Source: Acidimicrobiia bacterium
GTDB taxonomy: Bacteria > Actinomycetota > Acidimicrobiia > Spongiisociales > ZC4RG35
Direction: 5' to 3'
NCBI GenBank assembly: GCA_035281645.1
Contig: DATEDN010000172.1
Span: 4,137 to 68,136 of the forward strand
Length of the DNA: 64,000 bases
Part shown: positions 1 through 64,000 of the stretch, piece by piece
How the letters are laid out: each line of letters begins with the position of its first letter
Position numbering within the stretch: position 1 is the stretch's first letter
Made by a program: the position numbers and the translations under genes
The notes under the pieces: model-generated
Seen by the model: the letters and a program-made list of their open reading frames with translations, nothing else
What the model was told of the DNA's origin: nothing
The model's database searches: none

Positions 1-1709
1 AGATGCCGAGATCCCCGCTTCCTCGATTCAGGTTGTAGCGCAACGTCCGCAGCAGACCCGGGAGAAGCGACGTCCGCAGGGTGGCGAGCTCCTCGTTAAG
101 GGGATTCGAAACGCGCACCGTAAGTCGAGCTTGATGGTCCGCTGGGTAGGCAAAGGCGGCGAGATCCTCGGTCCCCGAGAAGGAAAGGTTGATCGCTTGA
201 TAGAGGCCGGCGCCGGTGAGCACTCGTCGCAGCGATTGGTGCCGGTGCTGTTCATCGTTGTAACCCCCGGCCGGCCCGGTCGGAATGCTCTCGGGGAAGC
301 TGTCGTAGCCATAAAGACGGGCTACCTCCTCGACGAGGTCGGCGGGTCGTTCGAGATCGCGCCGGCGGGTAGGAATGGTCACTACCAACGGGTCGTCGCC
401 CTCCACTTCGAGATCGAGGCGTTCGAGCAGTCGGCTTACCTCGGCACGGGGAACCACTCCCCCAAGGAGCCTGTCTACCTCCGCCAGAGACAACGAGACG
501 GTGGCGGGCACGAAGGCGCGGGTGACGACGTCGATCGCCTCCGACGGCGAGGTCCCGCCGGCAAGCTCCATCATCAAGCGATTGGCACGGGCAGCGGCGA
601 GCGGGGGAAGATTGGGGTCGACGCCCCGTTCGAAGCGGGCCGAGGCCTCGGTACGAATCGCATGGCGCTTGCTCATGTGGAGCACCGTCGGGGCATCCCA
701 CGAGGCCGCCTCGATCACTACGTTCTTGGTCTCGGGGGTTACTTCAGAATCTCCGCCACCCATGGTTCCCGCCAGGCCGGTTGCCGTTTCTGCATCAGCT
801 ACGACGAGGTCCGCCTCGGTCAAAGTCCGGTCGACCCCATCGAGGGTGCGCAACCTCTCCCCGGCTTGCGCCCGTCTGACCACGATCTCGTTTTTAGCCA
901 GGCGGTCGAAATCGAAAGCATGGAGAGGCTGACCCAGCTCCAACATGACGTAATTGGTCACATCGACGATGTTGGAAATGGGTCGGATTCCTGCCGCCTT
1001 CAAGCGTTGGCGAATCCTCAGCGGCGAGGGCTTGACCTCGACTCCAAAAAGCTCGCGGGCGACGAATCGGTAACAACCGTCGGGATCGTCGACACTAACA
1101 ATGGTCCGTAGAGCCTCATCGGTGCCGGCCACCTCGGCCGGTGGCAGGCGGTACGGCACCCCGTAGAAGGCGGCTAGCTCCCGGGCTACTCCCAGCATTG
1201 ACATTTGATCGGGCCGGTTGGAGGTGATCTCGAGGTCGAGCACATAGTCGGGGAGATGGACGACTTCTTCGAACGGCCTCCCTAGCTCGGTGTCGGGGTC
1301 TAGGACGAGGATGCCCTCGTGATCGGCACCAAGGCCAAGTTCCCGCTCCGAGCAGATCATCCCCCGCGACTCAATGCCGCGAATGGTTCGAGCTCCAAGC
1401 TCGAACCCGCCGGCCAGAGTGGCACCGGGAACCGCGAAGGCGACCTTGGCTCCTTCGTCGAAGTTCCAGGCGCCGCAGACCACCTCGATGGGTTCTTTCC
1501 CTGTGCTGACCAGGCACAAGCGCACCTTGTCGGCATTGGGGTGGGGCCTGATCGATTCGACGACGCCGACATAGACCCCGCTCCAGTCCGCCTCCAGTTC
1601 GGTGACGCTTTCTACCTTGAGGCCAAGGGAGTTGAGCGCCCGTTGAACTTCATTCGGATCGGGATCGGGAAGGTCGATGAACTCGGCGAGCCAGTGAAGC
1701 GAGACCTTC
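1..1709 (-). CDS. pheT: phenylalanine--tRNA ligase beta subunit (N-terminal ~569 aa; gene runs off the left edge of the window)
   Basis: Reverse complement at 1709 reads ATGAAGGTCTCGCTTCACTGG = MKVSLHWLAEFIDLPDPD, a typical PheT N-terminus. Its ATG overlaps the pheS stop (ATGA). The frame stays open to position 1. Not in the ORF track because there is no in-window stop. Confidence 0.8.
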
Positions 1710-2745
1710 ATCGGAACTGCCGCAGAACGCGCAAGTCGTTGTCGATGAAGACGCGGATGTTGGAGATCCCGTGGCGCACCATCGCCAGGCGCTCCACACC
1801 CATGCCGAATGCAAAGCCGGACAGAGTTTGGGAGTCGTGACCAGCCATGTCCAAGACGTTGGGATCGACCATTCCGCATCCGGCCATCTCCAACCAGCCA
1901 CTGCCCCCACAAAGACGGCAGGAGGCAGCGGTGCCGCCGCAGACAAAGCAGGAGACATCGAGCTCTGCCGAGGGCTCAGTGAAGGGAAAGAAGCTCGGGC
2001 GGAGACGGATCCTCTGCTCGCGGCCGAAGAACTCACGGGCGAAGTGCGCCAGCGTCCCTTTCAAATCGGAGAAAACAATTCCGGAGTCAACCGCCAGTCC
2101 CTCGATCTGGTGAAACACGGGCAAATGGCTGGCGTCGATGGTGTCGGACCGGAATGTTTTGCCTGGAACAACAACGTAAAGCGGCGGTTTGTGCGACTGC
2201 ATGTATCGCACCTGCATGGGCGAGGTGTGAGTCCGCAGAAGCACCTCATCAGCGGGGTCGCCGAAATCGAGATAAAGAGTGTCTGATTCGAATCGCGAGG
2301 GATGATGGGGAGGGGTGTTGAGGGCGTCGAAGTTGAACCAGGCGAGCTCTGCTTCGGGTCCCTGTTCGACTCGGTATCCAAGCCCAATGAATATGTCGCA
2401 AACCTCGTCGATCGTCTGCTGGACCAAGTGCTCGGTGCCTTGATTGAGCCTCCAGCGCTCGACGGTGATATCCACCGAGTCGTCTGCCAACAGCACGTTC
2501 GCTTCAGCCAGGGCGAGCTCGGCTCTTCTCTCCGAAATCAGTCGGTTGACTTCTGCCGTGACCCGATTCACCTCCATGCCGGCAGCCGGCCGGTCCGCGG
2601 GATCGAGCTTCCCCAGTTGACGCCGAGCCTCGCCGATGGGGCTGTTCCTTCCCAGAAGCTTGGTTTCGACTTCGTCGAGATCTGCCACGCTTTTCGCACC
2701 CTGAATCGTCGCTTCAGCGGTAGCGAGGTGCTCGTCCAGATTCAT
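1708..2745 (-). CDS. pheS: phenylalanine--tRNA ligase alpha subunit
   Basis: 345-aa ORF with class II aaRS motifs (FRPSFFPFTEPSAE, GFAFGMGVERLAM). Canonical pheS-pheT order. Confidence 0.93.
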   Translation of the reverse strand: MNLDEHLATAEATIQGAKSVADLDEVETKLLGRNSPIGEARRQLGKLDPADRPAAGMEVNRVTAEVNRLISERRAELALAEANVLLADDSVDITVERWRLNQGTEHLVQQTIDEVCDIFIGLGYRVEQGPEAELAWFNFDALNTPPHHPSRFESDTLYLDFGDPADEVLLRTHTSPMQVRYMQSHKPPLYVVVPGKTFRSDTIDASHLPVFHQIEGLAVDSGIVFSDLKGTLAHFAREFFGREQRIRLRPSFFPFTEPSAELDVSCFVCGGTAASCRLCGGSGWLEMAGCGMVDPNVLDMAGHDSQTLSGFAFGMGVERLAMVRHGISNIRVFIDNDLRVLRQFR

Positions 2746-2777
2746 GGGCGAGGAAGGTTAACGAACGATCACTTTGC

Positions 2778-2815
2778 CCAATAACGAAATAGACCAGCCC
2801 AAGTCGGGCTGGTCT
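2778..2815 (-). terminator. intrinsic terminator downstream of the small secreted-protein gene
   Basis: Perfect 10-bp stem agaccagccc/gggctggtct with a 5-nt loop (2791-2815). On the minus-strand transcript it is followed by AUUUCGUUAUU. Confidence 0.55.
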
Positions 2816-2839
2816 ATTTCTGGATAGCTGGACCCAGAT

Positions 2840-3220
2840 CTATGGCTTGGGGAACACCGGATTGGTGTTGGTTCGGTTCGGCTGTGGCGGAAACCCGAAA
2901 TCCGGAGCATGGTTGGGGTTGCAGGCCATTCCCGGATTGAAGACGTGCGGATCGCCAAACCCAAGCCTCACATCTTGCCCAAAGGACTGCGACTGGCCGC
3001 CCGGGCCGTTAGGAATCAGATTGGGATCGACGTTCGGATCTATGGACGCTCCTGGATCGTCATTCAGTCCAGAAAACGAACACCACGACACGCCCTGATT
3101 TTGCTCTGCGTTGGCGCCACTACCAGTTACCTCTCCTGCGAAAGCGGCGCCTGCGAACAGCGCCAGGATGGCGACAGTTGATACGAGGACTGCCAGCAGT
3201 CTTTTCTTGCCCACTCCCAA
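2840..3220 (-). CDS. small secreted Gly/Asn/Pro-rich protein of unknown function (about 125 aa, Sec signal peptide, AFA-GE cleavage site, 2 Cys)
   Basis: ORF starts MGVGKKRLLAVLVSTVAILALFAGAAFA. A GGAGG lies 6 nt upstream of an in-frame GTG at about 3214. Composition is visibly AT-richer than the flanks. Its own terminator lies downstream. Confidence 0.5.
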   Translation of the reverse strand: MGVGKKRLLAVLVSTVAILALFAGAAFAGEVTGSGANAEQNQGVSWCSFSGLNDDPGASIDPNVDPNLIPNGPGGQSQSFGQDVRLGFGDPHVFNPGMACNPNHAPDFGFPPQPNRTNTNPVFPKP

Positions 3221-3306
3221 CCTCCCAGATCGTGGAAGCCCCTTCGGCTCCCGAATAGTGGAGGGTATGAATGGCCGGCGTCTGCGTCAAAATTTCTGGG
3301 ATTTAC

Positions 3307-4023
3307 CTACGTATTCTGACTAGTCCGTCGGATGGCGACCTCATAGCAAAGAATCGCCGCCGCGGCCGCAGCATTGAGACTCTCGGTCATGCCCGGCATC
3401 GGGATCGACACTTGCATGTCGGCGGCAGCAATGACATCGGGAGGAAGGCCTTGTGCCTCGTTGCCAATCAGAAGGGCGACTCGAGAGTCAGGCATCCTGC
3501 TCGGCGCCTCTCCACCATGACCGACGGCTGCAACCCGCGTTGCCTTGATTTCATCGATGTCTTCGATTTCGAGGACTGAGGTACGGAAATGGGCACCGGC
3601 GGCTCCTCGAAGCGTCTTGGGTGACCACGGATCCGTTCCACCGCGGACAGCAACGTCGAGCCCGAAGGCGGCCGCGGTGCGGATCATGGTCCCGAGATTG
3701 CCGGGGTCGGCTATTTCCCAAGCCACGAGAACGCTTCGGTCCGCCTGGAGCTGATGTCTTGGGATCGAAATGACGGCTACGGGATTCTGGGGGCTCCGGG
3801 TGGAGGAAAGCCTTGCGAGGGCGGCATCGCTTATCCGGATTGCATCGGCATGGGAGTCATCGACCGAGAAGAGCTCGACAACGGCGATGCCTGCCTGCGC
3901 CGCCTCTTCGACCAACTTGGGGCCTTCGAGCAGCGTGAGGCCCGTCGCTTCACGCTCGGAGGACCGATGCAGGCGAGCGACGGCCTGGATCCGGGGATTG
4001 CGCGCCGAGAGACCCGCCTCCAA
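3307..4023 (-). CDS. TrmH/SpoU family RNA 2'-O-methyltransferase
   Basis: 238-aa ORF with the SPOUT C-terminal signature (LLIGNEAQGL...SLNAAAAAAIL). Sits at the conserved actinobacterial position between rplT and pheS. Confidence 0.8.
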   Translation of the reverse strand: MEAGLSARNPRIQAVARLHRSSEREATGLTLLEGPKLVEEAAQAGIAVVELFSVDDSHADAIRISDAALARLSSTRSPQNPVAVISIPRHQLQADRSVLVAWEIADPGNLGTMIRTAAAFGLDVAVRGGTDPWSPKTLRGAAGAHFRTSVLEIEDIDEIKATRVAAVGHGGEAPSRMPDSRVALLIGNEAQGLPPDVIAAADMQVSIPMPGMTESLNAAAAAAILCYEVAIRRTSQNT

Positions 4024-4165
4024 GCCTGTCTCTCAGTCGTCTAGCCCGGACTTTGGCAGCCCAGGGTCGATACTCGGCAAGTTCGTTCGCTTATGAACGT
4101 GTACGGCTCGTAGCTGACCGAATTCGGGGAAACCGCTCGTCAGTGACCAAACTTCCTGTCCGCTA

Positions 4166-4516
4166 TCAGTCGGGCTTGGCGAGCTCGACCAAGGCGGCGA
4201 AAGATTGGGGGTCGTTGACCGCCATTTCGGCCAGCATCTTGCGATCGAGCTCGACCTCCCGAGCTTTGAGGCCGGCCATGAAGGTGGAATAGCTCATCCC
4301 GTGTTCGCGGGCTGCGGCGTTGATCCGGGTGATCCAGAGCCGGCGGAACTGACCTTTGCGATCGCGCCGATCCTTGTAGGCGTCGGCCATCGCGTGCATG
4401 ACCTGCTCGTTGGCCGTTCGAAACCGCCTGCTCCGCGAGCCCTTGTATCCCTTGGCCCGGTCGAGAACTTTCTTATGCGACTTCTTGGCGTGAACCGCTC
4501 TCTTGACTCGTGCCAT
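4166..4516 (-). CDS. rplT: 50S ribosomal protein L20
   Basis: 116 aa, [18 protein letters not shown]... is a diagnostic L20 N-terminus. Confidence 0.93.
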
Positions 4517-4519
4517 GAA

Positions 4520-4714
4520 TCACATCCCCAACAGCTTCTTGGCGTTTTTGGCATCGCCCGGAGCCAGTTCGACCTCGCCCGAGCGGCGTCGGAAGGTGTC
4601 TTGGCCCTTGGCGAGCTTGTAATGGTTCTTGCCTGATTGGCGACGCAAAAGTCGACCGGTTCCGGTCACCTTGATGCGCTTCTTGGCGCCGCTGTGGGTC
4701 TTCATTTTGGGCAC
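4520..4714 (-). CDS. rpmI: 50S ribosomal protein L35
   Basis: 64 aa, MPKMKTHSGAKKRIKVTGTG is an L35 signature. Sits between infC and rplT. Confidence 0.9.
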   Translation of the reverse strand: MPKMKTHSGAKKRIKVTGTGRLLRRQSGKNHYKLAKGQDTFRRRSGEVELAPGDAKNAKKLLGM

Positions 4715-4719
4715 GGTCT

Positions 4720-5329
4720 CTACTCCTCGGCGGCCGCTTCGGTAGCGGGCGCGATCTCGACAGGTACTGGAGGCTCGGTGGCTGAATCGCTCTCCTGCGA
4801 GTTGGCTTCGGGTCGGCGTTGGCGCCTGGAGGGGGCAAGGACCATTGTCATCAATCGGCCTTCCTGGGCAGGAGCCTGCTCGACGGTGGCCTGGTCGCCG
4901 ACTTCGGCTACCAAGCGATCGAGGAGACGGCGTCCAAATTCGGGTCTCTCTTGTTCCCGTCCCCGGAAACGAACCGTGACCTTCACCTTGTCACCCTCAC
5001 CTAGAAATTCAAGGGCTCTGCGGCGGGTGATCTCGAAGTCGTGATTCTCGATCCGGGGCGCCATTCGCAGCTCTTTGACAACGGTGCGTTTCTGATTCTT
5101 GCGGGCTTCTCGCTCTCGCACCGATTGCTCGTACTTGTACTTGCCGTAATCCATCAAGCGGCACACGGGGGGCTTCGCCTCGGGCGCCACCTCCACCAGA
5201 TCCAGACCCAGCTGATCCGCCAGCCACAGGGCTTCGGCCAGCTTTTTCACTCCGATCTGGGAGCCATCGGGTGCTACTAGCCGCACCTCCGGTGCTCTTA
5301 TGTAGCCATTTACTCGCAATTCAGCGATG
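4720..5329 (-). CDS. infC: translation initiation factor IF-3; probable AUC start 7 nt after a GGAGG
   Basis: IF3 domains present (YIRAPEVRLVAPDGSQIGV...). The in-frame ATC at 5329 is preceded by GGAGGU with 7-nt spacing. There is no in-frame ATG or GTG upstream. The track start (about 5319/5320) is a TTG two codons further in. Confidence 0.88.
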
Positions 5330-5360
5330 TTCCAACCTCCATGTTTTGGTTCACTCTTAT

Positions 5361-5392
5361 CAACAAAAAAGCAGCAGAACCAGCCTGCTGCC
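5361..5392 (-). terminator. intrinsic terminator downstream of ribH and upstream of infC
   Basis: 7-bp stem GCAGCAG/CUGCUGC with a 7-nt loop (5371-5391). On the minus-strand transcript it is followed by UUUUUUGUUGAU. Confidence 0.6.
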
Positions 5393-5554
5393 GTAGAGCG
5401 CTTGCTTGTGGTTCAACCAAAATGGATGAACCGCTCGCTTTGGGGGGCTTATTCCCCTCGACCGCGGACGCACCGATCGGTGGCCGGGTGGGAAGCAGGC
5501 TGCCTCCGCTTTGCGTTTTTGTCGTGCCGACATGGTAGCCGACCGTGGCCCGGT

Positions 5555-6013
5555 TCAAGAATTGCCCACGCGAGCAACCAGGTCCACCACCGCCGCGGCG
5601 GCTTCAGAGCCCTTGTTGGCCGGGCCCGGTTCCGAGCGGGCCAACGCCTGGGCGAGGTCATGGGCGGCCAGGACCGCGTTGGCAACGGGATGGCCGCCGA
5701 TGAGGCTGGCCTGGATCAGTCCGGCGGCGGACGAGCGCACGATGACCTCGTAATGATCGGTTTCGCCCTTGATGATCGCCCCTACGGCCACGACACCGTC
5801 GCATCCGTCCTTCAACAAGGTCAGAGCCGCCGCGGGCAGCTCCCAGGCTCCAGCCACCCGGAGAACGTCGACCTGTGGCACCCCTGCCCGCTCCAGATAA
5901 GAGAGTGCGCCCTCGAGCAAGCGCTTGGTGACAGCCTGGTTGAAATCAGACACGGCGACGCCGATTCGCATCTCTTTTGGGTCGAGGCGGCGTTCCCATT
6001 CGGTGATCTTCAC
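5555..6013 (-). CDS. ribH: 6,7-dimethyl-8-ribityllumazine synthase
   Basis: 152 aa with lumazine synthase motifs ([15 protein letters not shown]). Last gene of the rib cluster. Confidence 0.9.
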
Positions 6014-7212
6014 GGCTCACCCAGATGGCCCAGCTTGTCGACCTTGGTTTTCAGGTAACGCTCGTTCTCCGGATTCGGCGAAATCAGGAGGGGAATCCTT
6101 TCGATGATCGAAAGCCCATAGCCCTCGATCCCGGCTCGCTTGGTGGGGTTGTTCGTCAAGAGACGCATCGACCGGACGCCGAGGTCGTAAAGGATCTGGG
6201 CCCCCTGGCCATAGTCGCGAGCATCGATCGGTAGCCCGAGATCCTGATTGGCTTCGACCGTGTCGCGGCCCAGATCCTGGAGGTTGTAAGCCTCGAGTTT
6301 GTGGAGAAGCCCGATTCCCCTTCCCTCGTGACCCCGGATGTACAGGAGGACTCCCCGCCCTTCCTCGGCAATCTTGGAGAGGGCGAGATCGCGCTGGGCT
6401 CCGCAATCGCATCGAAGGCTAGAGAAGATGTCACCAGTCAGACATTCGGAGTGGACCCTGACCAACACCTCTTCGCCATCGCCGATGTCGCCCATGACCA
6501 GGGCCAGGTGCTGGCGATCGTCGACCAGCGAGCGATAGCCGACCGCTCGGAAAACCCCTTGGGGTGTCGGTAGACGCGCCTCGACAACTCGTTCGACTAG
6601 CTTCTCGTGCTGGCGTCGATAGGCAATAAGGTCGGCGATTGTTCCCAGCAGTAGGGAATGCTCCTTGGCGAAACGCTCCAAATCGGGAAGGCGGGCCACG
6701 GTGCCGTCGTCGTTCATGACCTCGGCCAGGATCCCGGCCGGATAGACGCCGGCGAGCTTGGCAAGGTCGATAGCAGCTTCGGTATGGCCCGCCCGCTTCA
6801 GCACTCCCCCCTCGACGTATCGCAGGGGGTAGACGTGCCCAGGACGGGCGAGGTCAAGGGGGCTTGAAGTGGGATCGAGCAAGACGGCGATGGTCCGGGC
6901 GCGGTCAGAAGCAGAGATCCCGGTTGTCGTGCCTTGTCTGGCATCGACCGAGATCGTGAAGGCAGTGCGCCGGACGTCAGTGGAATCCCGCACCATCATC
7001 GGCAACTCGAGTTCATCCAGGCGCTCCCCCAGCATCGGCACGGTCAGGATCCCGGAGGAATGGCGGATCATGAATCCAAGGTGAGCCGGGGTAGCGGCCG
7101 AAGCAGCGAGCACGAGGTCGCCCTCGTTCTCGCGGTCGGCATCATCGACGACGATCACCATCTCCCCACGACCAAAAGCCGCGACCAGGTCGGGGACCGA
7201 AGCAAAGGTCAT
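6010..7212 (-). CDS. ribBA: bifunctional 3,4-dihydroxy-2-butanone-4-phosphate synthase / GTP cyclohydrolase II
   Basis: 400 aa with an N-terminal DHBP synthase (RENEGDLV) and a C-terminal GTP cyclohydrolase II (CxxC...[10 protein letters not shown]). Confidence 0.92.
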
Positions 7213-7808
7213 CCGGCCTCCTCGCGGGCCTGCAAAAGCCTTTCGAGGTATTTGGCGAGCACGTCGAACTCCAGGTTCACCTGTTGCCCGGCTTGCCGCG
7301 ACCCGAGAGTGGTGGCCTCCAACGTGAAAGGAATCAAAGCTGCTTCGAACCCTGTGGCGGTCACCGAGGCGATGGTAAGGGCGACCCCGTCGACCGCGAT
7401 CGATCCTTTCTCAACCAGGTAACGGCGAAAGCGCGGGGAAACGTCGACCGCCATTCTTCGTCCCATCCCTTCGGGGGTGGCCTTTGATACGGCTCCGAAG
7501 GTGTCGACATGACCTTGGACCACATGCCCGTCGAGGCGGCCGTCGGCGCGGAGAGGACGTTCGAGGTTGACTCGATCTCCGGCCAGCAGGTGACCGAGGT
7601 TGGTACGCCGGAGGGTCTCGGCGACGACGTCCAAGCCGAAGGAGGAGTCGACCTGCTCGGTCACCGTGAGACACACGCCGTTCACGGCGATGGAGTCGCC
7701 TGGCGTGAGCTCGTGAGCCAGGTCCGCCTCCACCAGCAGGCGGCGGCCATCATCGGTGCCGCCGATCTGACGGACGGTTCCCAGCGACTCGATGATGCCG
7801 GTAAACAC
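7209..7808 (-). CDS. ribE: riboflavin synthase
   Basis: 199 aa, [12 protein letters not shown]...[11 protein letters not shown] lumazine-binding repeat duplicated. Confidence 0.9.
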
Positions 7809-7811
7809 TGC

Positions 7812-8810
7812 TTAGCCTGGCGTGAAGTCGACCCTAAGGTCATCTCCGAGCCGGGTGACCGAGTCGACTGTCACCGGTCGGGCGTGCTCCAGGGTTGACC
7901 AGACCCCATCGAATAACGAGCGTCCGAATCCACCGGCGACCATTGCTCCGAAGTAAAACACACCCCGGTTCACCAGATTTCCGGTCCAAAGCGAGCGGGC
8001 CAGGGTGGGACCTCCCTCGACCAGCAGGGCCAGGAGGCCTTCGTTGGCCACCAAACGCAGAACCTCGGTGAGATCGCCTTTCTCCTCTTCGATGATCAGC
8101 GGATCACGGGCCCAGATCCGGGCGTCGGCTGGCAAGGGACGTCGACCGACGACGATCACCGGACGCGGCTGGAAGCCATCGTGGTTCGGCAGGCGGACGT
8201 CGAGCAGGGGGTCATCGACGATCACGGTGCCGGCTCCAACCATCACCGCGTCATTCTCGGCCCGAATTCGATGAGCGTCGGCTCTTGCTTCGGGACCGGT
8301 GATCCATTGCGACGTCCCGTCGGCGGCGGCAACTTGTCCGTCCAAGGTCGCAGCCAGCTTCAGAGTGACAAAAGGCAGGCCCGTGCGCCGGTGGTGAAAG
8401 TAGGCGGGGTCGATCTGCTCTCCGGGACCCACATCCGTCAGCACTTCCAAGCCCGCTGCCCGCAGCCGGTCGATGCCCTTCCCTTGAACGCGAGCGTCCG
8501 GATCCAACGCACCCACCACCACCCGGGCGACGTCGGCCGCCAGTAATGCGTCGACGCAGGGAGGCGTCCTCCCCTGGTGGGTACAAGGCTCCAGGGTCAC
8601 CACCACTGTCCCACCCCGGGCCCGGTCGCCGGCAGCAGAGAGAGCGAGCACTTCGGCATGTGCCGATCCCGGGCCGCTGTGCGAACCGTGGCCGACGACT
8701 TTGCCCGAGGGGTCGAGGACAACGGCTCCCACTCGTGGGTTTGGATGCGGGTGCGTCGTCCGGGTGAGCTCTGCCGCCCGCTCCATCGCCGTCTCCCAGC
8801 GCGACGTCAC
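7812..8810 (-). CDS. ribD: bifunctional diaminohydroxyphosphoribosylaminopyrimidine deaminase / 5-amino-6-(5-phosphoribosylamino)uracil reductase
   Basis: 332 aa with a deaminase zinc motif (HAEVLAL...EPCTHQGRTPPC) followed by a reductase domain. Confidence 0.9.
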   Translation of the reverse strand: MTSRWETAMERAAELTRTTHPHPNPRVGAVVLDPSGKVVGHGSHSGPGSAHAEVLALSAAGDRARGGTVVVTLEPCTHQGRTPPCVDALLAADVARVVVGALDPDARVQGKGIDRLRAAGLEVLTDVGPGEQIDPAYFHHRRTGLPFVTLKLAATLDGQVAAADGTSQWITGPEARADAHRIRAENDAVMVGAGTVIVDDPLLDVRLPNHDGFQPRPVIVVGRRPLPADARIWARDPLIIEEEKGDLTEVLRLVANEGLLALLVEGGPTLARSLWTGNLVNRGVFYFGAMVAGGFGRSLFDGVWSTLEHARPVTVDSVTRLGDDLRVDFTPG

Positions 8811-8811
8811 C

Positions 8812-9741
8812 TCAGCCGGTACGACGGTCGATCTCGAATGACGATCCGGTCCGCTTCTTGGCGAATTCCTTCATCTCCACGGCGACCGCGGACGCCTCCC
8901 ATTGTGACGTGATCGGTCGTAACACGTTGGAAGCCACTCCCATCGATATCGAAACCATCGGGAAGGCGTAGCGCTCACCGCGACGGTCGATCACTTCGAT
9001 GTAGCCGCGCAAGGCGTCGGCCGTGTCGTAGTTGTCGAGGATGCCGTCGTCGAACGTCTCGATGACCCGTTTGCAATACTCCTCGGCCTTTTCCGCCGAT
9101 ACCAGGGCAACAAAGTCGTCGCCTCCGATATGGCCGACGAAGGCGTCAGGTTCGCCGATGGCCTCTGTTGCCTCGACCATACATCGCGCACAGAAGCGAA
9201 TCACTTCGTCCCCTCGCATAAATCCGTAGTGATCGTTGAATGCTTTGAAGTTGTCGAGGTCGCAGTGGATGAGGGCAAAGCTGGCACCACTCTCGATTCT
9301 CTGCTCGATCTCCGCACCGATCCGGAAGTTGCCGGGAAGGCCCGTCAGCGGAGAAAGATCTCTGGCGGCCTGGGTTCGTCGTAACACAGCTTTCACCCGC
9401 GCTACGAGCTCGGAGATGTCGAACGGCTTGGTGATGTAGTCGTCCGCGCCTAGCTCGAGGCCCTTGACCCGGTCCTCCGGCAGACCCCGGGCCGTCAGGA
9501 GGATGACAGACGTGTTGCCGGTGGTCCCGTGGGATCGGATCCGGCGGAGGGCAGTCAACCCGTCCATTCTCGGCATCATGATGTCGAGCAGGATCAACTC
9601 CGGCGCTTCGATCATCGCTTTGTCGACCGCCTCGCGCCCGTCTTCGGCCGTATCGACTTCGTAGCCCTCGAGTTCGAGGTTGATCTTCACGACGGAGAGG
9701 ATGTCAGGGTCGTCATCAACGACGAGTATGCGTTCGCTCAT
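8812..9741 (-). CDS. response regulator with a receiver domain plus a GGDEF-like domain (signature reads GGDDF; no RxxD I-site)
   Basis: N-terminal REC domain (VVDDDPDIL, LLDIMMP, TKPF). C-terminal GGDEF fold (CDLDNFKAFNDHYGFMRGDEV...HIGGDDFVALV). Stop and start overlap both neighbours by 4 nt. Confidence 0.8.
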   Translation of the reverse strand: MSERILVVDDDPDILSVVKINLELEGYEVDTAEDGREAVDKAMIEAPELILLDIMMPRMDGLTALRRIRSHGTTGNTSVILLTARGLPEDRVKGLELGADDYITKPFDISELVARVKAVLRRTQAARDLSPLTGLPGNFRIGAEIEQRIESGASFALIHCDLDNFKAFNDHYGFMRGDEVIRFCARCMVEATEAIGEPDAFVGHIGGDDFVALVSAEKAEEYCKRVIETFDDGILDNYDTADALRGYIEVIDRRGERYAFPMVSISMGVASNVLRPITSQWEASAVAVEMKEFAKKRTGSSFEIDRRTG

Positions 9742-10403
9742 TCCCTCGCCTCAAGCGCGGCTCTCAAATTTCTGATAGCGGCCGCCGGGTCGGGATCGCC
9801 AAAGACCGCGGTGCCGGCCACGAAGATATTGGCGCCGGCATCCCGCGCAGAAGCAATCGTGCTGGGCGTGATGCCGCCATCTATTTCGATATCGGCCGAA
9901 AGCCCATGGGACTCAATCCAATTCCGAGCCTCTTCGACCTTGCCCAGCACTTCCGCAAGGAAGGACTGGCCGCCAAATCCAGGGTTCACCGACATGATCA
10001 ACACCATCGAGACCAGCTCGAGAAAGGGAAGGACGGCTGCGATCGGGGTCGGGGGCGATAACACCAGCCCGAACTCGAGACCCGCCTCTCGGGCCCGGGC
10101 GGCAGCCCGGGTGGGATCAGGGATGGCTTCGATATGCATGGTCACCAGGTCGGCCCCGGCCTGGGCGAGCTCGGTCAAGTAGGCGTCAGGGTTTGTCGTC
10201 ATCAGATGGCAGTCGAACTTCATGGCGCTCAACGGCCGCAGCGAGGCGATGACTGGCACGCCGAAGCTGAGATTCGGGACGAAATGGCCATCCATCACAT
10301 CGAGGTGGAGGAGATCGGTTTCTTTCTCGACTTCCGCCACTTGTTCGCCGAGCCGGGAGAAATCGGCCGCCAGCAAGCTAGGGGCGATCCGAAAGGAGGC
10401 CAT
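9738..10403 (-). CDS. rpe: ribulose-phosphate 3-epimerase
   Basis: RPE barrel motifs (LHLDVMDGHFVPN, GFGGQSF, DGGI). Start taken at the internal Met (MASFRIAPSLLAADF). The track ORF extends 31 codons further upstream. Confidence 0.88.
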   Translation of the reverse strand: MASFRIAPSLLAADFSRLGEQVAEVEKETDLLHLDVMDGHFVPNLSFGVPVIASLRPLSAMKFDCHLMTTNPDAYLTELAQAGADLVTMHIEAIPDPTRAAARAREAGLEFGLVLSPPTPIAAVLPFLELVSMVLIMSVNPGFGGQSFLAEVLGKVEEARNWIESHGLSADIEIDGGITPSTIASARDAGANIFVAGTAVFGDPDPAAAIRNLRAALEARE

Positions 10404-10465
10404 TCGGGCTTCGATTGTATCCGGGTGGTTTCGAGCGCCCCGGTTGCGATTGCCTCCCGGCCAGC

Positions 10466-11377
10466 TCAGTTGCCGACGTGGGGTGTACTTCGCCAACCCC
10501 GCGACCAGGCACCACCGGTCATCTCCCTCTTGCCGGCAGGGCGAACCATTCGCAACTCCATCGCTCGACCGCCCGACCCCACCAGCAGGTGTTCGCCGTC
10601 CGAAGCGAACTCGCCCGTGGCAAGGGTGTCTCCAGTTGCGCGGGCGGAGGTAATGGCAACTCGTTCCCCGTCCACGAGGAAGTAGGCGCCAGGTTTGGGA
10701 GTGAGGGCACGAATTTTCCGGACGTTTTGCTCCGCGGCCTGATTGAGATCGACTTGTCGATCGTTAGGACCGAGGCGGGGGGCGTAAGTGGCTTTGGCCC
10801 CGTCTTGGGCCACGGCCTCGATCTCGCCGGCCAGCAGGGCAGAAATGGTGTCCACCAGCAGCGAGCCAGCGAGGTGGGAGAGCCGGGTCGTCAATTCTCC
10901 TGCTGTTTCCTCGTCACCGATCACCACGGAACGGGCGGCAAGAACGGGACCGGTATCGAGCCCTTGGTCGAGCTGCATGAGCGAGACCCCTGTCTCTTCA
11001 TCGCCGGCAGCGATGGAGGCCGCAACCGGGGCCGCTCCTCGCCATCGAGGCAGCAAAGAAAAATGCAGATTGACGAAACCATGTCGCGGTCTCGCCAAGG
11101 CTCTGGCAGGGATGATCACTCCGAAGGCCACAACTACCGCCAGGTCGACGTCAAGCAACTGACCATCGATGTCGTCGGCCCCGCCGGCCTCGACGACTGT
11201 CAGACCGCGGGCGAGGGCGGCAACCTTGACCGGCGAGGGCTGGGGATTACCGCTGCGGCCCCGGGGCCGGTCCGGCCGGGTGACGACCGCGCTTACCTCG
11301 GCGGCGTCCGTTAAGTAGTCGAGGCTAGGCACGGCCGCAGCGGGTGTTCCTAAGAAGACGGCGCGGACCTTGCTCAC
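10466..11377 (-). CDS. fmt: methionyl-tRNA formyltransferase
   Basis: 303 aa with formyltransferase motifs (VVTRPDRP..., HFSLLPRWRGAAP). Sits in a def-fmt pair. Confidence 0.9.
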   Translation of the reverse strand: MSKVRAVFLGTPAAAVPSLDYLTDAAEVSAVVTRPDRPRGRSGNPQPSPVKVAALARGLTVVEAGGADDIDGQLLDVDLAVVVAFGVIIPARALARPRHGFVNLHFSLLPRWRGAAPVAASIAAGDEETGVSLMQLDQGLDTGPVLAARSVVIGDEETAGELTTRLSHLAGSLLVDTISALLAGEIEAVAQDGAKATYAPRLGPNDRQVDLNQAAEQNVRKIRALTPKPGAYFLVDGERVAITSARATGDTLATGEFASDGEHLLVGSGGRAMELRMVRPAGKREMTGGAWSRGWRSTPHVGN

Positions 11378-11877
11378 GCCTCCAATCCGAGGGCTTCCTC
11401 GCGCAGGGTCTTCAGGGCCTGCTTGCGAACCTTTTTCTCAAGGCGTTCAATCAGAAGGATGCCCTTTAGGTGGTCGATCTCGTGCTGGAGCACCCGACCG
11501 AGGAGACCTTCCCCAAAGTATTCAACCGTATCCCCGTCCAGGTTGAGCCCTCGGGCTCGCACATATCCGGGTCGGGTAATCGGCCAGTAGTGGCCGGGCA
11601 CCGACAAGCAACCCTCTTCGTACTCGTAGACCCCGTCGCTCTCGACGAGCTCGGGATTGATCAAGACCCTGGCTCCCTTCTCATCTTGGGCGTCGAAGAC
11701 GATCACGGCTCTCGAAACCCCAATCTGGGGAGCGGCCAAGCCCACACCGGGGGCGGCATACATGGTCTCGATCATGTCCGTCACCAGTTTTCGGACTCCC
11801 GCGTCGATCTCTTTGACCGGAGCGGCAGGCATGCGAAGAACGGGATCGCCAAAACGACGAATAGGAAAAAGGGCCAT
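11374..11877 (-). CDS. def: peptide deformylase
   Basis: 167 aa with GVGLAAPQIG, EGCLSVPG and HEIDHL motifs. Confidence 0.92.
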   Translation of the reverse strand: MALFPIRRFGDPVLRMPAAPVKEIDAGVRKLVTDMIETMYAAPGVGLAAPQIGVSRAVIVFDAQDEKGARVLINPELVESDGVYEYEEGCLSVPGHYWPITRPGYVRARGLNLDGDTVEYFGEGLLGRVLQHEIDHLKGILLIERLEKKVRKQALKTLREEALGLEA

Positions 11878-11914
11878 ATCGAAACGGCGTAATTATGACG
11901 TTGCTCGACCGCGG

Positions 11915-13687
11915 TCACAGATCGATGGGGTCGGAATCGATACGCACCACCGTGCCCGCTTCCCGCCATTGCTGAATCAGAGGCCGCAGCGACAAGCGCA
12001 CGGATCCAAGATCGCGTCCCTGAAGCAGCCACCGCTGAGCGGGTTCTCCCGCGGCCGTGACTCGGGCCATCGGACCGAGGAGGCTGACGCCGGAGGCAAT
12101 CCTGCGGAGATCTTCATCCGACGGCGCCGGCCCCCGGGTCTCGATGATCAGCAGTTGACCGGACGGGGGCAAGCCGAGCTGGCGACGGTTCTCCACCTCA
12201 GCCGCGAGGAACGGCATGGGGTTTCCCGATCGGAGAGCGGTAATTACTGGGTGATCAGGCAATGAGGTTTGAAGGATGCTTCGACCCGACGGACCCTCGA
12301 CCTTGCTGACGAGTCGGGCGAGGATCCGCAAGGCCTCCTCCGAGGCCCGGTAGTGAGTTCCGAGAATGAGGCCGTCTGCGTCAACCGCGACCGTCAGAGA
12401 TTGGCTCGGAAGGTCGGCAAGGTCGGCCTCGCTCCCCACTAACACGCGAGCGAAACTTTCGCCATCGAGCCTTCTCCGCAATTCCTCCGCAATGCGGCCA
12501 ACTCCCGCCCCCATCGGCACGAACTTCTCGCTCCCACAAACCTGACATGGCCCCAAAGGTGCACCGCAACGGACACATTTGGTGCCGGGCTCGGGCCGCG
12601 CGCCACAAGTTGAGCAGCGACGAAGCGTGCGACAGCGCCGGCAGCGATAGGCCGATGCGTACCCGCGCCGATGAGCGAAGACAAACACCCGACCGCCTCG
12701 TTGGGCGACGGCCTTGATCGCTCCCAGCGCCCTCAGCGTCACAAAACCTGATTGGTGCTCCTCGCGACGGCGATCGACGATCTCGACCGACGGCCAGATC
12801 CGCCGTCTGCCCTGAAACACGGAGGGTCCGGCAGCCACGGTCTCGGTGGTTGGCGTCGGTCCGATGAAGACCAGACCGAGGCCAGCGACATTGGCTCGGG
12901 TGCGGGCCAGGTCCCGCACGGAGATAGTCGGAGTTTGACGATCCTTCATCGCTCTCCGACCCTCTTCGACAACCGCAATCGCCCCCAAGCCCGACACCTG
13001 CCAAGTGGAGATGCGCGGAGTGCCGATTAACAGCCGGCCCGGTACCTGGCAGGCCGCCCACGCCGAGGTGACTTCGGCCGCGGTGTGTTCGGCAGAAACT
13101 ACCACCACGGCTTCGCCGAAGATTCTTGCCGCGACATCGCCCAAGGCGGCCGCCTCGGCCCCGGTGGCGACGATTGTCATCAGGCTGAGGCGGGATCGAA
13201 GGATCGGGCTCGCAAGGGCCTCGAGCCAGGCAGTGTCCGACGAAGAGGTCAGGAAGACGGCAGGTGGACGGCGTTTCCCGGCGGCGATGGCGCTTGCCAA
13301 CTCCCCCAGCGGATGATCCTTGGTCACCCCCTTCTGCTCGTCTCCTGGCTCGGCCGGCAGGCGGTTGGCGAGGTTCGGAGGGGTCGCTCTTTCAAGAAGC
13401 ACCGATAAGGGAGCGACATAGCGGTTGGCTGCCCATTGCAGCACCCTCAGCAGGTTGTCATCGAAGAGGGGAGGTTTCATAACGAGCGGTCCGATAGGCC
13501 TCAACTTGTCCAGCGGACGAGGAGATTTGTTTGCTACTTCGACGACGTAGCCACGAGTTCGCCTACCGCCCAGCGGTACCCGGACCAACGAACCAACCGC
13601 GGTCTCGAAAGCACGCTCGGGAGGCAAGGAGTACCAGAAGCCCTGATCGACCGCGAAGCTGGGGACGGCCGGAACGACCCGGGCCAC
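11915..13687 (-). CDS. priA: primosomal protein N' (PriA); probable GTG start at 13687
   Basis: PriA-like N-terminus (VARVVPAVPSFAVDQGFWYSLPPE), a Cys-rich zinc-binding cluster (CRRCRTLRRCSTCG...CVRCG...CQVCG) and a C-terminal domain. The track ORF carries about 200 extra Arg-rich codons that overlap metK in another frame. Confidence 0.8.
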   Translation of the reverse strand: MARVVPAVPSFAVDQGFWYSLPPERAFETAVGSLVRVPLGGRRTRGYVVEVANKSPRPLDKLRPIGPLVMKPPLFDDNLLRVLQWAANRYVAPLSVLLERATPPNLANRLPAEPGDEQKGVTKDHPLGELASAIAAGKRRPPAVFLTSSSDTAWLEALASPILRSRLSLMTIVATGAEAAALGDVAARIFGEAVVVVSAEHTAAEVTSAWAACQVPGRLLIGTPRISTWQVSGLGAIAVVEEGRRAMKDRQTPTISVRDLARTRANVAGLGLVFIGPTPTTETVAAGPSVFQGRRRIWPSVEIVDRRREEHQSGFVTLRALGAIKAVAQRGGRVFVFAHRRGYASAYRCRRCRTLRRCSTCGARPEPGTKCVRCGAPLGPCQVCGSEKFVPMGAGVGRIAEELRRRLDGESFARVLVGSEADLADLPSQSLTVAVDADGLILGTHYRASEEALRILARLVSKVEGPSGRSILQTSLPDHPVITALRSGNPMPFLAAEVENRRQLGLPPSGQLLIIETRGPAPSDEDLRRIASGVSLLGPMARVTAAGEPAQRWLLQGRDLGSVRLSLRPLIQQWREAGTVVRIDSDPIDL

Positions 13688-13749
13688 CCGCCATTCTGTG
13701 GGCCGGGAGACAGGCAGAGGCGCCCTCCGAACCCTGGGTTCGCGATTGG

Positions 13750-14931
13750 TCAGAGAGAGGAGGCGGCCGCAGCCAGGTCGGTTGCCACTGCCGTCGACTC
13801 CCACGGGAATTCGGGGCGTCCGAAATGACCGTAAGCGGCGGTGGGTCGATAGATCGGCCGACGCAGATCGAGGCGGTCGATGATGGCCTGAGGACGGAAG
13901 TCGAAGAACTCGGCCACCAGAACTTCGAGGCGATCGGGGGGAATCCGAGAGGTCTCGAAGGTATCGACGTGGGTCGAAAACGGCGCTGCCCGGCCGATGG
14001 CGTAGGCGAGTTGAACCTCGCATCTCGCCGCCAAGCCCGCCGCCACCACATTCTTGGCGGCGTGACGGGCGGCATATGTGGCCGAGCGGTCGACCTTGGT
14101 TGGATCCTTGCCGGAGAATGCTCCTCCGCCGTGGCGGGCGTACCCGCCGTAGGTATCGACGATGATCTTGCGTCCGGTGAGGCCGGTGTCGGCGTGGGGC
14201 CCGCCGACTTCGAAACGGCCGGAGGGGTTCACGTAGAAGGCCGCCTTGCGGTCGAGTAGCGAATCGGGAATCGAGGGCACCACTACTTCGTCCCACAAAT
14301 GAGCTCGCATCTCATTTTCCAAGTCGACGCCGGGACCGTGATGGGCGGAGATGAGCACGCTCGCCACCCGGACTGGCCGGCGATCCTCGTACTCCACCAT
14401 GACCTGAGTTTTGCCATCGGGTCGAAGGTAGGAGAGGGTGCCGTCCCGTCGCACCGCAGCCAGTCGTTCCGCCAGACGATGGGCGAGCTGGATCGGGAGC
14501 GGCATCAGCTCGGGCGTCTCATCGACGGCGAAGCCGAACATGATTCCTTGATCACCGGCCCCAAGAATGTCGTAGAAATCGGTCGATCCCGAGCGAGCCT
14601 CTTCCGCCCGGGTCACCCCGGCGGCAATGTCGGGGCTCTGCTGGTGAACCAGTACGGTGACCTCGATCGAATCGGCGGAGAACTCGGCGTCTCCGATGTA
14701 GCCAATATCGGCGATGGCCTCTCGGGCCACCTTCTCGGGTTCAATCGAGGCGGTGGTATTGAGCTCTCCGGCGACTACGGCTTTGCCCGTTGTGACCAGG
14801 GTCTCGCACGCCACCCGCCCCTCCGGGTCCTGGGCGAGAACGGCGTCTAGAACACTGTCGGAAACAGCGTCGGCGACCTTGTCGGGATGCCCCTCGGTGA
14901 CGGACTCCGACGCGAAGAACCAGCGGCGCAT
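13750..14931 (-). CDS. metK: S-adenosylmethionine synthase
   Basis: MetK motifs ([23 protein letters not shown], hexapeptide GGGAFSGKD). Start taken at internal Met 35 of the track ORF ([11 protein letters not shown]). Confidence 0.92.
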
Positions 14932-14960
14932 CAGTGGGCGAGAGCTTACCGCCATCGCCT

Positions 14961-16133
14961 TTACGGATTGAGGCGGCTCTGAATCAAATCCCAGAGCCGG
15001 GCGGCCACTTCCCGCTTGGAGAGAAGCGGCCACTCCTCCACTTGCCCGTCGGGGGTGATGATCGAGACGCGGTTGGTGTCGACGCCAAATCCGGCCCCCG
15101 GTTCATCGACGTCATTCGCCACCGTCAGATCACTTCCCTTGCGGATCGCTTTCTCCACGGCTCGGGGAATGTTCGACGTTTCGGCCGAGAAACCGACTAC
15201 GAAGGGGCGCTTGGCTCTAGAGGCCACCGCCCCCAGGATGTCGGGCGTGGATTCGAGATCGATAGTTGGTGGCCCCTCGCTCCTGGATAGCTTTGAGCCC
15301 CAGGGGTCCTTGGGCCGGAAGTCGGCCACGGCTGCGGCCATGATGGCGACATCGACGTCGAGCTTGTCAACTGCGTCGGCCATCTCTTGTGCAGATTCCA
15401 CCCGGATGAGATCGACCGCGGGATGCGCCCCCCGGTCGGCGGCGGTGACCAAATGCACACGAGCTCCCCGCCGCGCTGCTTCATCGGCAATGGCATGTCC
15501 CATCTTCCCCGAAGAGCGGTTGCCGAGGAAACGAACCGGATCGATCGCCTCGCGGGTCCCGCCTGCCGTGACGAGGACTGTGAGACCGCGCAAAGGTCCC
15601 GCCAGGTGATCGATCAGTGCTTCGACGATCGCCTCCGGCTCGGCCATTCGACCCACGCCCTCGTCGCCCCCGGCCAACGGCCCAGTTTCGGGTCCCACCA
15701 CCCACCGACCGTCCTGGCGTAGAAGAGCCAGGTTCCGTTGGGTAGCGGGGTTTTCCCACATCTCGGTGTGCATGGCGGGTGCCAGAAGTACGGGAGCGGT
15801 CGTAGCCAGCAGGGTGGCGCTGGCGGCCTCTTCGGATATCCCCAGAGCGAGACGGGCCAGCGTGGCGGCCGTGGCAGGGGCAACGATGACGGCTTCCGCC
15901 CACCGGCCCAACTCGGTGTGGGGACTTACCGAGGAGAAAAGCGATCGCACCACGGGATGGCCGGTGATGGCGGCAAACGTGGTGGGACCAATGAAGTTGG
16001 TGGCCTCCTCGGTGATGACTGTTCTCACCTCTGCTCCACCCTCGACGAGCAGCCGGGCGAGGTATGCCGACTTGTAGGCCGCCACACCGCCGGTGACAAC
16101 CAAAACGATTCGCCGACCCGAAAGAGCCGACAT
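14961..16133 (-). CDS. coaBC: bifunctional phosphopantothenoylcysteine decarboxylase / phosphopantothenate--cysteine ligase
   Basis: 390 aa with an N-terminal flavoprotein decarboxylase ([14 protein letters not shown]) and a C-terminal CoaB ligase domain. Confidence 0.9.
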
Positions 16134-16140
16134 CAGGCGG

Positions 16141-16362
16141 CTATTCCTCGGCGTGCTCTGCCTGAACCATGCCTCCGGCGATTTCCTCCATCGCGATGGT
16201 GAGGGGTTTACGGGAGAGGCTGTTCACCTGCGGGGGGATGTTCTTCCCCTCGTTGGAGCCGAGCCCGCTGTAGTAGGCGTTGATCTGGCGGGCTCTCCGA
16301 GCGGCAACAACAACCGTTGCGAACCGGTTGCCGATGTTGTCGATGACATCCTCGATCTTCAT
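16141..16362 (-). CDS. rpoZ: DNA-directed RNA polymerase subunit omega
   Basis: 73 aa, IDNIGNRFATVVVAARRARQIN is the omega signature. Sits between gmk and coaBC. Confidence 0.85.
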   Translation of the reverse strand: MKIEDVIDNIGNRFATVVVAARRARQINAYYSGLGSNEGKNIPPQVNSLSRKPLTIAMEEIAGGMVQAEHAEE

Positions 16363-16386
16363 GGGACCTGTCTGGTTGGGGATTGC

Positions 16387-17004
16387 TCATTCTACCGCCG
16401 ACATGTGTTGATCGACTTCCGCGATACAGCGCTCGAGATCGTCGTTGACGACGACAAAGTCGAAAACGCCCTTGGCGTCGGCAATCTCGCCCCGGGCGAT
16501 TAGCAAGCGTCGGGCGATTTCATCCTCAGGGGTGTCGGCGCGGAGACGTAAGCGAGCCTCGAGATCCTCGATGCTCGGCGGGACCACGAAGAACATGATG
16601 GCGTCCGGGTAAGACTCTCTGATCTGGCGAGCCCCTTGCACCTCGATCTCGAGCAACACGTCGGTACCGTGCGCGAGGTTCTCGAGAACGGGCGCACGCA
16701 ACGTGCCGTAACAACGGTCGTTGTATTCGGCCCACTCCAGTAACTCCCCGGCTTCGATCAGCTTGCCGAATTCTTGGGGAGCGACGAACCAATAGTGGAC
16801 GCCATGTTCTTCGCCCGGCCGCGGATCCCGGGTGGTAGCCGAGACCGAGAAGTAGAACTGGCGGCGCCGGCGCAGCCCCTTGACGACGGATGACTTCCCC
16901 GCTCCGGATGGACCGGAGATGACAAAGAGCCGTCCCCGCTTTCTGTCAGCCAACCGTTGCTCAGCCGAGCGTGGCGAGAAGGGCCTTCCGTTGCCGCTCG
17001 CCAA
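16387..17004 (-). CDS. gmk: guanylate kinase
   Basis: P-loop GPSGAGKSS, GMP-binding SVSATTR and EIEVQG motifs. Confidence 0.9.
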   Translation of the reverse strand: MASGNGRPFSPRSAEQRLADRKRGRLFVISGPSGAGKSSVVKGLRRRRQFYFSVSATTRDPRPGEEHGVHYWFVAPQEFGKLIEAGELLEWAEYNDRCYGTLRAPVLENLAHGTDVLLEIEVQGARQIRESYPDAIMFFVVPPSIEDLEARLRLRADTPEDEIARRLLIARGEIADAKGVFDFVVVNDDLERCIAEVDQHMSAVE

Positions 17005-17281
17005 GGCCCCGAATGCGGCGGTTGGGGGCGATCTCGAGCGATTCGAGCAGGCGCTTGGCTCCGATTTTTCCCATTCCGGGCAATGCCTCGAGCAGCGACT
17101 CGACTTTCAGGCCGGCGACATAGTCCTCCGATTCGGCCCGATCGAACACCTCACGCAAAGTCAACGAGCCGGTCTTGAGGAGCTCCTTGATCTCGGCTCT
17201 GATACGTCGCGCCTCGCCCGCCTTGGCCAGAGCCGCGGCCCTTTGCTCGGGAGTGATTTGAGGCGGCTTTGGAGAGGTCAC
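16961..17281 (-). CDS. mihF: integration host factor MihF (actinobacterial mIHF)
   Basis: 106 aa, small basic protein placed upstream of gmk as in mycobacteria and streptomycetes. Confidence 0.75.
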   Translation of the reverse strand: MTSPKPPQITPEQRAAALAKAGEARRIRAEIKELLKTGSLTLREVFDRAESEDYVAGLKVESLLEALPGMGKIGAKRLLESLEIAPNRRIRGLGERQRKALLATLG

Positions 17282-17291
17282 GGTTTCGATG

Positions 17292-18476
17292 CTAACCCTG
17301 GCCGGCGGCGGTCACCTGCCTTACTCGGAGTCGGGAGGATGCCCAAACGGCAACCGTCAGGGCGAGAACGAAGGCCAGATTCGAGAGCCAGTGGAATCCA
17401 AAGCTCTCCTTGACGAAACCGGAGGCAAAAGCGGCACTGCCGCCCAGCACCGACAACACGGCATCTGCCAAACCCTGACTGGCCACTCGATACTCGTCGC
17501 CGCTGGCGGACACCAGCAGGCTTGAACCACCAATCAGTCCAAAGCTCCAACCGAGGCCGAGGAGGAAGAGGCCAGCGAAGATGAGAGCCGGTTGGTATCC
17601 CGCAATCACTGCTGCCACTACTCCGGTACCAAGGATGGCGGCACCGAGCCGGATCGATCGCAACGGCCCGTAGCGGTCGACGATCCTCCCCACAACGGGC
17701 GAGAGGCCGAACATTCCCAGGACATGAACGGCTATCACCGCCCCCGATAGCTCAGCTTGGCCATGGTCGCGCATGTGCAACGGCGTCATCGTCATCACCG
17801 CCACCATCGCCGCCTGGCTGAGGGCAATGGAACCGATTCCGAGCAAGGCCAACGGGCGCGTCCTGATCACTGCCCAGGTGGTGCCGATTGTCGGCCTCGG
17901 CCCCGCATCTGCGATCTCTTTTTTCAGCAAGGTATCGGGCCGGAGCCAGATGGCCACCACCAGGGCGGCCAGCACCAACAGGAGCACCGACACGAGGAGT
18001 GGGGCGGTCCAAGGCCGGAACCCCTGTTCCAGGCCCCAAGTGTTCTCCCAGGAGCCGAGGCTGGGGCCGACAACTCCCCCGAGGGCCCCGACCCAGACCA
18101 CGAGCGAGATGACCCGCCCTCGTTCCTCCGGGGTAGCCAAGTCGGCCGCCGCAAAACGACTCTGGAGGGCGGCTGTCTGACCCGTTCCCACCAGCACCAG
18201 AGCGAAAAGAAAGGGGATGAAGACCCCGCCTTGGCTGAGGAAGAAGCCCAGCACCGCACCCGCAGCGCCCAGCAAATACCCCGCCCACAAGGCCGGGCGG
18301 CGTCCTTTGGCGAGAGCCCTCCTCGCCAGGGGAGCCGCCATCACCGCGGTGCCCAGAGTCAGTGCCGCATTGGGAAGTCCGGCCCATCGATCGGTACCGG
18401 TCAGATCGGCGGCGAGAAGCCCCAGAACCGAGACCATCGTCACATATCCCGCCGAGAAGAGCGCCTGGCTCGTCAT
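17292..18476 (-). CDS. MFS transporter
   Basis: About 12 predicted TM helices with MFS-like loops. Start taken at an internal Met (MTSQALFSAGYV). The track ORF has a 67-codon Arg-rich extension. Confidence 0.7.
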   Translation of the reverse strand: MTSQALFSAGYVTMVSVLGLLAADLTGTDRWAGLPNAALTLGTAVMAAPLARRALAKGRRPALWAGYLLGAAGAVLGFFLSQGGVFIPFLFALVLVGTGQTAALQSRFAAADLATPEERGRVISLVVWVGALGGVVGPSLGSWENTWGLEQGFRPWTAPLLVSVLLLVLAALVVAIWLRPDTLLKKEIADAGPRPTIGTTWAVIRTRPLALLGIGSIALSQAAMVAVMTMTPLHMRDHGQAELSGAVIAVHVLGMFGLSPVVGRIVDRYGPLRSIRLGAAILGTGVVAAVIAGYQPALIFAGLFLLGLGWSFGLIGGSSLLVSASGDEYRVASQGLADAVLSVLGGSAAFASGFVKESFGFHWLSNLAFVLALTVAVWASSRLRVRQVTAAGQG

Positions 18477-18505
18477 CAGGGTGACGAGAACCCTCCGGGG
18501 GACGC

Positions 18506-19504
18506 CTATGGGAGGTTCCAATTCTTCTCGATCTCGGCCAAAGCGACCCGCGCCAGTCGGATTCCGCCCGCGGTCGTGAGATGGATGCCGTCGTTCAAAC
18601 GCATATCGACCAGGTCGCCTTCGTCGTTGATCAGGTACTCGGAGAATCCGCCGTCCGGCCCGGTGAAGACATCCCAACTGCTGATGTAGGTCACCCCAGG
18701 GTGAGCGGCGGCTTCGGACTCATATATCTGATTCATCGTGGCCACCTTCTCACGAAACGAGTCCGAGCGCACGATGGGCATTCCCACCCAGTAAACGTCT
18801 CGATTGTCGGCCACAAGCTCGGCCATCAACTCTCCCACCCGTAGGCGATATTCAGCCATCCATTCAGCAGTCCCGTAGTCGTGCCAGCTGCCATCGATTT
18901 GGATCGCCTGGGCGTCGTTCCCCCCAAAAAAGAGGACGAGCGCATCGGGATCCTGCTCGGCCCCGACCTCACGCAGCCGGGCTGGCCAATCAAGAAAGTC
19001 GGTGCGGGTCAGCCCGGAATCGAACTCATAGACGACTTCGGTGACGTCGATGTACCCGGTGTCTTCGGCCTGGTTCGCCAGCATCGGTCCGAACTGGCCC
19101 ACCATGGAATCTCCCCCGATGAAGAGGCGCAGTGGGTCGGTTGTGGAAATGACTCTCCTTCCCGCAAGGGTCGTGGTCGTCGGTTCGGGGGCGGTGGTCG
19201 TGATGGGCAGAGCAGCCGAAATCGTCGTGGTCGTCGACACCACCGCCTGCTCCCGACCCAGAGCGGTATCGATTGCGTTGTGGGGAGCATCAAGCGAGAA
19301 GAGCCGGGAGATGAAATCGAAAGGCTTGGCCGCCGCCACGGCCAGGTCCCGTTTCCAGCCCGCTTCCTGGCGGCGGGCGGTTTCCATGATGTCGGGCGCA
19401 TTGAGCAATAGGCCCATGAGCAACGCCGCCACCGTGACGAAGATGGCGCTTCCTGCCGGCATCACCGGGCCCTTGCCGATCCAGGAGTCAGGCTCGAGAT
19501 CCAT
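18506..19504 (-). CDS. SGNH/GDSL-family hydrolase-like protein (DUF459/PatB-like), membrane-anchored with a Thr-rich linker
   Basis: N-terminal TM segment, a TTTTISAALPITTTAPEPTTTT linker, and a GDS block (FIGGDSMVGQFG) with later DG/H-type blocks. Sits immediately downstream of an MBOAT gene. Confidence 0.65.
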   Translation of the reverse strand: MDLEPDSWIGKGPVMPAGSAIFVTVAALLMGLLLNAPDIMETARRQEAGWKRDLAVAAAKPFDFISRLFSLDAPHNAIDTALGREQAVVSTTTTISAALPITTTAPEPTTTTLAGRRVISTTDPLRLFIGGDSMVGQFGPMLANQAEDTGYIDVTEVVYEFDSGLTRTDFLDWPARLREVGAEQDPDALVLFFGGNDAQAIQIDGSWHDYGTAEWMAEYRLRVGELMAELVADNRDVYWVGMPIVRSDSFREKVATMNQIYESEAAAHPGVTYISSWDVFTGPDGGFSEYLINDEGDLVDMRLNDGIHLTTAGGIRLARVALAEIEKNWNLP

Positions 19505-20922
19505 CAGAATTGGAAGTAGATGAAGGGCGCCACGCCTTCAGGGCCAAGAGCGTCGAGAACGAGGAGAAAAGCCCCCAGGGCAGCGGCCATCGGGACCGGC
19601 TGCAAGCTCACGAACGAACGCCGCAGGCGCACGCGGAGATCCGATGGCAGGTATTGGGCTCCCAACCCGCCAACGATCAGGATCGCTACCGCGGGAGTGA
19701 TGGCCGCCACTGTCCCGAAAGAGCCAAGGCGCTCGAGGACATCGACCGCGGCTGAAAGCGAGTCCGATCGAAACAAAACCCAGCCGAGACACACAACGTG
19801 GAAAATGATGACCCGCCGGAGGACCCGCCGTGCGAGGCTGTCGACCCGCTCTACACCACGCGCCGCCCGGCGAGAGGCGAGCCACCGCTCGAGGGCGAGG
19901 ACGGCGCCGTGGAGACCCCCCCACAGGACAAATGTCCAGGCGGCGCCGTGCCAGAGACCGCCCAGCAGCATGGTGATCATCAGGTTGCGATAGGTAGCGG
20001 CAGTCCCTTTGTGACTGCCTCCCAGTGGGATGTAGAGGTAGTCGCGGAGAAAGCGCGACAGCGTCATGTGCCAGCGCCGCCAAAAGTCCTGGAGACTGTC
20101 GGCGATATAGGGCCGGTTGAAGTTTTGGGGAAAGCGAAAGCCGAGCAGCAGCGCCAGGCCGATGGCGATATCCGTGTAGCCGGAGAAATCGGCGTAGATC
20201 TGGACCGCATAGCCGTAGATGCCCGCCAGCGTCTCGAGTGACGAGAAGCTCGCAGGCGAGGCAAACACCGGGTCGACCAGCGTGGTGGCAAGGGTGTTGG
20301 CTACCACCACTTTTTTGAACAAGCCACCGGCGATGAGGAGGAACCCAGCCCCGGCGGCGACCCGTCGGGGATCGTGTCGCTCCCGGAGTTGGGGCAAGAA
20401 CTCGGCGCTGCGGACGATGGGTCCGGCCACGAGATGAGGAAAGAACGAGACGAAGGCGGCGAAATCGAGGAGCGGAACCGGTTCCAGCTTTCCTCGGTAG
20501 ATGTCAATCGTGTAACTGAGCGATTGGAAGGTGAAAAAAGAAATCCCCACCGGAAGGATGATGTTGAGGATCGGTAGCGGGAGGTCGATTCCCAGAGGAG
20601 CGGTGAGATTGATCAGCGAACTAACGAAGAAGTCGTAGTACTTGAAGTACCCGAGCACTCCCAAGCTGACGATCAATCCAAGAATCAGGAGCCGCTTTCG
20701 AACCGCCGGGTCGGAGCGGCGATAGATCAGCCCGCCGATGGTGTGGTCTGCAACGGTTGTGAATGCCAAGAGGAAACAGAACCGCCAGTCCCAGGAGCCA
20801 TAGAAGAAGTAACTGGCGGTGAGAATGAAAACCTTCCACCGGCGCGGATGCGGTAAGAGCAACCAGCTCGCGGTCAAAACGACCGCGAAGAACAAGGCAA
20901 ATTCGATCGTGGGGAAAATCAC
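19504..20922 (-). CDS. MBOAT-family membrane-bound O-acyltransferase (AlgI/DltB/PatA-like)
   Basis: 472-aa polytopic membrane protein with MBOAT hallmarks (FWRRWHMTLSRFLRDYLYIPLGG...LWHG). The conserved His is present. Confidence 0.8.
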   Translation of the reverse strand: MIFPTIEFALFFAVVLTASWLLLPHPRRWKVFILTASYFFYGSWDWRFCFLLAFTTVADHTIGGLIYRRSDPAVRKRLLILGLIVSLGVLGYFKYYDFFVSSLINLTAPLGIDLPLPILNIILPVGISFFTFQSLSYTIDIYRGKLEPVPLLDFAAFVSFFPHLVAGPIVRSAEFLPQLRERHDPRRVAAGAGFLLIAGGLFKKVVVANTLATTLVDPVFASPASFSSLETLAGIYGYAVQIYADFSGYTDIAIGLALLLGFRFPQNFNRPYIADSLQDFWRRWHMTLSRFLRDYLYIPLGGSHKGTAATYRNLMITMLLGGLWHGAAWTFVLWGGLHGAVLALERWLASRRAARGVERVDSLARRVLRRVIIFHVVCLGWVLFRSDSLSAAVDVLERLGSFGTVAAITPAVAILIVGGLGAQYLPSDLRVRLRRSFVSLQPVPMAAALGAFLLVLDALGPEGVAPFIYFQF

Positions 20923-20933
20923 GGGATCGGACC

Positions 20934-22610
20934 ATGGTACGGCCGACTACTACCGTTGCCACAGTCGTCATGCCCTCCCCTACTCAGGTTTCCCGTGCGC
21001 GTCCTCAGCTTCGTTCTCGTCGCGCGCGCAAGCGTCGTGTGACTCGCCGCGGGTGGATCGTTTTCATATTGCTGGGCCTGGCGGCGGCCGCCGCCGTGAT
21101 CATCCCCCTGATGCAGCGTCCCGTGGTCGGCCTGACTGGGGTGGATAACGACCAGGTAATCACCGCGGCAGAGCTCCCGCTTTCGCTTTCTCTGACGGTT
21201 GATCGTGAAGTTGAGAGCATCGCCGCTTACCTCGACCACGAAGAGATACCGATCCAGCGATCTTCGGGTGGAGCCTCGATTGCCATCGACCGTCTCGAGG
21301 ATGGGCCGCATGTGATTTCGATCGTGGTTGATCGGGGCTCACTCGTACCACCTGTCTCAACCGAGAGACGATTCCGCGTCGATACCGAGGCCCCCGTAAT
21401 CACGGTTATGAGCCCATCGGCCCCGGTGGCCCCGCTCGGCCCAGTGGAGTTGAGGGTGACGACAGACGATCCAGGTTCGATGGTGACGATTGCCGGCAGT
21501 GAAGTCCTTGCTTCCACTGATGGCTCCTTCGCCATCGAGTTTCCCAATCCACCCGAGTCACCAATCGCGGTGCAGGCCCGAGACATGGTCGGAAACTCGG
21601 CCACCACCGAAGTCGCATTCCAGCTCGACCTCCCCGGCAACCCCGGCAGCGACCGCATTCGAGGGGTGCATGCTTCCGGATACACCTGGTCGAGTCCCGC
21701 CCTCAAAGATCCGATCATGGCAATGATCGCTTCCGGTCAGATCAACACCGTCGAGATCGATCTCAAAGACGAGGCCGGGAAGATCTGGTGGGCAACTTCG
21801 GTCCCTCTCGCCTCGGAAATCGGGGCGATCGAAGAACTGTGGAATCTGGGCGAGGTCGTGCGCGAGCTGCACGCGCTCGGGGTGCGGGTCATCGGACGCC
21901 TGGTGGTCTTCCGCGACCCCATCCTCGCTGGTTGGGCGGTGGCGCAGGGAAACACCGACTGGATTGTCCAAAACCCCGATGGCACTCCCTACGGTCAGTA
22001 CGGGGGTTACACAAATCCTTTCAGCCCCGAGGTGTGGGAATACAACATCGCCATCGGCGAAGAAGCAGCGCGGCTCGGGGTCGACGACATTCTCTATGAC
22101 TACGTGCGCCGCCCCGATGCCTTCATGGATCGGCTGCGTTTTCCTCTGCAAGGAGACAAAAGTCCCGAAGACGCCATCGTCGGATTTCTGGAAGCGAGTC
22201 AGCCCCGGATTCACAGCGCCGGCGCCCGGCTGGGAGCTTCGGTTTTCGGAATCGCCGCCACACATCCCGATCAGATCGCCCAGCCGATTCCCCGCATCGC
22301 CGAGACGGTCGACTATGTCGCTCCCATGGTGTACCCCTCGCACTGGGGTCCCAACGAATACGGCGTCGTCCACCCCAATGCCAGCCCTTATGACATCGTC
22401 TTCAGATCCCTCTCTGAGTTTCAGCGTCAGGTGGAGGGGACGGAGGCGACCGTCCTCGGCTGGTTACAGGACTTCTCCCTGGGAATCGAATACGGCCCCG
22501 CCGAGGTCAGGGCCCAGATCGAAGCCGCGGCCGATGCTGGGGTCCTCGACTTTCTCCTCTGGGACGCGGCGGCGACCTATACCTCCGATGCCCTCGATGT
22601 GATTCCCTGA
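20934..22610 (+). CDS. membrane-anchored putative glycoside hydrolase (DUF4015/YngK-like TIM barrel) with an Ig-like N-terminal region
   Basis: TM helix (WIVFILLGLAAAAAVIIPL), a beta-rich region, and a block matching the DUF4015 pattern (IRGVHASGYTW...VVFRDP...DDILYDYVRRP...PMVYPSHW...GWLQDF...LLWDAA). The true start may be the internal Met at about 20970. Confidence 0.65.
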   Translation: MVRPTTTVATVVMPSPTQVSRARPQLRSRRARKRRVTRRGWIVFILLGLAAAAAVIIPLMQRPVVGLTGVDNDQVITAAELPLSLSLTVDREVESIAAYLDHEEIPIQRSSGGASIAIDRLEDGPHVISIVVDRGSLVPPVSTERRFRVDTEAPVITVMSPSAPVAPLGPVELRVTTDDPGSMVTIAGSEVLASTDGSFAIEFPNPPESPIAVQARDMVGNSATTEVAFQLDLPGNPGSDRIRGVHASGYTWSSPALKDPIMAMIASGQINTVEIDLKDEAGKIWWATSVPLASEIGAIEELWNLGEVVRELHALGVRVIGRLVVFRDPILAGWAVAQGNTDWIVQNPDGTPYGQYGGYTNPFSPEVWEYNIAIGEEAARLGVDDILYDYVRRPDAFMDRLRFPLQGDKSPEDAIVGFLEASQPRIHSAGARLGASVFGIAATHPDQIAQPIPRIAETVDYVAPMVYPSHWGPNEYGVVHPNASPYDIVFRSLSEFQRQVEGTEATVLGWLQDFSLGIEYGPAEVRAQIEAAADAGVLDFLLWDAAATYTSDALDVIP

Positions 22611-22630
22611 CCTGGAATTCGTGCTGGGGG

Positions 22631-23326
22631 CTACGTCTTTGCGGCAAGAACCCGGGAGAACTCGGCTGCTGCTTCCTTCGGATCCGAGGCGCGGGTTATG
22701 GGTCGACCGACCACGATGATGTCGGCGCCTTTCGCCGCCGCCTCGTGGGCACTCCCGCTCTGGCGCTGATCGTCGGTACTTCCATTGTTGCGAATCCCAG
22801 GCGTGACCTTGGTTAGATGCGGTGCCACCTGAGCGACGACGCCCAGTTGCTTGACCCCGCAAACCACTCCTTCGCAACCTGCCTCTTGCCCCAGGCGAGT
22901 CATCCGAGCCACCTGCTCGCCCAATGAGCCTCGAAATCCGGTCTGAGCGAAAGTTGCATCGTCCATGCTCGTCAAGACCGTAATTGCCAGCACTCCCGCC
23001 AAATTGCCAGCTGCCCCATCCTCGAGGCCGGCGGCTGCCGCCTCCAGCATCGATCTACCACCGGCAGCGTGGGCGGTGATGTAGCGAGCACCGAGTCGGC
23101 CCAGCTGGCGAGCGGCGCCGCGGACCGTGTTGGGTATATCAAAGAGCTTGGCGTCGGCGAAGACGGGTCGGCCGACCTGGCGGATGGCAGCGATCGTCGC
23201 CGGGCCCGGGCCCAGCAGCAGCTCGAGGCCCACTTTGAAGCCGTCGACATGCGGTGCTAGGTCATTTGCCGACCGTACGGCCTTCTCAGCCGAATCGAAG
23301 TCAAGAGCAACAAAGAGCTGAGTCAT
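22631..23326 (-). CDS. pyrF: orotidine 5'-phosphate decarboxylase
   Basis: C-terminal 231 aa of the track ORF (MTQLFVALDFDSAEKA...) is OMP decarboxylase. The upstream 220 codons overlap pyrD out of frame and are rejected. Confidence 0.85.
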   Translation of the reverse strand: MTQLFVALDFDSAEKAVRSANDLAPHVDGFKVGLELLLGPGPATIAAIRQVGRPVFADAKLFDIPNTVRGAARQLGRLGARYITAHAAGGRSMLEAAAAGLEDGAAGNLAGVLAITVLTSMDDATFAQTGFRGSLGEQVARMTRLGQEAGCEGVVCGVKQLGVVAQVAPHLTKVTPGIRNNGSTDDQRQSGSAHEAAAKGADIIVVGRPITRASDPKEAAAEFSRVLAAKT

Positions 23327-24228
23327 CCCATCGTGTCGATCAACGAGGCCACTGAAGGAACTCGGTGCTTGGTCATCCAGGAGATCAATTCGTCGAGTAA
23401 GCGGCGTCCGGCTCGAGGCTCGGCCATATGGATTGTCCCCGCTGCCACCGCTTGCGCCCCGGCAATCAGGTATTCGGCGATGTCGGTGCCGGTGGTGACG
23501 CCGCCACAACCGACGATCGGTACTTGCGGCAGGGCCCTTCGCACCTCGATGACGAAGCGGAGAGCGATCGGCTTCAAGGGCGGCCCCGAGTAGCCACCCA
23601 CGACCCCGCTGAGCTTGGGCTTTCGGGAGTCGAGGTCGATTCCCGCCCCCCAGATGGTGTTGGTCAAGGTAAGGAATGTCGCGCCCGCCTCCGCGCACGT
23701 TGCTGCTACCGGAACCGGGTCGATCAAGTTCGGTGAGAGCTTCGCCCCCACCGGAAGCGACACCGCCCCGACGACCGCGGCGATTACGTTGGCCGATGCT
23801 TCGGGATCGAGGGAGAACATCTGCCCGTCGAGGTTGGGGCAAGAAAGGTTGACCTCGATCGCGGTCAACCCGCTGGCCTCGAGACCCTTGGCGACCAAGG
23901 CAAACTCCTCCGCTGTGTGCCCCACCGCCGAGCCCCAGACCGGGACATCCAGGTCCACCAGCCGGGACCCGATTTCGGTTCTCCACGCCTCGATCCCAGG
24001 GTTCTGAATCCCGATTCCATTGAGCATGCCGACCCCGGCCGGTGCCAGGCGGGGAGCAGGTCGGCCGCTCCAGGGTTCGCCGCTAACCGATTTCGCCACC
24101 GCCGCTCCGTAAGCCGTCAGGTCCGCCAAGCCCGAAAGCTCGATCACCGAGCCCACTGTCCCCGATGCCGCGATCAATGGCGAGCGCAGCCGAAGCGGCC
24201 CCAGCCTGGTGGTCAGATCAGGCGTCAC
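23323..24228 (-). CDS. pyrD: dihydroorotate dehydrogenase catalytic subunit (class 1-like)
   Basis: 301 aa with DHOD motifs (LSCPN, GGVTTGTD). Starts on GTG. A GGGAG sits 7 nt upstream. Confidence 0.88.
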   Translation of the reverse strand: MTPDLTTRLGPLRLRSPLIAASGTVGSVIELSGLADLTAYGAAVAKSVSGEPWSGRPAPRLAPAGVGMLNGIGIQNPGIEAWRTEIGSRLVDLDVPVWGSAVGHTAEEFALVAKGLEASGLTAIEVNLSCPNLDGQMFSLDPEASANVIAAVVGAVSLPVGAKLSPNLIDPVPVAATCAEAGATFLTLTNTIWGAGIDLDSRKPKLSGVVGGYSGPPLKPIALRFVIEVRRALPQVPIVGCGGVTTGTDIAEYLIAGAQAVAAGTIHMAEPRAGRRLLDELISWMTKHRVPSVASLIDTMG

Positions 24229-24240
24229 GCCTCACTCCCA

Positions 24241-24278
24241 ATCTGATGTCCGATATCTGATGTCTGAAATCTGATGTC
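24241..24278. repeat. three tandem copies of ATCTGATGTC with a 14-nt period; each contains the palindrome ATCtGAT
   Basis: Copies at 24241-24250, 24255-24264 and 24269-24278 with 4-nt spacers, flanked by CTCACTC on both sides. The array fills the 50-nt carB stop to pyrD start gap. Confidence 0.6.
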
Positions 24279-27501
<3,223 letters not shown>

Positions 27502-27509
<8 letters not shown>

Positions 27510-28638
27510 GATCCATCAACTCCACGAAGTCGTCGAAGAGCGCCACGGCATCCCGGGGGCCCGGGGCCGCCTCGGGGTGAAATTGCACCGAGAAGGCGGG
27601 CACGTCAAGGCTTCTCATGCCTTCGAGGGTGCCGTCGTTGAGGTTTTGATGGGTCGGGATGGCAGTTCCGAAGTCGGTTTCAACCCTCGCTGGAAGTTCG
27701 CCCGGAATGCCGGACACCTTGGCAACGCTGTGAAGGTCGACCGCGAAGCCGTGGTTCTGACTGGTGATGACCACGCGGCCGTCCACCAGTCGCCGCACCG
27801 GGTGATTGCCGCCGTGATGGCCGAACGGCAACTTGAACGTTCGCGCTCCCAGCGCCAGACCGAAAACCTGATGACCGAGGCATATTCCGAAGATCGGGAC
27901 CTTCCCAATCAGAGCCCGCAGAGTCGCCACCGTCTCGGTGAGCGGCTCGGGATCACCTGGGCCGTTGGAGAGAAAGACTCCATCCGGCCGTCGGTCAATG
28001 ATCTCGCCAGCCGTGGCCGTCGCGGGGACCACTTCAACGTCGAATCCCCGTCCCGCAAGCTGCCGGAGTATGTCGCGCTTGATTCCCAGATCGATCGCCA
28101 CCACCTTCCCCCGGCGATCGCCCATCGCCGGTATCTGGTAGGGGTGGCGGGTCGAAACCGAGACGGCCAGCGCCTGTCCCTCCATTTTCGGAGCGGATGC
28201 GGCGCGCGCCACCAAGTCAGATTCGGTGGTTCCGCTGCCTAAGGCCACCGGCATCGCCCCCCGTTGCCGGATGTGCCTGGTCAACCGGCGGGTGTCGACC
28301 TCCGAGAGCGCCACCAGTCCCCGTTCGGCGAAAGTTTCGCCTAGTGAGCCTTCTGCCCTCCAGCTCGAGGGTCGGGCGGCCAGGCTTCGCATCACCATGC
28401 CGGCTGCCGCTGGCACCGATGCCTGGTCATCAGTGGCGGCGACCCCGTAGTTGCCGATATGGACCGAGGTCATCACCACCACCTGACCCGCATACGACGG
28501 ATCGGTGAGAACCTCTTGGTAGCCGGTCATGGCCGTGTTGAACACGACCTCACCGGTGCTCACCCCCTCGGCTCCGACGCTTACGCCACGAAACACGGCG
28601 CCATCGGCTGTGGCCAGCAAGCCGGGCGGGGACGGCAT
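27502..28638 (-). CDS. carA: carbamoyl-phosphate synthase small subunit (glutamine amidotransferase)
   Basis: 378 aa, class I GATase with Cys-His-Glu (GICLGHQ). Overlaps carB by 8 nt. Confidence 0.93.
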
Positions 28639-29896
28639 CAGGACACCAGGGCGTGAACGAGACGCCCCTCAAAAACCGTGGCCCGCACCCGTCCGGTCAG
28701 GGTGAGCGAACGAAACGGAGAGTTCTCTGCCTTGGAGCGAAAGCTATCGACGGTCCACTCCTCGGTGGGCGCGATCACCGCCAGGTTGGCGGGTTCGCCC
28801 GGGGCCAGCAGCCGTCCCTGGCGGGAGATTTGGCCGATCCGCGCCGGAGCAATCGACAGGCGGTCAAAAAAGGCCGCCTGATCGAGGTGGCAGTAAGTCA
28901 GCACGGCACCCGCGGAGGTCTCGAGGCCAATTACTCCCCGGGGAGCCTCCTCAAAAGGGACTTCGGTTTCGAAAGCGGAATGGGGTGCGTGGTCGGTGGC
29001 CACGGCATCGATCAATCCTGAGCTCAAAGCCGCTCGCAACTCGTCTCGGTCTGTGTTGCCGCGCAGTGGTGGATACATCTTGAACGCCGGATCGAGGGAG
29101 CCAACTGCGGTGTCGTCGAACGCGAGATGGTGCGGGGTGACTTCGGCGGTCACGGGCAGGCCAGCCTCTTTCGCCTTGCCCACCAATTGGATGGTGCGGG
29201 TACTCGACACATGCTGTACGTGATAACGGCAGCCGGTCAGCCTGGTCAGCGCCAGGTCCCGCGCCACTACCACCTCTTCCGCTTCCGCCGGGATGCCTTT
29301 CATCCCCAGTCGCGACGAGAGTGAACCCTCGTGCATGTGGCCTCCGTCGGCAAGAGTCCGATCTTCGGCGTGCTGAGCCACCACTGCCCCACGATCAGCC
29401 AGGTATTCCATCGCCACCCGTAAGAGGCCGGAATCGTTCACGGAGTCACCGTCATCGGTGAACACGCGCACCCCGGCCTCCCACAGCTCGTCGAGATGAG
29501 AGAGCAGCGCACCCTCCCGAGCCATGGTGATGGATCCGGCTGGGAGGACCTCGCACAACCCCACCTGATGAGATCGATCACGGATCAAACGTGCGATGTG
29601 GCCCGAATCGACAGCCGGCTGGGTGTTGGGCATTGCCACGAGGGCGGTGTATCCCCCTGCCACTGCGGCTTCCGATCCGCTCCTGATGTCTTCTTTCCAT
29701 TCCTGGCCCGGTTCCCGAAGATGGGCATGGAGGTCAACCAGGCCCGGTCCCACCCAGGCGCCTTCAGCGTCAACTTCCTCGCCGCCGTCGAAGGAGCCAC
29801 CAATCGCCACGATCGCACCCCCGTCGATCGCCAAGTCGGCTGCCTGCCCTCCGTCGGGGGTAAGCACCATTCCGTTGCGGATGACGAGCTGGTACT

Positions 29897-29900
<4 letters not shown>
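28638..29900 (-). CDS. pyrC: dihydroorotase
   Basis: 420-aa amidohydrolase (DLHAHLREPG...; metal-binding His/Asp). Its position in the pyr operon fits. Confidence 0.9.
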
Positions 29901-31434
<1,534 letters not shown>

Positions 31435-31481
31435 CTAGCCGGAGAGCTCGGGAAAGGCGGGGTCACCCTCTCCTCCGGGAC

Positions 31482-31616
31482 CGTTTCTCCCCCCAGCGAG
31501 CAGAGCGAGCATTGGGGGGGAGTGGCCCGCAGGGCCGAGGGGGGTGGGGAATCCGTGGTGATGCCATTTGTTTCCCCCTCCCCGCCTTCGGTGGGTCTCC
31601 CCCTGCGGGGGAGAAA
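31482..31616. repeat. G/C-tract-rich structured element bounded by a 13-bp long-range inverted repeat in the nusB-pyrR intergenic
   Basis: ccgtttctcccccc at 31482-31495 pairs with gggggagaaacgg at 31604-31616. Inside are a local palindrome ccccctgcggggg and several G4-G7 and C4-C7 runs. No convincing ORF. Confidence 0.35.
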
Positions 31617-31650
31617 CGGCTCGATCGAGTGTTGTCGTTCGAGTTACCGC

Positions 31651-32016
31651 TTACTGCCTCAGCCGTTCGGCAAGCTTGGCCAGCACGCCGTTGACAAACG
31701 AACCACTCCGCTCGCTCCCGTAGAGCTTGGCGAGACGAACCGCCTCGGACACCACCACCGCTTTGGGAGTACCCGGCTCGAATCGAAGCTCGTAGAGGCC
31801 GAGGCGCAGTATCGCCCGATCCACCACTGGCATTCGGTGCACCTGCCAGTGCTCAGCGACTGCTTCGATCTCGGCGTCGAGGAGGGGGAGGTTGTCGAGC
31901 ACGCCTTCGACTAATCGGGCAGCCCGGCTGGGAAGTTCGAGCGGATAATCGTCGAGGTCGCGCTGGTCGGCTTCGTAAAGCGCTTCGAGGGCGAGCTGAC
32001 GGGCTTCGATGCTCAC
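31651..32016 (-). CDS. nusB: transcription antitermination factor NusB
   Basis: 121 aa, ARxLALQALYQ-like N-terminus and an FVNGVLAK motif. Sits in an efp-nusB pair. Confidence 0.88.
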   Translation of the reverse strand: MSIEARQLALEALYEADQRDLDDYPLELPSRAARLVEGVLDNLPLLDAEIEAVAEHWQVHRMPVVDRAILRLGLYELRFEPGTPKAVVVSEAVRLAKLYGSERSGSFVNGVLAKLAERLRQ

Positions 32017-32570
32017 ACCCGCGTGAGATAGGTTCCGCTGCGGGTATCGACTCGAATCTTGTCTCCGATGTTGACGAAGAGGGGAACCGACACGACCAAC
32101 CCGGTCTGGGTCGTTGCTGGTTTGGTCGCAGCCGAGACCCTGTCACCACGAACCCCGGGCTCCGTGTAGGTGACTTCCATCTCCACCGCGGCCGGTAGGT
32201 CGACAGAGATGGGATTGCCCTTGTAGAGGGCAAGCGTGACGTTCATTCCGTCGATCAAGAAATCGGCCGCCTCTCCCACCTCCTCCGGCGCCATGGCGAA
32301 CTGTCCGTAGTCCTCCAGGTTCATGAAATGAAATCCCATGTCATCGCGATACAGGAACGTGTGCTCCCGGCGGTCGATGATGGCCTGAGCGACGTCCTCT
32401 CCGGCGCGGAAGGTCCGGTCGAGAACCTGGCCGGTTTCGAGGTTGCGCAGACGCATCCGAACGAACGCCCTCCCCTTGCCCGGCTTCACGTGTTGGTATT
32501 CGATGATGGTGAAGATCCCGTCATCGAGATCGAGAGCCTGACCGGGGCGGACGTCGTTGGTTGATGCCAT
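32013..32570 (-). CDS. efp: elongation factor P
   Basis: 185 aa with the KPGKG loop (HVKPGKGRAFVRMRLRNL). Confidence 0.93.
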   Translation of the reverse strand: MASTNDVRPGQALDLDDGIFTIIEYQHVKPGKGRAFVRMRLRNLETGQVLDRTFRAGEDVAQAIIDRREHTFLYRDDMGFHFMNLEDYGQFAMAPEEVGEAADFLIDGMNVTLALYKGNPISVDLPAAVEMEVTYTEPGVRGDRVSAATKPATTQTGLVVSVPLFVNIGDKIRVDTRSGTYLTRV

Positions 32571-32604
32571 GTCAATGAACCTACCGGTCGCGAGCCTAGA
32601 AGAA

Positions 32605-33369
32605 TCAGATCGCGTTGATCCAAGCAGCCAACGGTCCGAAGCCGGATTGGATCAGGAACTGATGGCCACCGGTGGGGATGGAAACACGTTCGGCGTTTGG
32701 AAGTAGCTCTTGCCAGCGAACGGTGTCGGCGGGGATGACGTAACGGTCGTCAACCGCGTCAAGGATCAGGTTGGGCCACCTGACTGACAGAGAACCCAGG
32801 GGTGTCAAGTCGGCAACCACGCTCAGATCCTCCAACGTGGTCCACATCGTGTCGGCTCTCGCCGCGATCGATTGCCGGCCGTAGTCGGTGATAAGCCCGG
32901 CCGGAAACCGCCTGCTGGCCCGGGCGGCCACGCTCATCGCCGGCCAAACCGTTCGGAAGAGGCCGCTGGCCACTCGGCCCCGGCCACCGGGCGCCGCCTG
33001 GGCGATTCGGAGGGCGACACCCGGCATCAGACCGGGGCGAGGAAAGAGCGCTGAGATCAACGCCAGGCCAGCTATGTCCCCCGGCCGCCTGGCCGCCCAC
33101 AGCGCAGCCAAGACCGCTCCCACCGAATGACCTGCCAGCACCGGCTTTCCCCCCGCCCATCTCGCCACTTCATCGATGGTTTCGAGGTGGAAAGCGCGGT
33201 CGTAGCGGAGGGCTGGCTTATCCGAGGAGCCGAAGCCGGCTAGGTCCGGCGCCACCAGAGTCCACCGGTGGTCGAGAAACTCAGAAAGGCCGTGCCAGTA
33301 GCGCCCCGATCCTCCGAGGCCGTGCAAGACGATCAGTGCCGGTCCCGATCCGGTCGTCCACACGTTCAT
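32605..33369 (-). CDS. alpha/beta-fold hydrolase
   Basis: HGLGGSG oxyanion region and a GHSVG nucleophile elbow. Start taken at the internal Met (MNVWTTGSGPALIVLHG). Lies immediately downstream of, and co-oriented with, the giant glucan synthase gene. Confidence 0.7.
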   Translation of the reverse strand: MNVWTTGSGPALIVLHGLGGSGRYWHGLSEFLDHRWTLVAPDLAGFGSSDKPALRYDRAFHLETIDEVARWAGGKPVLAGHSVGAVLAALWAARRPGDIAGLALISALFPRPGLMPGVALRIAQAAPGGRGRVASGLFRTVWPAMSVAARASRRFPAGLITDYGRQSIAARADTMWTTLEDLSVVADLTPLGSLSVRWPNLILDAVDDRYVIPADTVRWQELLPNAERVSIPTGGHQFLIQSGFGPLAAWINAI

Positions 33370-33410
33370 CTTGCCCCAGGCGAAGGGGAGCTCGGTTCTG
33401 GTCCAGCCCT

Positions 33411-36400
33411 TCACTCGCCCAGGATCACCCTCGCCACATGCCGCTGACCATCGTCGGTGAGGCCAATCTCGGAGTCCGGCGGCTGTTCGACCTCGTCGAG
33501 CCACAAGCTCTTTATTCCCCGCGTCGCCCCCTCCGGGTTCTCGACCCGGATCTCATATTGCGAGGAGTGGTAACGAAAGTTGATCTCGAAGCCCCGCCAC
33601 GCTCGGGGAATGCAGGGATCGATCCGGAGGCTTTGGCCCCGAAGGCGAAAGCCCAGAATCGACTCGACACCCGCCCGATACATCCAGCCTGCCGCCCCCG
33701 TGTACCAGGTCCATCCACCCCTCCCCACGTGCGGTGCTTCTGAGTAGATGTCGGCGGCCGCTACGTAAGGCTCAACTCGATAGCGATGGACGCCGGCTCG
33801 AGTGCTGGAGTGGTTTATCGGGTTCAAGATTCCGAACAGCTCACCGGCCCGATCGCCCTGGCCGAGAGTGGCGAAAGCGATGATGGCCCAGATGGCGGCA
33901 TGCGTGTACTGGCCGCCATTCTCCCGAATCCCAGACAGGTATCCCTTGATGTACCCAGGGTCGACATTCCAGCGATCGAAGGGAGGCGTGAAAAGAAGCA
34001 CCAAGCCGTCACCTCGCCTGACCAAGTACTCCTCCACTGCCGACATCGCCCGTTCGGCTCGCTCCGGCTGGCCACCCCCGTGCATGACCGACCAGGACTG
34101 GGCGATGGAGTCGATCCGGCACTCGGGATTCGCCGAAGACCCGAGCGGAGTTCCGTCGTCGAAGAAAGCCCGCAGATACCAGTCACCGTCCCAGGCCACC
34201 GCCTCCAATTGGCTCCTCATCTGCTCCGCCGAGCGCCTCCAACTCAAAGCCACTCGGCTCTTTCCGACCAAGTCAGCCAGCTCGGCAAAGCGGCGCAGGT
34301 TGGCATCGAGAAACCACCCCAACCAGACGCTTTCTCCCCGCCCTTCGATTCCTACCCGATTGAAGCCATCGTTCCAATCTCCCGAGCCGATCAGAGGCAG
34401 GCCATTGGGTCCGAGGCGCTGGCGAGCGCGGTCGAGGGCGCGCCGGCAATGATCGAACATCGTCCCTGTGCGAAAAGAGACCTCGGGCGTGAAGTAAGCC
34501 TCGTCCTCGTCGGGTTTTAGCTCCGGCCCAATGAGATAGGGAACCTCCTCCGCCAGCAGGTCGACGTCTCCTGTCACCTCGATGTAGTGCCCGACCGCAT
34601 AGGGCAGCCAGAGATAGTCATCGGAAATGCGGGTCCGCACACCCTTCCCTGACGGCTCGTGCCACCAATGCTGGACGTCGCCTTCTTCAAACTGGCGGCT
34701 CGCGGCGCGGAGGAGGTGAGCCCGTGTGGTCTCCCTCATCGGCACTGCGAGGGCCATCACGTCTTGCAGTTGATCCCGGAAACCGTACGCCCCGCCGGCT
34801 TGGTAGAAGGCCGATCGTCCCAGAACTCGACACGCCATGGCCTGATACAGGAGCCACTGGTTGATCATGATGTCGAAGGAGCGATCCGGGGTTCTCACCT
34901 GGAGGGCACCGAGAACGTCGCTCCACCGGGTCCTTACCGCCTCGCCAACCTCGTCTTGGGGGACGGATCGATATTGCTCGACCAAGGCCGATGCATGGGC
35001 CGCGTTCTCGCCTTGTCCGATCAGGAAGACGACCTCGATTTCGTCGCCGGGAGGGATGACGACCTGTCGTTGTAGAACCGCGCACGGATCGAACCCGGTG
35101 CCGGATCGACCTGAAAGACCACGTCGACGCTCGAGGGCAGCAGGGCGCTCGAGGCTACCGTGTCGCCCGAGAAACTCGGTGCGGTCGGTGGTCCAGGCGC
35201 CGACCTCCGCCCCAAAGTCGGCGAACGCCACCCGCGACCCGAAGTCTGCGTTCCAGGGGTTGCGAGCTATAAGAGCGCCGGTGCTGGTATCGCGCTCGCT
35301 AAAGATGTGGAACCGTTGGCCGACTCGGGTGGGCCCCAGCACCCATTCGACATAAGCGGTCAAGGTCAACCGTCGGCGGCGCCCGCTTTGATTTTGGAGA
35401 CGAAGCGTCGAGATCTTCACCGGGTCATCGAGAGGCACGGTCATTCGCAAGCGGCTGCGGATGCCGAAAGAGATGTGGTCGAACTCGGAGAACCCAGGTC
35501 CGTGGCGGACGACGTAGGTGGAGCCATGGTGGCGGATCGGGAGGGCAGTTGACCCCCACAGCTCACCGGTGTCGTCATCACGGATGTAGATGGTCTCGCC
35601 TGGCGGGTCGGATACCGGATCGTTCGACCAGGGCGTCAGCTGATTCTCCCGGCTGTTGCCGGCCCAGGTGAATCCCGCGCCCGATTCGGAGATGACAAAG
35701 CCGGCATTGTCGTTCGCGATCACGTTGATCCAGGGAGCCGGAGTCCACTGACCCTCGCCGAGAATCACGACGTATTCGGAAGCTCCCTCGGAAAACCCGC
35801 CGAGGCCGTTGCGAAACTCGAGGTCAATCCGGGGTTGTGGTCCTCCCGGTGATGGCGTTGGCGGGGTTTTGCGTCTCGAGGGCGCGGGAGCCGGAGGCCG
35901 GGGGCGGCGGGCGAGTTGGTCGGCCAACGTCCCGTGGTGGCTCAACACGATCGCGCGAGCGGTCGCCTGTAACAGGTTGCGGTCCGCGGCATCGAGAAGG
36001 TCGCCGCGGAAGAGGAAGACCCCCCCGTCGGGCTCGGGGCCGATGCCCCGCCCGGTGGTTCGCACCACTTCTTCGATCGTGGCATGGAGATCGGCCACAT
36101 AGGACCCGGGCTTCTCGTTGATGATCACGAGGTCTGCAGCCAGTCCTTTGGCCCGCCAGTATTCCTGGGCTCGGAGTAAGTCGCGGACGATCCCCCTGTC
36201 CTCGGGTTGATCGATTCGGAGCAGGACCACGGGAAGATCTCCCGAGATGCTGTGGCGCCAGAGCGCCGGCTGGCCACCGGTGGCCGCCGCCAGCGTTGCA
36301 GAAGGTGCGCGCATCGACGGGTCGACGTAGATCAGCCGCTGGGCGAGTTGTTGGAAAAGGTGAGCCTGTTCCGGCGTGACGCCGAGATGGTGCAATCGGA

Positions 36401-39400
36401 CCTGGGCCTGGGTCCAGGACCCCGTCAAACTCTGTTCGAACGCCCCCGGATCCGAGAACTTGTCGACCAGATCGAGCGCCTTCGCCCGGGAGGTCGCCAC
36501 CACGGTGCTGAAGCTGAGGTGAACGGTTTCCCCCGGTGGCACCCTGACCCGACGTCGCAAACTCAAGACCGGGTCAAGCACGCGTCCCACCGAGTTCGAC
36601 AGCGGACGATCGAGGGCGGCGGCCTCGTGGATCCGCCGTCCCCGGCCCAGAAAGCGAGCCCGGTCGGTCTCGAATTGAAGACCGCCTACAACTTCACCTT
36701 TGATCGCCACTACCTGGCCCGCCCAATAGGTTTCGTCACCAGCCGCTCGTGGTCGGCGATGGGCCAGGAGGGCGTCGTGGCCACCCACCGCCTCGGTTTG
36801 CACGAATAGGTTGGAAAAGGCGGGATGGGAGTCATCCGAGGACTGCGGTGCCAGCACCAATTCGGCATAAGAGGTGACTTCGATCTCCCGGGATGCGTTG
36901 TCGAGGTTGGTAAGGGTGAGGCGGCGAACCTCTACCTCATCTTCGGCCGAGACCACCACCTCGACAGTCGATCGCAGCGTTCCGTCACGCCGGCTGATCT
37001 CAGCCTTTCCCTCGGAGAATTGGACCTGATACGACTGGGGATTGACCCGGGTGGGCTGATAACCCGCCGACCAGATCGTGTCGCTGAGGTCATCACGGAT
37101 GAAAAGGAACGTGCCGTAGTTGTCAAGAGTCAGGTCCTCTCGCCAGCGCGTCACCGCCACACCGCCGAGCTTGCTGTATCCCGAGCCACTGTCGGTGATC
37201 ATCACCGAGTAGCGACCGTTCGAGAGCAGATGCGTCTCCGGTATCGCTCCCGTTGGCAGCCCGAGGTGTCGAACCGCGCCCTCGGCCTCCGTCCGCGGGT
37301 GAGCGGCCAGTGCCACCTCCTCGGCCCGCGGTCGAGCGACTTCGACGTCGCGAGGCACTCGCTCGTGCAGCAACAACTCGGCAGCCCGAACCGCCGGATC
37401 CGTGTGAAAGAGTTGGCGAATGACGCCACCGAAAACGACGTTGGCCAAGGCGATGATCGACATCGCTTGGTGATGTCCCATGTAGGCCTTCACGGTCACC
37501 CATTCCTCGTCTTCGGGGACTCGCGACGGGGTGAAGTCCACGGACTCGTAGAACCCATAGCGACCGAGCGCCCCCATGGTCGCCAGCCGCTCGAGATTCT
37601 GCAGCGCTCGACGAGGATCGATCATCGCCGCCAGCATCGACGCGTAGGGAGCTACCACCAGGTCCTCCGAGAGTCCGCGCTCGAAGCCCAGGCCGGGCAC
37701 TCCAAAGGCCGAATATTGATAGGTGAGCTGGAGGTCGCGAGCGGCAAATGCCGATTCGGAGATCCCCCAGGGGACACCTCGCTCCCGACCGTATTCGATT
37801 TGACGCCGCACCACGGCCCGGTAGGTCATGTCGAGCACGCTGTCGGTTGGTGAGTCCATTACCAAGAGCGGCATCAGGTACTCGAACATGGAGCCCGACC
37901 AAGAAATCAGGGCAGCATCCGCGCCAACCGGAGTCATCGAACGATTGAGGAGAAACCAGTGCGACGGAGGAAGGTCACCTTTGGCGATTCCGATAAAGCT
38001 GGCTAATCGAGCCTCCGAGGCGAGGAGGTCGTAATGGCTTTGATCGAGTGCTCCGTCGCTCAGCCGATAACCAACCGAAAGCAACTTGTTCTGCCGGTCC
38101 ATCAGGAACCCGAAGTCCATTCCGGTGGCCATCTCTACGGCCCAAGCCGAAATCGAATGCAGTCGCGTCCCAATCTCTTCATCGCTGACGTCTTGATCGA
38201 GCTCGTGGCTGTCGACGAGCCTCTGGAGCGCCATCGCCCATTCCAAAAGCTCTCCCGTCTCGGTTCCTGCCGCCAGGGTCTGGACGATGTCAACGAGGTT
38301 GTCGGCGGCTGCGGCCAGGGTGACTAGCCGATCGCTCTCTGACTGGCTTGCCGCCAGGAGGTCGATCAGGGCCTGGTCGAGATCACGGGGGGAGACGAAC
38401 TCGGTGTCGAGGCGATCGACCATTTGATCGGCGGTCTGGCGGATCAGAAGGGCGAGGTCACGGACTCCAAGGGCCAGCTCCGAGGGGCGCCCGACGAGGC
38501 GCAAGCACCCCTGGGAGAGAGCTAATAGATGTCCGGCCAAATTGCCGGAATCAACCGAGGAGATGTAACGAGGATTTAGTGGCTCGAGGGTGCGGGTGTC
38601 GTACCAGTTGAGGAGATGGCCTCCGTAGCGCTCGAGGCGGAACATGCCGGCCATCGTCTGCTCCCACCGGGTGATGGCCTCGACGGTGCCGATCCAGCCG
38701 AATTCCCTCGCCGCCAACACCGACAGGAGATAAAGGCCCAGGTTGGTGGGCGAGGTCCGATGAGCGATCGCCGCCGGCTCCTCCTGGAAATTGTCTGGCG
38801 GCAGATAGTTGTCGTCAGCTGTCACGAAGCGCTCGAAGTAGCTCCAAGTTTTCCGGGCGAGCAACCGGAATGCCTCCACCTCGGATACCTCGAGTGGTGC
38901 CGTCGGGGCGGGCCGCCTGGTCTTGCTCGCCTCATAGGCCAAATATGGAGCAGCCACCCAGGCCGCGGCCAGCGGTGCCGCCACCCAAAGCGCCACGGGC
39001 TTGACCAAGGCCGCGGCCGCAATGGCCGCCAGTCCCAGAAGCGCCGGCGGGGCCATCCGCTTTTGGAATTCGGCGAGTTCAAGACCAAAACGACGCTCAG
39101 CCTCTTCCGAGGTCATCCAGCGGAGCAGATGTCGTTTCGAGACCAGCATCCGCCAAAGGGTGGTGAGAATCGCATCCGCCATCACGAGCGCCTGATAGGC
39201 CAGGAACGAAATCTGGAGTCCGATCCGACCGAGAACCCGACCGGTATCTTCCAACCAGCGCTGGAATCTGATCGCTCCCGGCGTGGTGGTTCGGCGTGGG
39301 ACCAATCGTTCGAGCAGGGGAAGCATGGCCGGGAAGGCCAATGCGGCGATAACGAGAATGAGCGGTGACCAGAGCGGAACGGCGGGTATGACGCAGGCGG

Positions 39401-41810
39401 CCAACAGGAGGGCAAACGACGCCGGCCCGTTCAGACTGCGGCGCAGATTGTCGATCATCTTCAGGCGAGCGACGGCATCGAGGGCCCCTCTTCTTCCGAG
39501 GATCCAGGGCAGAAGTTGCCAGTCGCCCCTGACCCACCGATGCTGGCGCTGGATCGCCACTTCGTAGTGACTGGGAAACTCCTCGAAGACCTCGACGTTG
39601 GTGACCAGACCGGCGCGGGCGAAGCTGCCCTCGAAGAGGTCGTGTGAGAGCAATGCGTTATCCGGCACCCTCCCGGCCAGGGACGCCTCGAAGGCATCGA
39701 TGTCATAGATGCCCTTCCCGGCGTAGGAGCCCTCGGAGAAGAGGTCCTGGTAAACGTCACTCACCGCTGCTGCATAGGGATCGACCCCGGCTGGTGGTGA
39801 AAATGCTTGTTGATAGAAGGAGGTGCTCTCCGTACTGAGAAAGGGCGTCACCCTGGGCTGCAGGACCCCGTAACCATCTGTTACCCGTCCCAGGCCGGGT
39901 GAGAAAACCGGCTGATTGAGGGGATGGGCGATGGTGGCCACGAGCCGGGTCGCAGCTGCGGGGGGCAAACGAGAGTCAGCGTCGAGGGTGATGACGTAAC
40001 GAACTCCTTCCGGGGGCACCGTCTCGGGCAAGAACGAGGTGTCGGTCGCCCCGCGCAACAAGCGATTGAGCTCGTGGAGTTTTCCTCGTTTTCTCTCCCA
40101 GCCCATGTGTTGACCCTCACTGGGGTTGAAAAGCCGGTGACGCTGGAAGAGATGAAAGCGAGGTTCATCTGGCAGCGGGTGCCGCTCGTTGAGGCGGGCA
40201 ATCCCCGCCTCGGCCAAAGTGAAAAGCTCATTGTCGGAAGCGTCGTCGGCGTTCTCGGAGTCGCGGTAGTCGGAGACGAGCGCAAAACGGAACTCGCCCT
40301 CGGGATTGGCCAGGTAATGAACCTCAAGCCGGTCAACGAGCTCGTCGACCTGGCCAGCCCGAGTCAGCATTACCGGGATGGCCACCATGGTCTTCGATTC
40401 GGCATCGGGGCCTACGGCCAGATCGAGCGCTGGGAGCATCCCCGGTCGAACGAAGCCGGTAACAAGTCGATTGACGACACTGACTGCTAGGTCGGTGGCC
40501 GGGAAGAAGCCGATGAGGCCGACCAACAAGGCCAGCCAAGCTCCTCCCGCCTCGAGCGTTCTGACTAATGGAACTGCCAGGAAAACCAGGGCCAGCGAAA
40601 GGATCGACCCCCAGTAGACCGCCGCTGCTGATCGCTTGAGGCCGCGGCGAAGATGTTGCGTCCACGATGGCCGAAAGTCGATGGCGGATTCCAGTTCCGG
40701 GCGGCCCCGGTCTAACAAGAAGAATCCGGGATCCGCCTCCCGGCTCCGGCGCGGGCGTTGACGAGCGAGATCCGACGCCGTGCGGGCGATCTCAAGCTGG
40801 GTGTGATGCGAGCCTTTTGAAAGCTCCTCGACCACGTGGCGATAGAGATCGCGAGTGGCAAAGCTCATGCTTTTGAAGGCGGTGCCCTCCGAGAAGGTAG
40901 CGTCGACCAGGCTGACCCTTTCGACGAATTCGGACCACTCGAAGGATGAGATCTGGCGAAGGCTGGTGACGACGTTGCGCACGGTCACATTTGTCGCCGC
41001 CTGCCGCTGCTGGGCTTCGGTGACAAGCTCGTCGGGGCTTTGGCCCAGCCCGGCGAGATAGTCGAGCAGCCAGCTCAATCCAGCCGTGGTCTCCGGATCA
41101 CGGTCGCGCAGCCGCTGCAGCAGCTGGACGGCCATCGCTCGTGGAATTCGTTCCATCCTGCCCAGCTGCCGGAGGCCATCCTCGGGAAAGCGCCCACCGA
41201 CCTCGAGGAGAGAATCGGCAATCTGATCGGCTACCCGGCGCTGCCCCCTTGCCCGGATAATGATCTCTGCGAGCCGTCGCAGGTTCTCGATCATCACCAG
41301 GCGGATGGCGATTGGCATCGCCCAAAGCTCGCCGATGGTGAGAGGCTCTTCCTCCTGAAATGCGGCAATGAAGCGCTCGAGGGTTTCCGCCTCGAAGCGG
41401 CTGTCGTGATGGGCTACATACGCCCATGCGATCTCGTAGATGCGTGGATAGCCGGCCAGATGGCCGTTCTCAACCTTTGGAAGTTCGCGGTAGTAAGAAG
41501 CGGGCAGGGTCTTGCGCACCGCTGCCAGCTGCGCTTCGACCAGGTGGAAGTTATCCACCAGCCATTCCGCCGCGGGGGTGAGCATGCTCTCCTCGCGAAT
41601 TGCCTGGGCGAGCTCCCGATAGGCAGCGAGGAGAACGTGGCCGTTTTCCGTCAGTCGCCTCGAGATCAGGCGGAACCTTCCTGGCGCCGCGCTCAGCTCC
41701 TGGGTCTTGGCGAGGCTACGGGCATGCTCTTCCAGCCTCTCGACGCTGAATAGCTCCGCACGGATCGGTTCTCCGGCCGGCCCGGCCGGCGATTCCCATG
41801 GCCAGCGCAC
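33411..41810 (-). CDS. cyclic beta-1,2-glucan synthase-like protein (NdvB/ChvB/Cgs family), 2799 aa with a GT84 glycosyltransferase and a C-terminal GH94 phosphorylase-like domain
   Basis: Size matches Cgs (about 2830-2870 aa). First TM cluster lies about 400 aa in. GT84 hallmarks are present (ITLDADS DxD, GWERKRGKL, HRWVRGDWQ). More TM segments follow. The C-terminal roughly 1200 aa carry GH94 motifs (GYLSGIRENGGQYTHAAIW, WLGWFL). Confidence 0.8.
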   Translation of the reverse strand: MRWPWESPAGPAGEPIRAELFSVERLEEHARSLAKTQELSAAPGRFRLISRRLTENGHVLLAAYRELAQAIREESMLTPAAEWLVDNFHLVEAQLAAVRKTLPASYYRELPKVENGHLAGYPRIYEIAWAYVAHHDSRFEAETLERFIAAFQEEEPLTIGELWAMPIAIRLVMIENLRRLAEIIIRARGQRRVADQIADSLLEVGGRFPEDGLRQLGRMERIPRAMAVQLLQRLRDRDPETTAGLSWLLDYLAGLGQSPDELVTEAQQRQAATNVTVRNVVTSLRQISSFEWSEFVERVSLVDATFSEGTAFKSMSFATRDLYRHVVEELSKGSHHTQLEIARTASDLARQRPRRSREADPGFFLLDRGRPELESAIDFRPSWTQHLRRGLKRSAAAVYWGSILSLALVFLAVPLVRTLEAGGAWLALLVGLIGFFPATDLAVSVVNRLVTGFVRPGMLPALDLAVGPDAESKTMVAIPVMLTRAGQVDELVDRLEVHYLANPEGEFRFALVSDYRDSENADDASDNELFTLAEAGIARLNERHPLPDEPRFHLFQRHRLFNPSEGQHMGWERKRGKLHELNRLLRGATDTSFLPETVPPEGVRYVITLDADSRLPPAAATRLVATIAHPLNQPVFSPGLGRVTDGYGVLQPRVTPFLSTESTSFYQQAFSPPAGVDPYAAAVSDVYQDLFSEGSYAGKGIYDIDAFEASLAGRVPDNALLSHDLFEGSFARAGLVTNVEVFEEFPSHYEVAIQRQHRWVRGDWQLLPWILGRRGALDAVARLKMIDNLRRSLNGPASFALLLAACVIPAVPLWSPLILVIAALAFPAMLPLLERLVPRRTTTPGAIRFQRWLEDTGRVLGRIGLQISFLAYQALVMADAILTTLWRMLVSKRHLLRWMTSEEAERRFGLELAEFQKRMAPPALLGLAAIAAAALVKPVALWVAAPLAAAWVAAPYLAYEASKTRRPAPTAPLEVSEVEAFRLLARKTWSYFERFVTADDNYLPPDNFQEEPAAIAHRTSPTNLGLYLLSVLAAREFGWIGTVEAITRWEQTMAGMFRLERYGGHLLNWYDTRTLEPLNPRYISSVDSGNLAGHLLALSQGCLRLVGRPSELALGVRDLALLIRQTADQMVDRLDTEFVSPRDLDQALIDLLAASQSESDRLVTLAAAADNLVDIVQTLAAGTETGELLEWAMALQRLVDSHELDQDVSDEEIGTRLHSISAWAVEMATGMDFGFLMDRQNKLLSVGYRLSDGALDQSHYDLLASEARLASFIGIAKGDLPPSHWFLLNRSMTPVGADAALISWSGSMFEYLMPLLVMDSPTDSVLDMTYRAVVRRQIEYGRERGVPWGISESAFAARDLQLTYQYSAFGVPGLGFERGLSEDLVVAPYASMLAAMIDPRRALQNLERLATMGALGRYGFYESVDFTPSRVPEDEEWVTVKAYMGHHQAMSIIALANVVFGGVIRQLFHTDPAVRAAELLLHERVPRDVEVARPRAEEVALAAHPRTEAEGAVRHLGLPTGAIPETHLLSNGRYSVMITDSGSGYSKLGGVAVTRWREDLTLDNYGTFLFIRDDLSDTIWSAGYQPTRVNPQSYQVQFSEGKAEISRRDGTLRSTVEVVVSAEDEVEVRRLTLTNLDNASREIEVTSYAELVLAPQSSDDSHPAFSNLFVQTEAVGGHDALLAHRRPRAAGDETYWAGQVVAIKGEVVGGLQFETDRARFLGRGRRIHEAAALDRPLSNSVGRVLDPVLSLRRRVRVPPGETVHLSFSTVVATSRAKALDLVDKFSDPGAFEQSLTGSWTQAQVRLHHLGVTPEQAHLFQQLAQRLIYVDPSMRAPSATLAAATGGQPALWRHSISGDLPVVLLRIDQPEDRGIVRDLLRAQEYWRAKGLAADLVIINEKPGSYVADLHATIEEVVRTTGRGIGPEPDGGVFLFRGDLLDAADRNLLQATARAIVLSHHGTLADQLARRPRPPAPAPSRRKTPPTPSPGGPQPRIDLEFRNGLGGFSEGASEYVVILGEGQWTPAPWINVIANDNAGFVISESGAGFTWAGNSRENQLTPWSNDPVSDPPGETIYIRDDDTGELWGSTALPIRHHGSTYVVRHGPGFSEFDHISFGIRSRLRMTVPLDDPVKISTLRLQNQSGRRRRLTLTAYVEWVLGPTRVGQRFHIFSERDTSTGALIARNPWNADFGSRVAFADFGAEVGAWTTDRTEFLGRHGSLERPAALERRRGLSGRSGTGFDPCAVLQRQVVIPPGDEIEVVFLIGQGENAAHASALVEQYRSVPQDEVGEAVRTRWSDVLGALQVRTPDRSFDIMINQWLLYQAMACRVLGRSAFYQAGGAYGFRDQLQDVMALAVPMRETTRAHLLRAASRQFEEGDVQHWWHEPSGKGVRTRISDDYLWLPYAVGHYIEVTGDVDLLAEEVPYLIGPELKPDEDEAYFTPEVSFRTGTMFDHCRRALDRARQRLGPNGLPLIGSGDWNDGFNRVGIEGRGESVWLGWFLDANLRRFAELADLVGKSRVALSWRRSAEQMRSQLEAVAWDGDWYLRAFFDDGTPLGSSANPECRIDSIAQSWSVMHGGGQPERAERAMSAVEEYLVRRGDGLVLLFTPPFDRWNVDPGYIKGYLSGIRENGGQYTHAAIWAIIAFATLGQGDRAGELFGILNPINHSSTRAGVHRYRVEPYVAAADIYSEAPHVGRGGWTWYTGAAGWMYRAGVESILGFRLRGQSLRIDPCIPRAWRGFEINFRYHSSQYEIRVENPEGATRGIKSLWLDEVEQPPDSEIGLTDDGQRHVARVILGE

Positions 41811-41852
41811 GAAACTCAGAATAAGGGAGCTACCGCCCGGTCCTAACGTAGG

Positions 41853-42275
41853 TTGATGGACGCGGCCATCAAGGCGGCCCTAGATCGGGGCGGAATCGTC
41901 GACATCAGCACGGTCGGGGCCCAAACGGGGAGGAACAGGCGGATCGAGATCTATCTGCATCAATTCGATGGCCGCTACTACATCACCGGACGGCCCGGGC
42001 GCCGACGAGACTGGCTCGCCAATCTCATCGCCAACCCGCATTTCACGGTGCACTTAAAACGCGGATTGCAGGCGGACGTTCCTGCCGTGGCGGCGGAGAT
42101 CACCGACCCGGCTGAGCGCGAGCGCGTTATCTATCGCGCCCGAACGGAGAGCTGGAACGCCAGCCCCGATGATGCCCGAAGGGACATGGACTTCTGGGTG
42201 AAGACGTCTCCGCTGGTCGTCCTGGAGCCGACCGGACTAGGCGATGCCCACCGCCCGGAGGCCGACTTCCAGTAA
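41853..42275 (+). CDS. deazaflavin (F420)-dependent nitroreductase-family protein (Ddn/DUF385-like)
   Basis: 140-aa split-barrel pattern (STVGAQTGRNRRIEIYLHQFDGRYYITGR...DWLANLIANPHFTV). Divergent from the glucan synthase gene with a 42-bp intergenic. Its 3' end overlaps convergent aroB. Confidence 0.6.
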   Translation: MMDAAIKAALDRGGIVDISTVGAQTGRNRRIEIYLHQFDGRYYITGRPGRRRDWLANLIANPHFTVHLKRGLQADVPAVAAEITDPAERERVIYRARTESWNASPDDARRDMDFWVKTSPLVVLEPTGLGDAHRPEADFQ

Positions 42276-43265
42276 ATCGGAGCTGACCGGTTCCACCACC
42301 GGGGATCCGGGAGCTTTGAGGAGGACCATTCTGACTCCGGCGTTGGATCGCTTCTTGTCGCGAGCGATCATCTCCAAGGCCGAGTCCAGGGAAACTCCCG
42401 CGGCAGCTACTGGCAGTCCGAGCCCGAAGATTGTCTCGATGAGCTGGCGATGGTCGAAACCAAAGCGGGCGTTGGAAACGGTGGCTGCTGCCACCATCCC
42501 CACCGCCACTGCCAAGCCGTGGGGCATGGGAGCGAGGATCTCCACGGCATGCCCCACCGTGTGACCAAAATTGAGAATCGCCCGACGATCGCTTTCTCGA
42601 TAGTCAGCCTCGACCGTGGCTGCCTTCACCTTGACCGCCCGCTCCACCACCTCGCCGAGCGACAAGTCCTGACCACGCGAGGCCAAGATGTCGACCAAGT
42701 ATGGGTCGGCGACATATCCGGCCTTCAAGGCCTCCGCCAAGCCTTCCAGCCGCAGGGAGGGTGGCAGCGTTTCCAGAAGGTCGAGGTTGATGAGGACCCG
42801 GCTGGGGAGGTGGAAGGAACCGATCAGATTTTTGCCGGCGAAGTTGATTCCGGTTTTGCCCCCGATGGCGGCATCGACCGCCCCCAACAGAGTCGTTGGG
42901 TAAAAGACCGCTTCGATGCCGCGAAGCCAGGTGGCGGCAACAAATCCGGCCAAGTCGGTGGCAGCCCCTCCGCCGACGGCGAGAATCGTGTCGTGGCGGC
43001 CAAGGCCGAGTTCGGCCAGCCATTCGTAGACGCGGTTCACGACGATGAGTGATTTCGCCTCCTCCCGGTCGGGAAGCACAAACTGATCGGTGGCTCCGCT
43101 TCGGGCCGCGGCATCCGCAGCCGGCCCTAACGCTCCGGGCGAGAGCAATACCACCGTACGTTCCCGCGTCGCTCTCGGTGGCAAGAGGGGCTCGGGAAGT
43201 CCATGGCCGATGATGATCTCTGAGGCCTGCTCGGCAAGGGTGGGCGTGATCGTCAGTCGTGCCAC
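42237..43265 (-). CDS. aroB: 3-dehydroquinate synthase
   Basis: 342 aa with a GGG(A)xxD NAD-binding site and metal-binding His residues (HTVGHAVE). Confidence 0.9.
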   Translation of the reverse strand: MARLTITPTLAEQASEIIIGHGLPEPLLPPRATRERTVVLLSPGALGPAADAAARSGATDQFVLPDREEAKSLIVVNRVYEWLAELGLGRHDTILAVGGGAATDLAGFVAATWLRGIEAVFYPTTLLGAVDAAIGGKTGINFAGKNLIGSFHLPSRVLINLDLLETLPPSLRLEGLAEALKAGYVADPYLVDILASRGQDLSLGEVVERAVKVKAATVEADYRESDRRAILNFGHTVGHAVEILAPMPHGLAVAVGMVAAATVSNARFGFDHRQLIETIFGLGLPVAAAGVSLDSALEMIARDKKRSNAGVRMVLLKAPGSPVVEPVSSDLLEVGLRAVGIA

Positions 43266-43765
43266 AGCGCCTCCACCAGGTCGGCCGCTTCTACCGGAGA
43301 CAGCAAGTCGGTGCTGATGGCAAAGTCAGCAGCGGCTCGATACGCCTCCTGGCGGTCGTCGAGAATTCCCCGAAGCGACGCTTCGACGTCGTCGTCGAAG
43401 ATCAGGGGTCGATTGGTCCCCTTGCTCTCGGCGGCGATGCGAGCAGCCAGCGTCGCCGGCTCGGCCTGGACCCAGAAGATCAGCCCGGTGCGCCGCATCG
43501 TGTCTACGTTCTGAGATCGCAGCACTGCCCCTCCCCCAGTGGCCACCACCGCACCGGGGTGGGATGAAACCAACGCCACCGCTTCAGATTCCCGGATTCT
43601 GAATCCTGCCTCACCCTCGGTGGCGAAAAGCTCGGTGATATCACGGCCGGTGGCTTCCATCACCACATCGTCGGTATCGATGAACTTCCAGCCCTTGCGC
43701 TCGGCAATGATCTTTCCCAGGGTCGACTTGCCCGCCCCCATCATCCCAATCAGCCAGAGAGGCAT
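43253..43765 (-). CDS. aroK: shikimate kinase
   Basis: 170 aa with P-loop GMMGAGKST. Confidence 0.88.
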   Translation of the reverse strand: MPLWLIGMMGAGKSTLGKIIAERKGWKFIDTDDVVMEATGRDITELFATEGEAGFRIRESEAVALVSSHPGAVVATGGGAVLRSQNVDTMRRTGLIFWVQAEPATLAARIAAESKGTNRPLIFDDDVEASLRGILDDRQEAYRAAADFAISTDLLSPVEAADLVEALWHD

Positions 43766-43768
43766 CGG

Positions 43769-44938
43769 CTAGAAGGCGGCGAGGCGGGATCTGTGGCTAA
43801 GCGCCGCGGCGCGAAAGTCATCCACGGTGTCCCCCCCGAAAACTCGTTGGCATTCCTGCGCGAGGACGATCGCAACCATCTGCTCGGCGACTACTCCCGC
43901 CGCCGGTACGGCACAAGTGTCAGATCGCTCATAGAAGGCGCGCTCGGATTGGCGACTGACGACATCCACGGTCTCCAGCCCCTTGAGCACCGTCGAAATG
44001 GGCTTCATCGCCGCCCGCACCCTGAGCAGTCCCCCGACCGTCATTCCTCCCTCGGTGCCACCGGCGCGGTTGGTCCTGCGCTTGAATCCCCCGTCGTAAT
44101 AGATCTCGTCGTGAGCCTCGGTGCCGCGTCGGCGAGCGGTTTCCAACCCATCCCCGATCTCGACCGCCTTGATGGCATGTATGGACATCAGTGCCCCCGC
44201 CAATAAGCCATCGATTCGTCGGTCCCAATGGACATGGCTACCGAGACCGGCAGGGGTGTTGTACGCCAGAACCTCGACTACGCCTCCGACCGTATCGCGT
44301 TCTGCTCTGGCAGTCTCGATCTCACCAATCATGGCGGCGCCGGCGTCGGGGTTGAAACAGCGAACCTCCGAGGCGTCGATTTGCTCCAGGTCAACCGGGG
44401 TAGGCAGCGGCGACTCAGGGGCGGTGACCTTGCCGATTGCCACAACGTGAGAGAGGACTTCAACCTCGATGGTTCGGAGAAGCTGTTTGGCCAGGTAGCC
44501 CACCACGGTGCGGGCGGCGGTCTCGCGAGCTGAGGCTCGTTCGAGGATGTCGCGAGCGTCCCGACGGTCGTACTTCATCATTCCCGCCAGATCGGCGTGT
44601 CCCGGTCGCGGTGCAGTCAGCTTCCGGCCGGTCTGGGTGTCCTCTTCGGGCTCCTCCTGCGGTTCGGGGCTCATGGCCCGCTGCCATCGAGGCCATTCGG
44701 TGTTGCGGATGATCACGGCCACCGGCGAGCCCAGAGTGGCGCCATGGCGGACTCCGGCCAGAATCTCGAGCTCGTCCTTTTCAAGCTTCATGCGGGGACC
44801 GCGGCCGAAGCCCAATCGCCGCCGCGCCAGTTCATGCTGGAGACCTTCGAAGTCCACCTCGAGGCCAGCCGGCAATCCCTCGATGGTGGCCACCAGGCCC
44901 GGGCCGTGTGATTCGCCAGCGGTCAGAAACCGGAGCAC
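43769..44938 (-). CDS. aroC: chorismate synthase
   Basis: 389 aa, MLRFLTAGESHGPGL plus conserved signature regions. Confidence 0.93.
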   Translation of the reverse strand: MLRFLTAGESHGPGLVATIEGLPAGLEVDFEGLQHELARRRLGFGRGPRMKLEKDELEILAGVRHGATLGSPVAVIIRNTEWPRWQRAMSPEPQEEPEEDTQTGRKLTAPRPGHADLAGMMKYDRRDARDILERASARETAARTVVGYLAKQLLRTIEVEVLSHVVAIGKVTAPESPLPTPVDLEQIDASEVRCFNPDAGAAMIGEIETARAERDTVGGVVEVLAYNTPAGLGSHVHWDRRIDGLLAGALMSIHAIKAVEIGDGLETARRRGTEAHDEIYYDGGFKRRTNRAGGTEGGMTVGGLLRVRAAMKPISTVLKGLETVDVVSRQSERAFYERSDTCAVPAAGVVAEQMVAIVLAQECQRVFGGDTVDDFRAAALSHRSRLAAF

Positions 44939-44974
44939 CCGGCGATGGTAGAGATACCGGGTTTGGGAAGAGGA

Positions 44975-45652
44975 TCAGCTCAAGATGAACGGAGTCGAAA
45001 TGATCGCTGCCCATGTTCCAAAGATGAGCGGGGGCCCGTAAGGAATGGCGGTCTTCCGGCTCTTGCCCATCGCCAGCAAGATCAGGGCCGGGATTCCTCC
45101 GAGGAGCGAGGTGATGAAAAGGGAGTAGGCCAGGGTGCGATAGGAATGGAAGCCGGCGAAGAAACCGAGCAGGAGCGCGAGCTTGACGTCACCAAATCCA
45201 AAACCCTCGCCCCGGGCTGCCAGATATACGAGAAGGAGGAGGGTGAAATAGCCCGCCGCCCCGATGAAAGCCGGTCGCAACGACAGGGCTCGGCCTTCGA
45301 TGATCGCTGCTCCCGTCAGCAGCACCATGGCGATGGTTCCTCCGGGGTAGAGGAGGCGGTTGGGAATCCGGAAGTGGTCGAGGTCGGTGACCACCAGCAT
45401 TGCGGTCAGCGAGACCATCACCAGATGGGCGACTAGAACCGGGGTAAGCCCGAATGTGTTTGCCATCCCCCAGTATGCGAGGCCGACCAGGAGCGACGCC
45501 CCGAGCTCCCGCCATCGCCAGCCTCGAACCATGCCTTGTATAGGGGCATTCCCCGCTGCCGTTCTGAAGGGGCGGTCGGCGCCGACCGCCACCGCGAAGC
45601 GATGGAGCACTGGGCCTTGGAGGAGTCCGAGCGCCGCGATCAGGAGATTCAC
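44975..45652 (-). CDS. A24-family prepilin peptidase, short form without an N-terminal zinc-finger/methyltransferase domain
   Basis: 225-aa polytopic membrane protein with the two catalytic Asp regions (TDLDHFRIPN and GFGFGDVKL). Confidence 0.75.
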   Translation of the reverse strand: MNLLIAALGLLQGPVLHRFAVAVGADRPFRTAAGNAPIQGMVRGWRWRELGASLLVGLAYWGMANTFGLTPVLVAHLVMVSLTAMLVVTDLDHFRIPNRLLYPGGTIAMVLLTGAAIIEGRALSLRPAFIGAAGYFTLLLLVYLAARGEGFGFGDVKLALLLGFFAGFHSYRTLAYSLFITSLLGGIPALILLAMGKSRKTAIPYGPPLIFGTWAAIISTPFILS

Positions 45653-45691
45653 GGAGCGAGACCTTACGGTCGGAAGGGCTGGCGGTAGCGG

Positions 45692-46780
45692 TTAGTCGTC
45701 GAGACCGACGGAAGACATCCGACGCCGCTTGAGGAACCCATGAGAGGGAACCTGGCTGGCCCCGCCCTGACCCTCGGGGTTCTCGTTCAGCTGGGAGAAG
45801 ACCCGATCCAAAAAGGAGTCGGAGCCGGCTGGCGTTTCCTCCTCGCCTTCCTCTGAGTCGGCGGGGGTTTCGTCGGCGGCCGATTCGGCGGTCGACTCGG
45901 CCGGGACGGCCTCGGCCCACCAGCTGCGATTGAAGTCGGCTTCCTTTGGCTCCGGCCGGGCTGGTTCGGGCTCGGCCTCGCTATAGGACGGCTCGTAAGA
46001 GGGTTGCGGTTCGACCGGCTCTGATGGCGGTTCGGAGGGCTCGGAGGGCATCGAGGTCTCATAGCCGGCGTAGGAATAGCTGCGACCCGGGGGGGCGGCG
46101 GCAGGCTCGGGAGCGCGCACCGCCTCGACCAGTCCCGCCCGAACGAGGGCGGCCAGGTCCTTGGCGGTCCGGAAGCGACTCGCACCCAAGCGGTCGGCGA
46201 GTGCACGAATGGATGAGGTGCCATCGAAATTGGCAACCAGCTTCCACGTGTTGGGGGCGAGGGTGACGGGTTCGTTGTTGGGTGCTTCACTGATTATCCG
46301 GACGCTTTCGTCGATCGTGGGGATCACCGACTCGATGTCGGCCCACTCCACTGCTCGCCGGTCGGCTTCGGAAATGCACATCTCGACGTCGAAGGCTTGC
46401 TCGCTTCGGTAGCGAGGAGCGACGTCCACGTTGAATACAAACTGGCCCCGGCCGGGCTTGCGGATGCGGTAGAGGCTCTCGATCACTTCTTCCCGGAAGA
46501 AATCGGAGAGTCCGGAGGGAGCGGTTGAATCCGACAGAGAACGGCCACCCACCTCGGCCGCCCGGACGGCGTCCTCACTGACCACCTTGGAGTTGATGAG
46601 CTGACGGCGAAGATCTTCATCGCTGCCAATGGTGGCAAAGGTCACCGATCCGCCGTTTAAGAAAACGCGACCGTGGAGGTCGGGAGCGTCTACTCGCAAG
46701 CAGCCGCTCTTGTAGGAACGCGCTAGCAAGCGGAGAACTTCCTCCAAGGGGAAAACATCAATGTGCCCAGTCAACGACAT
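45692..46780 (-). CDS. DUF4388-domain protein with an acidic Pro/Glu/Ser-rich disordered C-terminal half
   Basis: N-terminus (GHIDVFPLEEVLRLLARSYKSGCLRVDAPD...) matches the DUF4388 pattern. The C-terminus carries PSEPSEPPSEPVEPQPSYEPSYSEAEPEP repeats and a basic tail. Confidence 0.55.
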   Translation of the reverse strand: MSLTGHIDVFPLEEVLRLLARSYKSGCLRVDAPDLHGRVFLNGGSVTFATIGSDEDLRRQLINSKVVSEDAVRAAEVGGRSLSDSTAPSGLSDFFREEVIESLYRIRKPGRGQFVFNVDVAPRYRSEQAFDVEMCISEADRRAVEWADIESVIPTIDESVRIISEAPNNEPVTLAPNTWKLVANFDGTSSIRALADRLGASRFRTAKDLAALVRAGLVEAVRAPEPAAAPPGRSYSYAGYETSMPSEPSEPPSEPVEPQPSYEPSYSEAEPEPARPEPKEADFNRSWWAEAVPAESTAESAADETPADSEEGEEETPAGSDSFLDRVFSQLNENPEGQGGASQVPSHGFLKRRRMSSVGLDD

Positions 46781-46850
46781 TTCGCCAAACCTTCCTTCGC
46801 GGCGTTTTTCCAGTATTCGCCACTGAATTCGGCCCCCAGAACCGATTGCT

Positions 46851-47606
46851 TTAGGGATTTCCGACTGCTAGCCGCATGGCGTCGAACGGCGCGGTCATAC
46901 CGGTCCAAAGCCTAAATCCATGCCCGGCTTGAGCTAACAGAAGGTCAAGACCATCAACCACCGGGATTCCCAGCTCCCGGGCCCTGGCCGCCGCCGGCGT
47001 TTCGGTGGCGGCGTAGGGCATATCGAGCAGGCCCGAGGCCAGGGCGAGAACCTCTTCGGGCAATGGTTCGCCTTTCATTCCCAGCGGGGTCGAATTCACC
47101 ACCCGGGCCATCACCACCGGAACTCCCCAATGCACCTCGCCAAGCTCGATGCCCAACCTACGAGAAAGGGCCGAACCGCTCCCGAACGTGCGGGAGGCGA
47201 TATAGAGCGTCGCCTGGTTCTCAAGAGCCACTGCTGTCGCCGCAGCCGCTCCGCCGGCACCGAGGATCAGGATCGGCCCGAGATCCGGCATTGACTGCCA
47301 GCTTTCTCTGATGGCGGCGATATCGGTGGAATGGCCCACGACTTCGTTGCCCTCGCGAACTACGGTGTTCACCGATCCCGCTCGCGCAGCCTCTGATTCG
47401 ACTCGATCACAAAGCGAGTAGGCCTCTGCCTTATGTGGCATGGTGACGTTGAAACCGTCGAGGCGGCCCTGGCGCAGGTCTTCGAACGCCTGACGCAATC
47501 CAGCGGAGTCAACCTGACGAGCGGTGTACTCGCCATCGACACCTGCAGCGGCAAAAGCTGCCCGAAAGATTGCTGGCGACCGCGAGTGTGAGACCGGGTC
47601 GCCCAC
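46851..47606 (-). CDS. aroE: shikimate dehydrogenase
   Basis: 251 aa with substrate motifs (GDPVSHSRSP, NVTMPHK) and a Rossmann motif (GAGGAAAA). Starts on GTG 20 nt after the mltG stop. Confidence 0.82.
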   Translation of the reverse strand: MGDPVSHSRSPAIFRAAFAAAGVDGEYTARQVDSAGLRQAFEDLRQGRLDGFNVTMPHKAEAYSLCDRVESEAARAGSVNTVVREGNEVVGHSTDIAAIRESWQSMPDLGPILILGAGGAAAATAVALENQATLYIASRTFGSGSALSRRLGIELGEVHWGVPVVMARVVNSTPLGMKGEPLPEEVLALASGLLDMPYAATETPAAARARELGIPVVDGLDLLLAQAGHGFRLWTGMTAPFDAMRLAVGNP

Positions 47607-47626
47607 CAGGGCGAGTCTGAGGGTGC

Positions 47627-48709
47627 TCAGGGAATGATGCCGGCTTGGCGGGAACGTTCGATGTTCGCCAAATGCTCGTCGTAGGTCTCGGCGAAAGCGT
47701 GACCGCCTTCGGCGGTGGACAACACGTAAAAGTAGAAGCCGCTCTCGGCGGGATTGGCCGCCGCTTCCAGGGAGGCTCGCCCGGGAGCTCCGATCGGGGT
47801 CGGTGGCAGCCCCGGATACTTGTACAGGTTGTAGGGACTTTCGGACTCGTTGTTGAAGAGGGCCGGGTCACGGGTGCCGATGCCATAAAGCACCGAGGCG
47901 TCGATTTGTAACGGCATCCCTTCGGCCAGGCGGTTGAAGATGACGCTCGAAACGAGCTCGCGCTCGTCGGCCACTCGCACCTCGGCTTCGATCAGCGAGG
48001 CAATGGTCATGCCCTGATAGACGTCGAAACCGGCGTCGGCGAGCCTGGTCCAATCGACTGAGCCCACGCGCTCTTCCATGGTGTCAGTCAGGACCTGCAG
48101 GATCCGCGAGGCAGGCGATTCCCGCAGGAATTCGTAGGTGTCGGGAAAGAGCAGTCCTTCCCAGTCACTCAGGGTGGGGGCCGCCGGCATCGTCCGGAGG
48201 TCGGTCAGCACACCACCCTGTGACAGCGCCGTTTCGAAGTCGCCCCGGGGAAGGCCCGATGCTTCCACCAGGATGTCGATGATCTCGGTTACCCGCAGGC
48301 CTTCCGGGATCGTAACCCGGTAGGCGTCGGCGATCGGCCCCCGCAAGAGCAGCGGGAGCACGTCCTCGATGGAGCTGCCGGTCAAGAAGCGGTAGGTCCC
48401 GGCCCGGAGCTGGTTGGCGATGCCTTGATCCCGAACGGTGAGCTCGAATTCGTTAGCGCTGTCGATCACGCCTTCGGCTGCGAGCAGGGTGGCTATGGCC
48501 CGGGCACTGGAACCAGGAGGGATGGTGACTTCGACCTCTTGTCCGGGTTCGATGGACACGACAGAGGACTCCTCGGCCGCCCCCTCGAGCGACCCTCCCA
48601 CCAGGCGGGCCAGGCCCGTGGCGGCGATGACAACCACGAGAGCCGTGATCCCGAGGCCCAAGATGACCCGGAGCCAGCGTGATTGCAGAAGAGAAGACCA
48701 AGAATTCAC
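47627..48709 (-). CDS. mltG: endolytic murein transglycosylase MltG (YceG-like)
   Basis: N-terminal TM segment plus a YceG domain (LLFPDTYEF, catalytic Glu region). Confidence 0.85.
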   Translation of the reverse strand: MNSWSSLLQSRWLRVILGLGITALVVVIAATGLARLVGGSLEGAAEESSVVSIEPGQEVEVTIPPGSSARAIATLLAAEGVIDSANEFELTVRDQGIANQLRAGTYRFLTGSSIEDVLPLLLRGPIADAYRVTIPEGLRVTEIIDILVEASGLPRGDFETALSQGGVLTDLRTMPAAPTLSDWEGLLFPDTYEFLRESPASRILQVLTDTMEERVGSVDWTRLADAGFDVYQGMTIASLIEAEVRVADERELVSSVIFNRLAEGMPLQIDASVLYGIGTRDPALFNNESESPYNLYKYPGLPPTPIGAPGRASLEAAANPAESGFYFYVLSTAEGGHAFAETYDEHLANIERSRQAGIIP

Positions 48710-48722
48710 GGTGAAAAACGCG

Positions 48723-49130
48723 TCATCGGGGACGGTCCAGGAACGACTGGAGGATAACGGTGGCGGCGACCTTATCGAGGTTCGCCCGCCTGGCCCGGCG
48801 CCGCGTTCCTGCCTCGAGCATCACCCGTTCGGCATCCTTCGAGGTAAAGCGCTCGTCAACCCAGGTGACCGGTAGCCCGGTTGCCTCTTCGATCTCGCGC
48901 CCGAAATCGCGCGCCGCGCGGGCTGATTCGCCCTCCTGGCCGGAAAGCGAAGTGGGAAGTCCGATCACGATCTCGATAACCCCGTACTCCTCCACCAGGT
49001 CGGCCACCCGAGCCGGGGCCTCTCGTCGGGGAACGACCATCAACGCATGGGCCGCGACCCAGAGCTCATCGGAGATCGCTACCCCTACCCGCTTGTGTCC
49101 GAAGTCGAGTCCGAGCGCCCGACCTTTCAC
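48723..49130 (-). CDS. ruvX: Holliday junction resolvase-like protein RuvX/YqgF
   Basis: 135 aa, LGLDFGHKRVGVAISD is the RNase H-like YqgF signature. Overlaps the alaS stop. Confidence 0.85.
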   Translation of the reverse strand: MKGRALGLDFGHKRVGVAISDELWVAAHALMVVPRREAPARVADLVEEYGVIEIVIGLPTSLSGQEGESARAARDFGREIEEATGLPVTWVDERFTSKDAERVMLEAGTRRRARRANLDKVAATVILQSFLDRPR

Positions 49131-51751
49131 TGCTGGGCGAGGGCGGTGGCGGCGGCCTCGTGGACTTGATCGAGCGCCTCGCCCAGCCGTTCCCCGTGAG
49201 GACCCCCGGCCTGGGCGAGCGCCGGGTCACGACTCCCGCCACCTCCCAGGAGGCGAGCTCCCACTCCAACCAGATCGGCGGCAGAGACTCCTCCGCTTAC
49301 CAGACCGGCAGATACCGCACCGACCAGAGACCCCTTGCCGTCGGTGCTCGAGCCGAGGATCACAACTGCCGACGACAGCCGATCTCGGACCGAGATGGCG
49401 AGGAGGCGGAGCTGTTCGGGTGAGAGGCCCGCAGGCTTTTCGACAACCAGGTAATGCTCTCCGATCTTCGTCGCCCCGGCGGCCAGCTCGGACGCCAAGT
49501 GGTCTCTATCGCGCTGGCGATAGGAGGCAAGATGATCTTCCAGGTTCTCGATCCGGGCGACAAGGGCTCGAACCCGCTCCGGGGCTTCGGCCGGAGAAGT
49601 CCGCAACAGTTGGCCAATGTTGTTGAGACCGTCCCGCCATTCGACGAACTGGCGGTAGGCCGACTCGCCTGTCAGCGCTTCCACCCGTCGAATGTTGGAG
49701 CCGATGGACGATTCCGAGGTGACCACCAGCGGCCCAACCTGGCCGGCGGTATGGGTATGAGTGCCCCCGCAAAGCTCGACTGAAAACTGACCGATCCTCA
49801 CCAGCCGAACAACGTCGCCGTACTTATCACCGAAAAAGGCGAGAGCGCCCGCTTGGGTCGCCTCCTCCTTGCTGGTGATGGTGGTGGAGACCACCCCGTT
49901 CTCGATCAACCTGTGGTTGGCCTGTCGCTCGATCTCAACTAGCTCCTCCGGAGCGACTGCGGAGAAATGAGAGAAGTCGAACCGAAGCCGTCCCGCCTCG
50001 ACCAGGGAGCCGGCTTGATGGGCGTGATCGCCGAGAACGCTTCGGAGGGCCCAGTGCAAAACATGGGTCCCGGTGTGGGACTTGCGAATCTTTTCCCGTC
50101 GGGAGCCATCGATCGCCAGATCGGCGTCCTGACCGACACTCAGATAACCGCTTCGTACCCGGCCGCGGTGGCCATGAAGGCCTTGGAGGGCATGGCGGGT
50201 GTCGCGGACTTCAACCGTCCCGCTGGCAGTGGTGATGACACCCGAGTCGCCGATCTGTCCGCCGGACTCCGCATAGAACGGAGTCACGTCGAGGAAGACT
50301 TCGACCTCTTGCCCTTCCCCCACCTGCTCCGTGAGCTCGCCCTCACGAGTCAAGGCCAGGATGCGACCGCTCCCAATCTCTGATTCGTAGCCGATGAAAG
50401 TGGTAAGCCCGATCTCGTCCAGAATCGCCCGGTAGGACTCGGCGCTGGCCGCCTCGTCGCCACCCTTCCACGCCCGACGGGCTCGCTGGCGTTGCAGAGC
50501 CATCTCGGCGTCGTATCCCCCCCGATCGATCGCCACGCCCCGTTCCGACGCGATCTCGGTGGTCAACTCGATCGGGAAGCCGTAGGTGTCGTGCAACCGG
50601 AAAACCGTGGACCCGCTCAACGCCTCGCCCTCATCCAAGTCCGAAATCTCGGATTCGAGGAGGGCGACGCCCGATTGCAATGTCCGGCGGAATCGCTCCT
50701 CCTCCCTTCCCACCACGGATATGACAAGATCCTTTTTCTCCCGAAGCTCAGGCCAAGAGGGACCCAGGACCTCGGTGGTGGCTTCGACGAGATGAGGGGT
50801 TATCAATTCCTTGCTCCCCAACTGCCAAGCCCGGCGGACTGCGCGTCGGAGGACGCGCCTCAACACGTATCCGCGGCCGTCGTTGGAGGGGACCACCCCA
50901 TCGGCGATGAGGGTGGTGATGGTGCGAGCGTGATCGGCCAAGATCCGGAGTGAGACATCGGTGGCCTCGGATCGCCCGTAAGCGACACGAAGGTTCTCGG
51001 CCGCATCAGCGATGATGAAGGCGAGGGCGTCGATGTCGAAGACCGAGTCGACTTTCTGGAGGACCGCGGCCGTGCGCTCAAGCCCCATTCCGGTGTCGAT
51101 GTTCTTTTGCGGAAGGTCACCGACGACGTGGTAAGGCTCGTCCTGGATGTTCTGCATGAAGACGAGATTCCAGATCTCGACATAGCGGTCTTCGTCGCCC
51201 CCGATCGGACCCCCGGAGGCCCCATATTCGGGGCCTTTATCAAAGAAGATTTCCGAACAGGGTCCGCATGGTCCCGGCACTCCCATCTGCCAGAAGTTGT
51301 CCTCGCCGCCGAGCTGCACCCGGTCAGCGGGGACACCCGCTTGATCGATCCAGATCTGACGCGCTTCGTCGTCGGTGTGATGAACGGTGAACCAGAGGAG
51401 TTCGGGGTCGAGCGAAAGCTTTTCGGTCACGAACTCATAAGCCCAGGCAATCGCACCTTCCTTGAAGTAGTCGCCAAAGCTGAAGTTGCCGAGCATCTCG
51501 AAGAAGGAGAGATGGCGCTGGGTGGTGCCGATGATGTCGATATCGATGGTGCGGACGCACTTCTGCACCGAAACCGCTCGCTTGAACGGAGGAGTCTCCT
51601 CACCAAGGAAATAGGGCTTGAACGGGACCATGCCGGCGTTGTTCAGCAACAGCGTTGGATCGGTGGGAATCAAGGACGCAGAAGGGCGCAGGACGTGGCC
51701 GCGCGCCACGAAGAAGTCGGTGAAGGCCTTCCTGATCTGATGCGAATCCAT
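49127..51751 (-). CDS. alaS: alanine--tRNA ligase
   Basis: AlaRS catalytic, editing (HxxxH...CxxxH) and C-terminal DHHA1 domains. Start taken at internal Met 54 (MDSHQIRKAFTDFF). The track ORF has an Arg/Ser-rich leader. Confidence 0.93.
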   Translation of the reverse strand: MDSHQIRKAFTDFFVARGHVLRPSASLIPTDPTLLLNNAGMVPFKPYFLGEETPPFKRAVSVQKCVRTIDIDIIGTTQRHLSFFEMLGNFSFGDYFKEGAIAWAYEFVTEKLSLDPELLWFTVHHTDDEARQIWIDQAGVPADRVQLGGEDNFWQMGVPGPCGPCSEIFFDKGPEYGASGGPIGGDEDRYVEIWNLVFMQNIQDEPYHVVGDLPQKNIDTGMGLERTAAVLQKVDSVFDIDALAFIIADAAENLRVAYGRSEATDVSLRILADHARTITTLIADGVVPSNDGRGYVLRRVLRRAVRRAWQLGSKELITPHLVEATTEVLGPSWPELREKKDLVISVVGREEERFRRTLQSGVALLESEISDLDEGEALSGSTVFRLHDTYGFPIELTTEIASERGVAIDRGGYDAEMALQRQRARRAWKGGDEAASAESYRAILDEIGLTTFIGYESEIGSGRILALTREGELTEQVGEGQEVEVFLDVTPFYAESGGQIGDSGVITTASGTVEVRDTRHALQGLHGHRGRVRSGYLSVGQDADLAIDGSRREKIRKSHTGTHVLHWALRSVLGDHAHQAGSLVEAGRLRFDFSHFSAVAPEELVEIERQANHRLIENGVVSTTITSKEEATQAGALAFFGDKYGDVVRLVRIGQFSVELCGGTHTHTAGQVGPLVVTSESSIGSNIRRVEALTGESAYRQFVEWRDGLNNIGQLLRTSPAEAPERVRALVARIENLEDHLASYRQRDRDHLASELAAGATKIGEHYLVVEKPAGLSPEQLRLLAISVRDRLSSAVVILGSSTDGKGSLVGAVSAGLVSGGVSAADLVGVGARLLGGGGSRDPALAQAGGPHGERLGEALDQVHEAAATALAQQ

Positions 51752-51833
51752 TGGTTGCCAAGGGTACCGGTGCCGTCTCTTCCTCAGGGAAGCAACCGTT
51801 GGGAGGAGTGGCCGCAGCAGGCGGCGAGCGGTG

Positions 51834-53060
51834 CTACCGGAGAGGAACGATCTTCTTGACGTCTCCCTCGTAGGTGAGGATGTAGAGCTCGCCCTGCGAA
51901 TCGACGCCAAAGCTGTTTATCTGACCGGCTTCTTCGAACCGGAGCTGGTGATCGAGGACTTCACCGTCCGCGTATCGAAAGGACCGGACCCACTCCCCAC
52001 ACCAATCGGCGTAGAAATAGTGTCCCCGGAGCTCGGGAATGGCTTCCCCTCGATAGACGAAGCCACCGGTGATCGAGCAGCCCTCGTCATGCGTGTACTC
52101 GAGCACCGGGAGCGTGAGGTTTTCGGCCGCGGGATCGCATCCGGATTGAAAGCAATGGGTCCCCTCCATCCGTAGCCAGCCAAAGTTGTACGGCGCCCCC
52201 GACAGAGGAACGACGTCAATCTCTTCGTAATCGGAGTGGCCGACGTCGGCGACGTAAAGGAGATCCTCGTCAATGGTGAAACGCCAGGGATTACGGAGCC
52301 CTTTCGCCCAGACCTCGGGAGCCCCCTCCCCGTCCTGGTAGGGATTGTCCGGAGGGATGGCGTACGGCTCGCCCCGGTCCACGTCGAGACGGAGGATCGC
52401 CGAGAGAAGACGCGATGGGTCCTGGGAATTGACCGAGGCCGCTCCTCCTTCACCCAATGACATCCAAAGGTAGCCGTCGGGCCCGAAGAGGAGCATCCCA
52501 CCGTTGTGTCGTGTGGTGGGTTTATCGAACGCGATCAGTGGCCGCTCGGACGCAGCGTCGGCGAGACCGGGGTCCTGCGACAGCGAGAACTCCGAGAGCT
52601 GGGTTTGTTCAGCCGAAAGCCGGTAGTAGTAGACGAAGAAGCGGCCGTTGTTGGCGAAGTCGGGGTGGAACGCCATCCCTAACAACCCCTGCTCGATGCC
52701 CCCGCTGTTCACGCGATCGCTGAGGTCCAAGAAGGGCTCGGCGCCCAAGGTGCCTTGTTCATCGAGGATGGATATGACCCCCGTGCGCTCGAGCACGAAG
52801 CGACGCGGGTCAGCGGGGGGACTGAGGAGCAAGATCGGTTGCACCAGGTCCGAAATCACTGGTTCGAGGTCGAGTCCCAGCAGTGGCGCCAGCGTCGTGG
52901 TCGGGGCCACGGTTGTCGTCGGGGCGGTGGTTAGAACAGTGGTGGCGGCGGAAGTGACTGAGGTGACAGCGCCTGTCGCCATCGAGGTAGGCGGTGCCGA
53001 GGTGGGACTGGCTGCCAAGGCGCAGGCCCCGAGAAAGACGAGCCCCCAAGGGCGAAGCAA
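51834..53060 (-). CDS. PQQ-dependent sugar dehydrogenase (soluble glucose/sorbosone dehydrogenase-like beta-propeller), secreted or lipoprotein, with a Thr-rich linker
   Basis: Motifs GLLGMAFHPDF, HNGGMLLFGPDGYL and GLRNPWRF. Probable TTG start at 53060, 8 nt after AAGGAAAGG, giving signal peptide MLRPWGLVFLGAC. A TSAPPTS...TTAPTTTVAPTTT linker follows. Confidence 0.75.
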   Translation of the reverse strand: MLRPWGLVFLGACALAASPTSAPPTSMATGAVTSVTSAATTVLTTAPTTTVAPTTTLAPLLGLDLEPVISDLVQPILLLSPPADPRRFVLERTGVISILDEQGTLGAEPFLDLSDRVNSGGIEQGLLGMAFHPDFANNGRFFVYYYRLSAEQTQLSEFSLSQDPGLADAASERPLIAFDKPTTRHNGGMLLFGPDGYLWMSLGEGGAASVNSQDPSRLLSAILRLDVDRGEPYAIPPDNPYQDGEGAPEVWAKGLRNPWRFTIDEDLLYVADVGHSDYEEIDVVPLSGAPYNFGWLRMEGTHCFQSGCDPAAENLTLPVLEYTHDEGCSITGGFVYRGEAIPELRGHYFYADWCGEWVRSFRYADGEVLDHQLRFEEAGQINSFGVDSQGELYILTYEGDVKKIVPLR

Positions 53061-53062
53061 GC

Positions 53063-54370
53063 TCAGCGCCTTTCCTTTTTCATCACCCGGTCGGCTTCCT
53101 CCAACCGGGCCGCCACCTCTTCCTCGGCTCCTTCGCGACCCGGCTTGTACAGAATCTGAGGATCGGAGCCTTCGGGCCAATAGCTCTGTTCGACCACCCC
53201 GCCGGGGTGGTCGTGTGGATAGCGGTAGCCCTTGCCGCCACTGGAGCGGAGATGCAAGGGCACTCGCGGCGAATTGGTATTGGCGACCGCCTCGGTGGCG
53301 GCACTGATCGCCCGCGCTACCGAGTTCGACTTGGTTGCCGTCGACAGATAGAGACAGGCTTCTGTCAAGTTGTACGTTGCCTCGGGCAGCCCGACGTGGG
53401 CGAGGGCGTCTGCCGCTGCCACGGCGATTTGAAGGGCGACGGGGTCGGCCAGGCCAACATCTTCGGAGGCGAAGACGATCATCCGGCGGGCGATGAACTC
53501 GGGGTCCTCGCCCGCGGCGATCATCAGATGAAGCCAGAAGAGGGCGGCATCGGGATCCGAGCCCCGCATGCTCTTGATGAAGGCGGAGATGACGTCATAG
53601 TGCTGGTCGCCGGTCTTGTCATAGCGAATGATTCGTCTCTGCAGCGCCTCTTCCACGTCCTCCTTGGAGATCGTCGCTGACCCTCTCTGCTGAGCGAGGG
53701 TGGCCGCCACCTCGAGGCTGTTGAGGGCGAGGCGGGCATCACCTCCGGTCCGTTGGGCGAGATCGGCTCGAACCTCCGGATCGATGGACAATCCCCGGTC
53801 GCCCAACCCGCGGTCCGAGTCCGACAGCGCCCGCTCGATGAGCGCTTCGATGTCGGCAGGGCGAAGGGGCTCGAGGCGGAAGATCGTCGACCTCGAAATC
53901 AACGGCGAATTGACCTCGAAGAAGGGGTTCTCGGTGGTTGCGCCAACCAGGATCACGATCCCGTCCTCGACACCGGGGAGAAGGGAGTCCTGCTGGCTCT
54001 TGTTGAAGCGGTGGATCTCATCGAGGAAGAGAACGGTCCGGCGTTCTTCGGTCTCCAAGCGCTGGCGAGCCCGCCCTAGCACCTCGCGCACGTCCTTGAC
54101 GCCCGCCGAGGTAGCGGACAAAGTCTCAAATGCGGCGTCGGTGTGGGCGGCGACCAGGCGGGCGAGTGTGGTTTTTCCCGTCCCCGGAGGACCCCAGAGG
54201 ATCATCGAAACCGGGCGCCCGCTCTCCATCATTCTCCGAAAGGCGGCGCCGGGTTTGAGCAAGCCCGGCTGACCTACTACCTCATCGAGGTTCCCGGGGC
54301 GCATTCTGGTGGCCAGTTGAGCCACCGTCCGCAACGTCTCCTCGGCCCGGGCTTCGAAGAGATCACCCAT
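53063..54370 (-). CDS. rarA: replication-associated recombination protein A (RarA/MgsA AAA+ ATPase)
   Basis: 435 aa with Walker A GPPGTGKTT, Walker B LFLDEIHRF and a C-terminal MgsA domain. Confidence 0.9.
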   Translation of the reverse strand: MGDLFEARAEETLRTVAQLATRMRPGNLDEVVGQPGLLKPGAAFRRMMESGRPVSMILWGPPGTGKTTLARLVAAHTDAAFETLSATSAGVKDVREVLGRARQRLETEERRTVLFLDEIHRFNKSQQDSLLPGVEDGIVILVGATTENPFFEVNSPLISRSTIFRLEPLRPADIEALIERALSDSDRGLGDRGLSIDPEVRADLAQRTGGDARLALNSLEVAATLAQQRGSATISKEDVEEALQRRIIRYDKTGDQHYDVISAFIKSMRGSDPDAALFWLHLMIAAGEDPEFIARRMIVFASEDVGLADPVALQIAVAAADALAHVGLPEATYNLTEACLYLSTATKSNSVARAISAATEAVANTNSPRVPLHLRSSGGKGYRYPHDHPGGVVEQSYWPEGSDPQILYKPGREGAEEEVAARLEEADRVMKKERR

Positions 54371-56093
54371 CGTCGACGATCTCGAGACCGAGCTCCGCGA
54401 GTTGGAACGCTTCGACCTCTGTCGGGCTGCCCGCCATGGGATCCTGCCCCGATTGCGTCTTGGGAAACGGGATCACTTCCCGAATGTTGGCTTCGTTTCG
54501 AAGCACCATGAGCAAACGATCGATCCCAAAGGCGAATCCCCCGTGAGGGGGCGTCCCGTAGCGGAGCGCCCGCAAGAACCATCCGAAGCGACTCTCTTGC
54601 TCGGAAGGCGAAATCCCGAGGATGTCGAATACACGTCGCTGTACCTCGGGGTCGTGGATCCGAATCGAACCCGAACCGAGTTCCGTGCCATTGACCACCA
54701 CGTCATAGGCCCGAGCGAGAGCCTCAAGGGGGCGCTCCTCCATGGCCTTCACGTCCTGGGGTGAGGTAAAAGGATGGTGGAGGAAGGTCAAGCCCCCCTC
54801 CCCCGGCTCGAACATTGGAAAGTCGGTCACCCATAGGAATTCGAGGTCCTCGTGGGTCTCTGGGCGGCCTAGCTGGAGCCGTAGCTGTCCCAACGCCGCG
54901 ACGGTGGTCAGCCACTCCCCCGCGACCAGCAACAGCACGTCACCGGGGGCGGCGTCGAGTTCCCGGATCACCTGGCTGACCTCGGCTTCGCTCAAGAACT
55001 TGGCAACCGGGGATCGAACGGTTCCGCCTTCTTCGACCACCATCCACACCAGGCCTTTCGCCCCCAGAGATTTGGCCAAATCGGTGAGCCGGTCGGCGCT
55101 CGAGCGGGGAAACTCACGGGGGCCGGCGTTGATCCCACGCACCACCCCTCCCTCTTCGATCGCCGAGGCGAATCCCCGGAAGTCGGTCGAGGAGAAAACC
55201 GGCCCCAGGTCGACGATTTCCATACCGAAGCGCAAATCCGGTTTGTCAACTCCGTACCGGTTCATCGACTGGTGCCAGGTCAGACGTCGGAAGGGAAGAG
55301 GCGGCTTCTGGCCACGGAGGGTCTCGACCGCGGCGGCGATCGTGAGCTCCACCGCATCCTGCACATCGGCTTCCGACCAGAAGGCTCCTTCCAAGTCCAA
55401 TTGAGTGAACTCGAGCTGGCGATCGGCCCTGGTGTCCTCGTCGCGATAGCAGCGAGCGATCTGGAAGTAACGCTCGACACCCGCCACCATCAGCAGCTGC
55501 TTGAAGAGCTGGGGCGATTGGGGGAGGGCATAGAAGCTGCCCTGGCGGAGCCGTGATGGCACCAGCATGTCGCGGGCTCCCTCCGGCGTCGAGCGCACCA
55601 AGGTGGGCGTTTCGATCTCGAGGAACCCCAATCCCTCGAGCGTACGGCGAATGGCAGCAATGGCGTCCGAGCGGGCTCGGAGGTTGGCGGCCATGCGGGG
55701 GCGGCGCAGGTCGAGATAACGAAATTCGAGCCGGGTTCGTTCGTCGAGCTCGGTGCGATCGTCGAGCATGAAGGGAAGGGTGTCGGCGGGGCTGAGCACC
55801 TCGATGGCATGCGCGGCCACCTCCACGGCTCCAGTGGCCAGGTCCGGGTTGACGGTGCCCTGGGGTCGAGGACGCACCTCTCCTTCCACCCGGATACAGA
55901 ACTCCATCCGTAGCTCTTCGACAATGGCGAGCGCCTCGGGATCCGCCACAACCTGCACCAAACCCGAGGCGTCCCTCAGGTCGATGAAGGTAACTCCCCC
56001 ATGATCGCGGCGGCGGGCGATCCAGCCTGCCAGGACTACCTCTTGGGCGGCCGGATCAGCACAGTCGAGGGCGTGATGGGTGCGAAAGGTCAC
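54363..56093 (-). CDS. aspS: aspartate--tRNA ligase
   Basis: 576 aa with an OB-fold anticodon domain, class II motifs (FRYLDLR, GxGxGxDR) and a GAD insertion. Confidence 0.93.
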   Translation of the reverse strand: MTFRTHHALDCADPAAQEVVLAGWIARRRDHGGVTFIDLRDASGLVQVVADPEALAIVEELRMEFCIRVEGEVRPRPQGTVNPDLATGAVEVAAHAIEVLSPADTLPFMLDDRTELDERTRLEFRYLDLRRPRMAANLRARSDAIAAIRRTLEGLGFLEIETPTLVRSTPEGARDMLVPSRLRQGSFYALPQSPQLFKQLLMVAGVERYFQIARCYRDEDTRADRQLEFTQLDLEGAFWSEADVQDAVELTIAAAVETLRGQKPPLPFRRLTWHQSMNRYGVDKPDLRFGMEIVDLGPVFSSTDFRGFASAIEEGGVVRGINAGPREFPRSSADRLTDLAKSLGAKGLVWMVVEEGGTVRSPVAKFLSEAEVSQVIRELDAAPGDVLLLVAGEWLTTVAALGQLRLQLGRPETHEDLEFLWVTDFPMFEPGEGGLTFLHHPFTSPQDVKAMEERPLEALARAYDVVVNGTELGSGSIRIHDPEVQRRVFDILGISPSEQESRFGWFLRALRYGTPPHGGFAFGIDRLLMVLRNEANIREVIPFPKTQSGQDPMAGSPTEVEAFQLAELGLEIVDDG

Positions 56094-57448
56094 TCCCCTA
56101 CCATCCGTGTTACGGCCTCGGCGACGTTGCGTCGGGCGACGAATTCCTGGCTCTGCCGGGAGAGGCTGCGGACTAGGACCTCGCCCTTGGCCCGCTCCTC
56201 GGGGCCCGCCAGCACAACTACCTCGATGCCGCTGCGATCGGCGTATTTCAGCTGCGAGCCGAGCTTGCGGGGTTCAAGGGAGGATTCGGTGTTGATCCCA
56301 GTCCTCCGGAGGTCAGCAGCAATCTGCAGCGCCGCCTCGAGGCCCTCGTCGTCGAGGAGGGCAACCAGCACCTTGACCGGGCTTTTGGGGACCGGAAGGA
56401 TCTCGGCTGACCGTAGCTGCCAAAAGAGTCGGGAAAGACCAATGGAGATCCCCACCCCCGGGAGCTTGCGATCGGTGTAGTGGCCGGCGAGGTCGTCATA
56501 ACGGCCGCCCGAGCAAATGCTGCCCAGCTCCGGGTGGGCCGTGAGAGTGGTCTCGTAGACGGTTCCGGTGTAGTAGTCCAGGCCGCGGGCAATTCCGAGA
56601 TCGAGGCCAAACCGATGGGAGGGAACTCCCATTTGCCCTAGCAGCGACAGCACTTCTCGGACCTCACTGACTCCCTGCTCGAGAGCGGCCCCGTTCGCTC
56701 TCAACTCGTCGAGCAGGGCAAGGCCACCGTCTCCGGTGACCACCCCCCTCCCCGCCAAGTCGGTCAGGCGTCGGGCGCTCTCCTCCGACACCCCTAACTG
56801 GCGAAGCGAGGCAACCACCTCATCCGGTCCCCGCCGCGAAAGCTTGTCGAGCTCGCGCATCATTTGGTCGCCCGATTCCATATCGAGGCTGGTCATCAAG
56901 CCAGCCAGAAGCTTTCGGTTGCTGATCCCGATGGTGAATTCCCCGATCTCCAGATTGCCGAAAACGGTATTGATCACCGCTGGAATTTCGGCGTCGTAGC
57001 GGAGGCTGAGGGTGTCCTGGCCCACGACGTCGATGTCGCACTGATAGAACTCCCGAAACCTTCCTTGCTGGGGACGCTCGCCACGGAAGACTGGTTGCAT
57101 CTGGTAGCGGCGGAAAGGGAATGTCAGCTCGTTCCGGTGCTCGGCCACATAGCGGGCCAGGGGCACCGTCAGGTCGAATCGCAGCGCCAGCTCGGGTTCC
57201 TCGCCCTGATCGGCTGCTCCACTCGATTGCGCCAGGTAGACCTGTCGTTCGGTTTCGCCTCCGGTCTTGCGCAAAAGCAGCTCGGCCAGCTCCATGGTGG
57301 GAGTGGCGATGGGGAGGAAGCCATAGCTTTCGAACCCCCTCTTGATGGCGTCGAGCATGTCCTGGAAGGCAGCCTGATCCATCGGCAAGAGCTCCATCAC
57401 CCCCGGCATGGTCCGGGGTCGAACGGGCGTGGGTGGAGAAGGGCACAC
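56090..57448 (-). CDS. hisS: histidine--tRNA ligase
   Basis: Class II core plus a C-terminal anticodon-binding domain. The real start is probably an internal Met (M14 or M18, about 57409 or 57397). Confidence 0.85.
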   Translation of the reverse strand: MCPSPPTPVRPRTMPGVMELLPMDQAAFQDMLDAIKRGFESYGFLPIATPTMELAELLLRKTGGETERQVYLAQSSGAADQGEEPELALRFDLTVPLARYVAEHRNELTFPFRRYQMQPVFRGERPQQGRFREFYQCDIDVVGQDTLSLRYDAEIPAVINTVFGNLEIGEFTIGISNRKLLAGLMTSLDMESGDQMMRELDKLSRRGPDEVVASLRQLGVSEESARRLTDLAGRGVVTGDGGLALLDELRANGAALEQGVSEVREVLSLLGQMGVPSHRFGLDLGIARGLDYYTGTVYETTLTAHPELGSICSGGRYDDLAGHYTDRKLPGVGISIGLSRLFWQLRSAEILPVPKSPVKVLVALLDDEGLEAALQIAADLRRTGINTESSLEPRKLGSQLKYADRSGIEVVVLAGPEERAKGEVLVRSLSRQSQEFVARRNVAEAVTRMVGE

Positions 57449-57468
57449 GATCGGGGGGGTCAGGCTAA

Positions 57469-58113
57469 TTAGATGCCTTGCAGGAACGGGTTGTGCCTCC
57501 GTTCCGACCCAATCGTCGTCTGCGGCCCATGCCCGGGGAGGACCTGAGTTTCGTCAGGGAGGTCAAGGACTCGGCTCTTCATCGAGGAAAGGAGCGTCTC
57601 CCAGTCACCACCGGGCAGATCCGTCCTTCCCACCGAACGGGCGAAGAGTTGATCGCCCGAAAACAGCGTTTCCTGATCTCCGAGGTAAAAGCAACAGTGG
57701 CCCGGAGTATGTCCGGGGGTGTGTCGCACCTCGAAGGCGAAGCCCGCCAAGGAAAGGATCTCGGCATCGATCAGATCGGTTCTGATCTCCGCCGGGGCCC
57801 AATCACCCGGCGGGCTGGTGCCAAAAAGCCCCTGCAGCTGGAGAGCCGGCTCGAGCGTTAGATAATCGTCTTCGGGGTGGATGTAGACGGCCGCTCCGGT
57901 CCGACGCTGAAAGGGGCCGGCGCCTCCCATGTGATCTATGTGGCCGTGCGTCAGCAATAGGGCCACCGGGGCCAGATCTTGATCGTTCAGCAGGCGGCCA
58001 ATGGCCTCGTCGTCGGGAGGAGCGTCGATCACCACCGCCGCCCCGCCTTTTTCCTGAGCCACTACATACGTATTGGTCTGGGCCACCCAGAGTGGGCGAG
58101 AAAGGAGCAGCAC
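57469..58113 (-). CDS. MBL-fold metallo-hydrolase (glyoxalase II-like)
   Basis: 214 aa with THGHIDH, HTPGH and GDxLF motifs. Same hisS-relA position as the mycobacterial glyoxalase II gene. Confidence 0.75.
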   Translation of the reverse strand: MLLLSRPLWVAQTNTYVVAQEKGGAAVVIDAPPDDEAIGRLLNDQDLAPVALLLTHGHIDHMGGAGPFQRRTGAAVYIHPEDDYLTLEPALQLQGLFGTSPPGDWAPAEIRTDLIDAEILSLAGFAFEVRHTPGHTPGHCCFYLGDQETLFSGDQLFARSVGRTDLPGGDWETLLSSMKSRVLDLPDETQVLPGHGPQTTIGSERRHNPFLQGI

Positions 58114-60279
58114 TCAGGTCTCGGGCTCGGTAACGATCCGATAAGAGGCAAACACCCCATCAACCCCTTTCAGGTCGGCCAACAGCCGCGGCAAGGCACC
58201 GGGATCGGAGAGTTCGACCTCGTAACGAAGGATGGCCACCCGGTCCCTTCCCGTCACAGACGACGAGGCGACGATGTTGCCGCCGAGGTCGGAGATGGCC
58301 GCGGTGACATCCCGCAAGAGGCGTGTGCGGTCGAGCGCTTCGACCTGGATCCACACTGCGAAACTTCCTACCCGGTCGGGTGGCCAAGACACCTCCACCA
58401 ACCGGCTGTCATTGAGGTCAGCGATATTGGTACAGGCGGCTTGATGGACCGATACCCCGCGCCCTACGGTGATGAACCCAACGATCGGGTCGCCCGGGAC
58501 CGGAGCACAGCAGCGAGCAATGTGGACGAGCATGTCCTCCATCCCTTCGACGATGATTCCGGGCCCGGGGGCTGAGGTTCGCTTCCGGGGACGGGGCGGG
58601 GCGAGAAGGTCCTCCGGCTCCTCATCCGGTCGTACCAGGCGGACCAGGCGATTAACCACCGTGGACGCCAGGATCGAACCATCCCCGATGGCAATCAGCA
58701 GACCTTCAAGGTCGGTTTTTCCCAGGTCGGTGGCGATATTGGTGAGGAACTCGTCGCGGGCGTTGGCGGTAAGACCGAGGCCTTCCTTGCGAATGGCCGC
58801 TCCCAACAACTCCTTGCCCTCGTTGAGCGCATGCTCTCGCCGCTCGCGGGAGAAGAACGCCTTGATCTTCGATTTCGCCCTTGGCGTCCGTACCGAGTTG
58901 AGCCAGTCGAGGCTGGGTCCGGCGTCAACCGCCTTGGAGAGAATCACCTCGACGATGTCACCCGACTCGAGTTTGGTCGAAAGCGGAAGCAGGCGGCCGT
59001 TGATCCGAACTCCGACGCATCGGTTGCCCACCTCGGTGTGGACCGCGTAAGCGAAGTCGATCGCCGTGGCGGAACGAGGCAGGGCTTTGACATCCCCCGC
59101 CGGAGTGAGGACGAAGACCTCGTCCCGGTAGAAGTCAAGCTTGAGGTTCGTCAGGAACTCTTCGGGGTCTTCGGTTTCAAGCAGCGTCCGGATGTCGCCG
59201 ATCCAAGGGGCGTCGCTTGCCGACGAGCCCTCCTTGTACCGCCAGTGGGCGGCGATCCCTGACTCCGCCAGACCGTGCATCTCCTCCGTTCTGATCTGAA
59301 TCTCGAGTGGTTTGCCATCCGGCCCGATGACGGTGGTGTGGAGGCTCTGATAGAGGTTGACCTTGGGCATGGCGATGAAATCCTTGAACCGGCCCGAGAC
59401 CGGAACCCACTTCGAATGGACCAGACCCAGTGCCGCGTAGCAATCCCGGAGGTCATGGGTGATGATCCTGATCCCGATCAGATCGAAGATCTCCTCGAAT
59501 TCGCGCTGGCTCTCGACCATCTTGCGATAGATCGAATACGGGTGTTTTGGTCGACCGGTGACCCGGGCCGGGATTCCGGAGTCGCTCAAGGCGGCCTCCA
59601 ACTCCGAAATCACCTTCTCGATGAATACCTCTCGCTCCGGTGATCTTTCGTCCAGCTTGGCCTGGACCTCGGCGTAGATTCCCGGCTCCAAAATTGCAAA
59701 ACAGCGGTCTTCGAGCTCATGTTTGATCTCCTGAACCCCGAGTCGATGGGCCAGGGGGACGTATACGTCGAGTGTCTCCAGGGCCACTCTCTGCTGCTTT
59801 TCGAGTCGCAAGGCAGAGACCGTCCGGATGTTGTGAAGTCGATCGGCCAACTTCATCAGCAGGACCCGGACGTCCTGGGCCATGGCCACCACCATCTTGC
59901 GGATGGTCGCGGCCTGCGCCTCCTGGGGCGATGAGTACTGGATGCGATCGAGCTTGGTGACGCCGTCGATCAGCTGGGCCACTTCGGCGCCGAACTGCTT
60001 CTCGATCTGGCCCAGGGTGAGGCTGGTGTCCTCAACGGTGTCGTGAAGCAGCGAGGCAGCCAATGTCGTCGAATCGAGTCCGTACTCAGCCAGGATCTCG
60101 GTGACAGCGACGGGATGGGTGATGTAGGGGTCCCCCGACTTGCGTACCTGCCCCCGATGGGCCTTCTCCGCCACTCGATAGGCCGACTCGATCAGCTTGA
60201 AGTCGGCCTCCGGAAAGTGGCGCCGGTGGTGCGCCTCGATCTGGCCGAGAGCTGTCTCAGTCGTAGCGGATGAGGGCAT
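58114..60279 (-). CDS. relA: bifunctional (p)ppGpp synthetase/hydrolase Rel
   Basis: 721 aa with an HD hydrolase (HD motif), a synthetase domain (RxKD...), and TGS and ACT domains. Confidence 0.93.
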   Translation of the reverse strand: MPSSATTETALGQIEAHHRRHFPEADFKLIESAYRVAEKAHRGQVRKSGDPYITHPVAVTEILAEYGLDSTTLAASLLHDTVEDTSLTLGQIEKQFGAEVAQLIDGVTKLDRIQYSSPQEAQAATIRKMVVAMAQDVRVLLMKLADRLHNIRTVSALRLEKQQRVALETLDVYVPLAHRLGVQEIKHELEDRCFAILEPGIYAEVQAKLDERSPEREVFIEKVISELEAALSDSGIPARVTGRPKHPYSIYRKMVESQREFEEIFDLIGIRIITHDLRDCYAALGLVHSKWVPVSGRFKDFIAMPKVNLYQSLHTTVIGPDGKPLEIQIRTEEMHGLAESGIAAHWRYKEGSSASDAPWIGDIRTLLETEDPEEFLTNLKLDFYRDEVFVLTPAGDVKALPRSATAIDFAYAVHTEVGNRCVGVRINGRLLPLSTKLESGDIVEVILSKAVDAGPSLDWLNSVRTPRAKSKIKAFFSRERREHALNEGKELLGAAIRKEGLGLTANARDEFLTNIATDLGKTDLEGLLIAIGDGSILASTVVNRLVRLVRPDEEPEDLLAPPRPRKRTSAPGPGIIVEGMEDMLVHIARCCAPVPGDPIVGFITVGRGVSVHQAACTNIADLNDSRLVEVSWPPDRVGSFAVWIQVEALDRTRLLRDVTAAISDLGGNIVASSSVTGRDRVAILRYEVELSDPGALPRLLADLKGVDGVFASYRIVTEPET

Positions 60280-60772
60280 GAAAGGGAACTCCGTCGATGG
60301 CAGCGCGCCCGTTGAGGAAACCGAGCTCGATGAACACGGCCAGGCCCACGACCTTGCCCCCCACCCTTTCGATGAGGTTGACCGCTGCCGCGGCCGTTCC
60401 GCCGGTAGCGATCACATCGTCGACGATGAGTACTTGCTCCCCCGCCCCGATGGCATCGACATGCATCTCCAGGGCATCGGTGCCGTATTCGAGGTTGTAC
60501 GACTGATTGATGGTGGTCCAGGGAAGTTTGCCGGGTTTGCGGAGCGGCACGAAACCGGCCCCGAGCTCGACAGCGACCGGTGCGGCCAAAGTGAATCCAC
60601 GGGCTTCGATCCCCGCCACCTTGTCGATGGGGAGCTCGCGGTACTCCTCGGCCAGAGCCGCCACCAACTCGCCGAACGCCCCATGATCGGCCAGAACCGG
60701 CGTGATGTCCTTGAAGACGATGCCTGGCTCAGGGAAGTCGGGAATGTCTCGGACGAGAGAGGCGAGATTCAC
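60257..60772 (-). CDS. apt: adenine phosphoribosyltransferase
   Basis: 171 aa with PRPP motif VLIVDDVIATGGT. Confidence 0.9.
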   Translation of the reverse strand: MNLASLVRDIPDFPEPGIVFKDITPVLADHGAFGELVAALAEEYRELPIDKVAGIEARGFTLAAPVAVELGAGFVPLRKPGKLPWTTINQSYNLEYGTDALEMHVDAIGAGEQVLIVDDVIATGGTAAAAVNLIERVGGKVVGLAVFIELGFLNGRAAIDGVPFHALIRYD

Positions 60773-60791
60773 CCGAGAATTCTACCGAGTG

Positions 60792-61802
60792 CTAGCGCCG
60801 ACCCTTGGGCGGCTTCGGTGCCGGACGCGGGCGCGAGGCCGCCAAACTGCTCGAACTCCGCTCACTTCGAACTCTGGGTCTCCGGCTGCCCACTCGAGGC
60901 TCATCCTTTTTCCATGCTGCGAGGAGCGGCGCGGCGACAAAGATCGAGGAATACGTGCTTACCGCCAGGCCCACGAAGAGAGCGAGGGCAAAGTCGCGCA
61001 GAGAGGAAGCACCAAAGGCAAGAGAGCCGACAAACAGAATCGACCCAACCGGGAGCAGGGAGCTGAGAGACGTGTTGAGCGAACGGCCCAGCACGAGATT
61101 CATCGCTCGGTTGACGATGTCGCCGTAGTCCTCCTTGGGACCGGCTTCGTCGGCCAGCTCCGAGACCTTGTCGAAGACCACGACGGTGTCGTATAGGGAA
61201 TAGCCGAGAATCGTGAGGAGAGCGATGACCGTCGCCGGCGTAACCTCGAACCAGGTGATCGAGTAGACGCCGACCGTGATGATGAGGTCATGGACCAGGG
61301 CCACCAATCCGGACCCGGCCATTTTCCACTCCAGACGCCAGCTCATGAAAAGCGCGACTGCCACCAGAAATACGACCAGAGCGACGAGTGACTGACGAAG
61401 GATCAAGGCTCCGAAGCTGGGTCCGATGGAATCAATCGAGATTTCTGCTCGCTCCGTACCGGTAAGGGCAGCGACGTCATCGATCAGTTCCCTTTCTACG
61501 TCCGGCTCGAGCGCGGGCGTCTGCAGACGAACCGCCTGACCGTCGTTCACCAACTGGATCACAGCACCCTCGACTTCCGCTTCATCAGTCAAGAGTCGCA
61601 ACTCCTCGATAGTGGCTCCGGCGCCATTCGGGGAATTGATGGTGGTCCCACCCCGAAATTCAATCCCGAGATTGAGTCCGCGGAAGCCGACGAACCCAAG
61701 GGAGATCAAGATCAAGAAAGTCGAGATTTGAAACCACAGTCGCCTTTTGCCAACGAAGTCGAAATTGGTCTCTCCCCGAGAGAGCCTTTTCAAGAAGCTC
61801 AT
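60792..61802 (-). CDS. secF: protein translocase subunit SecF
   Basis: 336 aa with six TM segments and a SecF periplasmic domain. C-terminal basic tail. Confidence 0.9.
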   Translation of the reverse strand: MSFLKRLSRGETNFDFVGKRRLWFQISTFLILISLGFVGFRGLNLGIEFRGGTTINSPNGAGATIEELRLLTDEAEVEGAVIQLVNDGQAVRLQTPALEPDVERELIDDVAALTGTERAEISIDSIGPSFGALILRQSLVALVVFLVAVALFMSWRLEWKMAGSGLVALVHDLIITVGVYSITWFEVTPATVIALLTILGYSLYDTVVVFDKVSELADEAGPKEDYGDIVNRAMNLVLGRSLNTSLSSLLPVGSILFVGSLAFGASSLRDFALALFVGLAVSTYSSIFVAAPLLAAWKKDEPRVGSRRPRVRSERSSSSLAASRPRPAPKPPKGRR

Positions 61803-63394
61803 TGAGCGGTCCGGCGGATCGAGATCCAGCCCTTTTCTCCGAGAGGAGTTCGGGCGAGGAGATAAATCGCCCGACGGGTGAATGACCTAACCACCACGAT
61901 GTCAATCAGCGTGGCGAGACCCAAAGACAGGGCGAAGCCCTTGACCGGCCCCACCGACAAGAACCAGAGGAGGCCGGCGCCGAGGATCGATACAGCGTCA
62001 GCCGTGAGGATGGTTCGAAAGGCGTGGCGAAATGCTTCATCCACCGCCGACCGAACATTGCGACCGGCCCGAATCTCCTCCTTGATGCGCTCGAAGTAGA
62101 CGATGTAGGAATCCGCCGCGATGCCGAGGGCGATGATCACGCCTGTCACACCGGCCAGGGTGAGCGTCAGACCCTGCAAGCGGGAAAGAAGGGCAAAAGT
62201 CGAAATCAGGAGAGCCCCGAAGACCGTAATTCCAACGATCGCCACCACCCCCATCATCCGGTAGTAGGCAAGCAAGAGGATCGCAACCAATGCCAGGCCG
62301 ATGTAGCCCGCGATCAGTCCCGCCCGTAGCGAATCGGAACCGAGCGTGGCAGAGACCTTTTGCACCTGCGATCGTTCGAACGCGACCGGTAGAGATCCGT
62401 ATCGAAGAATGGCGGCGGTGTCTTTGGCTGCCTGCTCGTCGGTCGTGGCGGCGCCAAACGTGATCAGTGCTCTTCCCCCGGTGATGCCTTCAGCACCTAC
62501 GTCGGCGGCCACTGCCGGTGAGGCGATGACCTCACCGTCGAGAACGATGGCTATTTGTCGCTGCGGGCTTCCCTGAGATTGGGTGGCAGCGGCGGCGGTC
62601 ATCTCGGCGAATTTCTCCGCTCCCTCGGACGTGAGGTCGAGATTGATCACCCATTGGGCATTCGAGGGATTGAAGCCGGGAACTGCATCCGCCACGTCGC
62701 TTCCCACCAATTGCGCGGGTCCCACCGTGAGAACAGCAGGGATCTCTCCGATGACCGAGGTGATCGTCCCCGGGAGATAGGCAGACGTGGCGGCGGGGTC
62801 ATCTACCAGTGTGAGACCCGTCTCCGGGTCGACGTTCGGAGGCAGAGTGGTGGTTGTGGTGGGCGCGGTGGTGGTGGTCGCCGCAGTCGTGGTCGTCGAC
62901 TCACCTGTCGTAGTGGCCTCTCCGGCGGCGGTGGTGGAAGTCGTGGTAGTCGTCACCAGTGGGCCTTCGTTCCCCGGGGTTGCCGCCAACACGGGTCGAA
63001 ACGAGAGTTGGCCGGTTTGGCCGATGGCGTCGAGGGCTCGCTCCTCGTCCTCCACCCCGGGAAGCTGGACAAGGACAGTGTTGCCGCCGGAAATGGCGAT
63101 ATCGGGCTCCGCCACCCCTCCGACGTCCTCGATGCGGCGCCTCATGATCTCGACCGCCTGCGCCAGTACGTCTTGATCGGTGTCGGGTGGAGCAGTGAGA
63201 ACTACGGAGGTGCCCCCCTGGAGGTCAAGCCCCAACTTGGGGAGGATTCCCTGGTTGATCAGTGCGGCTAACCCACCCCAGGCGATCAAAAGGACGAGCG
63301 CGAGCCCGATCAACCGCCGGCGCACCCGATTACTCCTTGGGTTCGAGCTTGCTGCTGATCGCCCGGCGAGCCACCCGGATCCTGCCCTGCTCAA
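61799..63394 (-). CDS. secD: protein translocase subunit SecD, with a poly-Thr insertion in the periplasmic domain
   Basis: 531 aa with the SecD fold and the conserved C-terminal TM bundle. Overlaps secF by 4 nt and the yajC 3' end by about 65 nt. Its real start may be further downstream. Confidence 0.9.
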   Translation of the reverse strand: MSRAGSGWLAGRSAASSNPRSNRVRRRLIGLALVLLIAWGGLAALINQGILPKLGLDLQGGTSVVLTAPPDTDQDVLAQAVEIMRRRIEDVGGVAEPDIAISGGNTVLVQLPGVEDEERALDAIGQTGQLSFRPVLAATPGNEGPLVTTTTTSTTAAGEATTTGESTTTTAATTTTAPTTTTTLPPNVDPETGLTLVDDPAATSAYLPGTITSVIGEIPAVLTVGPAQLVGSDVADAVPGFNPSNAQWVINLDLTSEGAEKFAEMTAAAATQSQGSPQRQIAIVLDGEVIASPAVAADVGAEGITGGRALITFGAATTDEQAAKDTAAILRYGSLPVAFERSQVQKVSATLGSDSLRAGLIAGYIGLALVAILLLAYYRMMGVVAIVGITVFGALLISTFALLSRLQGLTLTLAGVTGVIIALGIAADSYIVYFERIKEEIRAGRNVRSAVDEAFRHAFRTILTADAVSILGAGLLWFLSVGPVKGFALSLGLATLIDIVVVRSFTRRAIYLLARTPLGEKGWISIRRTAQ

Positions 63395-63632
63395 CTTCGA
63401 TCACGACGGAGTCGTCCTCGAGGGAGCGAACGATTCCCTGGATGCCGCCGATCGTCTGCACCCGGTCACCCACGGCCAGCGATGCGCTCAGGCTCTGCTG
63501 GGCCCTCATGCGCGCTCTCTGGGGGCGGAGGATGAGGAAGTAGAAGACGGCCAGCATCACCGCCAGGAACACGAAGCTGCCGATAGGGCTGCCGGTGCCA
63601 GGCGCGGTGGAAAGAAAAAGCGTGTCGGTCAA
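63330..63632 (-). CDS. yajC: preprotein translocase subunit YajC
   Basis: 100 aa with a single TM segment and the YajC motif (LAVGDRVQTIGGIQGIV). Confidence 0.85.
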   Translation of the reverse strand: MTDTLFLSTAPGTGSPIGSFVFLAVMLAVFYFLILRPQRARMRAQQSLSASLAVGDRVQTIGGIQGIVRSLEDDSVVIEVEQGRIRVARRAISSKLEPKE

Positions 63633-63703
63633 CAGGAAAACCTCGGAAATGGGACAACCAACGGAGCCGGGCGAGCTTAGCCCGGAGGCCCGAGAAACCT
63701 AAG

Positions 63704-64000
63704 TCACAGAACCTGAGTAGGGGCGGTTTTCACGACGCGGGCGAGCCATGCGCGAGCAGGGTCGAGCCCGTAGTCCTCCCTTACCTCGATCAAGGCGGGC
63801 TCGATCTGGCGCACGTCCCAGCCGTTTGAGAAAGCCTGCCGCAGCTCGGCCTGCGTCACTCGCCGGGGTCCTTCGTCACCGGGCGTGTGCTCGGAAAAGA
63901 CCAGGAGGTAGAGCGTTCCTCCCGGGGCCAGCACCGAGGCGAGGCTCTCGATATATCGCGCTCGGTCTGCGTCGCCGAACACATGGAAGACCGCCGAATC
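63704..64000 (-). CDS. class I SAM-dependent methyltransferase-like protein (C-terminal part only; gene continues past the window end)
   Basis: Fragment (...LAPGGTLYLLVFSE...) resembles a methyltransferase C-terminus. The start lies beyond coordinate 64000. Confidence 0.45.
   Translation of the reverse strand, partial: DSAVFHVFGDADRARYIESLASVLAPGGTLYLLVFSEHTPGDEGPRRVTQAELRQAFSNGWDVRQIEPALIEVREDYGLDPARAWLARVVKTAPTQVL

Follow-up and report, generated by a model that had tools for sequence, protein, structure and literature searches.

The window analysed here is a stretch of 64,000 nucleotides from an uncultured soil actinobacterium of the class Acidimicrobiia. Four genes are packed between mihF (16961..17281, minus strand; actinobacterial IHF, actino_IHF NF041260, 123 bits) and pyrF (22631..23335, minus strand; OMP decarboxylase, Pfam OMPdecase and NCBIfam), which flank the module and lie outside it. 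On the minus strand are genes for an MBOAT protein (19504-20922), an SGNH protein of the DUF459 family (18506-19504) and an MFS transporter (17292-18476), and a DUF4015 gene (20934-22610, plus strand) is divergent from them. All four open reading frames were found at the coordinates of the first-pass annotation, which had described this packing, and Pfam matches to MFS_1, DUF459, MBOAT and DUF4015 agree with it.

The stop codon of the MBOAT gene and the start codon of the SGNH gene overlap by 1 nt, read in the sequence as TGATG. The SGNH gene ends with TAG at 18508-18506, and the MFS gene was delimited to 17292-18476 rather than to the full open reading frame up to 18677, because its first canonical start is the ATG at 18476, 29 nt on. 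The start of mihF lies 10 nt past the MFS stop, and the stops of the DUF4015 gene and pyrF are convergent with 20 bp between them. Taking the longest open reading frames, 11 bp separate the GTG of the MBOAT gene (20922) from the ATG of the DUF4015 gene (20934); since DUF4015 homologues are mostly about 543 aa long and an in-frame ATG is present at 20970, the gap may be 47 bp. This stretch, 20923..20969, is the candidate divergent control region, and no sigma-70-like promoter was detected in it. The distance between the aligned parts of MBOAT and DUF4015 in relatives ranges from 12 to 446 bp.

The PatA-like MBOAT and its PatB-like partner

The MBOAT gene (19504..20922, minus strand, GTG start) encodes a PatA-like O-acyltransferase of 472 aa (Pfam MBOAT, E 1.5e-32). 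It aligns over its full length (residues 5-472) with a Neisseria-type PatA at 35% identity and 246 bits, the reference being the MBOAT protein encoded upstream of a PatB that is 95% identical to N. gonorrhoeae PatB. DltB structures are matched with 111 bits in the core only (residues 122-354), and the eukaryotic lipid transferase HHAT with 34 bits only. These scores group the protein with the polymer acylators, as the first-pass annotation had proposed, and not with lipid-remodelling enzymes. The catalytic-His motif reads GGLWHGAAW, and the protein ends in the hexapeptide FIYFQF (19507..19524, minus strand, read directly from the sequence), which conforms to the FXYXXF acyl-shuttle motif; FIYFQF and GGLWHGAA are invariant in 53/53 actinobacterial MBOAT homologues. 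Gram-negative PatA proteins carry FIYANF and similar tails, and the FXYXXF motif together with auto-acetylation of its tyrosine has been described for PatA (bioRxiv 10.1101/2024.09.17.613324). Judging from the motif, the tyrosine of FIYFQF is expected to be the acetyl carrier.

The neighbouring gene (18506..19504, minus strand) encodes a PatB-like SGNH O-acetyltransferase of 332 aa, matched by Pfam DUF459 with E 2.5e-58 and 197 bits (cut-off 27.2). From the N-terminus it consists of a transmembrane helix (residues ~17-34), a juxtamembrane stretch that is conserved, a linker rich in Thr (85-112) and, at ~124-330, the SGNH domain; PatB has the same order of helix, linker and SGNH domain. The predicted nucleophile Ser133 (codon 19106..19108, minus strand) belongs to the Block I motif GGDS, in which G131, D132 and S133 are invariant, and corresponds in the alignment to Ser133 in NgPatB and Ser138 in CjPatB. 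Block V (D305-G-I-H308, codons 18581..18592, minus strand) supplies the catalytic Asp and His, is identical to the DGIH of NgPatB, and has D305, G306 and H308 invariant. The first-pass annotation had named loss of the Ser/His/Asp triad on alignment as evidence against such a role; Ser133, Asp305 and His308 are all present and, with Asn196 of Block III, invariant among the homologues. Block II has Asp, Ser or Glu in place of Gly, where PatB has Ser or Asn, and Phe250 and Ile307 are the aligned counterparts of Leu250 and Ile304 in the hydrophobic wall of PatB. In the structural model, two beta-hairpins (200-209 and 290-300) match the "wings" of PatB.

PatB structures are also the closest solved relatives by sequence, and the top five Foldseek matches of the model are all PatB or Cj0610c (TM 0.78-0.83, rmsd 2.4-2.6 A); E is about 1e-14 for PatB, seven orders of magnitude below the 8e-8 of the next family. 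The match to the Pfam SGNH model of AT3-fused proteins is weak (E 1.6e-6). The partner is specifically of the PatB type and not of the AlgJ/X, DltD or DHHW type. Its score against the NCBIfam PatB equivalog is 56 bits where the cut-off is 580, and an identity of 22-25% to PatB makes it a distant relative whose acceptor specificity could differ.

An MBOAT protein passing an acyl group through the Tyr of FXYXXF to an extracytoplasmic SGNH-like transferase is the scheme common to AlgI/AlgJ/AlgF/AlgX, WssH/WssI, CcsH/CcsI, Bacillus PatA1/PatB1 and DltB/DltD/DltX. These systems differ in that the SGNH partner here is DUF459 rather than AlgX/AlgJ, DHHW or DltD, the MBOAT sequences compared being PatA, DltB and HHAT. 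Unlike the Dlt system, the locus lacks genes for DltA, DltC and DltX, and the MBOAT protein carries the shuttle motif as part of its own chain. The closest correspondence is to PatA/PatB of Neisseria and Campylobacter, in which an MBOAT gene encoding an FXYXXF tail and the catalytic His likewise lies directly upstream of a gene for a DUF459 SGNH protein with a single transmembrane pass; the host here, however, is a monoderm actinobacterium.

The membrane-anchored DUF4015 protein

The divergent gene (20934..22610, plus strand) encodes 558 aa, or 546 aa when counted from M13, and matches Pfam DUF4015 over residues 244-549 (E 5.5e-88, 295 bits). The AlphaFold model (pLDDT 85) bears out the earlier description of a membrane-anchored protein with Ig-like domains and a TIM barrel. 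A helix at residues 38-60 (21045..21113, plus strand), RSRRARKRRVTRRGWIVFILLGLAAAAAVIIPLM, forms the transmembrane anchor and is preceded by an Arg-rich cytoplasmic tail. The strands of two tandem beta-sandwich, Ig-like domains follow at residues 65-230 (21126..21623, plus strand), and the model places the (beta/alpha)8 barrel at residues 243-553 (21660..22592, plus strand). The Ig-like region has a weak profile match to the adhesin Ig-like region 4m03 (E 0.005), some homologues match Big_13 or BiPBP_C, and the Nitriliruptoria and Firmicutes versions are without these domains. An alignment of members from Acidimicrobiia, Egicoccus, Clostridia and Bacteroidia gave the family-wide invariant residues D276, K278, R322, D328, D389-Y390, R392, Y467, H470, D513 and W543.

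A sequence-level search of the PDB with the DUF4015 protein gave no match besides 4s1a. The low-rmsd Foldseek matches of the barrel are 4s1a, Cwp19 of Clostridioides difficile (5oq2, TM 0.63) and the C-terminal domain of PgaB (4p7o and 6au1, TM 0.61 and 0.56); a likeness of TM about 0.6 to Cwp19 and PgaB is moderate and common to many TIM-barrel glycosidases. Cwp19 (GHL10/DUF187), the best characterised structural match, is a peptidoglycan lytic transglycosylase (PMC6016235). Both proteins have an extracytoplasmic (beta/alpha)8 barrel of a glycoside hydrolase-like clan with an Arg on beta3, an Asp-Tyr after beta4 (Asp389-Tyr390, the counterpart of Asp196-Tyr197 in Cwp19) and a Tyr after beta6, and some DUF4015 proteins also match the GHL10 model at its cut-off (~1e-6). 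Cwp19 differs in belonging to another Pfam family, with no pairwise sequence match found between it and DUF4015, in being anchored by CWB2 repeats instead of a transmembrane helix and Ig-like domains, and in having no link to acetylation genes.

The C-terminal domain of PgaB/BpsB (GH153/GHL13), a hydrolase of deacetylated PNAG, shares the TIM barrel with acidic residues after beta4 and beta7 and is likewise encoded beside machinery that modifies its polymer. DUF4015 differs from it in lacking sequence-level similarity, a CE4 deacetylase domain and a nearby pgaC/pgaD-like synthase. The position after beta7 is Asp513 in DUF4015, acidic in PgaB and Gly in Cwp19, which suggests that the chemistry of DUF4015 may be hydrolytic rather than lytic. 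Lone secreted or lipoprotein-like homologues occur in Clostridia and Bacteroidia, and DUF4015 has been found fused to a YkyA domain, the same partner as in cell-wall polysaccharide deacetylases (PMC12700454).

The conserved trio, its proposed relay and its acceptor

The comparison covered 38 distinct actinobacterial loci whose sequence extends 2 kb or more beyond the MBOAT gene on its upstream side, and DUF4015 adjoins the MBOAT-DUF459 pair in 37 of them; the pair itself is adjacent in 48/48 distinct loci. The adjacency of DUF4015, MBOAT and DUF459 is far beyond chance, and the trio offers the first functional clue to the uncharacterised DUF4015 family. The trio has at least four unrelated kinds of genomic surroundings, with DUF4015 transcribed divergently from the pair in Acidimicrobiia and in the same direction in Nitriliruptoria. 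At Gram-negative patAB loci, a DUF4015 neighbour was found in none of 80. The third position is occupied by DUF4015 in the actinobacterial trio and, according to the literature only, by Ape1 in the Gram-negative clusters. The gene trio is a variant of the known PatA/PatB-type system of Gram-negative cell-wall acetylation.

The likeness to PatA/PatB and the linkage of the trio support the earlier proposal of a two-component glycan O-acylation module with a glycan-remodelling TIM barrel. We hold with middling confidence that the trio is a conserved extracytoplasmic module for glycan O-acetylation and cleavage of the PatA/PatB type. Going by the motifs, the MBOAT protein would pick up its acyl group on the cytoplasmic side, acetyl from acetyl-CoA being the likeliest, and its conserved His would form an ester on the Tyr of its own FIYFQF tail. 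The group would then pass to Ser133 of the membrane-anchored SGNH protein, which may hand it on to a hydroxyl group on a glycan of the cell envelope. Judged by its fold and genetic linkage, the DUF4015 protein probably cleaves glycan strands of the same polymer in the manner of Cwp19/GHL10 or the PgaB C-terminal domain; the O-acetylation state would control its access to the polymer, and DUF4015 would take the genomic place of the esterase Ape1 in patA-patB-ape1 clusters.

The first-pass annotation had listed peptidoglycan, exopolysaccharide and cyclic glucan as substrates. The PatB type of the SGNH partner favours peptidoglycan, and since PatB is the sole characterised DUF459 activity, the C6-OH of MurNAc is by analogy the most probable acceptor, at about an even chance. 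A 2022 review restricts DUF459/PatB to Gram-negative bacteria and gives OatA as the Gram-positive route, so that peptidoglycan O-acetylation by PatA/PatB-type proteins in a monoderm would be unprecedented. The presumed end result is shared with OatA, a Gram-positive AT3-SGNH fusion that also relays a Tyr-ester and then a Ser-ester (bioRxiv 10.1101/2024.09.17.613324), whereas here the membrane part is an unrelated MBOAT protein and two polypeptides replace the fusion. The third candidate is not needed: a cyclic-glucan synthase-like gene lies at 33411-41810, about 11 kb away, but the trio recurs in unrelated contexts.

Less probable, though a serious alternative, is that the same relay serves an exopolysaccharide or a secondary glycopolymer of the cell wall, for instance a PNAG-like one rich in GlcNAc, with DUF4015 as its processing hydrolase (compare PgaB-C, PelA, BcsZ and AlgL). 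DUF4015 resembles the GH153 domain of PgaB/BpsB about as much as Cwp19 and shares its acidic residue after beta7, the SGNH protein scores far under the PatB equivalog cut-off, and the other characterised Gram-positive MBOAT-SGNH pairs all modify polymers other than peptidoglycan, such as secondary cell-wall polysaccharide or cellulose (bioRxiv 10.1101/2024.09.17.613324). A further hint is the L002/L036 context, where GT4 glycosyltransferase genes and a Wzy_C gene follow the trio. However, in all other contexts examined gene by gene no linked glycosyltransferase or synthase was found and the neighbours are housekeeping genes, which would fit a polymer whose synthesis genes are housekeeping ones located elsewhere. 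The DUF459 type of the SGNH protein with its PatB-specific hairpins, rather than the AlgJ/X or DHHW type of exopolysaccharide and secondary cell-wall systems, also argues for peptidoglycan, and the lone DUF4015 enzymes of Clostridia and Bacteroidia suit a universal envelope glycan.

The MFS gene and the limits of the module

The MFS_1 transporter (17292..18476, minus strand; 394 aa when translated from the ATG at 18476; Pfam MFS_1, E 1.1e-35 and 5.6e-37) had been counted in the proposed cassette, of which only the trio of DUF4015, MBOAT and DUF459 proved conserved. Both pyrF and MFS genes occur in 12 loci, and MFS accompanies only trios that lie in the pyrF-mihF interval; it is present at none of the loci outside this slot, including all Nitriliruptoria and most Acidimicrobiia loci. 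The MFS gene is either an accessory confined to this lineage or a bystander. It is unlikely that all four genes act as one unit in which the transporter moves a substrate or product of the module, for instance by importing fragments released by DUF4015. In favour of such a unit, the MFS gene starts closely behind the SGNH gene in the same orientation, the two genes overlap or abut in relatives (4 nt of overlap in L003), and wherever a locus of the pyrF-mihF lineage has room for it the MFS gene is retained, down to about 62% identity. Against it stands the absence of MFS from every locus with the trio elsewhere. AmpG is the importer of lytic transglycosylase products, but the MFS protein does not resemble E. 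coli AmpG (E 0.07) and has neither a specific family match beyond MFS_1 in Pfam and NCBIfam nor a relative in the PDB.

Most SGNH proteins are esterases and PatB was first annotated as one (Ape2), but it is highly improbable that the SGNH protein is an Ape1-like de-O-acetylase, or that the MBOAT protein has lipid or protein substrates and the genes are neighbours without functional meaning, given the transferase-type Block II and hydrophobic wall, the overlap of the SGNH start with the stop of an MBOAT gene encoding an acyl-shuttle tail, the full-length PatA homology set against the low HHAT score, and the constant pairing of the two genes.

The slot between pyrF and mihF had also been described as a variable position into which the cassette was inserted. 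The trio does occupy other sites in other Acidimicrobiia, but within the pyrF-mihF lineage it is a stable resident, kept down to about 62% protein identity and without the look of a recent insertion.

Gene organization between mihF and pyrF

Four real genes occupy 17292-22610, between mihF and pyrF, and three of them are read from the minus strand in the order MBOAT, SGNH and MFS. The MBOAT gene (19504-20922, -) encodes 472 aa with a Pfam MBOAT match (E 1.5e-32, 113.7 bits), and its stop codon shares one base with the start of the SGNH gene (TGATG, as read from the sequence). The latter (18506-19504, -) encodes a 332-aa protein with a DUF459 domain. The MFS_1 transporter ORF spans 17292-18677 (-); counted from its first canonical start beyond the SGNH stop, an ATG at 18476 that lies 29 nt further on, the product has 394 aa. 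The start of mihF (actino_IHF) lies 10 nt past the MFS stop. A 558-aa DUF4015 protein is encoded divergently on the plus strand, and the stop of its gene converges on that of pyrF, 20 bp apart. These positions agree with the first-pass annotation, which had described the four genes between mihF and pyrF with overlapping MBOAT and SGNH genes and the MFS gene downstream. The 11 bp it gave between the divergent starts is obtained from the longest ORFs; the in-frame ATG at 20970 and the fact that homologues are typically about 543 aa long suggest that the true gap may be 47 bp.

The MBOAT, SGNH, MFS, mihF and gmk genes are co-directional over 16387-20922 (-), with gaps or overlaps of -1, 29, 10 and -44 nt, and the housekeeping genes mihF and gmk may for this reason be co-transcribed with the cassette. 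A promoter scan of 16800-23400 returned no sigma-70-like sites, and the 8 terminator-like hairpins in this interval fall within about 1 sd of the shuffled mean (5.2, sd 2.6). On the other flank, pyrD and carB lie upstream of pyrF. Within 22631-24228 (-), a pyrD gene for a class-1-type dihydroorotate dehydrogenase lies between carB and pyrF and overlaps pyrF by 13 nt when the longest ORFs are taken (23323-23335, -); the 451-aa ORF at 22631-23986 is pyrF over-extended into pyrD. The nearest relatives of the region all come from Acidimicrobiia MAGs, headed by isolate SMAG_U8528 (L010), whose SGNH protein is 97% identical.

Relationship of the MBOAT and SGNH proteins to PatA and PatB

The MBOAT protein ends in FIYFQF, directly followed by the stop codon. 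This tail fits FXYXXF, the acyl-shuttle motif that in PatA undergoes auto-acetylation at its Tyr (bioRxiv 10.1101/2024.09.17.613324). Both FIYFQF and the His motif GGLWHGAA are invariant in 53 of 53 homologues, and the latter aligns with GIWHG of Neisseria-type PatA. PatA references were collected by a metagenome scan with two PatB catalytic domains, which yielded 80 patAB loci. The MBOAT gene was found directly upstream of patB wherever there was room, with tails such as FIYANF and FIYSNF that differ from the FIYFQF of the window but share FXYXXF with it. The window MBOAT aligns with these PatA proteins over residues 5-472 at 220-287 bits, and shares 35% identity (246 bits) with the PatA adjoining a PatB that is 95% identical to PatB of N. 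gonorrhoeae (NgPatB). Among the references compared, which were PatA, DltB and HHAT, it scores lower with DltB structures (111 bits, core only). With the eukaryotic lipid transferase HHAT only 34 bits were reached, so the full-length match to PatA places the MBOAT on the polymer-acylating rather than the lipid-acylating side, as had been supposed. The Dlt system is also set apart by the DltB equivalog, to which the window MBOAT scores 185.8 bits at a cut-off of 375, and by the DUF459 partner; no carrier-protein, ligase or microprotein genes corresponding to DltA, DltC or DltX were found within the cassette.

The SGNH protein matches Pfam DUF459 (PF04311) at 197.2 bits (cut-off 27.2) over 195 of 197 profile positions. 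Among solved structures, the closest to it in sequence are PatB of C. jejuni (CjPatB), NgPatB and Cj0610c, a DUF459 protein (E 1e-17 to 1e-12). When it was aligned with 11 actinobacterial homologues and the two PatB catalytic domains, three motifs proved invariant: G131-D132-S133 in Block I, G194-x-N196-D197 in Block III and D305-G-x-H308 in Block V. The same residues hold in a 16-sequence alignment. S133, D305, H308 and N196, invariant in the 16 actinobacterial sequences, align with Ser133, Asp302, His305 and Asn196 of NgPatB. The Ser/His/Asp triad, whose integrity the first-pass annotation had left to be checked, is thus intact on alignment.

PatB stands apart from SGNH esterases in three respects: Block II lacks the customary Gly (KQST/KQNT), Leu250 and Ile304 of NgPatB form a hydrophobic wall, and there are two wing-like beta-hairpins (bioRxiv 10.1101/2024.09.17.613324). 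Judged by alignment only, Block II of the window family reads E-F-(D/S/E)-S-G-L where PatB has K-Q-(S/N)-T-G-L, and F250 and I307 take the places of the two wall residues. The AlphaFold model (pLDDT 77) displays beta-hairpins at 200-209 and 290-300. Foldseek searches with this model gave PatB and Cj0610c as the top five matches (TM 0.78-0.83, rmsd 2.4-2.6 A, E about 1e-14), followed by the PAF acetylhydrolase family at E 8e-8. An N-terminal TM helix, a linker of about 80 residues and the SGNH domain make up the protein, as described for CjPatB. The cassette thus resembles PatA/PatB in its presumed working and shares most structural marks of the PatB family, namely triad, Block II, wall, hairpins and fold. 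Its SGNH protein differs in sequence, being 22-25% identical to PatB and below the threshold of the NCBIfam PatB equivalog NF045704 (56.4 bits, cut-off 580). On sequence grounds, the SGNH protein is a distant member of the PatB family and no strict orthologue.

A further difference is the host, which is a monoderm actinobacterium, whereas DUF459/PatB was stated to be Gram-negative only in a 2022 review. So far, PatA/PatB O-acetylation has been regarded as Gram-negative, its Gram-positive counterpart being OatA, and the literature searched contained nothing on PatAB in Actinobacteria beyond two reviews. A conserved PatA/PatB-like pair in two Actinomycetota classes would widen that view. The DUF459 family itself is large, with 4,732 clusters (50% identity) at E <= 1e-3 and 466 at E <= 1e-30. 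No fusion of DUF459 with MBOAT or DUF4015 was found in ten long representatives, which contain DUF459 domains only. One of them, P0361 (780 aa), carries three tandem DUF459 domains (541 bits in three stretches).

Conservation and genomic contexts of the MBOAT, DUF459 and DUF4015 genes

A total of 61 actinobacterial loci, from relatives on long contigs and from a GTDB scan with DUF459 motifs, were screened by phmmer for the four proteins. The GTDB scan samples one subfamily, because two strict peptide patterns were used. The MBOAT-DUF459 pair is present in 48 distinct loci, 38 of which offer 2 kb or more of sequence upstream of the MBOAT gene, and the DUF4015 gene adjoins MBOAT in 37 of these 38. 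Since loci were picked on DUF459 alone, this association is independent of locus choice. The lone exception with enough flank (L057) has a pyruvate phosphate dikinase gene upstream. DUF4015 and MFS homologues are absent from all 80 Gram-negative patAB loci. Neither MBOAT nor SGNH genes adjoin DUF4015 at L062 and L063, two loci from Clostridia/Bacteroidia, and the linkage is therefore peculiar to the actinobacterial clade. Compared with the patA-patB-ape1 cluster, the cassette lacks a second SGNH gene to stand in for Ape1, and the conserved, nearly obligatory third gene of the actinobacterial trio is DUF4015.

The trio was found in at least four unrelated neighbourhoods. It lies between pyrF and mihF in the window and in loci L001, L003-5, L010-21 and L024, between an integrase-like gene and an aminotransferase gene in L006-8, between a thiolase gene and a Zn-ribbon/peptidase gene in L009/L045, and beside GT4 and Wzy_C genes in L002/L036. 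In the present lineage the cassette is stably kept between pyrF and mihF, which corrects the earlier picture of an insertion at a variable position. For the PE/PPE genes that this picture placed in the same slot of M. tuberculosis, a literature search returned no usable evidence. The DUF4015 gene is divergent from the pair in Acidimicrobiia (34 loci). In the Nitriliruptoria (Egicoccus, Nitriliruptorales; L049, L050, L052, L054, L055) it is located upstream on the same strand, forming a three-gene string, and the protein there has Pro/Glu/Asp-rich tails in place of the two Ig-like domains (e.g. L049 4833-9002). In two MFD-labelled MAG contigs, L033 (4900-10162) and L055 (6538-7949), the trio genes, and in L033 also the MFS gene, are split over several frames, probably reflecting assembly indel errors rather than pseudogenisation.

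Neighbourhood conservation, one of the checks that had been proposed, thus supports a cassette core of MBOAT, SGNH and DUF4015. The MFS gene falls outside this core: it is confined to the pyrF-mihF lineage, where 12 loci have both pyrF and MFS, and is a lineage-specific accessory or a bystander. The MFS protein has no PDB relative and no specific NCBIfam family match. A role as an AmpG-type muropeptide permease is unsupported (BLASTP against E. coli AmpG, E 0.07).

The DUF4015 protein and the candidate acceptor glycan

To our knowledge, DUF4015 is a large secreted TIM-barrel family without an assigned function. The window protein matches the full Pfam profile (PF13200, 295.5 bits, positions 1-313 of 313) with residues 244-549. 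Its predicted model (pLDDT 85, pTM 0.75) has an Arg-rich N-terminal tail, a TM helix at 38-60, two beta-sandwich domains at 65-230 and a (beta/alpha)8 barrel at 243-553, which matches the earlier description of a membrane-anchored Ig-like and TIM-barrel protein. This modelled topology implies that the barrel is extracytoplasmic. Searches with two queries returned 1,618 and 1,849 DUF4015 proteins. The clostridial and Bacteroidial members are about 375 aa long with hydrophobic, signal-peptide-like N-termini, and several have a Cys where a lipobox would be expected. No papers on COG1306 or PF13200 were found in the literature searched, where DUF4015 occurs only in a passing mention (PMC12700454). 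[quoted passage not shown]

The only solved sequence relative, and the top PDB match, is 4s1a, an uncharacterised DUF4015 fragment from C. thermocellum. After it, the low-rmsd Foldseek matches are Cwp19 of C. difficile (TM 0.63, rmsd 4.6 A) and the C-terminal domains of PgaB and BpsB (TM 0.61 and 0.56), and many others at rmsd 14-23 A reflect multi-domain alignments. The C-terminal domain of PgaB is a glycoside hydrolase domain for deacetylated PNAG. Cwp19, of the GHL10 family, is a peptidoglycan lytic transglycosylase by experiment (PMC6016235). A family-wide alignment spanning Acidimicrobiia, Egicoccus, Clostridia and Bacteroidia revealed invariant D276, K278, R322, D328, D389-Y390, R392, Y467, H470, D513 and W543. 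In the model, R322 lies on beta3, D389-Y390 after beta4 and Y467 after beta6. By secondary-structure register, without superposition, these residues would correspond to Arg132, Asp196-Tyr197 and Tyr297 of the Cwp19 active site (PMC5765458). D513 lies after beta7, where, by the same register and again without superposition, PgaB has Glu607 and Cwp19 a Gly.

On the predicted model, the likeness of the window protein to the GHL10 family is structural. It did not match Pfam GHL10 (PF02638) even at E <= 10, its only such match being to GHL6 (E 0.039). A direct sequence link to Cwp19 or PgaB had to be discarded, as profile and single-sequence PDB searches gave only 4s1a; what remains is the fold similarity and borderline matches in relatives. 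Several of the clostridial and Bacteroidial relatives (P0274-P0307, P0316) match GHL10 at 27-28.5 bits, about the gathering score of 27.9, and also GHL6, which suggests that DUF4015, GHL10 and GHL6 form one superfamily.

The main interpretation offered by the first-pass annotation, an O-acylation module of MBOAT and SGNH proteins with a remodelling enzyme, is supported by the motifs, the PatA/PatB similarity and the gene linkage. Acetyl groups would pass from acetyl-CoA to the Tyr of the MBOAT FIYFQF, then to Ser133 of the SGNH protein, and finally to a hydroxyl of an envelope glycan, which the DUF4015 protein would bind or cleave outside the membrane. All relatives are MAGs, and both the SGNH and DUF4015 structures are predicted. 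Peptidoglycan is the most probable acceptor, though we give it only about an even chance. It is favoured because peptidoglycan is the substrate of the one DUF459 activity characterised so far, no synthase accompanies the trio, lone extracytoplasmic DUF4015 enzymes are widespread across several phyla, and the nearest characterised structural neighbour of DUF4015 cleaves peptidoglycan. O-acetylation at C6 of MurNAc stops lytic transglycosylases and many muramidases. The basis of this block in the lytic transglycosylase mechanism has been outlined (PMC6016235). Acetylation and glycan cleavage would accordingly make sense as a joint control unit, comparable to PatA-PatB-Ape1.

The main alternative, a rather doubtful one in our judgement, is that the acceptor is a non-peptidoglycan GlcNAc-type polymer and the DUF4015 protein its PgaB-like hydrolase. 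The acidic D513 after beta7 favours such a hydrolase, and the GT4/Wzy neighbourhood of L002/L036 favours such a polymer; no other context points to a dedicated polysaccharide. In this locus (L002/L036, 9065-16960), which belongs to a complete Acidimicrobiia chromosome (OZ244213.1), the genes that come after the trio encode a 754-aa double GT4 protein and a Wzy_C-plus-GT protein of 845 aa, and there are further GT4 genes as well.

With peptidoglycan as the target, the trio would offer a compact model of O-acetylation control over autolysins. We tentatively raise the further possibility that DUF4015 is a new peptidoglycan strand-cleaving family (muramidase or lytic transglycosylase), coupled genetically and functionally to a PatA/PatB-type O-acetyltransferase in monoderm Actinomycetota and gated directly by O-acetylation. 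If so, a three-gene 'acetylate and cut' wall-remodelling unit would replace the Gram-negative PatA-PatB-Ape1 logic in Acidimicrobiia and Nitriliruptoria, and Gram-positive bacteria would not rely on OatA alone. Whichever glycan is involved, the near-obligatory linkage to an O-acetylation pair is, within the literature searched, the first concrete and testable substrate clue for DUF4015.

No connection with the cyclic beta-1,2-glucan synthase-like gene is needed to account for the trio, which lies about 11 kb from this gene and recurs in unrelated contexts. The gene (33411-41810, -) is a 2799-aa ORF with GH94 supersandwich and catalytic domains and a Glycoamylase domain. It resembles a gene for cyclic beta-1,2-glucan synthase, an unusual find in an Acidimicrobiia genome.

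What the first reader, a model, noticed from the sequence alone, without database searches (positions are those of the whole stretch)
31440..31620. A highly structured G/C-tract element with a 13-bp long-range inverted repeat in the nusB-pyrR leader
About 135 nt is bounded by ccgtttctcccccc and gggggagaaacgg. Inside are a perfect local palindrome (ccccctgcggggg) and runs of G4-G7 and C4-C7. On the transcript the repeat allows either a long-range helix or local hairpins, which is a riboswitch- or attenuator-like topology. It has no protein-coding signal. It lies upstream of the recognisable PyrR loop, so it is not required to explain pyr regulation. Candidates include an uncharacterised cis-regulatory RNA, an sRNA, a MITE-like inverted-repeat insertion, or a G-quadruplex-prone element.
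Basis: seen in the sequence. Interest (0 to 1): 0.55.

Follow-up and report, generated by a model that had tools for sequence, protein, structure and literature searches.

The report
Dispersed palindromic repeat copy, nuclease-gene-linked family
The G/C-tract structure between nusB and pyrR is not a pyrimidine regulator but one gene-less copy of a small four-hairpin repeat found scattered in very different bacteria, whose full-length relatives enclose a DUF559 (Vsr-like) nuclease gene.

Summary
A 139-nt element (31481-31619) carries a perfect 13-bp terminal inverted repeat, a local palindrome and the only dense cluster of G/C runs in the 64 kb.

The regulatory-RNA reading fails. The element is absent from the same nusB-pyrR spacer in relatives with 72-95% identical NusB. 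Those spacers are about 50 nt long or hold other, unrelated palindromes. The element also lies upstream of a conserved extended -10 motif that sits just before the PyrR loop.

A 23-nt core of the element matched 69 metagenome stretches, many on the same large contigs, in hosts of 41-70% GC. A covariance model built only from those copies finds the window element at 61.7 bits (E about 1e-13), full length, on the minus strand.

The unit is H1, H2, a G-run:C-run helix closing a variable loop, H3 and H4, with termini that change together.

At four independent loci, in Alphaproteobacteria and Acidimicrobiia, family modules flank a DUF559 nuclease gene. At two of them (five loci read at the alphaproteobacterial site) the gene fills the variable loop.

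Best reading: a non-autonomous, REPIN/MITE-like copy inserted in one lineage. Any role as a nusB 3' stem-loop cluster is inferred. I found no Rfam family or paper describing the family.

The parts
31481..31619 (-). Whole repeat element, 139 nt. Its canonical orientation is the direction of nusB-to-pyrR transcription.
   Evidence: Covariance model R1, built without the window, matches 31482-31616 on the minus strand over its full length: 61.7 bits, E = 1.1e-13. Sequence read.
31607..31619 (-). 5' terminal inverted-repeat arm, CCGTTTCTCCCCC. It overlaps the 5' strand of H1.
   Evidence: Exact reverse complement of 31481-31493. Across the family the two termini change together: TTTC with GAAA, TGTC with GACA.
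31596..31614 (-). H1 hairpin: TCTCCCCC, loop GCA, GGGGGAGA.
   Evidence: Inverted repeat I8. Aligned to model helix 1.
31581..31595 (-). H2 hairpin: CCCACC, loop GAA, GGCGGG, with one A-C mismatch.
   Evidence: Model alignment. H2 shows compensatory changes across the family.
31574..31580 (-). G-run (GAGGGGG), the 5' strand of the helix that closes the variable loop. In gene-carrying relatives this run lies just upstream of the DUF559 start codon.
   Evidence: for the alignment. Searches show the G-run just upstream of the ATG in long forms.
31544..31573 (-). Variable loop, 30 nt. This is the position where long forms carry the DUF559 gene. It holds no ORF here.
   Evidence: tblastn with a DUF559 protein against the window finds nothing.
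31537..31543 (-). C-run (CCCCCTC), the 3' strand of the loop-closing helix.
   Evidence: L109 and L141 carry GGAGTGTGTG paired with CACACACTCC at the same position, a compensatory variant.
31517..31539 (-). Conserved 23-nt core, CTCGGCCCTGCGGGCCACTCCCC, used to find the family.
   Evidence: The pattern CTCGGCCCTNNGGGCCACTCCCC gave 69 metagenome stretches and 72 matches.
31524..31536 (-). H3 hairpin: GGCCC, loop TGC, GGGCC.
   Evidence: Compensatory variants: GGTCC/GGACC in L162, GTCCC/GGGAC in L163, CGGCC/GGCCG in L168.
31487..31522 (-). H4 hairpin: CTCCCCCC and GGGGGGAG around a 20-nt loop that holds GCTCGCT twice.
   Evidence: Inverted repeat I9 and direct repeat D6. Model alignment. The same loop type occurs in L113, L126 and L147. 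The 3' half is 88-90% identical to L113 and L147.
31481..31493 (-). 3' terminal inverted-repeat arm, GGGGGAGAAACGG.
   Evidence: A near-identical contig (L001) has a 1-nt deletion here.
31386..31394 (-). Context, not part of the element: TGCTACCGT, an extended -10-like motif upstream of the PyrR loop.
   Evidence: TGnTAnnnT occurs at the equivalent place in 11 of 13 Acidimicrobiia loci aligned on the PyrR site. Promoter function is inferred.
31312..31377 (-). Context: PyrR binding loop overlapping the pyrR ribosome-binding site.
   Evidence: Rfam RF00515 at 28.8 bits, below the gathering score of 54. The sequence is conserved in relatives.
31651..32016 (-). Context: nusB.
   Evidence: PF01029.

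Best explanation
The element is one ORF-less (miniature) copy of a dispersed family of G/C-tract palindromic repeats about 105-150 nt long.

The unit, read 5' to 3', is:
- H1, a hairpin of CTCCCCC and GGGGGAG;
- H2, a short hairpin;
- a G-run:C-run helix that closes a variable loop;
- H3, GGCCC, a 3-nt loop, GGGCC;
- H4, a second CTCCCCC/GGGGGAG hairpin.

In long forms a DUF559 (Vsr-like PD-(D/E)xK) nuclease gene sits in the variable loop. The G-run then lies just upstream of the start codon, and the reading frame runs into the C-run, H3 and H4.

The window copy entered the spacer between the nusB stop codon and the pyr promoter in one Acidimicrobiia lineage. It is not part of PyrR control.

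Shown: family membership, multi-copy dispersal, lineage-specific presence, and association with DUF559.

Inferred: that the copy arrived by mobilisation of a non-autonomous element, as with REPINs or MITEs; and that on the efp-nusB transcript its stable hairpins act, if at all, like REP/BIME stem-loops, as a 3'-end barrier or partial terminator ahead of the pyr promoter.
For: Family membership
- A model built from 25 metagenome copies, window excluded, hits 31482-31616 on the minus strand over its full length: 61.7 bits, E = 1.1e-13. Nothing else in the window scores above 14 bits.

Dispersal
- The core pattern gave 69 stretches, including 12 exact-core matches on four contigs of one sample.
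- A DUF559 protein on the largest of those contigs is named Oceanicaulis sp. HLUCCA04 (P0159).
- The model finds 146 hits at E < 1e-3 in those loci, counting both strands (most copies also score on the reverse strand). These include copies that lack the exact core.
- Host loci range from 41% to 70% GC.
- L158 and L120 come from Acidimicrobiia MAGs.

Presence/absence at this locus
- The nusB-pyrR spacer is about 41-53 nt in L003 (NusB 72% identical), L085 (79%) and the P0001 contig (92%).
- It holds unrelated sequence in L083 (88%), L084 (95%), L086-L091 (79%) and L092 (74%).
- The element's left flank and more distal spacer segments are homologous in L084, but the element itself is not there.
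- A related, rearranged copy lies at a different site in L083, upstream of efp.

Structure
- Compensatory changes occur in H2, in the loop-closing helix and in H3.
- The two termini co-vary (Fisher p = 2e-4, not corrected for relatedness).

DUF559 link
- The query protein matches PF04480 at E = 4.6e-34.
- The gene is nested between H1-H2-G-run and C-run-H3-H4 in L135, L149, L162, L163 and L167 and in Acidimicrobiia L168.
- C-run-H3-H4 directly follows the gene in L170.
- Family modules follow the gene in L120.
- Many DUF559 proteins end in PLGPSGHSPRKRGE-type tails encoded by the module.
Against: - Only one copy lies in the 64-kb window. Copy number in this genome is unknown.
- No DUF559 gene is in the window. 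None was found on contigs of the window's lineage.
- No target-site duplication is visible, and I found no clean empty/filled site pair, so the mechanism of movement is not shown.
- The alphaproteobacterial DUF559 copies all sit at one syntenic site, between acyl-CoA dehydrogenase and thiolase genes. That gene looks vertically inherited rather than jumping.
- The pattern scan selected for the H3 core, so conservation of H3 in those hits is partly ascertainment.
- No expression data exist for any strand.
Confidence: 0.8

Rival explanations
1. Host-exapted stem-loop cluster. Whatever its origin, the element now serves as the terminator, insulator or 3'-end stabiliser of the efp-nusB transcript, ahead of the pyr promoter, as REP/BIME elements do in enterobacterial operons. 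This does not exclude the best explanation.
For: - It sits 31 nt after the nusB stop codon and upstream of the conserved -10-like motif.
- The minus-strand fold is very stable, -81 kcal/mol.
- Sibling lineages carry other long palindromes at the same place.
Against: - No U-tract and no terminator-like call on the minus strand.
- Close relatives manage with a spacer of about 50 nt and no such structure.
- A 1-nt deletion in the terminal repeat occurs in a near-identical strain.
Confidence: 0.25
2. Remnant formed in place. A full DUF559-carrying element once sat here and lost its gene by deletion between the G-run and the C-run, rather than a miniature copy arriving as such.
For: In long forms the gene occupies exactly the variable loop, so such a deletion would give this structure.
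Against: - The 30-nt loop holds no trace of DUF559.
- No relative has a DUF559 gene at this site.
- Short forms far outnumber long ones: 2 of the 69 core-pattern stretches (L135, L149) carry the gene inside the element.
Confidence: 0.1
3. Locus-specific cis-regulatory RNA (riboswitch or attenuator) in the pyr leader that switches between the long-range helix and local hairpins.
For: Alternative pairings exist: H1 and H4 can form local hairpins, or H1 can pair with H4.
Against: - Absent from orthologous spacers at 72-95% NusB identity.
- Lies upstream of the conserved promoter-like motif.
- The same alternative pairings occur in every family copy at unrelated loci.
- No Rfam match.
Confidence: 0.04
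4. Independent small RNA gene on the plus strand, antisense to the operon.
For: The plus strand folds better: -95.9 kcal/mol, z = -3.8.
Against: - No promoter-like site was found, and the one terminator-like site (31318-31332, plus strand) lies outside the element.
- The family's orientation is the minus strand, 61.7 against 39.8 bits.
- There is no conservation at this locus.
- The plus-strand advantage comes from G-U pairs in a near-palindrome.
Confidence: 0.03
5. Fortuitous GC-rich spacer.
For: A 13-bp inverted repeat alone is expected 0.42 times per window by chance.
Against: Full-length match at E = 1e-13 to a model built from unrelated genomes. The 3' half is 88-90% identical over about 60 nt to L147 and L113.
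Confidence: 0.01

Closest known systems
REP / REPIN-RAYT systems and BIMEs (Pseudomonas, Enterobacteria)
   Same: - Short G+C-rich extragenic palindromes, multi-copy, often just after stop codons and inside operon spacers.
- Hairpins kept by compensatory changes, and mosaic combinations of modules.
- A protein gene flanked by the repeats; at the alphaproteobacterial site it is kept at one syntenic place, as described for RAYTs in PMC3116915 and PMC5581495.
   Different: - The flanked gene is DUF559, a PD-(D/E)xK Vsr-like nuclease, not an IS200/IS605-type tyrosine transposase.
- No GTAG or CGTC tag was identified.
- The unit is a four-hairpin module of about 105-150 nt rather than a doublet of 20-40-nt REPs.
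- The family spans at least two phyla.
Bacterial MITEs (Correia/NEMIS, ERIC/IRU, RUP, MITEAba12)
   Same: About 100-150 bp, terminal inverted repeats, no coding capacity, presence/absence between close relatives, intergenic landing sites.
   Different: No target-site duplication seen. No parent insertion sequence with a classical transposase. The long form carries a nuclease gene instead.
Alphaproteobacterial intergenic repeats (RIME, Sm-repeats, Bru-RS, Caulobacter CIR)
   Same: The same kind of element, in the same class of hosts as the canonical copies.
   Different: I could not compare sequences: none of these is in Rfam, and no paper in the library prints the core. Identity with one of them is neither shown nor excluded.
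Free-standing and Vsr-like homing endonuclease genes (the Vsr/DUF559 clan includes a group I intron homing endonuclease; PMC3424549)
   Same: A small nuclease gene of the same fold, lodged in intergenic DNA.
   Different: Homing endonuclease genes are not known to leave many gene-less, hairpin-only copies. No cleavage or homing data exist here.
PyrR attenuator / binding loop (RF00515)
   Same: Lies in the same spacer. It is the real pyr regulatory RNA here.
   Different: It is a separate feature at 31312-31377, downstream of the promoter-like motif and conserved in all relatives. The G/C-tract element is not.

Membership tests
G/C-tract four-hairpin repeat family defined here (model R1) | Full-length match to a covariance model built from other genomes' copies | tested here: met
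   61.7 bits, E = 1.1e-13, model positions 1-116 of 116, minus strand. The window was not in the training set.
G/C-tract four-hairpin repeat family defined here (model R1) | Conserved core CTCGGCCCTNNGGGCCACTCCCC | tested here: met
   Present at 31517-31539 on the minus strand. The same pattern occurs in 69 metagenome stretches.
G/C-tract four-hairpin repeat family defined here (model R1) | Module order H1, H2, G-run, loop, C-run, H3, H4, with complementary GTTTC and GAAAC termini | tested here: met
   Alignment to the model. Termini checked.
G/C-tract four-hairpin repeat family defined here (model R1) | Several copies in the same genome | tested here: inconclusive
   One copy in 64 kb; the rest of the genome is not available. 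It is met in other hosts: 12 exact-core matches on four contigs of one sample, the largest contig assigned to Oceanicaulis sp. HLUCCA04.
MITE | Terminal inverted repeats | tested here: met
   13-bp perfect repeat.
MITE | Target-site duplication flanking the element | tested here: not met
   The flanks ...ATCGAG and TCCCGG... are not duplicated. No duplication is seen around 36 family copies.
MITE | Parent autonomous element with a transposase and the same ends | tested here: not met
   Long forms carry DUF559, not a transposase family.
REPIN-RAYT | Associated RAYT (IS200/IS605-like Y1 transposase) flanked by the repeats | tested here: not met
   The repeat-flanked gene is PF04480 DUF559. No RAYT was seen in any locus, but no systematic search was done.
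REPIN-RAYT | Conserved GTAG (or CGTC) tag next to the palindrome | tested here: not met
   No such tag at the hairpin feet in the consensus.
Riboswitch / transcription attenuator of the pyr operon | Conserved in orthologous leaders, with covariation | tested here: not met
   Absent from L003, L083, L084, L085, L086-L092 and the P0001 contig.
Riboswitch / transcription attenuator of the pyr operon | Lies between the transcription start and the regulated gene | tested here: inconclusive
   The conserved TGnTAnnnT motif places the likely start downstream of the element. There are no transcript data.
Any Rfam 15 family | Score at or above the gathering threshold | tested here: not met
   No hits in the window or in 11 canonical loci. 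Only sub-threshold chance matches appear in the E-value scan.
G-quadruplex-forming element | Four G3+ runs separated by loops of 1-7 nt | tested here: not met
   The regular-expression scan finds none within 31300-31700 on either strand.

The most novel reading that the evidence does not exclude
DUF559 nucleases and these four-hairpin repeats form a second REPIN/RAYT-like partnership. A resident PD-(D/E)xK (Vsr-like) nuclease gene, embedded in one copy of the repeat, recognises the hairpins and spreads or maintains gene-less copies across the genome. This would operate in both Alphaproteobacteria and Acidimicrobiia. In the long form, the G-run next to the start codon and the complementary C-run at the 3' end of the gene would also throttle translation of the nuclease.
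Probability: 0.35. Interest if true: 0.7.

Novelty: new member of a known kind. Interest (0 to 1): 0.45.

Why it matters
For this locus the result is a caution. A striking, highly structured sequence in a well-known regulatory spacer is a repeat insertion, not a new riboswitch. The real control elements, a promoter-like motif and the PyrR loop, lie downstream and are conserved.

For the wider field there are two points.

1. DUF559 is a very common domain with few members of tested function. Finding it repeatedly embedded, at four independent loci in two phyla, in a conserved hairpin module that also exists as many gene-less copies gives a concrete hypothesis that can be tested. The nuclease may act on these hairpins.

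2. The same 23-nt core is kept in genomes from 41% to 70% GC. That points to strong sequence constraint or recent horizontal spread, and either is worth explaining.

Tried and rejected
- Rfam at gathering and E-value thresholds, on the window and on canonical loci: nothing.
- Second copies in the window by pattern search, blastn-short, nhmmer and the covariance model with filters off: none.
- PLSDB plasmids, by distant blastn with the canonical and the window element: no match. BLAST's low-complexity filter may contribute to this.
- IMG/VR viral contigs with the core pattern: none.
- Literature searches for the core sequence, for DUF559, for named alphaproteobacterial repeats, and for DUF559 together with REPIN/RAYT/MITE terms. 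No description was found. One paper lists DUF559 proteins as enriched among predicted inversion targets, which fits flanking inverted repeats.
- An exact empty-site comparison with the closest relative, L084. Only the left flank aligns cleanly, so the insertion boundaries and target could not be defined.
- A DUF559 gene in the window's lineage: no hit on its contigs.
- Integron attC site, considered by eye. The ends read GTTTC...GAAAC, the reverse of the attC R''/R' arrangement (RYYYAAC...GTTRRRY), so I rejected it.
- The 143-aa ORF inside the L084 insertion has no Pfam match.
- Exact-sequence cluster look-ups to name hosts failed for most loci, because my ORF starts differed from the called genes.

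Full report
**Locus.** The window is a metagenome contig of an Acidimicrobiia bacterium. Exact NusB matches lie on ENA ERZ27257124 k141_1514904 and on a Logan contig. The nearest genomes are Acidimicrobiaceae and Acidimicrobiia MAGs. The genes efp, nusB (31651-32016), pyrR, pyrB and pyrC are all on the minus strand. The finding lies in the 320-nt nusB-pyrR spacer.

**Observation.**
- The 13-bp perfect inverted repeat is at 31481-31493 and 31607-31619. The local palindrome and the G/C runs are all present.
- This is the only cluster of 4 or more G5+/C5+ runs per 150 nt in the 64 kb.
- A 13-bp inverted repeat alone is expected about 0.4 times per window by chance.
- Folding is only moderately better than shuffles: z = -2.7 on the minus strand and -3.8 on the plus strand.
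- No Rfam family matches. No canonical G-quadruplex motif is present.

**Orthologous spacers.** I fetched nusB loci from 80 reference genomes. I also fetched closer metagenomic relatives through NusB homologues.

- The PyrR loop is conserved everywhere, but the G/C-tract element is not.
- The distance from the nusB stop codon to the PyrR loop is about 41-53 nt in L003 (NusB 72% identical), L085 (79%) and the P0001 contig (92%). In the window it is 275 nt.
- L083 (88%), L084 (95%), L086-L091 (79%) and L092 (74%) have long spacers filled with different sequence.
  - L086-L091 carry a 113-nt palindrome with 56-nt arms.
  - L083 carries a 15-bp inverted repeat.
  - L084 carries an insertion of about 1.1 kb.
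- The window element's left flank and more distal spacer segments are recognisable in L084, but the element itself is missing there.
- The spacer is therefore hypervariable, a recurrent landing site for palindromic DNA.
- The element is specific to the window's own lineage. The two contigs that carry it differ from the window by at most two changes, one of them a 1-nt deletion in the terminal repeat.

**Promoter-like motif.** When 13 Acidimicrobiia loci are aligned on the PyrR loop, 11 carry a TGnTAnnnT motif upstream of it, mostly within about 20 nt; in L009 it lies about 50 nt away. In the window it is TGCTACCGT at 31394-31386 on the minus strand. I read this as an extended -10 promoter element, which is an inference. 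If so, the G/C-tract element lies upstream of the pyr promoter, in the 3' region of nusB, and not in the pyr leader.

**Family discovery.**
- L083 holds a rearranged look-alike at a different site, upstream of efp.
- The 23-nt core shared by the two, CTCGGCCCTNNGGGCCACTCCCC, matched 69 metagenome stretches with 72 matches in all.
- Many matches lie on the same large contigs: six on a 1.46-Mb contig, and others on three more contigs of that sample.
- A DUF559 protein on the 1.46-Mb contig carries the name Oceanicaulis sp. HLUCCA04 (P0159).
- Host loci range from 41% to 70% GC.
- L158 and L120 come from Acidimicrobiia MAGs.
- Copies are mostly intergenic by eye, often just after a stop codon. 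Half-elements and tandem arrays also occur: L141 has three units.

**Anatomy of the unit**.
- H1: (G)TTTC-CTCCCCC-G-nnnn-C-GGGGGAG-G.
- H2: for example GTCAGC-GAA-GCTGAC.
- A G-run, GGAGGGGGG.
- A variable loop of 4-50 nt.
- A C-run, CCCCCCTC.
- H3: GGCCC-TNN-GGGCC.
- H4: CTCCCCCC-G-nnnn-C-GGGGGGAG-AAAC.

H1 resembles the reverse complement of H4. The element can therefore fold either as local hairpins or as one long H1:H4 helix, which is what RNAalifold prefers.

Compensatory changes support several helices:
- H2;
- the loop-closing helix, with GGAGTGTGTG paired to CACACACTCC in L109 and L141;
- H3, with GGTCC/GGACC, GTCCC/GGGAC and CGGCC/GGCCG.

The termini change together between subfamilies. 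TTTC goes with GAAA in 13 of 14 copies, and TGTC with GACA in 12 of 16. This count is not corrected for relatedness.

No target-site duplication is visible.

**Membership of the window element.**
- A covariance model built from 25 canonical copies, with the window excluded, matches 31482-31616 on the minus strand over its full length. The score is 61.7 bits, E = 1.1e-13.
- The reverse strand scores 39.8 bits. Nothing else in the window exceeds 14 bits.
- In 502 kb of nusB loci only the L083 copy scores, and weakly.
- The window copy has a degenerate H2 with one A-C mismatch. Its H4 has a 20-nt loop with GCTCGCT twice. That loop type is shared with L113, L126 and L147, and the 3' half is 88-90% identical to L113 and L147.

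**Link to DUF559.** At four independent loci, family modules flank a DUF559 gene.

1. Between the acyl-CoA dehydrogenase and thiolase genes, in L135, L149, L162 (Marinicauda salina), L163 and L167.
   - The DUF559 gene (PF04480, E = 4.6e-34 for the L135 protein) sits exactly in the variable loop.
   - H1-H2-G-run lies just upstream of the ATG, and the frame reads through C-run-H3-H4.
   - The proteins have diverged to about 60% identity while the flanks stay recognisable. That pattern fits a vertically kept, single-locus gene, which recalls RAYTs.
2. Acidimicrobiia L168, next to ccmF. It has the full H1-H2-G-run / gene / C-run-H3-H4 architecture.
3. L170, next to ATP synthase genes. C-run-H3-H4 starts 4 nt after the stop codon, and further modules follow.
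4. Acidimicrobiia L120. The gene is followed by modules that are 95-100% identical to pieces of dispersed copies.

Dozens of further alphaproteobacterial DUF559 proteins end in PLGPSGHSPRKRGE-like or PPP...GE(D/E) tails. Some begin with SSPxxGG(G/E)V...GGG leaders. These are the translations of such modules.

Among the 69 core-pattern stretches only two (L135, L149) carry the gene inside the element, so gene-less copies dominate.

**What it is.** The window element is a non-autonomous copy of this family. How copies spread is not shown. There is no target-site duplication, no classical transposase and no empty/filled site pair. The REPIN-RAYT analogy, with DUF559 as the cognate enzyme, is a hypothesis to which I give about 0.35.

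At this locus the element most likely does nothing specific. At most, its stable hairpins may act as a 3' barrier or terminator for efp-nusB, ahead of the pyr promoter. That is an inference by analogy with REP/BIME elements.

**Novelty.** This kind of element, a bacterial interspersed palindromic repeat, is well known. This particular family and its DUF559 association are not in Rfam 15. I also did not find them in the searchable literature. I could not compare the family with older named alphaproteobacterial repeats (RIME, Bru-RS, CIR), so identity with one of them is not excluded.

Noticed in passing
window 31330-31332 (minus strand): pyrR has no ATG, GTG or TTG between its Shine-Dalgarno sequence (GGAAAGGAG) and the conserved N-terminus. 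An in-frame CTG lies 7 nt after the GGAG. The same CTGGG(A/C) is kept in L083, L084, L085 and L089, which suggests a conserved CTG start codon.
   Followed up: partly
window 31386-31394 (minus strand) and equivalent positions in L003-L092: A TGnTAnnnT (extended -10-like) motif lies upstream of the PyrR loop in 11 of 13 Acidimicrobiia loci, mostly within about 20 nt (about 50 nt away in L009). It implies a dedicated pyr promoter whose transcript would begin almost at the PyrR hairpin.
   Followed up: partly
L086-L091 (e.g. L089:1242-1354) and L083:3008-3117: Sibling lineages carry a different long palindrome in the same nusB-pyrR spacer. L089 has 56-nt arms, 79% complementary, with CCAAATTTGG ends. 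L083 has a 15-bp perfect inverted repeat. This looks like a second, unrelated palindromic element family using the same landing site.
   Followed up: partly
L084:2850-3990: In the closest relative (NusB 95% identical) the spacer is about 1.1 kb. It contains a 143-aa ORF on the opposite strand with no Pfam match. The nusB gene there is called as 205 aa, although a stop codon lies at the normal place in the window's frame.
   Followed up: partly
L006, L009, L011, L012, L016 (downstream of the PyrR loop): In more distant Acidimicrobiia the PyrR loop and ribosome-binding site are followed by a short upstream ORF of about 20-35 codons before pyrR. In the window's clade the loop directly precedes pyrR.
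   Followed up: no
window 2786-2820: A perfect 15-16-bp stem-loop, GAAATAGACCAGCCC, loop AAGT, then its complement. It is the only other inverted repeat of 13 bp or more in the window, and it looks like a bidirectional terminator hairpin.
   Followed up: no
L141:54-540: Three family units lie head to tail at a spacing of about 160-190 nt. The middle unit carries an insertion. So the repeat can form short tandem arrays.
   Followed up: no
L169:539-1453: One Acidimicrobiia-type DUF559 gene lies next to an IS110-family transposase gene.
   Followed up: no
PMC9881135, table of gene families: DUF559 domain-containing proteins are listed as enriched (odds ratio 14) among predicted programmed-inversion targets. 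The inverted H1/H4 modules that flank these genes could explain that.
   Followed up: no

Follow-up and report, generated by a model that had tools for sequence, protein, structure and literature searches.

A probable cyclic β-1,2-glucan synthase gene inserted between aroB and efp in a lineage of Acidimicrobiia

The 64-kb stretch of Acidimicrobiia DNA analysed here (the window) carries on its minus strand one large gene, cgs, whose product is very probably a cyclic glucan synthase of the Cgs/NdvB/ChvB type. The gene lies within a lineage-specific insertion in a block of housekeeping genes, where purifying selection has maintained it; its mechanism is predicted by homology with the enzymes of Agrobacterium tumefaciens and Thermoanaerobacter italicus. 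To our knowledge, work on cyclic β-1,2-glucans has dealt almost exclusively with alpha-proteobacteria, in which they are osmoprotectants of the periplasm and host-interaction factors. The Cgs family is already known, and the window gene adds one more data point to it rather than a new principle.

Domain architecture and active sites

An earlier note on this DNA had described a single reading frame of 2799 codons with Cgs motifs, and the translation agrees, placing LDADS at residues 609–613, GWERKRGKL at 570–578 and RENGGQYTHAAIW at 2629–2641. The exact product is already deposited at NCBI as HKZ21083.1, "glucoamylase family protein". Using phmmer against the PDB, we found that residues 14–2761 are collinear with residues 23–2808 of the 2818-residue chain in the cryo-EM structure of A. 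tumefaciens Cgs (8rf0; 2406 bits, E = 0), a match far beyond chance; 8rf9 was also matched over its full length. Identity to the A. tumefaciens enzyme is about 54–55% in the GT84, GH189 and GH94 cores, and the Pfam matches follow the order expected for Cgs domains. Because the identity gradients run in parallel across all four regions, a chimeric origin of the domains was ruled out. The features of the gene are as follows.

33411..41810, minus strand: cgs open reading frame, 2799 aa, GTG start, one uninterrupted frame (open reading frame listing and translation)
40626..41810, minus strand: N-terminal scaffold domain (NTD), about residues 1–395; no Pfam family, alignment to 8rf0 from residue 14
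38928..40625, minus strand: predicted membrane anchor and GT84 glycosyltransferase, about residues 396–961, from the 8rf0 alignment
39981–39983 and 39975–39977, minus strand: codons of the GT84 DxD motif, D610/D612 (A. tumefaciens D624/D626)
39774–39776, minus strand: codon of the putative primer Tyr679 (A. tumefaciens Y694)
39639–39641, minus strand: codon of the GT84 catalytic base D724 (A. tumefaciens D739)
37308..38927, minus strand: cyclase domain (CY), GH189, GH144-like (α/α)6 fold, about residues 962–1501; PF10091 at 1259–1470
38013–38015, minus strand: codon of the CY acid/base E1266 (T. italicus E1356)
37755–37757, minus strand: codon of the CY nucleophile E1352 (T. italicus E1442)
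33414..37307, minus strand: GH94 phosphorylase (GP) region, about residues 1502–2799; PF06165 twice, PF17167, PF03633
34773–34775, minus strand: codon of GH94 D2346 in GFRD (A. tumefaciens D2393)
34368–34370, minus strand: codon of the GH94 catalytic acid D2481 in GDWNDG (A. tumefaciens D2528)

The NTD is homologous to the domain that holds the tyrosine-linked primer glucan in A. tumefaciens Cgs (PMC10901819). Its identity is 58–59% in the other subclade of Acidimicrobiia and 47% when an alphaproteobacterial homologue is compared. The GT84 region is 55% identical to that of A. tumefaciens over 297 residues. Kyte-Doolittle peaks at 398–416, 428–446, 793–835 (which could hold two helices), 867–885 and 923–957 flank the glycosyltransferase core at the positions of the Cgs transmembrane helices, as judged by hydropathy. 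The HMM check proposed earlier for both enzyme families was strongly positive for GH94, whereas GT84 membership comes from alignment to the founding member and not from a curated model, and Pfam gave a sub-threshold GT2_3 match only. An identity as OpgH/MdoH (GT2) was rejected, since the corresponding NCBIfam model NF003962 has a cut-off of 328 bits and scores only 23.3 here.

All experimentally defined catalytic residues are retained, the primer tyrosine included. The GT84 motif set is complete, with a UDP-coordinating Asp (D514, A. tumefaciens D527), the DxD motif, the catalytic-base Asp, the (Q)xxRW motif (R758-W759, corresponding to R773-W774) and two Arg near IF2/IF3 (R573 and R761, corresponding to R586 and R776). 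Thus, the equivalents of D527, D624, D626, D739, R773, R586, R776 and Y694, whose roles are described in PMC10901819, are all present, as are those of S1101, D1104, E1300, D2393 and D2528. Tyr679 (in GVDPYAAAV) is the counterpart of Y694 (in GIDPYVFTV) of the IF1-homology loop, would be the site of autoglucosylation, and is a tyrosine in all 67 homologues. A check of the catalytic Asp residues, suggested in the earlier note, found D610/D612, D724, D2346 and D2481 in place. Across homologues from more than ten phyla, the catalytic residues are invariant in 65–67 of 67 sequences.

The earlier note had read the architecture as GT84 plus GH94; both are present, but the GH189 domain between them was missed. 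This CY segment matches the T. italicus cyclisation domain (8wy1, E 3e-99) and 8rf0 (E 2e-121). Besides the acid/base and the nucleophile, its key residues are E1310, equivalent to the pKa-tuning or supporting E1400, H1446/H1447, equivalent to H1536/H1537, and D1087; the T. italicus roles were established in PMC10834661, and the CY catalytic residues are invariant in 67 of 67 homologues. In the GP region, the GH94 supersandwich domain is matched in two stretches (Pfam, E 2e-159), followed by the catalytic barrel PF17167 at residues 2296–2720 (E 5e-118) and a GH65C-like segment at 2721–2762; the region also holds a Rossmann-like insert and a variable Pro-rich linker near residues 1966–1995. H2637 lies within RENGGQYTH, and the GH94 key residues are invariant in 65–67 of the 67 homologues. 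Cyclisation had been assigned earlier to GH94. The published enzymes place ring closure in the middle domain and phosphorolytic length control in GH94 (PMC10901819, PMC10834661), so that assignment does not hold.

The product names used by NCBI ("glucoamylase family protein", "GH36-type glycosyl hydrolase domain-containing protein") and the title of PF10091, "Putative glucoamylase", might suggest a glucoamylase or a simple glycoside hydrolase. We give this reading hardly any probability, and the domain architecture refutes it: PF10091 spans only residues 1259–1470 in a segment matching 8wy1, Pfam reports no GH15 or GH36 catalytic domain, and GT84 and GH94 account for the remainder. The Cgs family is systematically under-annotated in metagenome-assembled genomes (MAGs) because no NCBIfam model reaches threshold.

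The mechanism by which a Cgs-type synthase might act here is carried over by homology from two known enzymes, those of A. tumefaciens and T. italicus. About six helices would hold the protein in the cytoplasmic membrane, and its catalytic domains would all lie on the cytoplasmic side. GT84 would glucosylate Tyr679 from UDP-glucose and then extend a β-1,2 chain there. The C-terminal GH94 would phosphorolyse over-long chains, thereby controlling length, and could also serve as a glucan-binding platform. GH189, with nucleophile E1352 and acid/base E1266, would cut the chain and join its ends by transglycosylation, releasing a ring of about 17–25 glucoses into the cytoplasm while the primer stays on the tyrosine. 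Whereas identity, architecture, residue conservation, insertion and selection are shown by the sequence analysis, a cyclic β-1,2-glucan as the product is predicted from homology, and the size of the rings and whether they are exported or retained are likewise predictions.

A mainly degradative or remodelling enzyme acting on soil β-1,2-glucans or sophoro-oligosaccharides, or a maker of linear glucans, could be imagined instead of de novo ring synthesis, since the GH94 and GH189 reactions are reversible or transfer reactions, stand-alone relatives are catabolic and an exporter gene is not nearby. We regard this as improbable. The GT84 active site and primer tyrosine are intact and invariant, the four-domain fusion is a synthase architecture, genes for uptake or β-glucosidase were not found nearby, and a CY domain on its own turns long chains into rings and does not hydrolyse them (PMC10834661).

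The insertion between aroB and efp

On one side, cgs is flanked by carB, carA, pyrC, pyrB, pyrR, nusB and efp, and on the other by aroB, aroK, aroC, aroE, mltG, ruvX and alaS, all on the minus strand. The genes at the insertion are listed below.

42237..43265, minus strand: aroB, upstream boundary of the insertion; TIGR01357
41853..42275, plus strand: F420H2-dependent quinone reductase (DDN) family gene, 140 aa, divergent; PF04075, E 1e-8
32605..33414, minus strand: alpha/beta-fold hydrolase directly downstream of cgs; NCBIfam alpha/beta hydrolase matches
32013..32570, minus strand: efp, downstream boundary of the insertion; TIGR00038

We scanned metagenome contigs for aroB, which gave three loci, and read the synteny of sister lineages from homologous proteins and their encoding contigs. 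The earlier note had seen cgs as one gene dropped into a housekeeping block. The insertion itself stands, since aroB is followed directly by efp in four sister loci (L082, L084, L085 and L086), but cgs did not come alone. The order aroB, DDN, cgs, alpha/beta hydrolase, efp was seen only in the window's own lineage, where it recurs in MAGs and contigs of independent origin (L001, L002 and L081). A relative with Cgs at 86% (P0002) and AroB at 84% (P0123), each recorded on a contig 2,931,732 bp long, therefore probably has the same arrangement. The DDN-family gene, whose start codon lies 42 bp from the cgs start and which overlaps the aroB 3' end by 39 bp, adjoins cgs only in L001, L002 and L081 and is absent from the four sister loci; it was co-inserted with cgs. 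The alpha/beta hydrolase changed position. It has a homologue after nusB in sister lineages (55% in L086 and 41% in L085) and is therefore a resident gene that has moved, not a partner specific to cgs. Its candidate GTG start (33414–33412) overlaps the cgs TGA in the sequence GTGA, so both genes may be co-transcribed.

No integrase or transposase gene was found at the insertion, and flanking direct or inverted repeats did not exceed chance-sized matches. The sole tRNA candidate, at 29903–29999, was rejected, as it lies inside pyr coding sequence and has no Rfam support. A promoter and terminator scan of 31200–43400 gave nothing above shuffled expectation. The GC content and GC3 of cgs equal those of the rest of the window; together with the monophyly of the Acidimicrobiia Cgs clade, this composition rules out a recent horizontal transfer. 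A lineage-specific insertion brought cgs and the small F420-family gene to their place between aroB and efp, and purifying selection has acted on cgs ever since.

Such an insertion, missing from sister lineages, might also have left cgs as a decaying or silent passenger of horizontal transfer with no present function, and no sigma-70-like promoter was found near it in a weak scan that does not cover other promoter types. This is most improbable given that at least six independent assemblies carry the 8.4-kb frame uninterrupted, that dN/dS is about 0.1 (0.10 against L001 and 0.08 against L002), that all catalytic residues are retained in a gene of host-like composition, and that neither mobile-element genes nor flanking repeats were found. 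A chimeric or mis-binned contig, with cgs really belonging to a Gram-negative soil bacterium, is less probable still. All sources are metagenome-assembled and one member of the Acidimicrobiia clade, L009, is labelled Acidobacteriota, but within one contig cgs has on either side housekeeping genes that find their best relatives in Acidimicrobiia, the same junctions occur in L001, L002 and L081 and probably in the P0002/P0123 relative, and GC is uniform.

Distribution and fate of the glucan

The earlier note described the Cgs family as characterised mainly in alpha-proteobacteria. The searches show that it is not rare elsewhere: relatives occur in at least 598 species genomes of more than ten phyla, including Paenibacillus, Bacillus and cultured monoderm Bacillota. 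About 58 clusters (at 90% identity) are 63–91% identical to the window protein, and the named ones are all Acidimicrobiia or Actinomycetota; the earlier suspicion that ubiquitous close homologues would make the gene unremarkable is thus partly borne out. In a neighbour-joining tree, the Acidimicrobiia clade that includes the window protein is monophyletic, and enzymes of the Bacillota type branch off deeply on their own; full-length identity to the Bacillota homologues is about 37–40%. The GH189 domain, the wide distribution and the co-inserted gene lower the significance of the earlier reading, the core of which stands.

The earlier observation that no ChvA/NdvA-type exporter lies nearby was confirmed, as no open reading frame of at least 200 aa in the 64-kb window combines a Walker A motif with an ABC signature. 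Pfam identified only housekeeping genes around the window cgs. The same holds for most homologous loci: among 80, an ABC-type frame of exporter size (about 660 aa) lies within 10 kb of cgs only in L018 and L058, and no exporter gene was found adjoining cgs in other Acidimicrobiia loci. All-against-all BLASTP of five other full-length Acidimicrobiia loci recovered only cgs in common. Ten of the larger cgs neighbours in other loci are unrelated by Pfam (GMP synthase, CheA-like kinase, dynamin-like GTPases, molybdopterin oxidoreductase, sugar kinase, LuxR regulator and TrpS/TyrS). With no such exporter in the window or adjoining the gene, the classical periplasmic role is not simply transferable.

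Our literature searches found no biochemical work on any Acidimicrobiia enzyme or on cyclic glucans of Actinomycetota, and no dedicated study of GT84 or cyclic glucan synthases in Actinobacteria or Gram-positives. Tentatively, and with more doubt than confidence, we propose that soil Acidimicrobiia make cyclic β-1,2-glucans and handle them unlike proteobacteria, by cytoplasmic retention or by release via an unrelated transporter, since they would lack both a periplasm and a ChvA/NdvA-type exporter. A retained glucan might act in the cytoplasm as an osmolyte or protect against desiccation, and a released one might act in the wall or the soil as a cyclodextrin-like sequestrant. If true, Actinomycetota would have a first example of a cyclic glucan physiology, gained in this lineage via insertion in the aro/efp core block. 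An intact, selected cgs in Acidimicrobiia and relatives in many other soil phyla, monoderm Bacillota among them, support the idea that such glucans could be a general trait of soil bacteria.

Comparison with known systems

The Brucella abortus Cgs and the Sinorhizobium meliloti NdvB are of the A. tumefaciens ChvB/Cgs type. The window protein resembles the A. tumefaciens enzyme (8RF0, 8RF9; Sedzicki et al. 2024, PMC10901819) in length (2799 versus about 2830 aa) and in the domain order NTD, TM/GT84, CY and GH94, and differs in its Pro-rich, variable RFL-GP2 linker. The purified A. tumefaciens enzyme alone is enough for cyclic glucan synthesis in proteoliposomes (PMC10901819). Its host is an alpha-proteobacterium with a periplasm, whereas that of the window gene is a monoderm-type actinobacterium, where cgs stands in a housekeeping block with no chvA/ndvA adjoining or in the window, and not in a virulence or symbiosis locus. 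The T. italicus enzyme, the founding member of GH189 (8WY1; Tanaka et al. 2024, PMC10834661), likewise comes from a non-proteobacterial host; its nucleophile, acid/base, supporting Glu and His-His pair are conserved in the window CY domain, although it was characterised as an isolated domain only. Cellobiose and chitobiose phosphorylases align over their whole length with the C-terminal 800 residues (E ~1e-93) and have in common with them the catalytic Asp as well as the motifs GFRD and GGQYTH. Unlike these stand-alone catabolic enzymes, the window phosphorylase forms part of a larger synthase that would be anchored in the membrane, and it would serve length control and scaffolding. Other members of the Acidimicrobiia clade in public metagenomes (among them P0003–P0058, L003–L005 and L059) are full-length and 63–66% identical, but occupy unrelated, non-conserved genomic positions, unlike the window lineage with its recurrent place between aroB and efp.

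The cyclic glucan synthase and its catalytic residues

According to the ORF listing and translation, cgs is a single unbroken ORF of 2799 codons with a GTG start (33411..41810, minus strand), confirming the Cgs size claimed in the earlier note, and all motifs quoted there are present: GWERKRGKL (residues 570–578), LDADS (609–613), and RENGGQYTHAAIW (2629–2641). The protein is identical to NCBI entry HKZ21083.1 on a 92-kb contig. Hydrophobic segments lie on either side of the GT core, at the positions of the Cgs membrane helices; a GT2 Pfam match at 732–830 is sub-threshold. The middle region matches the cyclisation domain of Thermoanaerobacter italicus (Ti; 8wy1, GH189), and the C-terminal 800 residues match cellobiose and chitobiose phosphorylases. 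Identity to Agrobacterium tumefaciens Cgs (Atu; 8rf0) is 55% in the GT core, 54% in the cyclase core, and 53.5% in the phosphorylase core. The proposed GT84 plus GH94 architecture was thus borne out for both cores but had overlooked the middle GH189 domain. Cyclisation, which had been assigned to GH94, belongs to this middle domain, whereas GH94 serves in phosphorolytic chain-length control and as a scaffold (PMC10901819, PMC10834661). Identity to homologues follows parallel gradients in all four regions and gives no hint of a chimeric protein.

Pfam domains of the cgs protein and catalytic residues with their counterparts
Two copies: GH94 supersandwich domain
2296–2720: GH94 catalytic domain
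Tail: GH65C-like
1259–1470: PF10091, "putative glucoamylase"
GT84 D514 (Atu D527): UDP coordination
GT84 R573, R761 (Atu R586, R776): Arg near IF2/IF3
GT84 D610/D612 (Atu D624/D626): DxD motif
GT84 Y679 (Atu Y694): primer tyrosine
GT84 D724 (Atu D739): catalytic base
GT84 R758-W759 (Atu R773-W774): RW motif
Cyclase S1084, D1087 (Atu S1101, D1104): active-site residues
Cyclase E1266 (Atu E1300, Ti E1356): acid/base
Cyclase E1310 (Ti E1400): supporting Glu
Cyclase E1352 (Ti E1442): nucleophile
Cyclase H1446/H1447 (Ti H1536/H1537): His-His pair
GH94 D2346 (Atu D2393): active site
GH94 D2481 (Atu D2528): catalytic acid

With residue roles taken from Sedzicki et al. 2024 (PMC10901819) and Tanaka et al. 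2024 (PMC10834661), every functionally defined residue was found in the cgs protein when mapped from alignments, and the tabulated catalytic positions are invariant in 65–67 of the 67 full-length homologues aligned with MAFFT, which span more than 10 phyla. A catabolic or linear-glucan role is unlikely, and so is a "glucoamylase" as the database label has it. NCBI names full-length synthases, HKZ21083.1 and cluster members among them, "glucoamylase family protein", "GH36-type glycosyl hydrolase domain-containing protein", or "glycosyl hydrolase family 65 protein". NCBIfam holds no fitting model for the protein; the top one, MdoH, scores 23 bits where its cut-off is 328. With such names and no model reaching threshold, Cgs is systematically under-annotated in MAGs.

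The dN/dS ratio (Nei-Gojobori) is 0.10 against the homologous locus L001 and 0.08 against L002. Together with the conserved residues, these low values identify an intact Cgs under purifying selection; a silent passenger gene is unlikely. The composition of cgs equals that of the window remainder (GC 0.63–0.64, GC3 0.74), and the window aroB protein matches one from an Acidimicrobiia MAG at 100% identity; a mis-binned contig is likewise unlikely.

Insertion between aroB and efp

Genes around cgs
One side, all minus: carB, carA, pyrC, pyrB, pyrR, nusB, efp
32605–33414, minus: alpha/beta hydrolase, downstream of cgs
41853–42275, plus: DDN-like gene (F420H2-dependent quinone reductase family, PF04075), 140 aa
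Other side, all minus: aroB, aroK, aroC, prepilin-peptidase-like, PatA_N/DUF4388, aroE, mltG, ruvX, alaS
Rest of the 64 kb: housekeeping (pheS, rplT, infC, rib operon, def, metK, gmk, pyrD, aspS, hisS, relA, secD)

The order aroB, DDN-like, cgs, hydrolase, efp was found only in L001 (97%), L002 (91%), and L081, a short metagenome contig; a 2.93-Mb contig carrying P0002 (Cgs, 86%) and P0123 (aroB, 84%) probably provides a fourth example. In four sister-lineage loci, only 15–70 bp separate aroB from a following efp-nusB (aroB identity 61–68% by BLASTP in L084, L085, and L086, about 57% in L082), and pyrR-pyrB-pyrC-carA-carB recurs in L084–L086, which reach far enough. Because aroB directly adjoins efp-nusB there, cgs was indeed dropped into a conserved block, as a lineage-specific insertion. 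Scans of the window revealed no tRNA, integrase, or flanking repeat marking the site. Elsewhere among Acidimicrobiia, the surroundings of cgs genes are unrelated and not conserved.

The insertion of a single gene, as originally envisaged, holds for cgs itself but not for its neighbours. The DDN-like gene is divergent from cgs with start codons 42 bp apart, overlaps the aroB 3' end by 39 bp, and is present only where cgs occupies the site (L001, L002, L081), being missing from the sister loci; it arrived together with cgs. Hydrolase homologues lie between nusB and pyrR in L086 (11999–12799, 55%) and L085 (11904–12695, 41%), so the hydrolase is probably a resident that has crossed to the opposite side of efp-nusB, rather than a cgs partner. 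The cgs TGA and the candidate GTG start of the hydrolase overlap (GTGA), and the two genes may therefore be co-transcribed.

Several other features were observed in the window. The prepilin-peptidase (A24) and PatA_N/DUF4388 genes between aroC and aroE (44975–46780, minus) form a pair found at the same place in L084–L086, and are thus a conserved oddity of the aro block in this class. ARAGORN called a 97-nt tRNA-Glu(CTC) at 29903–29999 (minus), inside the pyrB coding sequence beside the pyrC junction; it is probably a false positive, and across the whole window no Rfam family reached its gathering score. In pyrR (30802–31340, minus), the first ATG/GTG/TTG is at 31236, and homology to sister-lineage PyrR continues upstream of it for about 32 stop-free codons. 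Translation of pyrR probably begins at a non-canonical codon. Rfam gave no PyrR-binding-site match in the 415-bp spacer between nusB and pyrR. A response-regulator-GGDEF (diguanylate cyclase) gene (8812–9741, minus), which immediately follows the riboflavin operon in the same orientation, is unconnected with cgs.

Proposed glucan synthesis and possible export

By homology, Tyr679 would be autoglucosylated from UDP-glucose, GT84 would extend the beta-1,2 chain, GH94 would trim it by phosphorolysis, and GH189 would close the ring by transglycosylation, freeing a ring of about 17–25 glucoses into the cytoplasm. The product, its ring size, and its cellular fate are accordingly those we infer from characterised enzymes.

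As previously noted, no exporter is nearby: the whole window contains no ORF with Walker A and ABC signature. An exporter-sized ABC protein lies within 10 kb of cgs in 2 of 80 homologous loci (L018, L058), and its absence is typical of the family, not diagnostic. According to the cryo-EM study (PMC10901819), Cgs synthesises its glucan on the cytoplasmic side of the membrane, and its membrane domain does not form a channel; export of the glucan, if any, needs another protein. An MFS transporter gene (17292–18677, minus) lies near an MBOAT O-acyltransferase gene (19504–20922, minus) divergent from a DUF4015 putative glycosyl hydrolase gene (20934–22610, plus), all 11–16 kb away from cgs. Since DUF4015 occupies the equivalent position in L084, where cgs is missing, no link of these genes to cgs is indicated.

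Distribution of the family

The best 58 clusters in a 5.8-billion-protein collection share 63–91% identity with the cgs protein, 57 of them covering at least 97% of it (the exception, P0058, is partial, 89%), and their named members are all Acidimicrobiia or Actinomycetota. Beneath them come Alphaproteobacteria, Binatia, and Vicinamibacterales. In a neighbour-joining tree, Acidimicrobiia Cgs form one clade with two subclades, and Bacillota a separate deep branch. L009 (CAWENM010000004.1), labelled "uncultured Acidobacteriota bacterium", encodes a Cgs 64–66% identical to the window protein and nested in the Acidimicrobiia clade, reflecting either a mislabelled bin or inter-phylum transfer.

Scanning species-representative genomes, we found relatives in at least 598 genomes, with Acidobacteriota, Chloroflexota, Gemmatimonadota, Myxococcota, Planctomycetota, Desulfobacterota, Bacteroidota, and Alphaproteobacteria among the matches listed, as well as the cultured monoderm Bacillota Paenibacillus glycinis, P. 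baekrokdamisoli, P. humicus, Bacillus sp., and Ectobacillus funiculus. The earlier interpretation is essentially supported, but its significance was over-rated, given the many phyla, monoderms included. This wide spread and the sizeable Acidimicrobiia clade are visible in public data. Our literature search found no paper on actinobacterial GT84 or cyclic glucan synthases; CAZy GT84 already records about 1,930 intact synthases (PMC12102758). The gene adds to a well-characterised enzyme family, in which this Acidimicrobiia member is new.
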